Shown piece by piece: positions 1-64,000 of a DNA stretch of 64,000 bases (position 1 is the first letter of the stretch; each line of letters opens with the position of its first letter). The notes under the pieces were generated by a model that was not told the origin of the DNA, made no database searches, and saw only the letters and a list, made by a program, of their open reading frames with translations. The DNA comes from Podarcis gaigeae (lineage: Eukaryota): NCBI GenBank assembly GCA_964106915.2, contig OZ066917.1; one strand, 5' to 3'. The translations under genes and the position numbers were made by a program.

Positions 1-132
1 ATAGTTATGTGTAGCTGTTCAGACACAGCTTTTGCCTAGGAATAAAGGTAACCATTCTTACTTATGAAATGTTGGAGCAAAAATTATTTAAAGTATTTGG
101 TTCTTTCAATAATTCTAACTCTAACTCTGTGA

Positions 133-331
133 AAACAAAAAAAATTCCTTCCAGTAGCACCTTAAAGACCAACTAAGTTAGTTCTTGGTATGAGCTTTTG
201 TGTGCATGCACACTTCTTCAGATATGCACACAAAAGCTCATACCAAGAACTAACTTAGTTGGTCTTTAAGGTGCTACTGGAATGAATTTTTTTTGTTTTG
301 ACTATGGCAGACCAACACGGCTACCTATCTG
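133..331. mobile_element. Penelope-like element (PLE) terminal-repeat insertion, inverted configuration, copy 1
   Basis: 76-bp inverted arms 132-207/224-299 (one mismatch at 283) and tail ...GACTATGGCAGACCAACACGGCTACCTATCTG. Flanked by direct repeat TAACTCTAACTCTGTGA (116-132, 332-348). Near-identical to 3645-3858 and 50632-50744. The AGCACCTTAAAGACCAAC...GAGCTTT..CTTCTTCAG motif resembles reptile Penelope pseudo-LTRs (recognition). Confidence 0.8.
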
Positions 332-1599
332 TAACTCTAACTCTGTGAGTTTGACTTTTCATAGTGGTTGCTTCTCATGGTGGTTGCTAATGCTTCTATA
401 GATTGCTGTAAATAATTTAAAACAGAGCTGAAGCTGAGCTAAAATGATCTACGGTACTTTCATTTTGTTTTTATTGCTATTGTCTAAAAAGCACCTTTTC
501 CTATGTGTTTTCTTCAGGTTCATCAATCATATCCTCTATTTTTGTTCCCAAGCACTACTCTGGGAGAGCTGTGCCAAAGGGCTAACTGAAAGGATCTAGG
601 AAGCTGTGAAATCTCTGTTTGAGTCCACCATAACCAAACTGGGGAAATGATTTATTTTTGCGTAACTCTGTTTAATGAAAGATTCTACCTCGTAGATTTC
701 AGCACAAAAATAAAAATTGTCTGTGTGGCGTTTGTGTACATACACATCTATATCTATGATACAGCTGTAGTGGAACTGACTATACAAGTTTTTTCTACAA
801 CTGTGTAAGTACAGTTAGCAGTATGGTAGGATCTTGATTGCTTTCTTTTTCCAGATGTCTTTAGTATAGAACTTTATACTACACAAAATTGGTTAAGGAT
901 TCTGTAAGTTGGCTTGCTGATCTTGGAAACAGGGCAGGGGCATGGCCTATCTCTGTAGGTGAAGTCATAAAATCATAGCCTGAATTCAGACTACTTTCCA
1001 AACTATGGTTTGATTGATTGCGAAATTAATACTGTGATCTCAGTCACTCCATGTTCTGTTCCACTGAATTATTATGGGGTTGTTTTGAGGTTGCCCCAAT
1101 AGAGGTTTTTCTGCAGACCTCTGAGTCATCCTGAGTTGGACAATACCTCCCTCTTATTTTCACTACATAAGCAGAGGCACTTGGAAAGCTTTGTCAGTAT
1201 TAGAGCTAGAGCACTCTCAACCCTTACCAGTAATATTTGTGCCTTAAAAAGGAGAAAAGCACCTCTGTAGTTAGGCGGTACTTCATGTCATTCATGTTGC
1301 ATTGTGAAGTGCTTCCATTTAGAATTCCATCCACTCTGTTCCATTTACCATCCTTCTCCAGGTTTGATTCCCTTCCACAAAAGCCAGTCAACATTCTAAG
1401 CCCATTGAGTATGCTCAGTTCCATTTCTCCTGTTTTATTTTTGTTTTCTCCATTTTTGTTTTCGGCCATTTACATTTTGGGGGTTTGTGGGGAACAATGG
1501 CAGATGAATGTCAATCCCAGTGGCATTAAATTTCCACTGATGTTTACGCGTAGCTCTCTATTCCATTCCAGGAAACAAAAAAATAGCTTCTTAGAGTAA

Positions 1600-2130
1600 A
1601 GTAGAAAGTGACCTATCCGGATCCTTTTAACTGGATACCCTTTTTCCAAAGGAGGGGCAGACAGAGGCTACCACCTCCTCTCCACCAAAGATCTAGGTTT
1701 ACCTAATGCCTAACAGTCTTACAAAGTCGTGACAATTGCTACAAGGTAGGCGAAAACCAGAAGGCTGGTGTCAATTTGCCAAATGGGAAAATTCCTGCCC
1801 AGCCCTGAATATGGTGGCCGACTTAGTCCTTAGCAAGGTCAAAGTACAAGTAAAAGCAAACAGAATGAAAGACGGTGGGCAGGAGATCCAACAAAAAAGG
1901 CAGGAAAGACTGCTGGGCAGGCTGCAATTTAACGACCCCCTGGGAGTGGGCCCACGCATCCCCATTGGCTGGTTTGGCCTGCTGCCAGGGGAACGCCCAT
2001 CCAAGGGCAGCCAGCACTGGCCAATAGCCAGCAGCTGGGTGATCTGGCCTACCATTTGTTGGATTTCTTATGGGTTCAGGGTCTGGCTGCAACACTGCCC
2101 ACCAATGAGGATGAGCGGACCTCCTGACAC
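1600..2130 (-). mobile_element. Probable terminal repeat of a DIRS/Ngaro-like (tyrosine-recombinase) or LTR retroelement
   Basis: GC/CpG-richer block in AT-rich surroundings. Has CCAAT-like boxes (ATTGG ~1964, CCAAT ~2021) and GGGAAAATTCCTGCCCAGCCC and GGTAGGCGAAAACC motifs that I associate with lizard Ngaro-like repeats. No coding domain; boundaries approximate. Confidence 0.4.
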
Positions 2131-3644
2131 TTTCTTAACCTTTTCTTAATCATTTGGTATGAAAAAAATGAAGGAGTGTTTTTTACCCCAATCTACAAAT
2201 ATTGCCTTGGATAATAAACACACCCCAATAGCAAAAATCATTGCATTTCTGTGGCATTTTATACCAAAGACAGTTTTCTGTTTCTAGCAGGAAAATTTCA
2301 AGTGGCAACTGGCTGCAATTTGGAGACAGGTGACAATATGTGAAAATATCCTAGAAGGACAAGCTTAAAGGTCTGCTTAAGTGTACATTGCACAATGAGA
2401 AGTACAGTGCATGAAAGTTAATGAGGAGTTCACATTTCCAATGGACCTGCTGGCAGTGTATATGAAGTCACTTGAGTCACTTTCCTGATGTTTTGTATAT
2501 ACTTTTATGAGGTGATGATTAACTGTCAAGTTGGGAAAAAATAATATGACATATGGCTCCCTTGAGATATGAATGAATCTCCCATGTCAAGGACAGGCAT
2601 TTTGCCTTGCTGTAATGGAAAATGCAGAAGAAAGAAAAAACCAAGGAGGTGTAGGATTGGCCTTACGTAGTCAACCCTTCCTGTGAGTCCTTGCAGGAGC
2701 ACTCCTACCTTCAGGGGTGGCCCAGCTGGGGCTAAATGCCCTGATTAGGAGCCACAGGTGGTAGCCGTGGGGATATCCAGCCCCACCTGGTTGAGGCAGG
2801 CACAAATAGTGCAGAGCAATGTGGTCAGGGGGAAGAGGATGATGGACAAAAACTGCTTAGGCTTCCCATGGTTGGATTGGATGTTGTATGTGGGTGAAGG
2901 TCTGGTGGGGGTAATTGTTCCTTTGGGGTTAATTTCCCAGTGTAATAGGGTTCCCATTACTTTGCAAGAAGGTTTCCTGTTTGAGGGTTTTTTGTTGCTG
3001 TTTGAGGTGGTTTTCCTATTCTGTTCAAATAAAAATATCTTTTCCCTCATATATTGACTACCAAAGATCCTTTAAAAAAACCTGCAGAGTTAATTGGCAA
3101 AATACTTGCATCCCTCAAAAACTACTTTTGTTCCACTTTATTATATTCCATTATTAGTCTCAAATGACTGACATTGTATGGTACAAAAGGAGCAGGGGAT
3201 TCAGCCCTTCATTAGTCTCCTTTGTACCCAAGAACCTTATATTCCTGCATCTTGTTAATTACTACTGCTCAATGTACTTACAGCCTTCAAAACTGAATAA
3301 CCTTGAGTTGTAATGTTAGTAATACGTAAACCTTTCAACATAACGCTGACAACCTGGATTGAGTTCACTAACAGGGTCTACATTTTTGAAGCTGTTCATT
3401 TTGACCATCAGTAACTGCAGCAAATCAACTGTAATCCTCAACACAGTGTGCTAAGACCTTTTGGTGTGATTTATGGCCAAAATTCTTCTTTGGTGGCTAG
3501 AAAAATAATTAACTTTCAGATGTGTCAGAGCTTCCTAGAGCTGGTGAATAAAGTTCTTTTGTCCCCCTCCCTTTTCTAATTTAAGAGTCGAAAATAACTG
3601 TATTGCAAGGTATATTTTGACAGCTGAATGTCTGAATCTTAAGA

Positions 3645-3858
3645 TTTTTTTCCTTCCAGTAGCACCTTAAAGACCAACTAAGTTAGTTCTTGGTATGAGC
3701 TTTCGTGTGCATGCACACTTCTTCAGATACACTGAAGAAGTGTGCATGCACACGAAAGCTCATACCAAGAACTAACTTAGTTGGTCTTTAAGGTGCTACT
3801 GGAAGGAAAAATTTTTTTGTTTTGACTATGGCAGACCAACACGGCTACCTATCTGTAA
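3645..3858. mobile_element. Penelope-like terminal-repeat insertion, inverted configuration, copy 2
   Basis: Perfect 80-bp inverted arms 3647-3726/3732-3811 with loop ATACA. Same tail as copy 1. 13-bp TSD CTGAATCTTAAGA (3632-3644, 3859-3871). Confidence 0.85.
3693..3730 (-). ncRNA. Minimal type I hammerhead ribozyme motif (PLE-associated)
   Basis: Minus strand reads GUAU-CUGAAGA-A-GUGUG-CAUG-CACAC-GAAA-GC-UC/AUAC. This gives the conserved core CUGANGA...GAAA...UH, stem I GUAU/AUAC, stem II GUGUG/CACAC and a palindromic AGCU stem III. Confidence 0.7.
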
Positions 3859-4628
3859 CTGAATCTTAAGAGCTCATCATGACAGGCAATAGTTGATGAA
3901 TGGGATATTTCAGATCCTTAAGAAACAAGGAATATCACATAAGGAGGTATGATCTGAATGTGTCCATTAGCTAAGGCTGTTCCAGCCTAACAGCAATTAT
4001 AAATAGAAACAGAACTTATGCAATGAAGACTGGCTGTCATTGCATCTCATGCAACAAAGTAAATAACTCCCAAATCCATAGAAGCAGATGGGATGAATTT
4101 GCATCTTGAATCTCACCTTCCCCCAGCATCACCATAAGCTTGGAAATCGATTTTGCCTGAGTCATAAAAAGAACAATATCATTATCTCTGTACAAGTAAC
4201 ACAAGACTCTCTAGCATAAGCCGCTATGTGCAAAAATATTTTTTTTGTTCTTTTAACTAACAAGACATATAAGAATTGAGATTTTTATGGGATGATAAAA
4301 TCCCCAGTTAGGTTTTTTTTTTTTTACCAAAAAGAAAAACCTAAAGGTAGAATAGCAGATTCAAGCTGAATAACTAATGACCCAAACACATACCCCTGCC
4401 ATACAAAGATTGCAGAACTGAAGTATAGTATAGCTCTAATTGGTAGTTAGTAAGCTGCACAGAATAAAATTTTAAGAGTGCACAAAGTATTACTAGACCC
4501 TGAATGACATATGGCATCAAGCCAATGAATCTTGCTTGTTAGTGGAGGACTATTTCATCAATTTGAAAATCAACTCAAAATTCTGAGGTGAAGGATACTC
4601 ATTTAAGTTGGGAATGAGCTCTATAATA

Positions 4629-4870
4629 CAGTGGTACCTCGGGTTACATATGCTTCAGGTTACATACACTTCAGGTTACAGACTCCGCTAACCCAGAAAT
4701 AGTGCTTCAGGTTAAGAACTTTGCTTCAGGATGAGAACAGAAATCATGCTCTGGCGGTGCGGCAGCAGCAGGAGGCCCCATTAGCTAAAGTGGAGCTTCA
4801 GGTTAAGAACAGTTTCAGGTTAAGAACGGACCTCCGGAATGAATTAAGTACTTAACCTGAGGTACCACTG
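4629..4870 (+). mobile_element. Tc1/mariner (Tigger/pogo-like) MITE, copy 1
   Basis: TIRs CAGTGGTACCTCGGGTTA / TAACCTGAGGTACCACTG, TA TSDs (4627-4628, 4871-4872), four copies in the window. Confidence 0.9.
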
Positions 4871-6792
4871 TAGAGGCTTAGTTCCTTTCAAAATCCAGAA
4901 ACTATATTTTATCATTATCATTCTTATAAGAGATGCTGGAAAACAAGTAGCTCAGAATAAAAGCTTTGAGACAGTTAATGTATTCAGTATATGCACCAAC
5001 ATAACGCAAGCTCTGTTGCATCCACAAAGCAAGGTTTTCATTTTCATTTAACCACAGTTCAGCATTACCTCTAAAGCCTAAACTGTGAGTAATGCTATCT
5101 GTGGATTATTGAGACAAGCATCTTTGTAAACTACCCTCTGAAGCTGGTTTGTTTTGGGAAACCAAAGTTAAGACCAAACACAGTTTGCTCAAGTTCAGTC
5201 ATAATACTAAACTGAGTTTAGTTAAATGTGAAAGCAAACATTTCCTCTCTCCTCTTCATGTCTGCACTAGAAAATGGGGGGGGGGGGATTGACACACTCA
5301 GAGCTCCTTCACATAACAAGTGAAGTCACATTTATTGATTGTCCAAAACTGTAATCCTGCACACAAGCTTCTCAACCTGCCCAGCTATGTGCAATGTGAG
5401 TAAAGTGGGAAAACCTGTTAATACTCTTAATAATAGACGGGCTGTTGTCTAATAATTTTTGGAAAAAGAAAACCAGCATATACACACAGGTTCCACTTTC
5501 AAAACACAATGCATTCCTAGGAAATTGTTCATTAGATGAGCTGACGATTTCCATTGTCTCCTATGGAAACATTTCTAATCCATGATTTGTTCAATATCCC
5601 TCCCTCCCTGGTTTCTGCCTGAAACTGCTGTAGCCAACCAGTAAAACACAAACAAGGAAGTGGGCAAACTCTGGCTGTTCAGCTATCTGAATCAGTTGGA
5701 TAGCTGAAATATCAGATGAGTGTTCTGATAGTGGAAGCCGTGTGTAGAAGTGAGGAAGGAAACTGTTTCATGATATTGGGTTTTATCCAATGGTGTTTGT
5801 CTTAGCAGAAAATCCTTCTACTTGCATAAGTTGGAGCACATTCTTCTTCTTTTTTGCCAGTTCCCCCCATACCTGCTGCAACCTTCTGCACCACATGCCA
5901 TTGTGTTCTGGAGGGAATGAGAGCCCTAAATGGATTGGGGTTAGTAGGAAGGGGGGTTGAGATTCAGTAGAAATTGGGTAGCCCAACTCGTTTGTACGGA
6001 AGCATTTCCTGTTAAAGCAAATGCATACTTGAAAAAGACCCAACATTTATTTATTCTCTGCCCACAATATACAGTATTGATATTGTACAGTATTGATATT
6101 GTTAAATATGTGTCAAGTTTTAAATAGTATATATCCTTTCCATCAATTCAAAGAGATAAGATATAATTAGAACTCAAGTATGTAGTTTCTAAGAACAACA
6201 GACTAAAAATTTACTTACAAGCGTTAAAACACAGATAAGAAAGCAGCTATAAGCAAAAAGATTAGATGTACATTTGAAGGAAATCCCATATAATATTATT
6301 GATATGTCAATCAATTTTATAAATATCATATTAGAAACAAGGATGAAATGTTTGTTTAGAGAACCATTGCTGCTAATTGTCCTATGTGAGACATTCAAGC
6401 AGAAACAATGATGAAACCAAAACAATGCATGTAATATAAAAAGACAACATTTGGCACCAGTAAATTCAGTGTAAAACGTTTCCCACATCATCAGTCATGC
6501 AAAATTAAATCTCTGTAATTAATTTTTTTTCATAGAATATGCTTCAGTTACTAGCAGAATTGTTATCTGTCTTCTAAACCGTATTCATTTTAATCATATT
6601 TGCTTATCACTTTTATTTTAAGAATACTTTCCTGATAACTAAAGTGCCTGAAATTCAGATTTCAACACCTTTTCTCATTTATACTATCCCTGTCATTATA
6701 TAAGGTGCCAAATACTTTGAAATCATGGAGTCTACATTCTGTCACTTGCTTTATGAAATAAACCAAGATGCCAAACCCTCCCCTTGAAGGTA

Positions 6793-7034
6793 CAGTGGTA
6801 CGTCAGGTTACATACGCTTCAGGTTACATACGCTTCAGGTTACAGACTCCGCTAACCCAGAAATAGTGCTTCAGGTTAAGAACTTTGCTTCAGGATGAGA
6901 ACAGAAATCGTGGTCTGGCAGCGCAGTGGCAGCAGGAGGCCCCATTAGCTAAAGTGGTGCTTCAGGTTAAGAACAATTTCAGATTAAGTACGGACCTCCG
7001 GAACGAATTAAGTACTTAACCTGAGGTACCACTG
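6793..7034 (+). mobile_element. Tc1/mariner (Tigger/pogo-like) MITE, copy 2
   Basis: Same TIRs and body as 4629-4870; TA TSDs 6791-6792 and 7035-7036. Confidence 0.9.
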
Positions 7035-9213
7035 TACAGAAAATGATTCCAGAACAGATATTGAATGGTCCTGCAGGACATGCTCTGCTGCTCACTAGTC
7101 ACCAGGCCAATGTGAAAGCCTATAAGACAATGGCTAGGTACAGAGGCTCTTAAAATTTTGCACAGATGAGCTAGTGTTGCGTTAGCTTCTTTCCCTCCAA
7201 CCAGTGTTATTTCTAGATTTGGGGGGGGGGGCAGGGCAAGAGGAGCGCTTCAGCAAGATGTTCTGTGTGGGTCCACTTTCTGCCAATTGCCACCAAACCA
7301 ATGCTGATTTGCTTGCCCTATCGCTGTGGGCCAAATGCATACCAATGTCCAGAAGGCAAGGAAAGTGGAGGCTGCTGATTCTTCGTCTTGCTTTCATCAC
7401 TGTTTGCATGCTTGGCTTGGTCAAGTGAACAGGCAGCCAAAGCAAGGATGAGTACTGACAAGCAGCACATGGGATAAGCAATTAGCCCTCTGCTGGTATG
7501 TGGGCCGCAGCAGGTGCCGGAGAAAGTAAGGCCATAACCATGGTAAGGTCATGACCTGCCAGATCTCCCCCTGGCATGTTCCTGTCAAGTTTCTATCTTT
7601 ATCTGCCCTTTAACCAATGCTGTGGCCATCACTGTCATTTGACTGGACAGGTGGTGGGCCATCCACATCCAATATTGATGACGGCGTAATTTGAGTGTAT
7701 CCTTTGTTTTCCCATCAATGTGGTTTGGTAGTCCCTCAGGGTCCCTCCTTCCTTCTCCAGGACACATTGAAGTAAGCGGAAACGCAATGCAATCACACGA
7801 CTCTTTGAATTCTGGGGTCTGTATATTGCATTCAATATATTGTAGCCAGTATTTCCTGCCAACAGCTTCACTCCCTGAGCATTTGGAATGCTTGTGACCA
7901 CTGAACACGCCATCAAACCAGCTCAATCAATCTTCTGTCAAGAGGCTTTACTAAAAGCACTAAAACAGTTGGGGGAAAATGACTTGCAATTAAAAATTCC
8001 TGAAAAATGAATCATAACAGACATCTTTCTCTACCAATGTGGTTACATAATGGGGGTGCCACAGCAGATTAGGCCCTCTTTAATGCCAATGCATAATTAC
8101 TACACTGTGGCTTACCACTAGCCAGTTACACTGCTTAGCATTTGAGGAACATGCTAATTTTATAACCAATTATACATTGCCTAAAAACATTAGTTCAGAA
8201 GAACTCTCACAAGCAATGCATCACCACCAGGCTCTCTGTTTATTGTTCCACTGTATACATGGCAACAATTCCAAGAATACTTAGGTTTGATGATATTATA
8301 ACAACAACATCTTAATTTCTGATATGAATGAATTTATCCAAACAGCAAGGTACTTGTAGGCTACAAGTGCAATTTTCAAAAAAGAAGCCTAATGTGCATT
8401 TATCTGCAACCTTTTCTTTGGCAAAAAGTAAAAATAAGATTGCACGATCTCGCTTTAGCTAATATGGCGACTGGTATCTTGTGGCTGGCATCTTAATGAA
8501 GAGTGCTTCAGGCCCTTCGCTGGAATTCTTTAGCAGTCAATCTCTCTTCCCCTGAAGACTCAGCAAGGCATTTTGAGGGAGCTAGACTGGAAGATATTGC
8601 CACTATCCAGAGAGATACACTTTATCGTTGGAATAAGTGAGTGAGCAATCTGAAAGGTTACAGCTGCCACTCTGAAATTACTTTATGATAGGAAATCCCA
8701 CAAAGTCTGCCAAGCTACTTCTGAATAAGAGGTTTCAGGATTATAGCCTATTATGTTTTCCTGCTTACTCAAAAATGATTCTCTTCTCAGTTACTTCACT
8801 TCTGTGCCATATGTCAAGGTCAATAGAGTCATATAAACCCATGTCAAATTGTGAAACTAGGATCAATGGCCCTCATAATGGTAAAAGATCTCTAAGGATA
8901 TTATAGAGTAATACAGACAATAACCCCAAGCCAATAAATCTGATAGCTGTATACTATGATTTTGATCAAAATTAAGTTGGAGCTTTTTATTAGGATACTG
9001 GCAGTTTGAGGCAGGGAGGGAAAGTAAGAGGCAGAACCATCTATGGGTGAAACAATTCTTCTGACTTGACATTAATGCACTTCAAACTAAGCATAAAATG
9101 CACACACATGCACACAATAATCCAAATAAGACCTTCTATATTTTTGTTATAAAGTGGTACTGGGGACAAATGGCTTTGCCCCTTCACTACCAGAAAGGGA
9201 TCTTTTGAACCAG

Positions 9214-9488
9214 GTAGAGATGGGTAAAAAATTAAAACTTTACACTTTTCCAAATTTATGTGATGCAGTTCTCCAACCAAGCCATGTGCACAAAGATTCT
9301 GCATAAAATGCATATATTAGTTTAAAAATCATGCAAAAATGCATTATATGAGGTGAAATTGTTTTAAAAATGTGTATGTTATGGGAAATGTGCACTAAAA
9401 TCCTGCATTTCAAACTGATACAGAAATGTAGAGAACTGGATTTAAGATCAGGAATTGGAAATGAGAAATTGAAGTTTGTCTATCCTGC
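9214..9488. mobile_element. Degenerate non-autonomous DNA transposon (TAGGGATGGG-type ends, hAT-like)
   Basis: Starts TAGAGATGGG, has internal AAAATGCAT-like repeats and ends ...TTTGTCTATCCTG. The right end resembles 60630-60725 (...GATCTGCCCATCCCT). Confidence 0.45.
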
Positions 9489-9749
9489 ATTCATGGAAGC
9501 TCCCAGAAGTGGCTCAGCCTGTTTGCTGAGTAAACACTGGAAGGTGGAAAACAGCAGTCTCTGACAACTTGAGCTATTCCCACAACTGCTACCCAAACAC
9601 CCAGGGACATGGCAATAGTATCAGACCCTGGTGTGGATTGTCCCACCTTTGAATGAGAGAGCAAGAAGCTCAATTCCACTTCTTCCTCAAATAGGGATCC
9701 TGCCTGTCTCTCCAGCACCACACTACATTACAGTCAAACTACTGTAATG

Positions 9750-10200
9750 TGCAGCTTATCCTGCAACCTGGAACCAATGCCCAAGTCTGACAGATGGATG
9801 ACATTGGACCTGTGGAACACATCCCATTTGGCCATCTGGGGAAGGTGGTAAAGACAAACATCGCTTTGTAAATTATCTTTTCTGTTCAGTCCACTTGAGA
9901 TGGGTGGCTGCCCATCATGAAAGACACTGCAAAAGCTCCATGGTATAATGATATTGCTAATAGAATATATTACCACCTGAGGGCCAGATGCGATATTGGA
10001 TTAGGAAGGCCTCAGTTCCAAAGCCAGATGAGTTTATTAGCAGGCATAGATCAGGTGACACACAGAATAAAAAGGGTAGGCAATTAGTCTCCCAATAATT
10101 ATGCAACAAATTGATGAAGGGGGAGGCAAGGAGAAAAGAGTCAAAGGAGCTGACTATCGTGTCTCGAGACAATTAGGCCAGATACTTAGACAGCCATCTG
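9750..10200 (+). pseudogene. Highly decayed APE endonuclease domain of a non-LTR retrotransposon (RTE-X-like)
   Basis: Frame-shifted motifs in the expected order: ILQ-TW (~9758), PSGEGG (~9833), N-ILPP (~9966), R.SGDTQNKKGRQLV (~10043), ELTIVS....YLD (~10147-10195). Confidence 0.45.
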
Positions 10201-10561
10201 GCTGCATCTGGAAGTAAGACCTTGCAGCAACTATGCATTGTTAATAAAGTGGTTAAAGGGACTGTGGAAGTAGATTTTTCCTATACAAAAAAAAAATGTT
10301 TATTGCTGCAGAAGTAATCCAGAAAAAGGAATTAAAGATTTGCCTGGGTACCAAGTGGATATGCAATTTCTTCACTCTTGTGCTCCGTTCTATACTGTTT
10401 TGGCACCTCCTGCAGTGCGGCACCCAATACAGCCACACTGGCTGTGCTACCCTAAAATCACCCCTGTTGTAGTCCAATAACATCTGGAGGACAGCCTGAT
10501 CTACGCTAATCAGCATCATCCCCTTGAAATACCACAGACTGAACCTGGGACCTTATCAGTA

Positions 10562-10787
10562 CAGTGGTACCTCGGGTTAAGAACTTAATTAGTTCTGGAG
10601 GTCCGTTCTTAACCTGAAACTCTTCTTAACCTGAAGCTCCACTTTAGCTAATGGGGCATCCAGCTGCCACCATGCCACCGGCACGCAATTTCTGTTCTCA
10701 TCCTGAAGCAAAGTTCTTAACCCAAGGTACTATTTCTGGGTTAGCGGAGTCTGTAACCTGAAGCATCTGTAACCCGAGGAACCACTG
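10562..10787 (-). mobile_element. Tc1/mariner (Tigger/pogo-like) MITE, copy 3
   Basis: Reverse-orientation copy with TA TSDs 10560-10561 and 10788-10789. Apparently inserted into a decayed tRNA-derived SINE head (GACTGAACCTGGGACC before, CCACTGATCT after). Confidence 0.9.
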
Positions 10788-12744
10788 TACAACCCACTGA
10801 TCTGGACCAGGCTCTGGCTAGGACAAAATCAACACCCATGGCATAACCTTCTCTCAGCTTGAAATGAGTATGAAATAGCTTCCCGTTTCCCTTTCACTGA
10901 GGCACCTGCCAGGTGAGAATCTCCCTTTTGTGCTCAAACTTATCTAGGGAGAAATAGATGGGACAATAACGGGAACCAAATATAGTCTAAGGTCCGACAG
11001 CCAGATCTGGACTGTTCCAAAAGCTTTGTAGTTCAGTCCAATTATAATGACTTTAAGCATTGCTTATGACACACACCAAGACATTTCACAAAGTAACTTT
11101 CAATTACTATTTATCATGTTAAAGCACTGCATAAATTAAAAACAACTTAAAATATTAAGCAGGCAAATGCCTGCAATCAACTAGGCTATTTGCGTTTGCA
11201 TTAATACTCATCTGGTTAATTTTGATATGGGATGAAAAGCAGCACAAATCTATTTTGTGAAGGTATTACATCACCCTTTGTTTTGTCCATTAAATATTGC
11301 ACATATATAGAAGGTTATTATAAAATGCTGCTTCTTTCTTTGGCTCTTTACTTTTCATTTAACCTTTTTGTGCTTGCATTCTCGCCAAGTGCAGAAGTAG
11401 TGAATTACCTTATTAAGCTGCCTGCTTTTGAATAAAATTATTTTAAATTACATTTCTTTGCTTCAGAGACCTTTAGGGAAAAAAACCCTGTTAATATTAG
11501 CACATGAGGAACATTCTTTTCATATTGAATATACTGATATAAATTCATTTCTTCAGTGTTGTAAAAAGATTCAAGTTCTAGCCTCATTACTCCTGCCACT
11601 GACTGTGGTTGCCAAGTTGTTCTACATGTTGCCAGTTCTGGGCTTGTCCACACTTACTCTTGTCCCGCTGCTTTCCCCAAGGGAAAAACCTCTCTTTACT
11701 GCTGCACTGGAGCAAAGGTCAGTTGGATTTTCTGTGGATTGACGTTTGCTCTGATTCAGCGGTAAAGAGATGGTTCTCCCTGGGAAAGCAGCAGGGCAAA
11801 TGGAAAACCATTTGGACCAGTGCCTAGAAAGCATGTGTTAAATGCTAACTAAGCACCAATTCTCATGAAGACTATGGCTGATCTCCTCTGGCTGAATGAC
11901 AGAGTTTGCCTGATTTCAGAAAATAGAGATTTCAGAAAAATTTACCCCAAAATATTTTCTGGATCCTGCTGGTTTGTATTATTTAGTGCCAGAAAACAAT
12001 TCAGTTTTTAATATTAAAATAATATACCAGTTTGTAGCCAATCACAATTGCCCATCAAATAATGTTAATTTGCTTAATTTAGCAATAATCATAAGGGAAG
12101 CAAAATGGCAGTCGTGCATTCAATAATTCTGAATCCTAGGGTCAGACTTCTGAGCTGAACTGAAGCACAAATGTAAAGCAGCAGCTCTTTAGAAATAGGG
12201 CAGAAATCAAAGCCAAAACAGATGCAGTTTTTGTTTGTTATCAGAAAGGTACATACAGATACAGGAAGTGAAGAAAAGACAGTACCCTTGAAACAATAAA
12301 CTGAAAGGAAACTGCACTTAATAATGATGCATCATTCCATATGCACATTTATATCTCTGAAGGACATGCACATTACAAAAGTGAGAGGGAAGCAAAAAGT
12401 GCCTTGTTTCCAACACCTCAAAAGGTCAGAACATTTTTTCCCTATTACCTGTCTCTGTATATCTAAATTGGAGTGAGTTCTCCTTACACTGGCCTCATGC
12501 CAGGTGCATAGTAATTTAGAAATAGAGTATACTCTGTGCCCACACTCTTCACCATCTCCTTATGGCTTTCAGTGGGCCACTTAATCAACTGTAACAAGCT
12601 TCAATTCATTAGCGGCCAGCACAGTGAACAGTAGGTTTATGGTGTACATTTAGACGGATCCAGGCTCATTTCCCAGGTAGGTGATCCCAAAGCATGAAAC
12701 ATGATGGTAATATAATTATCTTAAAAGATTATTAAAGAAACCAA

Positions 12745-12955
12745 ATGTAGCTAAGAGCAAGAGCTGCAAGCCAGAAAGTCTCAAGCTGAAATCTTACTCC
12801 AGCCATGAGCACACCAGGCAAGTCATTCTCTCTCATCCTGAAGTCGCAATATGGGAACAATAATAGAGACTAACTTTTAATGGCTCTTCTAAGGATTACA
12901 GATAATTTTCATGAAGCACTTTGAACACCTAAAAAAATCACCATATAAATGTTCT
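12745..12955 (+). mobile_element. Ancient CORE/MIR-like SINE
   Basis: GGCAAGTCATTCTCTCTC...ATGGGAACAATAATA...GTAAGGATTA-like core and the GAAGCACTTTGAACAC...TATAAATG 3' end typical of MIR-type SINEs. Confidence 0.6.
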
Positions 12956-15900
12956 GTATTCTTAAGTCCAAACCTGTTTTTTAAAAATCTCATGCAATTT
13001 AAACCACATTTCTTGCATTAGTAACTTGCATTAGTACATGTTCCTGTTGGGGCCGCAACTGTTTTACGAGCTTATGCTCCCTTGCCTTTAGCAGCAGTTT
13101 AATTTATAAACTTTAACGGATAATACTGCTTTGCCTGACTTCTGTGCAGTGTTGAACATTTGGATGTGGGACAGGTGAAATGGGATAGTTAAATCTGTGA
13201 CTGCATATTTTAGCATGTATTTTTATTTTTTATTGAGGAGGGAGTCAATTTTTTGTACTGTTGTTAATCAGCGCAAATAGCAAACAATTGTTGGCATCCA
13301 TTTGTCTCAGGAAATAATGAAGGACTGCACATTTTGGGGGTGAGGGGTGGAGTTAAAGTCAAACCATTGGTGAGTGACAGCACCTGCTGTGGCTGTAGAG
13401 ACCAATACGGGAGACACATGCTTAGCAACATTAAAAGTTGATGCAGTGGTATGCTTGCATGGGCATTACTAGATCAAATCCTTACTTGGGAACAAAAACT
13501 AAAGAGTAAGTTAAGTCTGGACACGTTTGTGAGGCTTCAGTCACTTAATCAAGACCACTTTGGTCAATCACTCAATCCTAAAGAACAGCAGTAGCTCCCT
13601 TCAGTGACCAAACGAATCACTTCAATGACACATCTGCGCTCTTCGGCTCTGATAAAAGGAGACTTCACCTTGCTTCAAAAGCCAGGTCTGACACAATCTA
13701 AGATGGAAAAACTAACCTGACACCACCTGATCACTCCAAACTGCAAAGAACAGGCATAAGCAGTGACAGCACACAATCTATAGTACATGGCAGGTTTTTT
13801 TAGGTCATTGGATAGTTGCCCATTTAGAGAAGAAGAAAATGAAAATTAATAGCTCTGCTGGGTTTTCAAAAAATGAAATAAAGCCAAGAAATGATGTTTA
13901 CAATAGAAGATACTGCAGCACACAAGCATCTTTAACAGGTATTCTAAATGAAATGTATTTTCTCAGGCTTCCTAGACGAAAATTTGAAGATCACATTCTT
14001 TTCTCTTGAAATAAATCCATAATTACTGCCAGAACCTGGCTCTCTGTCACCAATTATTTTTTAGACAAGCAATAGTGCAATACTGATCCAGCTGTTGAAA
14101 CGTATAGAACTTAAATTAGCTGTTATGATTAATCTGTCCCAGTGATCTCAGTGGGATTTGTTTGCAACTTGCTTTAGCTAGACTGTGGCATTTGACCCCT
14201 AGTTTGCAAGTCTATTCTTTATCCCCACAGTCTCTTACTGTGTCCAGTGCAAATGACCAATCGGGCAATATATCAACATGTCAAGCAGACACCACTCATC
14301 AACCATCACATTTTGATCAGGCCTCTGCACAGAGTCTACAAACATACAAGTTGTATACATACAGGCTCTCTGCAATAAAAATTAGTAGGTAGGGCTCTTT
14401 TGTATATGGCTGGCTACTTTTAAAGCTCAGCTTACACTCATGGTTAGGACCACTGAAGTCCTGCAATTCATATTTTCTTCATTAAGCTTTTTAAAAAATA
14501 ATAATAATAATCCTCATCATCAAGCAGCCACCTTTATGGGAAATGGGTATTACGATGACACATGTTTCAAAACAGCTATCAAACCATTATGCCTCAAAAC
14601 TGACCAGCTATCGTTAGGCATTATCTGTTTTTAACAGATTGTATGTGCACTAAACCCTGAGCCTGCAATTAAATAGTCTACTTAATTTTCCACTTATAAT
14701 GAGGATGTGAAAGCTGACACAATGAACCCTACACCCACTAAAGCATTTTCTCTGTGCAGCAGCATTCCACCTGTGATCTTGAATGTGTAATTCCCTTAAT
14801 TAGGAGAATTTCATAAACAGATTTGAATTGCCTTTAATTTCATGCCTCCTTCCTTTCATAGGCTTGTGTGTGTCTATGCATGCACCATCATCAAAATAAG
14901 CCCAAGAGGAGGATAATTAATATTCTATTATTCTAATGGGGAAATAATGTAGAGAGACATTCATGCCCAAAGGAACCAAAGTGAACAGTTTTCTGAGTGG
15001 GGACATTTTCCCAAGTTCAACATATGCAAGAACAAACCCAATGAACTTATTATATTGACGTCCAGTTTAAGATTCAGAGTGAGAAACACTTGCTTTAGCA
15101 AATGTTCATGGTACTCATGGGGCACAAACCACCCCCTCAGCACACACAATTTGGCCAGTAGCATTAAGTAGGGTCTCAGGATATACGAAGATATGCAAGC
15201 CACAAAATGAGCTTATCACTTCCTGAAAAGGAAGCATTTCAAAATGGACTCAGCTAACCACCCTACATAGATGGATTGAGACAAGTCAAGAGAAACTTCA
15301 CATTTATTCTTCATTCTTTGCAAAGCAATCACTTGGTTCTGAATGTTTCAACTAATGCAGTAGAACTGTGGTTTAATTAATCAACATCATTTTTATAAGC
15401 TACAACTGGCCTTACACAGAAGCAAAGATATAAATTCTGACAGCCTGCCGTAAGACAAGCTTGAACACAGTATTAGCTCTCACTCCACATCTCTACCTAT
15501 TAACAGCCAAATGCTCTGCATAAAGGAGATGAAATGGCACTACATTAATTTACCACCTGCCAAATGTGTACCTAGAATGATTGTCTGAAGGGAGAGGAGG
15601 GAGAGTGGACAAATAAATAGTTCCAACCATTTTTGCTTCATGCTTAGCAGCCTCTACCAAGCTGCTACCTCAGGTAATTTGACATTTAAGGTTTCTATGA
15701 CCTAATGTTCCTAACCTAACTATACTTCACTGGGGCCTTAGTTCACACTGAAAATAAAGAATGTGAACTTGTCAAAGGGAAAAACCCCCACAGCTGTTTG
15801 AACACAAAAGAAACAAATTTTGCCTGTTGTGTTGCAGGACTGATCTTACCATTAGGAAGAGTGAGGCAAACACTTTAAGTGGCTTGTTTTGGGTGAAAGG

Positions 15901-16144
15901 GAAGAAAATGGTATTTATTATTATTATTATTATTATCTTCTAGTGAGAAGTAAGTGTTAGAAAATCAGAGGGGAAATGACAGTGTTCAACGGAGCTGTGC
16001 ATCTATGAAATTTACTTAAGATCTCAAGACCTGCACTTCTAAATATGAATGTCAATCGTCTTGCTTCATAGTAAACGGGCTTCCTTGATATGTGCAGAAA
16101 TTTTACTATCTCTACTGAGGGAGGAGGCTTAAGGATGTTTAAAT

Positions 16145-16280
16145 CAGGCATAGGCAAACTCTGCCCTCCAGATGTTTTGGGACTACAACTCCCATCATCC
16201 CTTACCACTGGTCCTGTTAGCTAGGGATGATGGGAGTTGTAGTCCCAAAACATCTGGAGGGCTAAGTTTGCCTATGCCTG
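16145..16280. mobile_element. hAT-family MITE (palindromic, 136 bp)
   Basis: TIR CAGGCATAGGCAAACT / AGTTTGCCTATGCCTG, long internal inverted repeat, perfect 8-bp TSD GTTTAAAT (16137-16144, 16281-16288). Confidence 0.92.
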
Positions 16281-16508
16281 GTTTAAATGATCATCTTATA
16301 ACTAGTTTATAAAGGGAGATTAGCACCACATCCACCAGCTCTCTCCCTAATGTTGCCTACCCTCTTGGTCCTGCATTTGGAGTAACATGTGAAAGAGGAG
16401 CCTATATTGTGAGAATCTGCCCTATGCTTTCCCAGTATTAAACCAATTACTAAGCCAAGGATATGTCCTCTTATCCCTTGGATTGCCACATGTCATGTAT
16501 TATTTAGT

Positions 16509-16591
16509 TGAGATTCCTGCATTGCAGGGGGTTGGACTAGATTACCCTCAGGGTCCCTTCCATCTCTACAATTATTCTATGATTCTATGAT
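16509..16591 (+). mobile_element. CR1 LINE 3' end
   Basis: GATTCCTGCATTGCAGGGGGTTGGACTAGAT...GGTCCCTTCC and an (ATTCTATG)n octamer tail. Confidence 0.85.
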
Positions 16592-17519
16592 CTACTCTGA
16601 GTAAAACCTATTTGAATACCACACATTAGGATGCTTCTTTACTGTAAATGAAGTGGGTACAGCAGGGTGGTGAGCTTGATTTGTACAAATTATTTTGTAT
16701 CCTTCCTTGATAACACCAAGAAAGATTTCAGACAAACAAACAGCAAGTGGAAATTCCCTGCTTAATTGTTTGATTAGCATGACAGTTTCTAAGGCAAGTC
16801 CGTATGTAAAGTGTATGTGAAGTCTCAAATTGAGCTGCAAAGAGGTACTCGAAACCTTGTATGAAAACTTTATTAATTTTACTTGGATGGAATATTCTGT
16901 CAGCCCTAACATTATTACAGTCCCTTCACTGATAATTAGTAGTTTAATGATTTATGATGCCTTGTCTGATATGACAGAGTCATAACTTGCTTTATACCAT
17001 CAAAGGCTGTATACATTCACTGTATTTACAATCCCATTTGATTAGATCTAAGCTTATTTCATAAAAAAGGTATATAACCACAAGTTTTAGATAAGGGGCG
17101 CTGGCTGAATGGTGACAGGTAACAATTTAAAGAAATCCTTTACTCTCTCCTTGAGATTGCAGTTTTCAGAACAAAGGGCATGAATTCAGCAATTTTGGTT
17201 TGAAAGCAATCATCAATCTTCCACAATTTCACAAAGATCCTGTCTAATGACTATATTAAATTGCTTCAAAGTTTATGAGACACCACCCAATAACATCAGG
17301 AATGATGACCCATTCTTTTTTTTGTTTTCTAAGTGAAAATGTTACTTCATTTTTTTGTCTTACAAGAAGATGCGCATTATGGGACAATAAGTGAACTTGC
17401 ACAATAACTAATCATTATTAAACAATTTTATTTGCAGAATATCAGATTAATATTCATAACAATGAATTCTATGTAAAAACCGAGCCTGTTTAGCTACACA
17501 GTATATATTTTATAGGCTC

Positions 17520-17965
17520 ATGTACCTGATGAATGCTCATTAGTTGCTGAACATTGAACTGGAGTAAAATGCTCCAGGGCTCTGTCCTTGGCCCTGTATT
17601 GCTCAACATTTTTATGTAAATTGGACGAGGAAGCAGAAGGGGTGCTTATCAAATTTGCCGATGGCACTTACTGGAAGAGGTAGCCCCCATCATTAAAGAA
17701 AGAAATTATCTGGACAGGCTAGGATGCCTGACCAAAACCAACAGGATGAAATTCAAAAAAGATAAATGCAAAGCACTGCATTTAGATTAATAAACAAATA
17801 ATCAAAAACACACATATATGACAGAAGAGCCCCGACTTGGCAGCAGTACATGGGGAATGTATACAGGCATCGCAGGATGAACATGAGCTAGGTGGGCAAT
17901 GCTGCTGCTAAAAAAGTCATGCAGAAATCATGGAAAGCAATTACTCTGTTCTATTCTGCCGCTTT
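17520..17965 (+). mobile_element. Old CR1 LINE, RT-domain fragment
   Basis: Decayed PQGSVLGPVLLNIF (~17574) and IKFAD(G)T (~17648) RT motifs, then MKF.KDKCKALHL. Confidence 0.8.
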
Positions 17966-18045
17966 TAGAGTATGGTGGGAGGAATTCAGCATAATAATAT
18001 GCAGATTGCTCCATCAGCACAAGAATTTCTGCTTACCTGTGGAAC

Positions 18046-18581
18046 ACAGAGTCACAGAATCTTAGAGTTGAAAGGGACCCAAGGGTCATCTAGTCCAACC
18101 CTCTGCAATGCAGGAATCTCTGCTAAAGCATCCATGACAGAAGACCATCCAACCTCTGTTTGGAAACCTCCAAGAAAGGAGAGCCCACCACCTCTTGTAG
18201 GAGTCTGTTCCACTGCCAAACAGCTCTGTCAGAAAGTTCTTTTTTCCCAATGTTTAGGTAGAATCTCCTTTCTTGCAACTTGAAGCCATTGGTTTGAGTC
18301 CTGCCCTCCAGAGCAGGAGAAAACAAGCATGCTCCCTCCTCCATGTGACACCCCTTAAGATAATTGAAGATGGCTATCACATCTCCTTCTCAGTCTCCTC
18401 TTTTCCAGGCTAAACATAACCAGCTCCTTCAAGCGCTCTTCATAAGGCCTAGTTTGCCCTCATCTGCATACATTCTAGCTTGTCAACATCCTTCTAATAT
18501 TGTGGTCCCCAGAATTGGACACAGTATTCCAAGTGGTACTATTACTTCCCTTGATTTGACACTATACTACTGTTGATGCAG
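18046..18581 (-). mobile_element. CR1 LINE 3' fragment
   Basis: ORF 18123-18380(-) MIAIFNYLKGCHMEEGACLFS...GRTQTNGFKLQERRF is the CR1 ORF2 C-terminus; CR1 3' UTR and tail near 18046-18120. Confidence 0.9.
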
Positions 18582-18827
18582 TATATTGTTAGGACACATC
18601 TTATTTTTGTGATAACCCACCCTGGGACCTTAGGGTGAAGGGTGGGTAATAAAACCACCACCACCACCTCTCCCCCCTGCCTGCTATTCTTTGGAATCTC
18701 CTAACAACCACCACACCCAAGCCAGTTTGAGGTGTGTGGAGGCAATGGGGAAAGTCCCATTGCACTAGCGGAACCCATTAGTTGAACCCAGTCCTATGCC
18801 TAGTTTGGGGAGAAATGAATTTTACAT

Positions 18828-19053
18828 GTCAAGAAGAGGGCAACCAAAATTATGAAAGGATCTCAAAACCAGTCCCTATGAGGGGCATCTGAAAAAGCCT
18901 TCAGGACACAAGTTTAAAGAGAGACATGATGGCGGTCTTCAAATATCTGAAGGGCTATCATGAGGAAGATAAAGCAGACCTGTTCCCTGTTATAACAGAG
19001 GGCAGGACAAGAACCAGTGCTGGGAAATTGCAAGGAAGCATACGCGCACGCGT

Positions 19054-19091
<38 letters not shown>

Positions 19092-19295
19092 TTTTAACTT
19101 CTTTTAGTTTTGGTGGTTTTTTTAGATTTCAGATTATTTTAAAAGATTGTACCCCTCCCTCCTTATGCTGGTCTATGACCATAATAAAGTGGTATTGTTG
19201 TTGTTGTTGCAAGGAAGCAGATTTTGGCTGAACATGCTGTTTGACTGTGGAACAGGCTGGCTTGGGTGGTGCTGGACTCTCCTTTCACTGGATAT
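18828..19295 (+). mobile_element. CR1 LINE ORF2 C-terminal fragment (probable continuation of 17520-17965), interrupted at 19041-19206
   Basis: MMAVFKYLKGYHEEDKADLFPVITEGRTRT...KLQGS; the sequence resumes after the duplicated TTGCAAGGAAGCA. Confidence 0.8.
19041..19206 (+). mobile_element. Short retroposed insertion with (CA)n head and AATAAA/(TTG)n tail
   Basis: 13-bp TSD TTGCAAGGAAGCA (19028-19040, 19207-19219). Ends ATGCTGGTCTATGACCATAATAAAG followed by (TTG)n. Family not identified. Confidence 0.7.
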
Positions 19296-21700
19296 ATTTT
19301 TGCACCCCCTACCAAAACTCCCTCTTTTACACAACTGTTTAAAGGTGCAAGAGAGCGCAGGCCTCTTCTGCATCTGGCTATCCTCCCAAGATACTTTCCT
19401 TCCTTCCTCATATCTATACCTTCACATACTACATTTTTGTGCAGCTGACTTGGAGGTGCATTCCACTTAAAAGGGCAACACACAGAAAAAGAAATTAATT
19501 AGCTTGCCCTTCCTAAACCCTAGGGTTTCCTGGTGTGTGATGGATGAGTAGGGATTAGTCCAGCATCAATGCTCACAGTATCCTTTAATTAAATAATTTT
19601 CTTTTAAAAAACATAGACTAAAAAAATGGTAGGAGAGAACTTTCTCCATGGCCCCTGACCTCTTAGTAACCCACATCCCAACAGCAATCAGCACTGTGGC
19701 TAATTGTATTTATTCAGATAATACATCTCGAACAGCATCTGGAACTAGGTTGTTTCTAGGGCAGGCTTTGAAGCCGTTAATAACTACATGGTTTTGAGGT
19801 TCTGTGTGAAAAACTGGTTAGAATATATCTTCAGTATTTCAAGTCTATTCCCAGGGGTAGGCTAATATGCTTGTCCTTAGGTGACTTCTGTAAATACCTG
19901 AAGCTTTCGTATTCTCTATCAACATTCATACCAGTCCTGTTATTTCAGCTGCTGTTCAATCAGCTGCTTCACTCTCAATAAAGATCTGCATGCAGCCTCC
20001 CCTGGGCCCCATGGACAAGCCACTGCCAGCTGCTGATTCAACCAAATAAGATAAGCTTTATAGTGAGGATTAGTGAATGTAACTGAAGAAGGCAGCAGAA
20101 CCACTTTGGTTGGTCAGTAGAGCCATGGAGCTCTTTTGACCAGCAGCTGAGGCTGAAAGCAGATACTTGCCAACTGCAAAGTATCCCTCCAATAACACTG
20201 TCCCAAGTCACCCTCAATCCTACCAGGAAGAGAAGAATAGCAAACTATCAGATACTGTGAAGTCTCCATGCTTCTAATTTCTACTAGTATTCAAAAAGTA
20301 AAAAGTAAATTTATATGCCCCCTAGCCCAAATTTTAAGCCTTCCTCCAGGCTTTGCACACAATAATATTAAATCTCAAGAACCTTATAATGTTCTTATTT
20401 TAGGGTCCCTACAAAGAAGAGGAAGACTGTTTTAGTGGCGAAAGACATGGTAACTTAAGTTCTCTTGATGCATTCTGTCCACCACTTCAGGACCTTATCC
20501 TCTCTCACCTTCGTGTGTGAGGCTATTGCTCCTCCAGCTGCATCTAAACCCAACCCCTCAGCACACAAGGAACTGCAAGAAAAAACTAACTGCAGGGGTA
20601 GAGTCTCAACCAGAATACAATTAAGTCACCTTGAGCATTTGCTGGCAGAATGACAATGTGCTAAACTTAAAAGAAAACCCTTCAAGCCATGAGCATCATT
20701 AGCACAAACTTGGCCAATTAAACTAAAAAATATTATTTTTTCTATCTTTCTTCCTCCACCACAATGAGCAAAACTGAACCAAGAGAAGATACCCTTCAAA
20801 CATGCACAAATATAAATATATTTAAAAATGAAGCCCCTAGGTCAGATTTTTTTCCTCCCAAATATAGAAGATCCCATAAAAGTAATAGAAAATATGTGAT
20901 ATCCAGCATAAGCAAAATATAGAAAATATGCCAGCCTATGCCATTAAAGAGCTGCAACAGGGCAAAACTACATTGGTGAGCTGATTTGTAAGATGTCTAG
21001 CCTTCATGTAAAAAAATCAAATTATGAGCTCCTGTTGGGTAACAAGATAACAGTCCACAAAAGAAATAAAATACCACAGATTTGCAACAAGTCAGAATCA
21101 AGTTATCCACAATGATGTGAACAGTTACAAAAAGCAGACAATAGTGAAGTTGGGTTATATGTTATCTAGCCCAATGCAAACTTTCCCAAAGCTGATGAAT
21201 GATTTAAAAGGAGAAAGAAATCCTAGCCTGAACCACTAACATCCACCAGCTATTCTCTAGTTTAATAATATCTGACAGAGAAGTCAATCTGATACATAGA
21301 GTTCAAAGCAGCAGCAATCTGCCTGCCCAGTGCCTTTTTGCACCGCTTCGAATCTAATCTTGAGCAACTTCAGAATAGGTGACAGCAGCATGCAAAGGAA
21401 GGCTGGCGTGTTACCTAAACATATGCCTGTCATTTCAGCCTCTCTTCGACAAGTACAGTCAGTTGGCTTCCTTTACATCTTTGGAAAATATCTCTTATCG
21501 CAGGGTAGCTTAGAACAGGTAAGTAGGAGCCTGAGAACACTTTCTCAGATACTGCCAATGGAGTGAAATGCAGCAGCACAAATAAAGGCAAGGAGAAACC
21601 GAGCCTTATGGATATTGTGAGATTGAAATTAGCATGTATCATACTAAATTACGCAGGAAAACATGGGACAGATAGAGAAAATGGGGGGGGAGGAGCAGAG

Positions 21701-21845
21701 TCCGAGCACCCAGGGGCAGGGCGGACGTCCCAGGGGGATGCCGCCCGCAGCGAGTGTCCCAGTGGGGTGGCGCAGAAATGTCACCCCCTCAGGGATGACA
21801 CCTGGGGCAGACCGCACTCACCGCACCCCCCTTTCTCTGCCAGTG
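21701..21845. mobile_element. One end of a GC-rich non-autonomous DNA transposon (CAGTGGCGTAG-type TIR, decayed)
   Basis: CpG-rich block ending CCGCACCCCCCTTTCTCTGCCAGTG, with internal hairpin TGTCACCCCCTCAGGGATGACA. Confidence 0.5.
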
Positions 21846-22004
21846 GGGGGGGGGGGAGCAGAGAACAAAACCAAGGACAACAAAGTACACTTCTACATAG
21901 AAACCGTTTTTTGAGGCTTCATTAAAGCATGGAAATTTGCTCATTTTGTAATGTACTTGCTGCTACTGTAGCTGTTTAATATACATACTGGTAGAGACGA
22001 GCTA

Positions 22005-22229
22005 CAGGGGTACCTCGGGTTAAGTACGTAATTCGTTCCAGAGGTCTGTTCTTAACCTGAAGCACCACTTTAGCTAATGGGGCCTCCCGCTGCCACCGTG
22101 CCACCGGACCATGATTTCTGGTCTCATCCTGAAGCAAAGTACTTAACCAGAGGTAATATTTCTGGGTTAGCGGAGTCTGTAACCTGAAGCGTATGCAACC
22201 TGAAGCGTATGTAACCTGAGGTACCACTG
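22005..22229 (-). mobile_element. Tc1/mariner (Tigger/pogo-like) MITE, copy 4
   Basis: Same family as 4629-4870; TA TSDs 22003-22004 and 22230-22231. Confidence 0.9.
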
Positions 22230-23174
22230 TATATCGCTAATTCATTTTATGGGGCAGTTCTCATATTTTGCATGGAGGAGGGGGAAGTCACATGAAGAAA
22301 TGCCAGTGTAAAATGAACTGCACATGGAAAAACCAAAGCCATTGCTGGGATGATAACAGTACCTTTTGTGATCACTGAAATAAAAGAAATAGTTGCATGT
22401 TATCTCCATGCAGCATCCAGATCTCACTGAAATGGATGAAAGATGCACAGAATGAAAAAACAAAACAAAAAACACAAAGTGTGGGTGAAGCAGTCACTTT
22501 ACATATGTGAACTGGCTCACTTTTTATTTACATTCAAATCTAGCCACATCTGTTTTAAAAGACAGATACTAATAACAGTTATAAATGACTACCAACACAT
22601 TGCTGGTAATAATGCCTTCATATTTTATAACATATGGCTTTCTAAGCAAAAAGAGCTTGCTATAAAAGCACTTTGTTTTCCTGCCAGATATTATCAATGG
22701 CATTTGAGGATACGGGAGGTAGAGTGTTGGATGGAATCCCATAAATGTAGGGAAAGTGGTTGGTTTTACTTTATGAAGGACAGAGAGGTGAAAGTATATG
22801 CAACCTTAGATTAATAAGCAAAGGGAGGAAATTTGGTTGGATACAGGGTTGCCCTTGTGAGTGGAAGTCCTCTTTCCATTTGTGGAAGGATCCAGGATCC
22901 AGTAGAGACTACCTGCTGAAGGTGGGGAAGCTATTTTTGCACACATACACCAGTGCCACCCCTCACACTGTTCTGGAGGTCTGCCAACCTGCTGGAGCAT
23001 ATTTTTACAACAATACAAACACAACACCTAGGCTAATTGTTTGTAGAGAATATATAATAGAATAATGATATCATTCAAATTATAGGAATAAGCCAATCAA
23101 AGTTCATATGTACAATATAACAGAGTGGTAGCAAGGACCATCAAGCCATGTGTTCAAAACAGATGTCTAAGGAC

Positions 23175-23294
23175 AGTCTCACAATAGTCTTTCAAAAGTT
23201 TCAACAGAAGACATCTCAAAAGTTTCAAAAGTAAAGTCTCTCAATAGTCTTTCAAAAGTTTCAGCGGAAGATGTCTCAAAAGCCTAAAAAGAAC
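23175..23294. repeat. Imperfect tandem duplication, 60-bp period x2
   Basis: AGTCTC(A/T)CAATAGTCTTTCAAAAGTTTCA..GAAGA..TCTCAAAAG starts at both 23175 and 23235. Confidence 0.85.
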
Positions 23295-23619
23295 AGTGCT
23301 ATGGAATGATACTACTGTACTGTTTCATAATAGTCTTCATCAGCCAATATTTTCCAACAGAATATGTAAGTAAGATTCATGCTAAGGATCAGTGCTCTCT
23401 AGATAAGAATTGGCAAAAATCACATCCCTGACCCCTTAAGCAGAAACTGGCTGATCACAAGTCTGGATCCACCCCTCTCTGTATAGTTTTGTTTTCATTG
23501 TGCCTAACACTAGTGACTATTGATGACAGCATAAAGCAAAAGAGCAAAATAGCACTATAAATATAGAAAATAACATTTTAAGGACCATTTCTCTGTTTAC
23601 ATAACATGCACCTGTGTCA

Positions 23620-23940
23620 ACCCCTTTTGATCATTTCCCCTGCGATATAAAACTCTCAAAACTGTTTATAGCCAGTTATGCTTCTTGCCTCTCTTTGTAT
23701 CTTTCATAATTCAGGAATAGGTCTTTTAAGATAAGCTGAGCAAAACTAAACCCTGCATTCCAGGAAGAAGCTTATTATTGATTCAAGTAATACTAATAGC
23801 ATTACATTTCTCTTCAGTGTGATTTGTTATTCTGTTCCACATGCATCCCAACGTTTTCAAACCATAGGCACTTTTATTGAATTGTACATGATAATGTTCA
23901 GGTCTTTTTCCTGAGTGACTACAGTTAATTTAGAATCCAG
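23620..23940 (-). mobile_element. Ancient CR1 ORF2 fragment
   Basis: Resembles antisense CR1 coding sequence (CAAAACTAAACCCTGCATTCCAG; TCTTTTTCCTGAGTGACTACAGTTAATTTAGAATCC); heavily decayed. Confidence 0.5.
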
Positions 23941-24675
23941 TAAAAGGAGGAAAGCTCTCCAAGTTTACCAGGCTCCAGGGGGCCCAAGTTAAGGTTAAAT
24001 CAAATAGCAAGGAGCTGAGCATTTAAAAATGGTTATTTTGAAGCAGAGGAAATCCTTGAATAATTCAAGATGTGGAACAGTCTATTATTTGGGTTTGTGC
24101 AATTTATTTTGCTAGCACTAAAAACCTACTTCTTCAGAAAGTGTTAAGTAGCAATTGAATTATTTTGGTGCTAAGGGGGTTGCTCCTGCTGTTTATATAC
24201 ATTATGAAGTCTACAGTGCACTTCCTGTAAGTATGGAGATGCATCTCGGTTTTTGTGAGTGGTGATTAAGAACAAACTTCATGGTTCTCACCTCTGTGAC
24301 CAGTGGGAAGTACTGGGTCATCCATCAACCTTTCTACCTTGGCCTTAAGACACCTGAGCTATATATTTTAGGACTCACTCTGTTCTCTTGGCTGTAAGTT
24401 GTTTTGACTTTTTCAATATTTTTAAATCATTGTAACCTATCCATGGTGAAGGGTGGGTAAGAAATTTAATGAATCAACTGCAACTTGGCAGGTAGGGCTA
24501 TGTTCCTGAATGTGCTCAGGCAGCGCACTCAGACAACAACATTTCAGATACTCAAGCCCCATAGTCTCTTCTCTGAATGTCTGAACATGTCTACTACCTC
24601 TTTGCCCACAGCTCCCCCACACAGTTACAGCACTCCTGAATTCCCAGTCTCTATCCGACCTTCATATGGCTAAGA

Positions 24676-25012
24676 CAGTGGTCCCCAAACTAAGGCCCGC
24701 AGGCTGGATAAGGCCCAAGGGAACTCGTTTATCTGGCCCATGGATACCCTCGCCGCCTGTTGCTGCCATCCGCTCTTACTGGTGCTGTGCTGCGCTGCTG
24801 CTCACTTTTGGGTCGGAGGAACACCGGAAATAGCTTGTGTGCATGTGCAAGAATTATTTCCGGGTCAAAAGAGGCCCGTGCACATGAACACAAGCTATTT
24901 CCGGTGCTCCTCCGACCCAGAAGTGCGCCGGAAATAGCATGTGCCCTCCGGCCCGCCGCGCAATCGGCGCTGGAGACACTGGCCCGAGGAGAGGTAAGTT
25001 TGCTGACCCCTG
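24676..25012. mobile_element. Non-autonomous hAT (Charlie-like) transposon
   Basis: Imperfect TIRs CAGTGGTCCCCAAACT / AGTTTGCTGACCCCTG, subterminal GGCCC repeats, perfect 8-bp TSD GGCTAAGA (24668-24675, 25013-25020). Confidence 0.9.
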
Positions 25013-27185
25013 GGCTAAGACAATCTTTCTCTTTTTTTACCAGTTTTTTCAGTTATTTTTAAATGACCTGTCATTTTAAACTAAAGCTTCTCAAAGTGGT
25101 TAATGAACTGACATTTATTGTAGGTGGACAGATCTCCAGGAAAGCTTTGAATAACAGGATATTGTGGCCCATAAGAATACGTTTTGGAGAGAGAGCATCT
25201 GCCAGTAGTAGCCTGATTCTGCTAGGACTGGAGCAACACATAGTTTAGGACAATATTGCAAAAGGATACTGTTCTATTGATGTGTTATTCCAGGAACTGG
25301 CACACGATTCAAGGAATTTATTGATAATGGCTTTGTAATAACTTTGGAACCACCGTGTTCTGATGCTCAAAACACCACCACACTTAAAAGGAGAATGTAA
25401 GATACAGCAGGTTCTCTCATACCAGTTAATCATAAGTAAAGTTAGTAGAAGAGGCTTCCTATACCTCAGAGTACTGTGAAGACTGAACCTGTATAACAAG
25501 TTGTCCCTGATCAAATTTTATACAGAATCCTTTTTTCACCTTTGCATCACTCTACAGGTCACTATCCATTAAAAGAAAAGAAAAAAACATGTTTCCATCT
25601 CAGATCCTCTTTTACTGATGACTGCAGTACTATACACATCCAAAGTGAGAACTGTATTAGTTTTGTGGCCACAGGGCTCTAGTTTCAAAAGCCAGGTATT
25701 ATTTTTTTACCCTTCATTGGAGTTGCTCTGAGGGATATACCGGTAAATGTGCTCCTAGGCAGCCTCAGGCCCATACTTATGCTCAGGCCCGTATACTTTG
25801 CACCATTCCCTCAGTCTCCCTCATCTATATATATAAGCACAAATAACAAATTATGTTCTGGAAGACCTCAGTGCTAGGTGTTAACTTCTTATAAGATCTC
25901 TCTGGTTTGTGAAAAGCTTGTTGCTTTACCATCTCCTTCTGCAGGGGGCATCATTTGCATATTTTTTCCCCCAGTAAACTATTATACACAAGAATCCAAC
26001 ATCTCTTTTATATATATGATTTCCTCATCTTTCCCTTCCTCTCCCAGGATGCTGTGATGCAAGGTTTAATCAGTGACATCCCACACTGGTTACTCCCCAA
26101 GGTTAACAATGTTTATTTTAATATCAAACTTCAGACCTGTACTGTTAAATTGATGCAAATAGGATTACAAGGATCTGACTTCTTGAAAGCTTCAATCTTC
26201 ATTTTCTTAGCTCCAAGCTGAATGCATCTACCATGGGAAAGTCAAGCTGAGACTCATTTGAAATGTGCGCGCGCACACACAGAAAAAAGATGTCTTTCTT
26301 TGTGAGTGCGTAAGAAATAAAAAAATATATTTTTACCTAAAGAAAGATATCTCTTTGATTTACTGCAGATACCTGACTTTTACCTTTATTGTTTACTAGC
26401 TAACTGTTACCTCACCCGCCCTCAACCCCTTCAATGAATAATTACAAGACAAATATAGAACCTATAATACCTTCACATCTTTTGCCCTTAGAAGTATAGA
26501 ATGTGAGAAATTTCACTGCTGGAAACTCAGTAGCACTTCATAAGTATAGTGTGAGTTTGTGCAATATAACAACAATGAAAGTATTCCAACAACCAGAAAC
26601 AAGTGACAACCTGAAAAACAATGGTTGATATAACCCCACAAAATGGCTCTGGCCAATAGGAATACCTACATCAAAACGATTATGCTTCAGTGACCACCTT
26701 TATGTACACATTAGGTATTCTGCAGTAAAAGCAGAGCTGCTGCCTTACTTTATATTGTCATGACAAAGGCAGTTTTAGGGCAGTGGATTTAGGGCAGTGT
26801 TACCGTTTTTGCCACACTGGATGCCGAGCCTAGGAGGTGCTGCAGGTGATTGCAACTATGATGTAGTGAATTGAGCAGAAAGGCAGGGGGGGCACTGAAT
26901 TTTGGCCTCACACAGGGTGCTGCTGAAATTTGAAAGACCAAAGTCTGTCCATGACCATGTTATATCCAATATGGTGCTGTTGCGTTAACTACCCTAACCT
27001 GACATGCTGTAAAACATAGCTGGACACTGTAGAATAATATATTTTTGTATCAACATACAATTGTGTACTACAGAGAGACCTCATCTGCTTCTGTTTTTTC
27101 CTGTTTAGGAATTTGGTAAATATTAAATTAGGACCTGACATATTGAGAACTACAAATGTAATTTGAGAAATCTATAGCCATCTTA

Positions 27186-27370
27186 AGGCACTTGATTTTC
27201 ATGTGAAAGAAGCACACAAACCGGGGTGAGAATGCAGCGTTCTGCCCTCTGCCACCACACCCATCACTCTCTGTGAGTGGCGTGGGATGGGCAGTGGAGG
27301 GCAGAGTTTGGCAAGCTCACTCCCTGCTCTGCCTGTCTGCATATTGCTTCTACATGTGACTAGAATGCCT
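27186..27370. mobile_element. Decayed palindromic MITE
   Basis: Imperfect terminal inverted repeats (AGGCA..CATGTGAAAGAAGCA / TGCTTCTACATGTG..TGCCT) and central inverted CTGCCCTC/GAGGGCAG. Confidence 0.4.
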
Positions 27371-29344
27371 ATAAGAGACTAATTGGACAAAATGGGCAAT
27401 GCATTGCTCTCTAGATTATACAATTGACTATAAAAACCTTTTAGAATCAAATATTACATTTATTGTTACTTATAGTTTATCATGAATTAAAGATCTTAGC
27501 AGAGAACTCCTTAATGAAGGAAAATGAAAAATAGAAATTTGCATGCTACCATGTGTTTGCTTAGTACAAAAATAAGAATTAGTATGAGATTCTTACAAGG
27601 TATTCTTTGATTCCATGAAGAATCAAACAGTTATTATGCCTGGCCACATCACATACATGCATATATCAGGGTTTGAGGGGGCAGATAGAGGTAATTTGGC
27701 AGATTACTTTGATACACATACATATAATCTATTTCTAATGTCCTATGAAATCAGAGAATTAAAATGCATATCACTAGTACATTCAGAAATGTATAGAATG
27801 TTGGAAAGGTGTCGTATGAAAAAATATTTGCTATTCAGATGCTATTTAAATAACCCATTAGATTTGTGTGTTTTTAAACTTCATATTTCTAATCTATCTA
27901 TGAGATTTTGATATATATATTATTGGCATATATCTCTCTGTGTGAATAAGATAAAAAAGAAAGATAAAACTCACAGCAGCTAAGTGTCATGTTGAAAAAT
28001 AAAAAAAAATGTCACTCATCTCATGAAAGAACACACGTCTCTAGTGGACATTAAGAATTCATTCCTGCAGCGGGTCTGGAGTAACTGAATTCCTTCAGCT
28101 GTATGGGGGAAGGCTCTGTTATGTTTCCATAAATATCTTTTGACTCATTCTCTCCCAGACATCATTCAAGCATGATAGGATGTCTCAAATCTAAATTGGG
28201 TGGGTGGCAGAATTAAACACACTCTATTTATCCTCAAATACCTATTCTTCAGTCAGCTATAGAACTGAAATAAGCCCCCCCCCCCCAATTTCCTAAAGTT
28301 TCCTTTTAAAAAAATTAATGAGGTTCAGGAAACTAGGGCAGAAACCTAAAAGGATGTGTTTCAGAATATATCTTAAATCAGAAGTAGGCCACAGGTGCCA
28401 AGACACTGCCCTGAAAATTTGTACACTCTCTAAATCAGCTTATGGGCTGAACAGATACAGGAGGTGAGTCTCATGTTGCCTATAACTCTTCTAACTGAAA
28501 ACCCCATTAGAAAACTCATGGGACTTTAAAACTTCTGAATGTAGGTGGGGAGGTGGTTCCACATTTGAATTCAACAGGGCACTATTACAAACAGATGGAA
28601 TGGTCCCACTTTCCCTCCACATTGTTCTGGGGGATTCTCCCAGCCCCCTCAGAGCCAATTTGAGGGGCTAAAGAGGAAAAGCCCCATTGTGGAAGTGGGA
28701 ATCATTAGGTGAACCCCCCACTATGCAATAGACAGGCATGACTTGGCTAAAACCAAGTGCTCAGGAGGTGGGCCTTCTTAGTTTTAATAAGGGCCCCCAG
28801 CCTTCCACCCATAATGGAAGCATTGCTATTTCATGAACTGAACCCATGCTGCTAGGGCAGCATCTGAATGATGCAACAATTTGAGTGAGCTTGATCATGT
28901 GCGGTTTTCTCCATGGACCTGGAAAGTGGGGCACCACTGATTCCCTGGATTCAATTCAACACACAACTGCCCACATGTCTAGCCCTCTTTAGACACTGCA
29001 GCACTCTCGATTAAGGCAAACATGAGAATAGGGACTGGGGCGGGCTGAGTAGCCCTGCCTTTGACATCACAAACAGTGATTAGCCCTTCTCCATACTGTT
29101 TGCATGCACAGCGGAAACAACTGCAAGGAGGCTGCTTTTGCACATAGATGTTACATGAAAAGGCTTTGTTACAATCGGGAACCCAATCTACCAGCGGAAT
29201 CCAGGACAAACAGAAGCCTTTGCATGTACAGCTACCCATGCAAAGGCTCACTCCTTGAAAATGTTCATGTTGTATGTGTGGATGCTATTTGGCATTTATA
29301 ATGTGGGAGGTGGGCTATTGAGCATGGTCCCTATTTATAATACC

Positions 29345-29412
29345 CAGTGTTTTTCTTCTAGAATAATGGTGTTGGTACTGCAAATCCGGAGTACACCCAG
29401 AAAAAAGCACTG
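29345..29412. mobile_element. Minimal 68-bp hAT MITE
   Basis: Ends CAGTGTTTTTCTTCT / AGAAAAAAGCACTG; 8-bp TSD ATAATACC (29337-29344) / ATGATACC (29413-29420), one mismatch. Confidence 0.65.
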
Positions 29413-29457
29413 ATGATACCTAAACAGGGCTTGTGTGCTATTCAGATGCAACCCCTA

Positions 29458-29460
<3 letters not shown>

Positions 29461-29496
<36 letters not shown>

Positions 29497-29680
29497 TTAT
29501 TCATATCCTGCCCTCCCCAGTCGAAGCCAGGCTCAGAGCGGCTAACAACAATAAAAGTAACACAGCATTCTAATATCAATTCATTTTAAAATCAAATCAG
29601 AATCAAATTAATGGCAACCATTGGGCTAGAGTTCTATGAGGATTACCAAAGGAGGGGGTCAGACTGTGCCTTGGCCAAAG
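29461..29680 (-). mobile_element. L2 LINE 3' end with (TTA)n tail
   Basis: (AAT)n run followed by TTTATTCATATCCTGCCCTCCCC...GGCTCAGAGCGGCTAACA, the antisense of the squamate L2 3' stem-loop. Confidence 0.7.
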
Positions 29681-30765
29681 ATCAACTCATGTAGATCAAC
29701 TCATGGAAAAGTGATTCTTTTCACACAGCTGGAGGTGCTTCTAAAGAGTATCTTAATGCAGGTGATAATGGCAAGTACAGATGCTCAAAAGCTTGAAATA
29801 ACTATATCAGATGTCCGAGGTTTGAAGATTATTACCCTAAAAGTAACTTTGGAACTGACTTGCACTTGTTTGCTTATACAGTACTGCCCAACAATAGTAA
29901 CAGGATTTTAATATCCTAGTAATTCAGACATCAAGAACAGTGTTTGCAACACTTTGAGGGTAAAGAAAAGCCAGATGTTATATAAAATATTAATGACTGA
30001 AGTCTCAATAATGTGAATCAGGATACTTTCACTTCTGTGGCAGTACATTTTGATTTCAAGGCTCAAGTCGTTTTTGATCATCCTCTTTTGGATTCCCAGT
30101 ACTATTCATTTGAGTCTTTCAGAATCTGGTCAGTTTATTCTCTCAGCATTTTTACTGGATGTTAGTCTTTCTCTCTCTCTCCCTCATTCAAAAGGCTTTC
30201 ACAAACTCTGTTTCGTCCATAATTGCCTCTCTCAAATGATTTTCCCTCCTCAATGATTTCTCATTAAGACAGAGGGACTCAAATGAGCTAATTAAAATAG
30301 GTTTTATTGTAAAAAAAAAAAAAAGGAGAAAATTCTTCACACGAGCTAGCATGCATCTCAGTAAATGTTAACTGACAAATATAATTGTGCTCCTTCAGGG
30401 AGTAAGCAGTATACTTTTCAAAGTAGCCCATCATTTCTAACCAGCTTGTCATGTTTTCACACATACTTTGGCTGGTAGTCCTGTCAAACAAAACCCAGAT
30501 TTCTTCTATGCAACAGGAGCAGCAAAGAAAGAGTAGACAAGAGCAGACCACCATTGCATCTAAATCTGGTTCCATACAATCATTAGGACACATTAACTTC
30601 TGTCAGGTGTTAATGTAGGGTAGTGGTTCTCAAACTGTGGAATACCCTCCTACGAGCCTCTTTTAATATATTAACTGCTAACATATCATGTAAAATGACA
30701 TATGATTTCTCTGTTTTTCCCTTTTCTCTCCAAAAACCAATTTTCCCACTTCTAAATCAGAAACA

Positions 30766-31121
30766 GGGATGCGGGGGCGCTGTGGGTTAAACCACAGAGC
30801 CTAGGACTGGCTGATCAGAAGGTCAGCAGTTCGAATCCCTGTGACAGGGTGAGCTCCCGTTGCTCGGTCCCTGCTCCTGCCAACCTAGCAGTTCGAAAGC
30901 ACATCAAAGTGCAAGTAGATAAATAGGTACCACTCCGGCGGGAAGGTAAATGGTGTTTCCATGCACTGCTCTGGTTCTCCAGAAGCAGCTAAGTCATGCT
31001 GGCCACATGACCCGGAAGCTGTACGCCAGCTCCCTTGGCCGATAAAGTGAGATGAGCGCCGCAACCCCAGAGTCGGCCACGAGTGGACCTAATGGTCAGG
31101 GGTCCCTTTACCTTTACCTTT
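30766..31121 (+). mobile_element. Sauria/Squam1-type SINE, full length
   Basis: tRNA-derived head (GGCGCTGTGGGTTAAA; GTTCGAATCC), conserved AAGTAGATAAATAGGTACC core and (ACCTTT)n tail. TSD TAAATCAGAAACA (30753-30765, 31122-31134). Confidence 0.92.
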
Positions 31122-31238
31122 TAAATCAGAAACAGGACAAAAAACAACTGGGTTCAGTGCTGCTTGCAGTTATAGCTTTTGTGTTCACAGTTTTGCTTCC
31201 TGTCTCCTAAGGTTCCTTTTCTAATTCCTCTACCTGTG

Positions 31239-32986
31239 AGAAAGTGAAATATTTGGGGATTAACATGACATCTAAGAATGTGAACTTATTTAAAGATAAC
31301 TATGATAAATGTTGGAGATAAAGAAAGATCTAGAAATATGGTCAAGTTTGAGACTCCTTGTTAGGCCGAATTGCTGTAATTAAGATGAATGTATTGCCTA
31401 GAATGTTATTCCTGTTCCAAACATTACAGATTGTGGATAGAATGGACTGTTTCAAGAAGTGGCAGAAAGATATATCTAAATTTGTCTGGCAGGGCAAAAA
31501 GCCCAGAATAAAATTTAAAATATTAACTGATGCAAAACATAGAGGGGGGTTTGCCCTGCCGGACTTAAAATTGTACTATGAATCGGCAGCTTTCTGCTGG
31601 TTGAAAGACTGGCTACTTCTTGAGAATACAGACATTTTGGATTTGGAAGGGTTTGATAACAGATTCGGTTGGCATGCATATATATGGTATGACAAGGTAA
31701 AAACTCATAAAGGATTTAAAAACCATATTGTCAGGAAAGCACTATATAATGTTTGGATTCGATATAAAGATTTGCTGGAAAATAAAACCCCTAGGTGGTT
31801 GTCACCAATGGAAGCTAAGGAGGTGAAAAAACTTAATATGGAATCGAAATGGCCAAAATATTGTGAAATAGTGGAGCAAGAGAGTGGAAAAATCAAATTA
31901 CAGAATTTGGAGAAAATGAAGTCCAAGGTACGAGATTGGCTTCATTACTATCAAATAATGGAAGTGTTCAAACAAGACAGGAAAATTGGCTTCCAGGTGG
32001 AGAGATCAAAATTAGAAACAGAACTGTTAGAACCCAATACTAAGAATTTGTCAAGAATGTATAACCTGCTGTTGAAATGGAATACACTAGATGAGACAGT
32101 TAAACCAACTATGATTAAGTGGGCACAAGACATTGGTCATGATATTATGTTTGCTGACTGGGAACAGTTATGGACCACCGGCATAAAATTTACGGCATGT
32201 AATGCCTTAAGAGAAAATATTATGAAAATGATTTACAGGTGGTACATGACCCCAGTCAAGCTTGCAAAAATTTATCATTTGCCCAATAACAAATGTTGGA
32301 AATGTAATGAGACTGAAGGTACCTTCTATCACCTTTGGTGGACTTGCCCGAGGATTAAAGCCTTCTGGGAAATGATCTATAACAAAATTAAGAAGGTGCT
32401 TAAATGTACTTTTCATAAGAAACCAGAGGCATTTCTCCTGGGCATAGTCGGCCAACTGGTGCCTAAGAAGGACAGGACGTTTTTTATGTATGCCACCACA
32501 GCAGCAAGGATTCTCTTAGCAAAGTATTGGAAGACACAAGAACTACCCACACTGGAAGAATGACAGACGAAGGTGATTGACTATATGGGACTTGCGGAGA
32601 TGACCGGCAGAATCCGTGACCAAGAAAAAGAGACGGTGGAAGAAGATCGGAAGAAATTTAAAGTATATCTTAAGAACTGTTGTAAAACTGAAGAGTGCTA
32701 AAATGTCAAGGGAAAAGAAAATATTGAATTATAGCTACAATTGATTAAGTATGAGAAGAAGCTAAAAAAAAAAAAGTAATTAGACAATTGGTGTGAGGAG
32801 TTGTTGGAAAAATCTTAAAATAGGGATGCAGAAAAGGGGAGGTAAGGGGAAGTCTGGGAAGTAAGGTCTATGAAAATGAGGTTTGAAATTATACATGTTT
32901 ATATGTTTTGTTTGTTTATGTACTGTGTCTTGTTTTGTTTTTAAATCTGTGTTGAAAAAACCAATAAAAAGTTATTTAAAAAAAAA
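31239..32986 (+). mobile_element. 5'-truncated L1-clade LINE
   Basis: 13-bp TSD TCCTCTACCTGTG (31226-31238, 32987-32999), AATAAA at 32963 followed by an A tail. Begins at the RT motif VKYLGI. Confidence 0.93.
31358..32563 (+). pseudogene. L1 ORF2 C-terminal region (post-RT, CCHC zinc knuckle), truncated
   Basis: GRIAVIKMNVLPR, FVWQGKKPRI, GGFALPD.KLYY and CWKC-x8-H-x4-C motifs. Frameshifts upstream, and a TGA at 32561 where a Trp codon is expected. Confidence 0.9.
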
Positions 32987-33134
32987 TCCTCTACCTGTGC
33001 TTGACCACTTCCATTTGTCCCTCTACTCTTAATCACTGACCCGTGTTAAAAAGTACATTTAAGAACATCAGTCACTCACAAACTCGTGCTCCAGCATCCC
33101 TTCTGCTAAAGGGTAAGAGGGAGAGTCAGTTTTA

Positions 33135-33494
33135 GGGAAGCACCATAGCTCAGTGGTAGAACTCATGCTTAGCATGCTAAAGGTCTCCGGTTCAATCCCT
33201 GGCATCTCCAGGTAGTAGTAGTATTAGCAGTACTAGTAATTTATTTTTTATACCCCGCCCATCTGGCTGGGTTTCCCCAGCCGCTCTGGGCAGCTTCCAG
33301 CAAAATATTAAAATACATAATTCATCAAATATTAAAAGCTTCCCTAAACAGGGCTGCCTTCAAATGTCTGGTAGGGTTGGAAAGGGTTGGAAACATACTG
33401 TTTGAAACTATGAGCAGCCATTGCAGGTTAAGTGTTGAAAATAAAAAGCTAAATGGACCAATGGTCTAACTTCATTTAAGGCAACTCCTTATGC
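33135..33494 (+). mobile_element. Squam3-type tRNA-derived SINE, interrupted by an L2 fragment
   Basis: A box TAGCTCAGTGG, B box GGTTCAATCCC, then GGCATCTCCAGGTAG and a CR1-like tail TGGACCAATGGTCT..TAAGGCAACTCCTTATG. Confidence 0.8.
33216..33369 (-). mobile_element. L2 LINE 3' end inserted in the Squam3 SINE
   Basis: CCCTAAACAGGGCTGCCTTCAAATGTCT is the antisense of the L2 end at 61710-61738. GGTAG is duplicated at 33211-33215 and 33370-33374. Confidence 0.8.
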
Positions 33495-36400
33495 CCCAAT
33501 ACAGCCCCAACATTCTTGATCTTCAGAGACAGTTTAAGCTCAAAAAATACATCTTCCACAGTTCCCTAACCAAACCTTAAGAGGTGGGTGGGATGAGAGA
33601 TACAAGATGGTCTTCCATCATTACCAACTTCTTCAAAGTAAATCCATTGCTAAGAGAAAGGATAACCGTGCCCAAAGAAGGGCTAAGAGAGTTTCAGTTC
33701 TGGGTCTGGGACTGAATTTCCTTAGCAAAGTTAAGAATTCTGTAAAAATAAATAAATAAATAAATCTGCTCTTTGTATTCAGCAGCCTTCCTCAACCGGG
33801 TGTCCTGAGACATGTCAAACTCCCATTGTGGCAAGCCTGCAGATATCTGTCAATTGTATACATCAATCGTATAATGTTGCCAGTAAGTGCAAACAAGTGA
33901 TACAGTAAGAAGAGATCTTTGAAGGCTTCTTTTTCATGTTGACCATGAGGAAGGCCTTAACAACCACAGGCTGAAACTTGCTGAGCTATTGTTTTAAAAA
34001 ACAAAATCCTCATTTTGTCGGCATCTTGCGATATCATTTCCTTTGTTTAGGATTCGTTTTGGATGCTTACCAGCTTTTGCATTTATTTATTTTTTGGTAT
34101 ATATTACTTGCCACTTAAATCAGATAAACCTAGATATTCAATAATTCTGCAGAGATGTAGCACTATAAAAATAGAGGCATAATAAAATTATCAGTATAGG
34201 CACTACCATTCTACAAATAATAAAGAATAATAAATAGCATCTAATCGTTATAATTGGACTTTATTTGTTCAGCTACCTTGCCTTTGCAGTTTTCATGCAC
34301 CCTATTACTTTCCCTCCTGTCACAGAGGCTTAGCTGTGTTTGTACTTCTTCCTTGCTCTGCTCTTCCTCCTTCTGTTGAAATTCCACAGCTCTTTTTGCT
34401 GGGCCTCTACAGGTTGGTTAATAAAGAGCAGTAAAAATTATGACTTAGATAGTACTGGCCAGTTGTGTGTTAATGAATCCAGAGACAATACAAGCCCAAT
34501 TCAAAGGCAACATAAAACTCAACCTATTTTCAACTAGTGATTCTACCAGGATGTTATTTTTCTCAAGGTATGGAGCCAGGGTAGTACTAACCAGGTCTCT
34601 TGATTTATCAACACTCTCCAATGTTGTGAAACACAGTGAGACTATAGATGATCATCTGTCTCTCCCTTTCCATTCCTATTAAAGCTAAATCTCTTGCATC
34701 CTTCTTTGGGAGTAAATCCCATTGGCACTCATTTTCACATAAATGTGCACAGGATCAGCGATTCTCCATCTTACCATTTCACTGCCAAAAGTACTGGAAA
34801 AACCAAATGGATGTTAACTTTGCATGCAGTTCTAGCCTACTTTCCCTTGTGCATTATAAAATGCCAGTAATCATTCTCCCCCCCCCCCAAGAAAAAAAAT
34901 CATTCATTTAATCTAAGTTTTTCATTTCAACAACATATTTCAGAGAAAGTCTAAAATATTTATGTAATCCAATATTTTGAAAATAGGGAGGGATACATTA
35001 TTGTTCCTTGAAACAACAGAGGATACAAATGAGATAAATTGTATACTAAAAAGCTGCTTATTTTATGCCTTCATTCCCATTTGCTTGTTCTGATCCCTCT
35101 ACCTGTGCCCATGTTTGCAGCATTACCTCGCATGGCACTCATTAAGCAGGACAGTGTCTGGACTAGCTGAAGTCTATTTCCTTCAAACTCCAGCAACTTT
35201 AGCATTTCATGACTTGAAGGTTTGACTTCAAGCTTGACAGGGTTTTTGAAAAATTATTACCATTATTTTTATAGAAATCAGCTTGCACATTAGGCAGCTT
35301 AACCCAAGCCTTTGATGCTGTATTTTGTATATAATCAACTGCTAGCTCCACCTAGTGTTGTAATAATGCAGTCCAAAGTTCACACACTTCTTGACAAAAT
35401 GTAAGCAAACTATAAAATCACTATTTTCAATTAGATGGCGACAGCCTTCTATTATCTTTACAAAAGCAAAATCAGAAGCATGCACTTTAGCAACTTGAAA
35501 GAAAATGCTATGAATTTGGAAAATAGGCGCAAGGAAAGAGAATACACCTGCTGCATCCTTAGAGATATTCAAGCCTGCCTAAAGAGCATTTGAATTTTAT
35601 TAGGATATTATTAGTTCAATCGCTGAACAAGTTTGTATACTGAAAATTAACAACCTTTATATTTTTTCTGTGCACTTTAAAATTCACATCTTTAAATTCA
35701 AGGAAATAAGCTGAAATGCTCAAAATGGCTAAAACCAAGTTTGTCGTCATAATTTGTACCTGGCAAATACCAAGTTACTAATTTTTGCCTGGTTTTAGAA
35801 TAACACCACTTTAATATCAAGCTGCTCCCTTTATCTATACAAAAGTATATTCAGATGCCATTTAAAACATCAATCATGTTTGCAGCCAATCACTGAACTT
35901 GACGTTAGCACGAACATACAGATATGATATTTAAATGAAAGTACTGAGGTGTTAGCTGATGAGATATCAGATTGCAAATGTCTAACAAACTCACATATAC
36001 ATTTTATCTAACTTAGGTATTCTTATTATTACAGAGTTTATTTCAGCCCACTTTTTAATAAGCTTACTTTTTAATGTGAGCAAACATTATTTCCACAAAG
36101 CAGGAAACTGGCAATTAATTAATCATTCTTTCCCAATAAGGTATAAACAGCAAGACTCAACCTTGTACAGGTGATCAGGATGAATCATGCATGTTGCTAT
36201 AATATTGCTCACTAGGAATGAGGGAAGAGGGGTGAAGGGAAATGATACATGGAGCTGAGAGACTGTTTTTTCACATAAACTCAAAACTTTCTAACAAAGT
36301 CACCTGAAACTTTGGCTTATTGCTCACCTATGCTAACAAAACAACAATCCAGCAACTGAATAATGAACATTACAGACTGGAAGATAATTATTTGGAATAT

Positions 36401-38586
36401 CCTCTGTGTTAAAAAAACAGCAATGAAAAACACCCATATATTCCATTTCAAATGATTTCACATTTGCCGTCATTTCTCATTAGCAGTTTTCAAAATTATA
36501 TCTGAAACAAGCTGATACAGAGAAATTAAGAACAGTAATCATGCGAGAAATGATAGACCCAGCTGGGCAGACATCAAGTTGGCAAAACGTGAATACAGTT
36601 CAGTAGCTGAAACAGATGCTAGAGTTGTTGAAAGACCCTGCAGGAGATATACATGAATTTCCTCTTTATAATAATAATACACAAGTGAGCACACAGCAAG
36701 AACTAAAAAGGGGAGGATGAAACCCTGTTGGCAAAGCAAACTACAAAAACAGAATCTGCAATACTATTTGCTATTTCAGAATGTTCAAAATATGCAGCTT
36801 CATTTCCTCAAGCTCTATGTATATGCCAGCATTTCAAAGTCAAAGACCATGCAACTAAACCATATGAAACAATTGAGGTTTCTGGGTTGCTTCTTTCCCC
36901 TTACCTGGGCTTCCCCAGACTTCGAAAACACTTTGTTCCCTAACCTTACCCTTTCATAACAATATCTTTCAGGCAAGTGGCTCCCTGAGGTGAGAAGCAA
37001 GCACAAAAGACGTAATGCAAGCAGAAATGCAATTCAAAAATCCATTTTGCAGAAGCAACACTGTTTTCAGAGAGTTTCAAGACCTGAGCAACAAATCCTC
37101 TGCCATTATCAACAGAGGCTCATTCTAACATATGCTTTGTCATGGTCAGTTTCTAATGACATTCACGACAATGCAAAGGCTTTGATCATCCTACCTTCCA
37201 TGCCAGCTGCTTTTCTCGTCACTCCATCATGCCAATAAGTTGGCTGCGGTAACAAATCAAGATAGTGCAAAACAGCATCTTTCCCCTGCATCTGTCATCT
37301 TCCTGAAAGCATTCTATTGCTGCCGACTGCTGGGAACTAGAAAGTCTATTTGAATTCCAATAGCTTCCCTTTCGCATGATTCAAGTTAGGTTAGGTGGGC
37401 ATGCCTAACATGATTCTCTCCATCATTTATTATGCAGCTGCTACACTGCTGGTGTGGTAACCACTCTGACTTTATCTGATACGTCAGCCTGGCAAACCTA
37501 TACCTTAGTGCAAACACACAATGAGACACAGCAGCCTCCTGCATTTAATGAGCCTTCTTTCTGCCTCAGAGAGCAGTGCATCTGCAAATCTCTTCCAAAT
37601 CCTGGCATTCGTGTTCTCTCTTTCACTGATTATTAAAGCTTGCAGCTTTTCTTAAACCAGAATGCTTTTCCGGGGAGGAAGGAATAGCATTTCTCCCCCT
37701 TCTCTCCCCCCCCCCTCCCCACAGTCGTCTTCTGTTATTTGTACTTTAGTTAAATACTTACTAATTCCTATCAAATCACACCATCACTTCATTCAAACTT
37801 TCCTTGGGAAAGAGTCCTGAAATACAGTATCGGGGCACATTATTCATGTCCTTACTCATACTTCATTATCAACACGATATCCAAAGCAAAATTGCATTCA
37901 TATCTGTGAATCCTAATGAATAGCTCTCTAATGAGACAAGAGCACTCAATTCAAACCTAATAGATTTTCTATACCTGCAGGTGATTGCTTGCCCCTAACT
38001 GTTATTTATGCACTTGAAAAGGGAAGTAGTTTTTGTGGTTCTGTTAGTAGCATCTTATCTCTCAAATGATACCAGACACAGCTAAAATATCTGGTGAGTG
38101 ACAGGTTAGTGAGGCTAATTTAAAACAACGCCCCCCTTCAACTACACCATCAGTAAGTACTGCCTAAAGAATATTAATAGCCACATGAATTTTTAAAGAA
38201 ACAGCTAGTTTCCTTTATTAATAGCTGACATGAAGAATATGGGTAGACAAACATACAACTTTTTTTTTAATCTTGTAGATAGGGCGGGAGATATATAGAA
38301 GGTACATAATGTTGAAGTAAATACATCACTTTGCCCCTTATACCCAAGATTCCCCTACTACAAATCTGATTGGTAGAATGAATAAATCTGATCAGATTGG
38401 TGGAAGAATACCAAAGCACACACATGCAAGTTCACATAACAAATACTGAACTTCAACGGGTTTTCACACAATTCTCCACATGGTGCAAATTGTGCATGAC
38501 AACCATGTACCAGCACTGTTCTTAACCCACGTTGACCCGCAAAATGATCCCATTTACAAAGGTTAGAATTCTATGCAAGTTTTAGT

Positions 38587-38695
38587 ACATAAGACCTTGC
38601 TAGATCAGACCAAAGACCCATATAGTCTAGCGTCCAAGTGGCCAAGCAGATATGTATGGCAAGCCCACAAGCGGGACAGTAGCACTATACTGCTT
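38587..38695 (-). mobile_element. CR1 3' UTR fragment
   Basis: ACATAAGA..TGCTAGATCAGACCAAAGACCCAT.TAGTC is the antisense of the tail seen at 41250-41309. Confidence 0.55.
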
Positions 38696-38831
38696 TCAAG
38701 TCTTAGTGAACTTAATGGGGCTTACTTCTGATGAAACATGTATAGGATTGCAAGTCCATTTTAAATAGCCAAAAGCATCCAGATTATCACAAGTCAGTGT
38801 CTATTATACCAGCTGTTTTAATTCAATTATA

Positions 38832-39208
38832 TCTTCTTCTTTGGCGATCACTCATAGCCGAGTACGATTGTCTTCCATAAACACGGTTTTAACAATGAGT
38901 CCGTAAGTGACTGTGGAGGCCAATTCTGGATCCACACGTCCTTCCACAATGGGGACATTGGTTTCCTGGCGGCAGGTGATCATGGTGTGGATTTTCCAAG
39001 TGTCCCTTCCTCTTAGCACATTTCTCCCTTGCATCCTGAGTTCAAGTGTCTTCAAAGCCTTTGGTAAAGGCTGTTCTCCAATTGGAGAGCTCGCAGGCAA
39101 GTGTTTCCCAATTGTTGGTGTTTATACTACATTTTTAAAAATTTGCCTTGAGACAGTCTTTAAACCTCTTTTGTTGACCACCAGCATTACACTTTCCATT
39201 TTTAAGTT
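38832..39208 (-). mobile_element. RTE-clade LINE 3' end
   Basis: Minus strand encodes GGQQKRFKDCLK...NWETLA...WRT and a terminal CPHCGRTCGSRIGLHSHLRTHC*; (GAA)n tail. Confidence 0.85.
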
Positions 39209-40459
39209 TATAATAATTTTTAAGTTTATAATAGTGTAGTTAAATTATGTAAACCAAATTAATCCTCGTTTATTTTTCAAGCCTACGGCTTCAGGAAAGG
39301 TTTGAGATTAGAACAGTTTCTTGGAAGACAAATCTATTGCAGCCTGAAGTCTAATAAAGCTTTGATGAAAACTAAATAAATAATAATAGAAATTAAATAT
39401 TACATATGTAGAAGTGGCTGGGAAATCCAATTCCTTTTCATAAAATTTTCTGATTCCCTTATTCAGTCCTCTACATGAGTTCTTTTGCCATCACAGTTCA
39501 GATTTTCATTGAGTCCCTCCACTCAGCCACACAGTTGCTCACCATTCAGCAAACAATGCACCAGTGTCAAACCACCACAGAACCTGCTTCACTACAGGCT
39601 GGTTTGGCCTGTATATCTTTACTTGTCAGAGATCAGGGATAATACACCCAAATGAGTCATGATATCTAGTGAAGCAGAGGGGTGCTCTGTAGGAGTGCTT
39701 AATATTCTCAGACAACTTTGTTCCAGTGAGGAGAATTAGTCTCATGTGAATTTTACAAGGGAAAGCATGAAGCATGGTAATCTGGAGGTGAAAATGCCTC
39801 CCCCCCCATTCATTCCACTTCCCCATGTAAGATTAGCACAACTCTACAGCCTAAAATCTGTATCTTGGCAATCAGCTGCTTTCTGGGTGAGCAATGATGT
39901 CATTTTCCTCTTAAAAATCAAATTAGCAGAGACAATAAGATTGGCTTAATGGAACAAGATGGAAAATTTATTAGATGCTATAGATATGGCACCATGGAAT
40001 AACATGTCCTTTTAGAGATTTTATGTAAATAAGTTAGAATTAGACTTACTGCATCTGCTCCTCAGTCTGTAGCTGCACATATCAACAAGCTAATTCTGTA
40101 TTCAAGGCAACATAGGTTGCCCTATCATATAGTTGCAAAGTGTGTAGCTATAAAGTGGCTATCTAAAAAAAACTGCTGTCAGCTCCTTTTTTTGTTGTCG
40201 GTTCAAGTCATTTCTGAACTGAAAAGAGACAATAAAAGGAAGACTGACTTTGAAGGCCCCATAAATTTAGAATACATAAAAAATATTTTCTTGGTATCTG
40301 CATTTCAATTGTTAAAACATCCAGACAGTAACAAAGAATTGATGTTATTTCACAAAGGTTATAACTCACAGGCACTAGTGACTTGGGAATTCTTGGACTG
40401 TGGTGGGGGGCTATATTTACTGTAGCCCATTCAACAGATGAGTAATTTAATAAATAAAA

Positions 40460-40660
40460 TAGCATTGGGGGGGGGCTAATGGTTTGTTTTTGCTTTTGTT
40501 TTATGATGTATTTTGTGTTCTCATTTTGTATTTTTATGTTGTGAACCACCCTATGATCTTCAGATGAAGGGCGGTATACAAATTTAATACAATAAATAAT
40601 GATAAAACAATAAAATGAATGAATGAATGAATAAACAAACAATCAATGAAACAATAAATA
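40460..40660 (+). mobile_element. L2 LINE 3' UTR with (AATG)n/(AAT)n tail
   Basis: TTGTGAACCACCCTATGATCTTCAGATGAAGGGCGGTATACAAAT stem-loop followed by a simple-repeat tail. Confidence 0.7.
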
Positions 40661-41009
40661 TGTTAGTTTTAATTTTCTGGAGAGAAGTGGTATGAAGTAC
40701 AGGAAGCATATGGGTAACCAGGAATAGGAAGGAAAGTGGGGCTGTGAGCACCTGCACCACCAAAAGAAGAATCACTAATTCATTTCCTATTTATTACACA
40801 GAGATCTTTATTAAGATTATGAATGCACTTACTTTCTGCACTATATTAAATTATGCTAAGGGTTTTTTTTCCCCCTATAAATGAAGCTCACAGTAGAGTT
40901 TTAAAAAACATTGTTCATGTGGTGCATTCTAAACTATGATATAACAATAAAAATTTACCAAGAGCTCTCCCCTTCCGTCCCTTATATGAAAGTTGCATGA
41001 AGCTACTGG

Positions 41010-41309
41010 ATCAACACATAGTTAAACACTGGAGGCAGAAATGGCCACCAACCGAGACGGCTTTAAAAGAGCATTACACAAATTCATGGAGAGTTATTGA
41101 TGACTGCAAACCATGATGATTCTCTTCTGCCACCACAGTTGAAGGCAATAATGCTTCTGAATACCAGTTGCTGGTAACCACAAGAGGGAAGAGAGCTCCT
41201 ATGCTTGAATTCTGCTTGCAGGTTTCCCATTTGGCATCTGGTTGGCCACTGTGAGAACAGGATGCCAGATGGGCCATTGGCCTGATCCAGCAGGCTACTC
41301 TTATGTTCT
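41010..41309 (+). mobile_element. CR1 LINE 3' end
   Basis: ATGGCCACCAA..GACGGCTTTAAAAGAGCATTACACAAATTCATGGAG (end of ORF2) and 3' UTR ...GGCCTGATCCAGCAGGCTACTCTTATGTTCT. Confidence 0.8.
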
Positions 41310-41639
41310 GAACTGTTTTCTTGCAACTCTTGTGAGTGGCAATGGTTTCCCAAGCTCTTGGGCAAGGACTCTTCTCCAAATTTTCTTTCTGGGTGTGTTT
41401 GTATTTTAACTGCTGTTCCTAGAGATTGACCCTCAAACTTTATGCACATTCATCTAAGATTCATCAAAGTCTGTGCTCCGCCAGTGAACTACTGCACCTC
41501 CCGAAAGGTGAGCTTCTTTTTCCTCTGGAGCATGTGCTTATCTGGCTATTGAAACCAGGAAATCTAAAGCTAGAATTTTCTTGCTCTAGACTTTTAGACA
41601 GTTGTTGGGAAACGCACCATTGTAATAGCCACACACACA

Positions 41640-41889
41640 TAAATGGCTTTGAACTGATATCACTTCCAGCTAGTCCCTCCCAAAAAGGTGGCCGGTCCAG
41701 AGGTGTTCTTGCAATCGCCATATCGCTTAAAATGAGCGCTAAACTCTCGCTAGTTCAGACTTTTCCTCCTTTTGTCTTTACAGGTCTGATTTCAAGCGAA
41801 AAATTCTCACTATTAATCACCAATGTTTATCTTCCTCCAGGTGGTCTTATATCGGACCTCCATTATAGATGGGATTCTCTGGAAGAGAA
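41640..41889 (+). mobile_element. Internal APE-endonuclease fragment of a LINE (RTE-X-like), flanked by a 47-bp direct repeat
   Basis: Open frame INGFELISLPASPSQKGGRSRGVLAIAIS...LLITNVYLPP...WDSLEE with APE-like GR..G and NVY.PP motifs. Identical 47-mers at 41593-41639 and 41890-41936. Confidence 0.7.
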
Positions 41890-42538
41890 TTTAGACAGTT
41901 GTTGGGAAACGCACCATTGTAATAGCCACACACACACACAGGCAGTGTATAATTTATTTATAGCTGATGCTTCATTCGGCATGCTGATTATAAATAAAAA
42001 TTTGATTTATTTAGTCTTCTATCCTTGCATGGAAAAACTTTTCTTGATCATAAATAATGGTTATAAATAAAATAGAAGTGAAATTAGATTACCGTTGAAT
42101 ATTAAAACAAATTTGGCTAGTATGGGCTAATGAAATTCAGATGATAAATTTATTGAGAGCATTTTAAAAAAGCCAAACTTGAAATTACTCTCAAAATTCT
42201 TAAAATTGGTGAAAAATTCTAAAATTAATTTGGAAAAAACCAGGTTGATTCTTTAGAGAAGTAGTTCTAAAATAGCCTAGCTTAGATGCAACAAACATTA
42301 TTATGAGTTCAATCCTTAGATTTGCTTGTTTCCTTCTTCCCTCTTTTAGATACAAGAGGAAAAGATTGAAAGTTTCAGTTTCCTATTACATTCAAGAAAC
42401 TGTGGTTTAGTCTAAATGTGATCAGTTAAGACAAAACATGCTCAAACCAACCACATATTAACCAGCCACAGTTAGAATAAATCACAGCATCCTATGTTTG
42501 GAGATACAGTAATGGAAACTGATTTATTTAATAGAGAT

Positions 42539-43021
42539 CAGAGACATCACCTTGCCAACAAAGGTCCGTATAGTTAAAGCTATGGTTTTTCCAGTAGTGA
42601 TGTATGGAAGTGAGAGCTGGACCATAAAGAAGGCTGATCGCCGAAGAATTGATGCTTTTGAATTATGGGGCTGGAGGAGACTCTTGAGAGTCCCACGGAC
42701 TGCAAGAAGATCAAACCTCTCCATTCTTAAGGAAATCAGCCCTGAGTGCTCACTGGAAGGACAGATCGTGAAGCTGAGGCTCCAATACTTTGGCCACCTC
42801 ATGAGAAGAGAAGACTCCCTGGAAAAGACCCTGATGTTGGGAAAGATGGAGGGCACAAGGAGAAGGGGAAGACAGAGGACAAGATGGTTGGACAGTGTTC
42901 TTGAAGCTACCAGCATGAGTTTGGCCAAACTGTGGGAGGCAGTGGAAGACAGAAGTGCCTGGCGTGCTATGGTCAATGGGGTCACGAAGAGTCGGACACG
43001 ACTAAACGACTAAACAACAAA
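42539..43021 (+). mobile_element. BovB (RTE) LINE, 5'-truncated 3' end
   Basis: ORF TKVRIVKAMVFPVVMYGSESWTIKKA...LEKTLMLGKMEGTRRRGRQRTRWLD...GVTKSRTRLND* is the BovB C-terminus; (CAA)n tail. Confidence 0.95.
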
Positions 43022-43779
43022 ACACTTTCCATCTCTTCTGGAATTCTTTATTACTAGCTGCTGTCTTCTGGTTCTTCCTCTTCTAGATGTTCTTCAGGCC
43101 TGGGTCTTCTTCTCTGTCTCAGCCTTGTGCTTTTGAACACTATGCTTTCTGTTGCCTATCTCTTCCTGTTTTCTTTAACTTTCTGCCTTCCGTCCTCAGG
43201 CCCTTCTCTCCATGACCCCAGCTCCAAAAGGCTCTTAAAATAACTTCTTCTAGTTTTCTAGTCTTTACTGACCAGTGGCCACCTTGCAGTTCCCCCTTCT
43301 ACTGACCTTTATTCAAGGATCAATAGGGGTTTTAAAAGCGATTCTCAGAACACCAATCAGATTAAACCTTTCTAATGCTCCTGATAAGTATAAATACCAG
43401 GGACATTCACTTTCAGTACTACTAGCTGCCAAAGGTGTTTCCTTCCTTAGCAACTGTAACCACGGCTTCTGCTAGCATTCAGGCCTTCATACAATATAAC
43501 CTTCGCAGAGTTCTGAGGTCTAATCAAATACAGTTTCACCTCATGTTTCATTTACCATAGGACAAAACTTAACTCATTCCTAGGTCTAACCCATATACCT
43601 TTATCTTCAGTACTCCTAAATAATACATTGTCTCCTCACACTGCTATGAAAACGTAGCAGTCATTATTCAGAGAGAATTCTGCAGTCACCTTTTTCTAGG
43701 AGTGTGTGTATGTGTGTGTGGGAAAACTATCTCAGAAATTTTATCAGAAAATGATCAATAAATTTTCAGTTTGTTATGG

Positions 43780-43781
<2 letters not shown>

Positions 43782-43832
<51 letters not shown>
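43782..43832. repeat. Compound microsatellite (CT)n(GT)n
   Basis: Direct reading of the sequence. Confidence 0.95.
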
Positions 43833-43834
43833 TA

Positions 43835-44045
43835 TGATTTTATATATTACCTTTATTTCCAAAGGAGTTCAGGGCAGTGTGAAAATGATAAAACAATGAA
43901 ACAACTTAAAAACATTTCCAATACAGATACAGATTGGGAAAGGATTGCTGGAAGAGGAAGATATTCAATAGGTGCTGAAAAGACAGCAGTCCATCTAATA
44001 TTCAAGGGGAGGGAATTCCAAAGGGTAGGTACCACCACACCTATA
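43835..44045 (-). mobile_element. L2 LINE 3' fragment
   Basis: Minus strand encodes VVVPTLWNSLPLNIR, the L2 ORF2 C-terminal motif. Confidence 0.7.
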
Positions 44046-44779
44046 TCAGAATGTACCACTTCACACTGCTAAATAGTACAAAAGAAGAGCTAAACATATA
44101 ACTTTTTCTAACCTTTAAGGGCATTTGATAAAGCAGGTACTCAGCAAAAATACTTTTGAAGATCTTTTCTTTTAACTTTGACAATACTCTAACCAATGGA
44201 GCCGATAATGTGGACTGCCTTTCCTCACTTGAGATAACACTGGCCAGCAGAGTCAGAATTTAAATGGTTTTTGTACCTATAATCCAATCAATTCTTATTC
44301 ATTCATTCACTCACTCAGTGATCTCACTTCTGAAAGCAGTACATATGGTAATATTTTGTAGAAGGCACAGCAGCAAGATACAATTCCATCTGCAGGAGGA
44401 AATCCCATTAACCAAATTCCTATAAATCCTATCTATTGAGGATGAGTATTATGTTCTTTTTCAATCAACTAAGACCACATTACATGCCACTGTTTGTTTG
44501 GTTTTATTTTTTAATCCACACACATGCATATTTGTTCTTTGTTCCTTGTCTCCGTAGAATCAAAGCCTCACAATAAACATGAATCCCATCTATTTTAGTG
44601 GTAGTACACTCATAAAATATTTCTAGGATACTTTTTTTTGGGGGGGGGGGTGTTGTTATGTACCAAAACAGTTTGGCACCTCTAGTGTTGATGGTAATTA
44701 TGTAAAGTTTATGTCAGATACATGTGACTTGAGATAGCAGGGGCTATATTCCCAGTTCATGGCACATAATCATTTAATT

Positions 44780-44960
44780 GCTATTTATTATTGACTTGAA
44801 AGACCTCAAGGTGCTGTACATGGTTATCTCCACGTTATCCTTACAAAAAGCCTTTTTCTGTGAAGAATGTTAGGCTGAGGCATCTAGTGAAATTCATGGC
44901 AGGGTGGAGATTTGAACCTTGGTTTCCCCAGCATCCCACTCCAAGCACTGCACCAGACTG
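44780..44960 (-). mobile_element. Ancient MIR-like SINE
   Basis: TTATCCTTACAAAAAGCC..TTAGGCTGAG..TTCATGGCAGGGTGGAGATTTGAACC pattern of antisense amniote MIR-type SINEs. Confidence 0.55.
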
Positions 44961-47049
44961 ACCAGTCATTCATGTGGATCCAGTAGCTCAGTAATTTAGG
45001 GACCCCAGTGTGCACCCCCATTATACAGGATGGAGCTATCCTGGACACTGTAGTCAATAAAGAAGCTTTTACATGTGCAGGAGCTCCATACGTGCAAAGA
45101 GGATCACACCAAACTCTGCACTGGAAATAAATATATTGGATCTATAAATATATTGGTGCCTACTAGTATCATGCCAGGCATTGATATCACACTGAGTCAG
45201 AGTGAAAAAAAACATGTCATCATCCTACAGCATCTGTTTATTCTTGGCAGCCTTCAGTTTGAGTACAGACCAGACCCTTGTCCATTTACACAAAATGATG
45301 TGCTGGCACACTAAGAGAGCATGTGACTGAAATCAGATACAGAGAGTCTGAAAGCCTTGATTCCACATTTAGACTTTACTTTCAGCTGACATTTTGCTAG
45401 CTGACAATGTGAGAAAAAGATGATATTCAAGAGATTTTTAAAACACCCATTTCTCTTTTCTCTCCCAGTGCTGAAAAGGCTTTTGAGAACCAAGACTGTT
45501 GAGCTCAGTTAATTTTTGCAGCATATGATATAAAATGAAATAAACCATCCTTCAAAAAACTGAGTGGGTTCTTGAGTGTTTACATGACAGAGTAGATTAG
45601 GAAAGAAGTCTTCAAGTCACTTTGACCTCTGATTTGCTTCACATTTCACCATGACCACTTTCACCACACATTTCTTTTGCACATTCAAGGAGTGATTCAG
45701 ATGTTGGCATTCAAAGTCGGCTAACACTGGCAAGATCAGGTTTCTTTTGTTTCTCTTCCATCTGTAGATATAGCCCTCTTGCAAACAGCAACACACTGCT
45801 CTTTTCAGAGGCTGGCTGCCTCTCCTTCTCCTCCCCCTGCCACCCACCACCCTGCCTCTTGACAGCCCTGGATTACTCCAGGTAGATTGACCCAACCAGG
45901 AATAATTTGAGGCTCAACCTGATTTCAACAAGCCTCAGATCTGCCTGATTCAGTTCAGTATTCAGCCAAATCCAGTTCACAGCTGTTCTCAGTTTGTTTT
46001 TATTATTATGGATCTTGTACATTTCTGCATTTTGATCCTCTAAATTAACTGGTTAGTGGTGGTGTCAGATTGAATGGAGGAAAAGAACCACACCCAGGAA
46101 ATTTTCTGTCAAGCTGCACTCACTGGGGTGGATGACAAGCAGTGAAATAACAAAGAACATGGTGAATGAAAAAAATGGTGTGAGGCACCCTATGCGTCAC
46201 TGCATTCAATAAGCTTACTATAATAGCCAAAGGCCATGACAATTACATTATAATATGCTTAAGTACAAACACAATAATAACATGAACAAATATCAATAAT
46301 GTAAAAGGGGAAAAAAAATCAGAAGTACCATCAGCTAACTCAACTTCTGATGTAAGCTCAGAATCTCCAAAACAATTTACAGCAATATTATCTAACTCTT
46401 GGCTCTGAATGACTTATTTGCAAGATAGCACCCTCATCTGGATACAGTTTAAGCATTTAGTGTGGAATTTCCATGCTTCATTCGCTCAATTTTTAAACAG
46501 CATCCACGTGATGCCCTGGTGCCATGACATTGCCCTGTATTTTTCCTGTCAGTCTTCCATCTTTCCTTAGCACATAGGCAGACCAGCTTTCTATAAAATA
46601 GCAGCACTAAAATAGTAATGAAAAAACAAACAGGGGTTTTTTTTAGGGGGGGATCATTTTAAACATTAAAAGGTGTTATAGCACTATAAACACAGTTTCA
46701 CTTCTTTTTTTAAAAAGAATTATAGCTAGAAAAGCATTCTGATGCTAATTAAAATGCTGATTAAGAAAATTAACCAGATGATAACATGACAACAACTGCA
46801 AAGATTATATTGAGCGTGAGCTTCAAATGGCCACACAGGTAAACTAGACTTCCCTGATTCATGAAAGCTGCATCACTGATAGACAAAAGGTGCAATATCC
46901 AAAATATTGTGGAGAATCAACTGCAATCCCTGCTGTAAGCTACATGTGGAAGAGCAATGGTTGTTAGTCTGAGGAGTCACCCATCTGGAGGTAGTCAGTT
47001 GTGGTTATCTGGTTTCTGAAATTATTAGAGAAGTAAAAACACAGCACAT

Positions 47050-47663
47050 AAATCTATGGTATGGCTGTATTTGGAATATTGTGTATATCTTTGGTATCTA
47101 CATCTTAGTAAGGACATTGTAGAGTTAAAATAAGAGAAATTGATTCAGAAAAGGGTAATTATCAAGGTATTTGAGCAATTTCTCTGAAAGGAAAGGAGAT
47201 GGTAAAATATTCAGAACTTCTTAGTTAGAAAAAAAAAATGACAGGGAAATGACAGACCCTTATAACATTATGCATTATTTGCAAAAAGTGGACACTGGTG
47301 CATTTTCTCCTCTCTGGCAAAAGTAGAACTCCAGGTCACTCAATTTTATTGATGGACAGTACATAAAAGTACTGTCCGGTACAGATCAAGAAGCATTTCT
47401 CCATACAACATATCATTCAGTTATGAAATTCACTGCTATTGCCACATGCTTTTTATAGCTAATAGGTCTATCAATGACAGTTCAGTGGACACTCTATATT
47501 TGAAAGCACTATTTCTTTCAGTATAAGTTGCTGAGGAGGTAAACAGCTAGGGATGACCTTAATGCCTTACCTGTAGGTTTAGTGAAAACATTGGGCTATC
47601 GCTTGAAAACAGGATGTTGGTGGATCTTTGGTTTGATCCAGAAAGGTTCTATATGTTCTCATG
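47050..47663 (+). mobile_element. Old CR1 LINE 3' region
   Basis: Decayed KSMV..YLEYCV..W..HLSKDIVEL motif at the start, and a CR1 3' UTR ending TTTGATCCAGAAAGGTTCTATATGTTCTCATG. Confidence 0.65.
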
Positions 47664-48099
47664 AATACACAGGTAAAGAAGAAAACAATGTTTACTGAAT
47701 AATCAATTAAAGTGAGCTAGGAGACAAATTGCAATGCCTTGTAATGTCTTGTTCCTATATATGGGTGGTAGGTGTTTCCAGGTGGGAGGCTCTCATCACT
47801 ACCCACCTCATTGCTGTAAGCCAAATTGCAATTGCTTTTCTACAGGGCAGGGGAAATTCAGGGTCACATCCTTTTTAGAGCAGACCACACCATCTCCCAA
47901 ATGTGTGGACAGTGAAGGACGGGGTGTGAAGGATGGTGGAGCAGTACTCCCCCCCTCCACATGATAGTAATCTCATGGGTTACCCCACCAAATTAGGGCT
48001 TATAGTGGGTTGCTGATTTGTGTGGATGGGGGGGGGGGAGGATCCCCTTAAGTCCCTGGTTTGTCTCTTCTCAGGAAGCCTATCTACACTTCGAGGTAC

Positions 48100-48597
48100 T
48101 AGGCAACATTAGGAACTTCTTGACAGGGCAGAGTGGAGGAGGAAGATTGTCCATTGCAGGAGATGAACCCCTGGAGGAAGGTGACACACAGAAGCCATGT
48201 TGTGTCACTGGAGCTGTAAGATTGATTCCAATCTCTCATTTGAATACTGATTCTGGCCCAGAGGTGCAAGGACAGCAGTCACAGATCTCAGAATACACCA
48301 AGGTGGCTGTGGAAGCTACAGAGACTCGCAAACCTGAGAGAGCTCCTGAGGGGAAGGGAGACAATATTACAAAGGACAACGGAACACCTGGTACTGGGGG
48401 TAACAGCTTCATTGATGCACAGGAAACTGAGGTTGTGCTATGGAAACCTGCTAAAGGGCAGACAAAAATAAGAAGGAAATAGCTGGAGGGAATGACTTGT
48501 GGTTTCAGTTGTCTCTATACTAATGCACAGAGTATGGGAAAGAAGCAAGACAAAATTAAGTTTAAATACAGGGTGGAAAATATGACCTACTGGCACT
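48100..48597 (+). mobile_element. CR1 ORF1/ORF2 junction fragment (start of the endonuclease)
   Basis: CLYTNAQSMGKKQD...YDLL from 48510 is the canonical start of the CR1 APE domain. The 5' boundary is uncertain. Confidence 0.65.
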
Positions 48598-49032
48598 CTT
48601 CACCAGGCAGAAGCTCTTGTACAGATGGGCAAGGTAGGATCAGGCAAGAAACTCAAGTGGGGACTTCTTAAGAGGCCTCAGGGTTTGGTTTTAAGCTTTG
48701 ATTTTAAGATGTTATAAGAGCTATGGGAGGCAACAGTAGCCACCATTGACCTAGGCTGCCTTGTAACTGTCTCCTATACATTTATTAAATAGCAGTAGGG
48801 TTGCAGTCAGTCATGCTTAGGTTTCCAAGATCTGTATGCCAGCTTCTTAGGTTTGTGTTCTGTAAAGAAAGATGCATTCACTTGCACCTTGCATATGGAC
48901 TACCACATGGACAGCAGGGCTCCTTGTCCTGCCCAGTTAGTGTCTGTGTGTCCAGAACAGATGACTGCATGAACACCTAAGCATTCAACTGAAGATGCAC
49001 ATGCTAGATACACAGATGTCAGAGATGACACC

Positions 49033-49397
49033 TGTAAAGTTAAAGGATCCCTGGATGGTTAAGTCCAGTCAAAGGTGACTATGGGGTGCGCCGCTCATCT
49101 CGCTTCAGGCCAAGGGAGCTGGTGTTTGTCCACAGACAGCTTTCTGAGTCATGTGGCCAACATGACTAAACCACTTCTGGCGCCACAAAACACCATGACG
49201 GAAGCCAGGGCGTACAGAAATAGGCACCACAGTGGTACCTATTTATCTACTTGCACTGGTTTACTTTCAAACTGCTAGGTTGGCTGAAGCTGGGACAGAG
49301 TAACAGGAGCACACCCCTCACATGGATTCAAACCTCCTTCTGACCAGCAAGCCCAAGAGGCTCAGTGGTTTAAACCACAGCACCACCCACTACCTGG
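49033..49397 (-). mobile_element. Sauria/Squam1-type SINE (older subfamily)
   Basis: Antisense of the 30766 family (GGTACCTATTTATCTACTTGCAC); 9-bp TSD GATGACACC (49024-49032, 49398-49406). Confidence 0.88.
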
Positions 49398-50631
49398 GAT
49401 GACACCAGTAGCACAGCCAGGCCCTGCTGTCCATTGTCAACACAGTCTTACAAGCAAATAATAAGATAATAGGACTAAAATTTCAGCCTCTCAATTTCCA
49501 GCTCTCTATGTTGGTCTTATTTCAGCCACTTCTACTGTTGGGCAAAAATAATAGTTCCCAGTCAATGTGACAGCAATTAACACAAAGCTGTATTTTCAAT
49601 TCTGTATTTCAACTTCTCCATGAAGGAAGTATCAACAAAAGCAGTAGCCCAAGCTAGATTGATGATGATTAAATTATTTTCTCTTTGGACTGTTCATCAC
49701 ACCTAATTGACAACAATGAATAGAACAACAGCAACAATAAAAAAGATACAGTGCCTTTTACATTTTAAAACAAACATTTAATTTGCTTCCCAGGAAATTG
49801 CACTGTAGAAGCAAACAACTTGCCAGCATTGTGCATAATCTTTCATTCCCTATGATCTCTTATTAAAACTCAAGATGTCAAATGAACCAGAGCAACACCT
49901 GTACAGGAATCCTGAAATGGTTTCTCAGCAAAATAATAAGAAAATATGGTTTCACATAGAACACAACATTGTACTAATGAATGCACTATATAATGGATTA
50001 CAAATCATTCTTTGTGTGGTGGTATGAAGATCTCTGAACATCCCAGGTTGTTGTATTTTATATATACCAAAAAAGCCATACTTGCATTTTATATTACAAG
50101 CATGGGCTCATTAGCATTTAGAGACAGATTGCTCCTCACAATACCCAATCAGCTGTTAGAAACTTGGAGTAATAGGGACACTGAAATTTAAGAGTTAGCA
50201 CATCCCCTGCTTGCCATTTTTTCCCCAGGACATTAGATTAATTGCTCTCATCCACAGATGGGGATAATGCAACTGGGCTTATTGGTGGGAATGAGTAGCA
50301 ATTCCAAGGATTGCAGCATAATTAGCAGTGGTAGTAATGGCCATTTCAGATCTAAAGCTTTGGCATATGTCTTTTTGCCCAGTGATAGTTAACTGTACCC
50401 AAAGTAATTATTTGTGCACATCTGCAGAGCACATACTATTTCTTTGGGGTGGTGGTGTGTGAACTGAGTTGGTTATCTGGGTAAATGCTCTATTGTCCTA
50501 AATGAAAGAGAACAGATTTTGAACTCATTTTGAGCAAGGAAACTGATCAACAGTGCTCAACTAGACATAGAACTGGACACCTCAATTGGATTTGCACTCA
50601 AAATGGCAGCTAGCCTGACCGTATTTCATCA

Positions 50632-50744
50632 CAGATAGGTAGCCGCGTGTATCTGAAGAAGTGTGCATGCACACGAAAGCTCATACCAAGAACTAACTTA
50701 GTTGGTCTTTAAGGTGCTACTGGAAGGATTTTTTTTTGTTTTTA
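50632..50744. mobile_element. Penelope-like terminal-repeat insertion, copy 3
   Basis: One arm of the family preceded by an inverted piece of the tail (CAGATAGGTAGCCG); 12-bp TSD CGTATTTCATCA (50620-50631, 50745-50756). Confidence 0.85.
50649..50686 (+). ncRNA. Minimal type I hammerhead ribozyme motif (PLE-associated)
   Basis: GTATCTGAAGAAGTGTGCATGCACACGAAAGCTCATAC, identical to the minus-strand motif at 3693-3730. Predicted cleavage after C50682. Confidence 0.7.
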
Positions 50745-52944
50745 CGTATTTCATCAGTTTGCATCAGCTTCCTGGGCCAGGGACTATAAAGGAAAAGCTG
50801 CTACAAATGGCCAACCTGTCGCCTTCAAGGATGGCATAAGTGCTAGGGCGCCACTCCCTTAATTTGATGGTTGCTTTCTTATGGAGAAAATAAGTAGGAT
50901 TTTTTGGGAGCAATGCTTATAGGAATGAATGTAGAGCAGAAAGATGTAGAAGTTGTTCAATACCATGCAGAGTTGGCCCACTCTGTGTGTGAAACTAGGC
51001 AGTAGGACATGGGTGAGACTCTTAGGAGAAGCCCAGATGAAAAAGGCTCTCTTGCAGGTCCAGTCCAAGGCTGTGCCCTAGAAAGCCATCTCACACAACT
51101 AACTGGCTTCTTGGATAGTAGGTAAGATAAAGAGTGGTTGGCAAAGTAGCTTAGACATTGCAGGCCAATGAGGAGGAAGCCCCCACCCATCCCCATGCAA
51201 TGGAAACAAAGAGGGTAATTAGAGACCCAGGACGCTTATTTACAACCACAACTTTAGCCTGCAAATAAAGGATATAGTTATGCATACAACTTCCTCTCAT
51301 GTCAATAGGGCTAGGCATAATTAACTGTGTGCTGGATTGCAACCATGGCCTGTTGTTTTAACACAACAAAGGAGCACAATGACTTAAGAATGTACCAGTT
51401 TATGCATGTGCCATTCAGAAGTGTGAAAAGCAAATGTGAAAAGCAAGCCATTGCATTTAAGTGGCTTAGCTGGCAAAACAGTTTTTGCTGTTTGCAACCT
51501 TTACTGAGATACTTTGGGGAATTCCAGTGTACTTGACAAAATGTAGTTTTAAGGTATTCTTTTTTGAAAAACAACACATCCATTTCCCAACAGATGTGTC
51601 AGTGTAGCAAAGCTACACTATTTCTAGAGAGGGTGGAGAATAACTATGGCACCGGAAGGCAAACAGATTACATTTTGTAAGATCCACACTCCTATCTTTA
51701 ACTGCTTTTCAGTCGCAAATCTCTCTTAGTTTTTTGCAGTGCTTTGATTATCATATTCCTACAACATTATCCACTATGCAACGCATCTATTCTTCTTATG
51801 CCTCTTGACTAACTAAAACAAACTGCACTGAGGAAAAATTCCCACACTGCTGGGACATAAACAGCATCTATGTGGGAGAGTATATGTTCGTATCATTTCC
51901 TAATAACGCATTTCATTCCCAAATGAAATTTGATCCTGCCCTAATCATGTCAAAAACATTTCCCCCCTTAGCTGTCACTTTACTGTTCTCTTACCCAGCC
52001 CTTCCCTGTCTGATTCCTTCAATTTCTCTACATGAAATTTCTTAATTACATGAAAAAGCAATCCAGGCTGAGCTTTTTTTATTTTTAAATCCTATTCTGC
52101 CAATTAATGGCACAGGTCTGGTCAAGTCATTGTAAGGTTATCACCATCTTAAAACAGATTTCCTAAAATTTTCTTTGCTTTCCAATCTCTTCTTATGGCC
52201 GGACTACAGGGCGAAATTGCAGGTTTAACTTTACATAACCCACCAGAGGGAGCTCTGCCAATTGACATGAGGTAGTCATCTCTGCAGTGTTGAAGGTTCT
52301 ATGCTCTGGAAGCACTTAACTGGGCTGTCAGTCAGAACAATGTGTCAGAGTGTTTGTGGATGAGCACCTGTCCATTTATCATGACTGAAATGAATCAACA
52401 CATTGTTTTTTGTGCTCCAGCCTAGATTTGTGGGAGGATATTTTACAGTGCAATGGGGCTAATTCTCAGGAATGTCAGTATTTTGCGGGAGCGATTCAAA
52501 CACACGCCAGAGCTTTCAGTTTGAATGCTGAATAAACAGGTTGTCAGGCGGAGCCCTGAGCTCTTTAAAATAATTCTATTTATGGTCTAGAGGCACAAGT
52601 AAGTGAAAGGAAAAAAATGGAACGCAAGCCCAAAGACCAGGATAAGCAGATAGTAAATTTTGTATTCTTTCCAGGAACAAGTCTGTCCCTGGCAAAAGGT
52701 TACTGCTTCCAAATGTTTTAAATAATAGAAAGCAAGAGTAGCAGGCAGGTCACTTACAAAAAAATATTTGTCTGAAGTGTTTTCATAAAACAAGATATGT
52801 TACTTCTGTAGTGTAATAATGCACTTGAACACTTCTGCACTGAATCTGCATTTTCCTCACTCAGGCCACATCTAATAAAATACAGCAAGCAAATACTGAA
52901 GCTAAGCTTCCTGCAAAATTCTCATGTTTCTTTAAAGACATCAG

Positions 52945-52946
<2 letters not shown>

Positions 52947-52976
<30 letters not shown>
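52947..52976. repeat. (AC)n microsatellite
   Basis: Direct reading of the sequence. Confidence 0.95.
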
Positions 52977-52978
<2 letters not shown>

Positions 52979-53924
52979 ATGGTACCAAATGGTACCATAC
53001 AGAGAAGCTGATTCTGCTGCAAACATTACCAATAAATTCCTGTCCCTCCAAGGTTTCATCTGTCAATGATGCATTTAAATACCTACAGGTTGATCTGTTG
53101 TCTCCACAGGCCTTCTTCCCAGAATGATAAAACTGTAGAAAATAAAAAGATGCTACAATCTGTGCAGAATTGTTTTTCAGAGTTTCAAGCGTTATTTTGG
53201 TGCTGTTTATTAGGGGGAAGTAAGAAGTCACTTTCTTTCTCTGCTGTTGCTCTAAGAGACCCAAAGTGTTCTCTTTGTTTTTGGCTATATCTTTATTTAT
53301 TCCTGGCTCTGATCTGAATACTTTCTCTCAAGCCACAATGTGTTTTTTTTCAGTACAGCTTCAGATGATTAAAATTGCTTCTAGACACATACGCACAGCT
53401 ATTTAAAAAAAAAACACAAACAAAAACAAAGCACAGCTGAGTATATTCCAAAATTCCAGATAGCCTTTAAACATCTAAACATGGAGGCATGTTCAACAAA
53501 TGCTACCTTATGCCAGGTCTAACCATGCATTAAGTTCATCCGGGATTGCCTTGTGCTGAGCTGAATCTGGTTCCATCAATTTGAATTTTGAGCTGATTTG
53601 GTGATATTTAGGAGGGAGAATTTTCATGTTAAAAAGCAGCTGTGATTTCTTTTTCTTTTCTTTTCAAAAGAGTTTCAAGTTTCTTGCTATCTCAAGAAGC
53701 GGCATAGTTTTAAGCAAGTCTAGTACTGAGCTTCTATACCCCCCTCCACCCACAAAGACCCATACTACATCTTTCTAAGAAAAGGTATATGCTTGACGTG
53801 GCATAAAACTGTATCTGAGAAATGAACAAGTGCAGGTAAGTTTTCAGACCAAAAACTAATTTCCTAAATTGCTTGGGTTTCTCTCCACTTGCCAGCACTC
53901 AAACCCACCATTCCTGCTTTTCAG

Positions 53925-54075
53925 CTCTGGTATTTTCTACCCTGAACAGCAATGGCTCTTCAAGATCTCAAGCATATACATTCAACAGCACTGCTACCCA
54001 AGACCCCTTTAACTGGAGATACACCAAGGACTAATCCAGGAACCATATTCATGCTAGACCTCTGAATACTCCCTT
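53925..54075 (-). mobile_element. Decayed Squam3-type SINE
   Basis: CAGCAATGGCTCTTCAAGATCTCA...AACTGGAGATAC..GGACTAATCCAGGAACC resembles antisense Squam3. Confidence 0.45.
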
Positions 54076-54269
54076 GTCTGGAGATGCAGCTACAAGGCAG
54101 AGTTAAAGTCAATCAAACACTAAGCAGTTATCAGCTCTCATATATCACATTGCCCCGCCCCCTCTGGTGACTGTAGCCAATTACAGGAATCGCACCATGG
54201 TTAGATTCAGGAGACACTGGTTTAAGGAGGAAGCAGTTCTCATATTACTTCATTAGCCATGGTGCTGGC

Positions 54270-54560
54270 ATGGCCTTCTTGGTGGCAGTTCCATATTTGT
54301 AGTGTCCTCCCTGATGATGTGTGGCTGACTCACTTATTATTACTTTTCAAGAAGAATTTAAAAACATTCCTGTTTTAAATATACTGTTCCTGGCAACCTT
54401 GGAATTATTAACTGTGTGGGTATGTGACTGTCTTACATGCTTTTAGAAGTCTTTAATTGTTTTAAATATGCTTTTATTTTTAATTGTACTACTTTACAAC
54501 TTTGTTTTGCAGAGGAAGGATGGGATTAAATCATAGTAATAGCAATGGTATTAGTAATAG
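54270..54560 (+). mobile_element. Decayed L2 3' end
   Basis: GCCTTCTTGGTGGCAGTTCC (AF.VA.P) and TTCAAGAAGAATTTAAAAACATTCCTGTTT (FKKNLKTFLF), then a T-rich UTR and a (TAG/TAA)n tail. Confidence 0.55.
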
Positions 54561-55059
54561 TAATACATGATGTAGTTACTGTGCAATTAGTGATGCCATT
54601 ACCTGACATAGTCACTATTCTCCAATACAGTGGGATGGCACCTCTTCTCTCTCCTAATGCATAGGAGATTAGGGTGAAATATCCTGATTCCTGAATCAGA
54701 GGGCCTCTAATTTATAGTTATAATCGTGGCTTGATAATCATACTTAACAAGATGATACAATAGCAGTCATCATTAACCAGAAAAACAACAACAGCAAGAG
54801 GCAGCAAGCAGTGACAATTTTGCTATCTAGCAGTGGTAACGAGCGTGAAGGATGGTGACACATCCTCTTGCACTTATGCCATCAAGAAATATAGATAATA
54901 GCAGCAGAGGAAGAAAAGTGGCAGAGAAGGTGAGGAGGTGATTCATAGTTCTAGGAAGGGATAGATTAAACATTTTGGGTGGTCTGAAAGAAGAGAAAGA
55001 TGGCAGAACGTTCATGGTACAGATGAGAAGCAAAAATTGGCACCAGCTTTTCATAACTG

Positions 55060-55372
55060 AGTACCCTCTAGATGCAGCAGGACCACAACTCCTATCATCC
55101 CCCACCAGCACAGACAGTGCTCAGGGTTGATGGGAGTTGTAGTCCAACAACATCTGAAGGGCACCAGGATGGGAAAGGCTGATCTACACATACAAAGTGG
55201 GTAGCAGGAATGCAGCCTTAATCCAATTTCAAAATTGGGGATTTAAGGCAACCTTAAGAATTTTGTGCCCCTCCACATGGACTGCAGCTCCCATTATCCT
55301 TGACCATAAGGTCATGCTAGCTGGGCCTGACGAAGTTCAACAACATCTGCAGCGCCACAGGTTAGTCATCCC
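55060..55372. mobile_element. Two adjacent decayed hAT MITEs related to 16145-16280
   Basis: ACAACTCCTATCATCCC...GATGGGAGTTGTAGTCC..ACATCTG (55060-55181) and CTGCAGCTCCCATTATCC...ACATCTG (55265-55372). Confidence 0.65.
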
Positions 55373-56776
55373 TTGAAAATGGTCGTATTATCTCAGCTTC
55401 ATCTTTAAACCAGAGGCTGTGGCCTCAACAATAGCTCATGTCTCTAATCTTCCTGCACATTAGACGGAGCATATACTGCATTTGTGGCACATAGCAAGAC
55501 CCTCAAAATATTTTGAAAGCCGTGAATTATACATCACAAACATAGGAGAGTTAATAAAATCAACCACTGCAGCTGACATAAATTATTAATGACAAATGAG
55601 GCATATCATAAGGACGATTCTCCTCGCCATTGGCCTCCAAATCCACATACCACTAATATCAGAGCCAACCATTCATACCCTATGCATCCTTCATTTGATA
55701 CACCACACAAACGTTCTTCCTCTTTTTTTTTAAGTACAAGTGGAAGATAAAAGCTTGAGCAGCCATTGATTTTGCTCCCTTCAGCCTCCCTTGCTGGATT
55801 ATGCTGATCAAAAGTAATCTAATAGGCCACTGCAGGGCTGCTATTTTTTTTTTTTTTAACGCAGTAACTGTCAAGAACTTGTAATAGGACTCCACCACTA
55901 AAAATCACATCCTCACGGGAGGCCTAAATATTTGCACTGTAGATATAAAATCTCTCCCTGAACTGGCCATGCCAGCATTCAGGGGCTAATGGATCCCAAC
56001 TGAAAACACAGTTGAAATAATAATAATAATAAAATCACAAGTCAGCTGGGAGGGATCAAAGTTTCTCTGTGCAGCCAAAATTATGTGTGCTTGAGGTTCT
56101 GGCCATCAGCTCCATATATCTAGAATGTGGGAGATGCTTTAATCCGATGCCCAACATGAATGAAAAACCTGATATTATTGCAACATGCCAGAATTGTACA
56201 TGTACAGGAGAACGAAATGGACTTCTAATAAATTTGTGTTGCTATTCTACAAGCACTGTAATACTTTGGGGCATCCAGTGTGGTTTGTGGGATCCGGACT
56301 CAGATTGGCTGGGACAGAGAGCCCACCAAAACTATCAAAGAGTAACATTGGTGATATCACAGAACTGAACAGCAGCCAGTAATTCTGCAGGCTTCACCTT
56401 AACACAGGGCAGTTGTCTTTTCTAAAGCCGGATGTATTGTGCAATGTACAATATTATCATCTAATCAAAAACGTTTTAAAACAGCCTTTAACTCAGCAGT
56501 GCTAGAAGCAGTCATGCTACTCAAGAGTGCATTATTGAAGCCAGACCTCTGCAAAGGCTAATTCCTTTTTGCAGGAAGTCTGTACTAAGATTTGTGTGAC
56601 TGAAAACTTCAGTCTTCAGGTCTCAGCACAGTGGTGGGCGGGTGTTTCTGTGTTAGTTATCTGTCGGCCTGTGTATCTAAAATTGTCACAGGAAAAATGA
56701 GTTGTACATTTTCAAGCTCACACATCAGTATCCATTATGGATTGGAGGGGGGGGGTTATGCAACTGTACCCATTTT

Positions 56777-57112
56777 AAAAGGTTAAAAGGTAAAGGGACC
56801 CCTGACCTTTAGGTCCAGTCATGGCCGACTCTGGGGTTGCAGCACTCATCTCACTTTCTTGGCCGAGGGAGCCGGCGTACAGCTTCCGGGTCATGTGGCC
56901 AGCCGTTTCTGGCGAACCAGAGCAGCACACAGAAACGCCGTTTACCTTCCCACTGGAGCGGTACCTATTTATCTACTTGCACTTTGACGTGCTTTCAAAC
57001 TGCTAGGTTGGCAGGAGCTGGGTCTGAGGAACGGGAGCTCACCCTGCTGCGGGGATTCGAACCGCCAACCTTCTGATCGGCAAGTCCTAGGCTCTGTGGT
57101 TTAACCCACAGC
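56777..57112 (-). mobile_element. Sauria/Squam1-type SINE
   Basis: Antisense copy of 30766-31121 with an (AAAGGT)n tail; the 5' end is slightly truncated. Confidence 0.9.
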
Positions 57113-57214
57113 AATTATTTCTCAAATGTTTACACACTTAGGGTGAAACAGCTACTTAAAAACAGACACACAATGCAGTTAGCATAATATAGGTGTCAGA
57201 TGTGCCTGACCCAC

Positions 57215-57329
57215 ATCATAGAATCATAGAGTTGGAAGGAGTTCCAGGGGCATCTAGTCCAAGCCCCTGGAATGCAGGAATCTCAACTAAAGTATCCAAG
57301 ACTGATGGCCATTCAACCTCTGCTTAAAT
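57215..57329 (-). mobile_element. CR1 LINE 3' end
   Basis: (CATAGAAT)n tail and CATCTAGTCCAAGCCCCTGGAATGCAGGAATC, antisense of 16509-16591. Confidence 0.8.
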
Positions 57330-57332
57330 GAA

Positions 57333-57420
57333 GGCAGCTGCATTCTGAACCAGCTGTAGCATCTGAACTATTCCTAAGGGCATCTCTATACAGAGCATGT
57401 TACAGTAGTCCAGCCTAGTG
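57333..57420 (-). mobile_element. L2 ORF2 fragment
   Basis: Minus strand encodes RLDYCNML...LQLVQNAAA, hallmark L2 post-RT motifs. Confidence 0.7.
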
Positions 57421-58106
57421 TGTCTAGATAGCTGAAATAAGGTGAGATGTCTCCAGGCAGAGCAACAGCTAGGGCACTAGCATAACCAGGTAAAAAGCCA
57501 TCCTGGCCACCAGCACCAACTAAGCTTCAGGCGAGGGTTGGGGAGCAAAGGTAAGATTAGTAGCTTAGTTCCTATGACATTTAAGACAGCCCCACTTTAA
57601 AATAGAAATGGAATGGTTATTCTGAAGAAAGAAAGAAATTCACTTCCCTCCCTTTCACTTTTGAGGGTTTGAAATGTTTCAAGTAGATTTGTACCCTACA
57701 GAATTCAACACCTCCTCTTTGCTTCATTTGAGCTTAAACAGCCCATGCAGAGTATTTTCCCAGAAGCTTTATTATTCCCATAGGAATTTAAAGAATGATA
57801 TTCAGTTCTGATTCAGCTTCATTTTCTAGTAGAGAAAAGGGGGAAATGATAAGACTAGAGGGAAAGCATTAATATTTAAGCATTTTTGTAATATGTCAAG
57901 TTGTGATGCAGACACGAGCCAAACAAAGATCTAAAAGAATTGGCTGCCATTTGCACAAAGAAAAATAAGTAGGTGTTTAGCACACCGAAGGAAAGGCATC
58001 ATTTTTTATGATAAACTTTAAATGTTTTTCAGACAATTTATATGCCACACGAAATACTTAAAAGCAGCAAATACTTAAAAGCAGCCAGTCAATTAGTCAT
58101 GGGTTA

Positions 58107-58338
58107 CTATTATTATTACTTATTAATGTTCTATACCACCCTTTAGCCAAGGACCATAGGGCAGTTTACAATGAAAAACACAAAAATGCAAAACAATACC
58201 CCCCCCAAGTTCATAGATTGTTTAATCAGCCAAAGCTCTAAGACAAAAGGAATATTTTTGGCCTAAAGGTATTTTATGAAAACTCCAGACGAGCCTCCTT
58301 GGGAAAAGCATTCCATAAGCAGGTAACCAGTGTAGAAA
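58107..58338 (-). mobile_element. L2 LINE 3' end
   Basis: TATACCACCCTTT..CATAGGGCAGTTTACAA stem-loop, antisense of the 40540-40580 type; GCATTCCATA encodes (L)WNA on the minus strand. Confidence 0.6.
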
Positions 58339-58389
58339 CGTAATGTGCACAGCTATGACTACAATGTGCAAATGTGTTATGCTTTTGTA

Positions 58390-58763
58390 CAGAGGCGTCT
58401 TACCCATAGAGGCTAGTGGCGCGGGGAGCCAGGGTGCCAAGTTCTGGAGGGTGCCAGGGAAGAGGCAGAGGCTGGACGCCGCACCTCCCAGAATCAGCTC
58501 GCCGCCCTTGCCTGTCTCCGCCATGCTGCACCGAAGCAGCAACACACCCGGAGCCTCTGTCTGCCATGGCCACCGGGAGGCGCCGCGTCCAGCCTCTGCC
58601 TCTTCCCCACCAGAGGAGCTGCCCTCCAGCCGCTGCCCACCTTCTCCTCCTCCTCCGGCAGCGATGTCCTCCCTAAAAAAAGGTGGACAACTCTAGGAAA
58701 GAGGGGTGCGTGCGCTGGAGGGAGCTTTGCACCACGGCGTCAGATATGCTTAAGACGGCCCTG
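58390..58763. mobile_element. GC-rich non-autonomous hAT transposon
   Basis: TIRs CAGAGGCGTCTTA / TAAGACGGCCCTG; 8-bp TSD CTTTTGTA (58382-58389) / CTTTTGTG (58764-58771). Confidence 0.8.
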
Positions 58764-61123
58764 CTTTTGTGATATCTCAAATGTCCAAAGCCTCTATTAG
58801 CAAGCACAATGAAACAGGAATGAAATGGTAGGGCCCCGAGGGACTGCACTACTTCAACAGTGTAGGGGGCAATGTTATTTGCTCCAAAGTAACAAAATCC
58901 TTTGGGCCTAAAATATTTTTCCTGGTGAGCTATTTGTTCTTTTCCTTTGCAAGAATATGTAAGAATGGCACCACCTACCCAAACGCTGGCCTGAGGCATT
59001 TTTTGGCCAGAGACATAGGAGAAGCAGCCAGACTGAATCTTACTTTGACACTGGCAACAGGACAGCATCCTCCACTGCATTTGAAGACAGTGGAACAGCT
59101 TAGGAGCTGCAGAGTAATCCATGTGGCACACAGCTCCCCACTCCTCAGCATTAGCTGCCTGAAGCAGCTGCCTCATCCTTCCTCATGGTAGGGCCAGCCT
59201 TGCCCCACCCATAGTCTGAAATGGCACTGCTTATTCTGCCACCATTTTCTACTGCCTACATGGTCTAAGAGCTACAGTGTTATTTCTTCTTTAACCAGTA
59301 CACTGGTTACCAGCTGCAGTTGATAGACTGAAAGCACAACAGAGGTGTGAACACAATGGTAACAGAGTAAAGCCAAATAAAGCTTTATTAAATAAATATT
59401 TAGCAGTTCCTTTAGTTTCCTTGCAGCGCTTTGATATTATAATGCTTTCTATAGAAAAATAGTGGGGCCATTAGATTAGGATGACTTTTTTCTGGTATCT
59501 TTAAAGATCTCAAGAAGAGGCAGAAATTCAAGAGCTGCAGAAAGAATGATATAAAATGTTTCTCCCTGTTATCTCTGCCTTCTAAAGGTGCAGAATGTTT
59601 CCCCCACTAGTGCAGTGCTGCAGTATAGCATCACATCAACACAGTCAATAAATGGCTGCTTATTTTATTTGGGGGTGGTGGGTCTGCCACCATCCCTGGA
59701 CAGCCTCAGTACACAGGGCCAGCAGCCATTAAAATCCATCCTGGCTGGCTACACTGACTGCCCGCCAAAACTCCAGTTTTGAACCAGCCAATCAGGGGTC
59801 CCCTGGCAGGCTGAGCTTCACTGGCAGACCTTGAGTGGGAAGTTTCCATTCCAGTCCGCCAGTGCACCATTCCATTGCAATCCTGTATCAAACATGAGCC
59901 TTAGACTCAGAAGGATCTGTGTAGCAATGCCACCCCCCCCCCCGCGCCGTTTCAATTTTAGGCTAAACATGTGCTTTTCTTTTTGCTAGTTCTTCTAATG
60001 GCCCAATTACAATCTTTCTTTTTCTGTTTCTCTGGCAGATCACAAATATCAAAAAATAGGAGGTGAAATGTGACTTTAAAGTCTGCCAGATGGATAGCAA
60101 TACTTGGATGCAGACTTCCAAAATTCCTATTCATTTGTAACCCTTAATTATAAACATAATGGCTAGGGCTCCTTCTGGCATAAGTGGGAGGCGGCAGCAA
60201 TATTATTCGATTCCTCCTTCTCCCTGAAGCTTCCTCCCTGAAAAATCTGCTCTATTACTTTGGAGGATCTTCTGGAACAGTGTAGGAGGTAGTGCTAATG
60301 GCTGATGGGGAGGGAGAGAAGCAAAAATCAGTGGAAATTGCCTCTCTCCTGCCAGTGGAAGCCTCTGTTGGATCAGAGTATCTTCCGTGAAGGGAAGGAG
60401 TCCTTCTGTTCATGGAAGGGCAACTCAGGATGCAAACTAGAGAAATCAACGCAGATGCTGAATGTCTGCTTTTCACTCTGTTCCTTTACACACTAACCTT
60501 TCCCCTCTTATTTATTTATTTATTTAGTAAGGTAGTTAGTTAGTTAAATCTCCCCTCTCTGTGTCTCTCCATTTTAAAATCTCAAAGCAGTTCACAACCT
60601 AAATTAAAGCATCAAATTAGAACTTAAGGGAATAATTGCAAACTGAAATGGAAATGTGGAGAATTGACTTTAAGAGCAAAGAGAGAGAGAGAAACAAACT
60701 GAAACTGACAGATCTGCCCATCCCTCACCTTGAGTGTAACTGTACCACAGCGGTACTGTAATAAAACAGCTGAGATAAGAATTTGTACTATTTACTCCAT
60801 AGCACCTTACAGCCAACATATAGAGACTTATATCCTGCATTTGTATTCATACCTTCCACTTCTCACTTGTAGGGTGGATGTCAGGCTAATGAGCTTGAGA
60901 CAAGGTTCTGCTGACTCTCAGCACCTCAAAAACTTAATATTCCTTCTGTGCGGTGCTGCAAGTAGGAAAACCCAGGACAGTTATCCTGGTAGCAGGGCTG
61001 TACTTAGACTTGTTAGAGATAGTGGTTGCTTCCTTCTAAATGTCGTGCTTTTTTAAAAGTGAAATTCAGTGCAAAAGGTTGTCCCAGCAAACATCTACTT
61101 AGAATTAGAACCACTAAGGAAAG

Positions 61124-61282
61124 CATAGGGAACTCCTTATACTGAGTAGGACCTTTCAGTTAGCTAAGTATTATCTGCCCCATCCGGCGGCAGCTCTGCA
61201 AAAACCTAAACTGTCCAAGTTCTAACTGGAGATGCCTGGGATTGAACCTGGGTCTCTTTGCATGTTTACCACCACTGAAGTT
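61124..61282 (-). mobile_element. Squam3-type SINE
   Basis: CATAGGGAACTCCTTATACTGAGT tail and CTGGAGATGCCTGGGATTGAACCTGGG (B box, antisense). Confidence 0.75.
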
Positions 61283-61443
61283 CTGGGCAGGTGAAACATA
61301 AAGCAGGATGCTACTACATCATGTTGTAGTGCAGGTGAAACTTTTCTTTCCCTTAGCAGTGGGGCAGTGCTCTGCCACAGGCCTCTAACCTTTAAATAAG
61401 CATTGCTAGTGTGTGTATGTGATGTATAGGAGTGCATTAAAAC

Positions 61444-61797
61444 GTACGTTTCCGAGCACAATTCAAAGTGTTGGTGCTGACCTTTAAAGCCCTAAACAGC
61501 CTCGGCCCAGTATACCTGAAGGAGCGTCTCCACCCCCATCGTTCTGCCCAGACACTGAGGTCCAGTGCCGAGGGCCTTCTGGCGGTTCCCTCCCTGCAAG
61601 AATAAAAGCTACAGGGAACCAGACAGAGGGCCTTCTCGGTAGTGGCGCCCACCCTGTGGAACACCCTCCCATCAGATGTCAAAGAAAAAAACAACTATCT
61701 GACTTTTAGAAGACATCTGAAGGCAGCCCTGTTTAGGGGAGTTTATGGGCAGGGTACAAATTATTAGTATTAGTATTATTAGTATTAGTATTAGTAT
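61444..61797 (+). mobile_element. L2 LINE 3' fragment
   Basis: Encodes VRFRAQFKVLVLTFKALNSLGPVYLKERL...RAFSVVAPTLWNTLP...FRRHLKAALFR with one internal stop; (TATTAG)n tail. Confidence 0.9.
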
Positions 61798-64000
61798 ATT
61801 GGGCCAGCTAACTCACCATAAAACCCTCTTTTTGCCAGAATAACATCTGGCCAATTCACACTAGGTCTTATTAAATTTCACCTGACTGACTCCAGATAGG
61901 AGATTTTGACCAACCCAATGGAATTCCCACACAAACCAGCTGCCTGGAGATGCAAGGATGTTTCCCATGGGATTCATCCTGTCTTTCTCTGGCTTTTCTT
62001 TTAAAGATCTTACAAATCAAGCTCATCTGAATCTCTTGTTTTTCTTTAATTGGAATACAGCATTCTTGAATCATTTCCCATTGCCCCAGATTGTATAATA
62101 TCTCTCTCCCTACCTCCTTCTTCTGGAATCCATACAGGACGCTGAAAGTTAAATTTTGCTATACAGGGCTTTGAAAGGTATCTGTACTGATCAAAACGAA
62201 AGCTTCCTAGAGAAAAGCTCTTATGAGTATCAGGCTCGAGCAGCTGGGCTGTCAATATGAATGTCAAGACTGAACCAGAAGCAACTGACACTTTAGTGAT
62301 ATTGACTCCCTGCAAGCACAACTGGAGCAGCTGTTCTGTAGACTGCAATGTTTATGGTAAAAAATAAATGGGGAGTGCTATTATAAAGTAAAAGGGGGCA
62401 AAGTCCTAAGGGCAAGAATTGGATAAGTCAATCTTATGCTTTTCAATGTTGCAGATGCCGTAATCATTCATAAACATCACCAAGAGAAACCCAAACTAAG
62501 AGCACGATCCTATGCATGATCCTATCCTTTAGCTCCATTATGTTCAATGACGCTTACTCCCTAGTAAGGGTGCTTCAGGGCCCAACAACAGGTTATGTTC
62601 TGGGGCCCCGCATGAATTAGTAAAATCATGCAAAGTGGGGAGCATCCTCTAAACACTGCTTAAAGCCCTCTCTGCCATACTCTCTTCAATACATACAGAA
62701 AAAAATACTGTATCCAAAAATATCCACAACTAGAATTGAAACTCTGGGGCTGTCAGGAGGCTGGAAAGTGGCTGCTGCTGCTGTGCTACCCCACATATCA
62801 GCTGTTAGCAGGGAGACCCTGCTGTGCCTCCAGTTTCTTTGGGGCCTCACTGACATCCTCTTTGGGTTATGGGGAGGGTCTCCTCACAAGCCACAAGGAC
62901 TTTCCAAGTTTGAATTGGATTAATTATTTCTTGGCACCACATGTATATGTGTGAGGCAATCACAGATAGGTGGGGGAGTGGGGGAATGTCTGGGGATGTA
63001 CAGACACACACACACACACACACTCTGCAAGATCAACAGAGAATAGAAACTTGCTGCTTCCTTCATTGATAGCAACAACATAACTGCATATACCCACAAA
63101 TTCATCTGAGTTCAAAGACTTGAATTCCCTTTGCTCCATTAAGGACAGCAACTGATCTACATGTGTGGAAGAAATACATAAGTGTGGCACCCACCGTTCA
63201 GAAACTTTTAGAACGTTGGTACTTAGCTACAGCAGTTCTCACTAGCAATCTTTATTTTTGTTTGGGATGCATTGAGTCCAGTGAGCTTCCAGTTCTATCT
63301 GCATTTTCTGAAGCAGTAAAATCCCAGGACAGTTGTTCTGCATATATTTCCCGAACATTTAAAGACTCCTAAGATAACTGTCCTAACTGAGAAAGTTCAT
63401 GTCACCACTGTGGTGTTTCAGCAGCTGACTGACATTTTTAGATAGAAAATTTGGATTGAGAACAAATTGGATTTGAAATCTTGCCATTTTCAAATAGCGC
63501 TAGGTGTCTCCACTAGGGATGGATAGAATGACCTGGCTGGTTCCACTCCACAGAGTTTTGACAGGGAGCAGAATAAAATCATTATCCTCTATCAAAACTC
63601 TAAGCTGAAATGACTTCCCCAATCCACTCCACAGTGAAGGGGCAGGGTTTCTACCAACCCCTGCATCCCAGTGGGCAGGTTCTTTGAGGTAACAGGAACA
63701 ATAATGGGTAAATGCACCAGTTCCTCGCCGGAACAGATAGCCCTTAGTAGAAAAAGGAAGGATCTTGCGATATTGTGACCCAGCAGGAAGACAATGTATT
63801 TACCTGTCCCTTGCAAGATCACAGACATTCTCTACTGGAATCTGGAGAACTCCACATGTCAGGAGACAAGGACCCTAGAGGGTAGAGTCAGAAGAGCCAT
63901 CCTCTTCCTTTGCATCAGAAACCTAAAACATTGGTATGAGACGTGCAGTTTTTCAGATTCCTATGGACTGAACTAGACCCAAAACGGGTTCAGATGCATT

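Follow-up and report, generated by a model that had tools for sequence, protein, structure and literature searches.

Penelope-like elements (PLEs) typically carry an inverted copy and a tail of 30-40 bp (PMC8557442; PMC3846280), and the formation of their tandem and inverted ends has been described as still undefined (PMC8557442). The PLE protein of Anolis nicks and extends both strands and is predicted to dimerise; it begins reverse transcription, without homology to the target, at two internal sites with the tail between them, and hammerhead mutants insert equally well in vitro, ribozyme cleavage being dispensable (PMC11167929). Minimal type I hammerheads are widespread in metazoan PLEs as single motifs, with close pairs on opposite strands and cases in reptiles also described (PMC4209133). 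In L1 elements, capped full-length inserts are marked by an extra G, and twin-primed inserts by duplications of 12-18 bp and by overlaps of typically 1-10 bp (PMC11702581).

The stretch of DNA analysed here (the window, 64 kb) contains three insertions of one element, at 133-331 (copy 1, 199 bp), 3645-3858 (copy 2, 214 bp) and 50632-50744 (copy 3, 113 bp), and no further copies. As an earlier note on this DNA had claimed, each is flanked by its own exact target-site duplication (17, 13 and 12 bp; Table 1), while chance matches at 1000 random places were no longer than 9 bp. The AT content of the three duplications is 65-69%, compared with 60% in the window as a whole, and the first 5 nt of the right duplication of copy 1 are also the continuation of the element present in copy 2. 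Near-identity of the copies held as well, a 57-nt core being the same in all five long arms save for one base in copy 1.

Public sequencing runs provided empty sites for two of the three insertions. One contig of run X7 (organism E) joins position 115 straight to 332 with a single 17-mer, and copy 3 is absent in runs X9 and X12 (organisms F and G), where the skip of 125 nt equals 113 + 12. Contigs at the flank of copy 1 in runs X1, X4 and X5 (organisms A-C) extend 23-26 nt inside it, an overlap that lies under the 31-letter bridging rule and is consistent with presence. The same three runs are consistent with presence of copy 2, for which no empty site was found among the four runs compared (X1, X4, X5 and X7, the last without cover there). 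The target duplications and empty sites led us to reject an assembly artefact, and the three inserts are confirmed as real insertion events. The family is highly abundant: 6,441-19,041 contigs per run matched the element, and its summed depth was 3e4-1.3e5 times the flank depth, a figure that is not a copy number.

Table 1. Positions of the arms, target-site duplications and complete hammerhead motifs of the three copies in the window
Feature	Position	Strand	Length	Remarks
Copy 1 left target-site duplication	116..132		17 bp	empty site in run X7
Copy 1 inverted arm	133..224	-		T-tract back to +2
Copy 1 forward arm	224..331	+		+19 (helix II palindrome centre) to tail end; tail about 299-331
Copy 1 right target-site duplication	332..348		17 bp	
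Copy 2 left target-site duplication	3632..3644		13 bp	
Copy 2 inverted arm	3645..3732	-		A-run back to -2
Copy 2 complete minimal hammerhead (predicted)	3693..3730	-		in inverted arm
Copy 2 forward arm	3732..3858	+		+5 to tail end; tail about 3823-3858
Copy 2 right target-site duplication	3859..3871		13 bp	
Copy 3 target-site duplication	50620..50631		12 bp	empty site in runs X9, X12
Copy 3 forward arm	50632..50645	-	14 nt	tail only
Copy 3 inverted arm	50646..50744	+		-2 to T-tract; one extra base before
Copy 3 complete minimal hammerhead (predicted)	50649-50686	+		50649 = +1; predicted cleavage between 50682 and 50683
Copy 3 second target-site duplication	50745..50756		12 bp	

We numbered the element from +1 at 50649, which is equivalent to 3730 in copy 2. 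In element orientation all three copies have the same order of duplication, inverted arm, forward arm and duplication; copy 3 has minus-strand orientation, with the hammerhead in its inverted arm. The inverted arms begin in an A/T tract (about +80 to +96) and end at a fixed edge, namely +2, -2 and -2 in copies 1, 2 and 3 (copy 2 reaches -6 if a 5-nt overlap at 3732-3736 is counted), and the random chance of three ends falling within 4 nt is 0.002-0.01. The starts of the forward arms vary, lying at +19, +5 and about +115. All forward arms extend to the tail end, their last positions differing by no more than 3 nt, and the tail is present at one end only, measuring 33 nt in copy 1 and 36-47 nt in copy 2, with its last 14 nt in copy 3.

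Each arm holds sequence that is absent from the other, neither being a subset; the arms overlap by ~80 nt in copies 1 and 2 and not at all in copy 3. Both arms of copy 1 carry a private change of the hammerhead core residue G12 to A (199 and 232) and differ at 283. This common change fits two cDNAs made from one template source, and later arm-to-arm conversion could also account for it. The A-run is longer in both arms of copy 2 than in copies 1 and 3; as its length varies within the family, this observation counts for less. Target and element match by 1-5 nt at the tail junctions, and the 5-nt overlap at the inner junction of copy 2 (3732-3736) is with upstream sequence of the parent.

A descriptor of the minimal type I hammerhead matched twice in the whole window and in none of 40 shuffles. 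The motif has the core boxes, a 4-bp helix I, a long helix II, an extra base after position 9, G10.1-C11.1 and a palindromic helix III, all of which it shares with the minimal hammerheads of metazoan PLEs (PMC4209133); this putative ribozyme differs from them in its helix II, which forms a perfect palindrome of 14 nt (predicted duplex energy -25.2 kcal/mol). The earlier note had placed a hammerhead in the shared unit, and the type I minimal motif is indeed there, but it is complete in only two of the five long arms: the forward arm of copy 2 is without the 5' strand of helix I, and both arms of copy 1 have lost G12. Nor did the covariance models add support, as no hammerhead family was among the 23 Rfam matches at E<=1; below-threshold matches of copies 1 and 2 to microRNA hairpins were rejected as generic hairpin scores. 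Helices I and II are predicted in a 52-nt fold whose energy is no better than that of shuffles (z -0.48). For copy 2, folding predictions enclose the motif in a hairpin of 80 bp, so that forcing helices I and II would cost about 58 kcal/mol, against 3.4 kcal/mol in copy 3, and these models make ribozyme activity of the hairpin copies unlikely. Across the family, one of 38 ribozyme positions is variable (C17 to U, an allowed change) compared with five of 58 downstream, a difference that is not significant (p=0.23). At 50688-50724, organisms F and G have a diverged subfamily with five common variant positions and share other sequence after 50724.

Since no parent RT/GIY-YIG ORF is linked to the inserts, we assigned them by their anatomy, which makes a PLE origin of all three very probable. 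Pattern scans run on contigs of viral, metagenomic and prokaryotic origin gave 0 matches, and no fragment of a PLE protein turned up, the 7 scanned of the 65 listed window ORFs and 2 further stretches giving 0 Pfam families. As in endonuclease-bearing (EN+) PLEs, an inverted, 5'-truncated copy lies at the 5' end of three of three window copies, and the 30-40 bp tail at one end only and the short target-site duplications (17, 13 and 12 bp) recur here too. Pen2a of Adineta resembles the inserts in having a head-to-head inverted arm without the tail, a one-end tail and a short duplication (PMC3846280; PMC8557442 Fig. 2), a small overlap between the arms, and a pair of TATA and initiator-like motifs with a spacing of about 20 bp (PMC3846280). 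Unlike Pen2a, the inserts contain no internal ORF and total 113-214 bp, their duplications measure 12-17 bp as opposed to 8-10 bp in Adineta (PMC3846280), and their inverted arm stops at one fixed place. The Poseidon element of Anolis carolinensis (PAc) shares the hammerhead near the 5' region of the RNA and, as a mechanistic model, the two internal starts of reverse transcription bounding the tail, with both strands extended (PMC11167929). The ORF of PAc starts in helix II, whereas the same ATG frame here closes after 9 codons. The second ATG of the element sits in the tail, and in copy 2 it may be a candidate for the start codon of the parent.

Two further systems are partly similar. L1 twin priming yields an inverted 5' part, a 12-18 bp duplication, short overlaps and an extra G at capped ends, and copy 3 fits it directly (PMC11702581); fixed internal priming sites and the ~80-nt duplicated stretch of copies 1 and 2 set the present inserts apart. 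Non-LTR retrozymes (PMC7229834; 10.64898/2026.07.22.740005) are likewise short, non-coding, hammerhead-bearing and PLE-related, yet they are head-to-tail tandems that make circles, whereas the three copies are single head-to-head inserts. An identity as retrozymes, which have at least two tandem units with a complete hammerhead, was rejected with 0 of 3 window copies qualifying. A SINE identity was rejected in view of the three lengths, the differing internal junctions and a unique tail in place of an A-rich or simple-repeat end; no Pol III head family (tRNA, 5S or 7SL derived) was among the 23 Rfam matches. The tail at one end only and a duplication length varying from 12 to 17 bp led us to reject a MITE identity.

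The abundance of the family allowed its boundaries to be mapped from loose contig ends in six runs. Listed were 24 of 1784 loose-end rows for four runs and 12 of 228 for runs X9 and X12, in tables biased to contigs long enough to align. Boundaries cluster in three places: +1, the T-tract (+88/+94) and the tail end. Position +1 (3730) with unique flanks is supported by 48, 48, 40 and 50 contigs in the four runs (among the 24 of 1784 rows listed), on a level with the 3' ends, and by 47 and 67 contigs in X9 and X12 (among the 12 of 228), making it a top boundary in six of six runs among the rows listed. T-tract ends are among the top places in all four runs, and the tail end is listed for three of them. 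Contigs that continue instead into a common upstream parent sequence number 47, 47, 42 and 41 in the four runs, and 41-88 per run overall, again among the rows listed. In X9 and X12 the listed 5' places also include -2 (47 and 88 contigs, partly parent) and -1 (23 and 20 contigs), and the upstream letters of contigs ending at -1 have an agreement of 0.37-0.41.

Just outside +1, the consensus is G (sense) in all six runs, at a position that is T in the parent, and joints at +1 end in an extra G in seven of seven listed rows (five of the 12 rows for X9 and X12 and two of the 12 four-run rows; nominal p 1.6e-4, for rows that are not independent and may share ancestry). Further upstream, the parent consensus reads TATATAAG at -31 to -24 in three of four runs, the fourth differing at -31; this TATA-box match lies 31 nt upstream of +1, although the loose ends on that side have a median length of only 20 nt. 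The interval from -31 to -24 is the canonical position of a TATA box relative to the transcription start. The boundary peak, the extra G and the spacing of the TATA match together lead us to read +1 as probably the capped start of transcription, falling at the beginning of helix I, a reading drawn from sequence data. Against this reading, the extra G at +1 is found in none of the three window copies, two of which run 2 nt beyond into parent sequence while one stops at +2, and a templated G in a master copy would yield the same signal. The promoter of Drosophila Penelope, TATA-less and internal (PMC2377424), counts against a TATA-driven start. The upstream TATA match is missing from all three window copies, and within the window the parent upstream motif occurs at chance level only (one match at 3 mismatches, a level reached by 35 of 100 shuffles). 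The parent consensus upstream of 50647 also holds a pyrimidine tract followed by CAG, ending at -2, which is 3'-splice-site-like; a second motif of this kind lies at 3812-3834, inside the tail of copy 2.

We propose that the inserts arise by double priming at insertion, which we judge to be distinctly likely. A TATA-driven RNA would begin at +1, where helix I also starts, and the PLE protein would nick the target with a stagger of 12-17 bp. One nicked 3' end would then prime at the tail end and give the forward arm, while the other would prime at the T-tract and copy up to the RNA 5' end, giving the inverted arm, whose cDNA would often gain a base opposite the cap. The two cDNAs would finally be joined with an overlap of 0-5 nt, each insert being built anew, and the source RNA could be supplied by autonomous copies or by any terminal repeat that bears a promoter. 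The inserts are likely to be copies of the first ~130 letters of an abundant PLE RNA, and it seems probable that they are dead-end PLE products of two-strand priming at internal sites near the capped RNA start. As the inserts are without the TATA match, such stubs are probably not templates themselves.

Copy 3 fits twin priming from a single RNA; in copies 1 and 2 one stretch would have to have been copied twice, from one RNA or from two like RNAs. Counter to the double-priming model, the ~80-nt overlap between the arms of copies 1 and 2 is far above the overlaps of L1 twin priming, and the junctions here show matches of 1-5 nt, whereas the Anolis protein started reverse transcription without target homology. 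A more speculative extension, which we think rather unlikely, would make the hammerhead at the first base of the capped RNA a pairing module: two leaders would dimerise through the helix II palindrome and helix III and so bring a pair of templates to the two nicks, where the PLE protein would sit as a dimer. Template jumps that leave the cap and land on the inner priming site of another RNA would create G-joined head-to-tail units (retrozymes at birth), and any PLE mRNA would yield stubs by default. Were this true, it would explain why full-length copies need tandem read-through.

The earlier note had left the choice between extremely truncated PLE insertions and a non-autonomous retrozyme- or SINE-like family. 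Short PLE insertions fit better, because lengths and junctions differ, none of the copies is tandem and none has the upstream TATA match; they are, however, not randomly truncated, since the inverted arm of these stubs spans two fixed places. A dedicated family with its own short masters, which would use a PLE protein in trans and carry a templated G, is an unlikely alternative, although several observations are in its favour. The family is very abundant, no ORF accompanies it in the window, and PLE terminal repeats have been put forward as the origin of retrozymes (10.64898/2026.07.22.740005). In five listed joint rows, a T-tract end and +1 are linked by a single G (3730 to 144/146; 50728, 50734 and 50741 to 50649). 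On their geometry, the kind of joint not being printed in the rows, these G-joined joints are likely to be head-to-tail units of about 80-95 nt with one hammerhead each, that is, retrozyme-like dimers. Against a dedicated family stand the variation in length and junction among the three copies, the fact that 0 of 3 are tandem and all are without the upstream TATA match, and the prevalence of longer forms, with the 41-88 contigs per run, among the rows listed, that reach the upstream parent.

Ordinary variable 5' truncation is the textbook account of such copies (PMC8557442), and the clustering at helix I could then come from an upstream 3' splice site or from an end-joining bias. The pyrimidine tract and CAG that close the upstream consensus at -2 agree with a splice site, as do the contigs that stop at -1 in X9 and X12 (23 and 20, among the rows listed) and, in D. 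virilis, an intron whose end coincides with the 5' edge of helix I (PMC4209133). The peak lies at +1 rather than -1, however, the ends at -1 have no upstream exon letters in common, and neither the excess of G nor the TATA spacing is explained, so that we hold this account to be quite improbable.

The suggestion in the earlier note that the ribozyme, by cleavage or by its fold, sets the template switch started from the two hairpin junctions, both of which lie in or beside the motif. It is mostly unsupported by the family data and appears very improbable: cleavage is predicted at +34/+35, while the fixed edge coincides with the start of helix I, lying 34 nt 5' of the scissile bond and at the likely transcription start. 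Position +35 is not among the listed loose-end places in any of the six runs, and, provided that the listing is ordered by support, its contigs number no more than about 43 in X9 and X12, against 114 at +1. One joint, the sole opposite-strand joint among five rows listed, has an arm starting exactly at +35 (3 contigs in two runs; X9 1, X12 2), so that the ribozyme may have a minor role; the other listed joints near +35 scatter from +29 to +41. Reverse transcriptase would, moreover, be expected to run into the folded RNA from the 3' direction, at about +38 and not at +1, and hammerhead mutations left insertion in vitro unchanged (PMC11167929). Self-priming or fold-back copying, possibly of an antisense template (Arkhipova et al. 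2013, PMC3846280), would account for the near-perfect hairpins, for the private change common to both arms of copy 1 and for the start of its forward arm at the centre of the 14-nt palindrome, but is the least probable of all, as each arm has sequence that the other lacks and the arms of copy 3 do not overlap.

The inverted copy, the tail, the duplication, minimal hammerheads in reptiles and the ribozyme class are already in print. Within the open literature searched, we found no paper linking the edges of PLE stubs to the cap. The inserts are a PLE by-product ordinary in kind that offers one useful mechanistic clue. Should the fixed edge prove to be where the capped RNA begins, thousands of stubs would record in the genome the start of transcription, the start sites of reverse transcription and the chemistry of the junctions, and many 'truncated' PLE copies would have to be recast as complete copies of an RNA leader. 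The double-priming model is open to testing in the existing in vitro system of Anolis.

Several other repeats are present in the window. A 403-aa fragment at 31352-32563 (+) is related to L1 ORF2 (E 1.5e-24 to 8sxt_A). An open frame at 41423-42070, presumably resembling a piece of a LINE endonuclease and without a match in a Pfam search, surrounds a perfect 47-nt direct repeat that ends in CA repeats (41593-41639 and 41890-41936) and whose copies flank 250 nt within the frame. The 166-aa frame at 42513-43013 (+), also without a Pfam match, we take to resemble the end of an RTE/BovB protein. A repeat of ~230-250 nt occurs in four copies (4627-4875, 6791-7039, 10553-10777 and 22002-22232), three of them with an inner 16-nt tandem, and is presumably a MITE of the pogo/Tigger type; a hairpin repeat at 16138-16287 and 55064-55163, with below-threshold scores to mir-5408, is probably also a MITE. 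Copies of a ~340-nt repeat that we assume to be Sauria-SINE-like lie at 30779-31115, 49142-49316 and 56786-57112. Finally, a 50-nt inverted repeat, 92% complementary and with its arms 29 nt apart, is found at 24800-24928.
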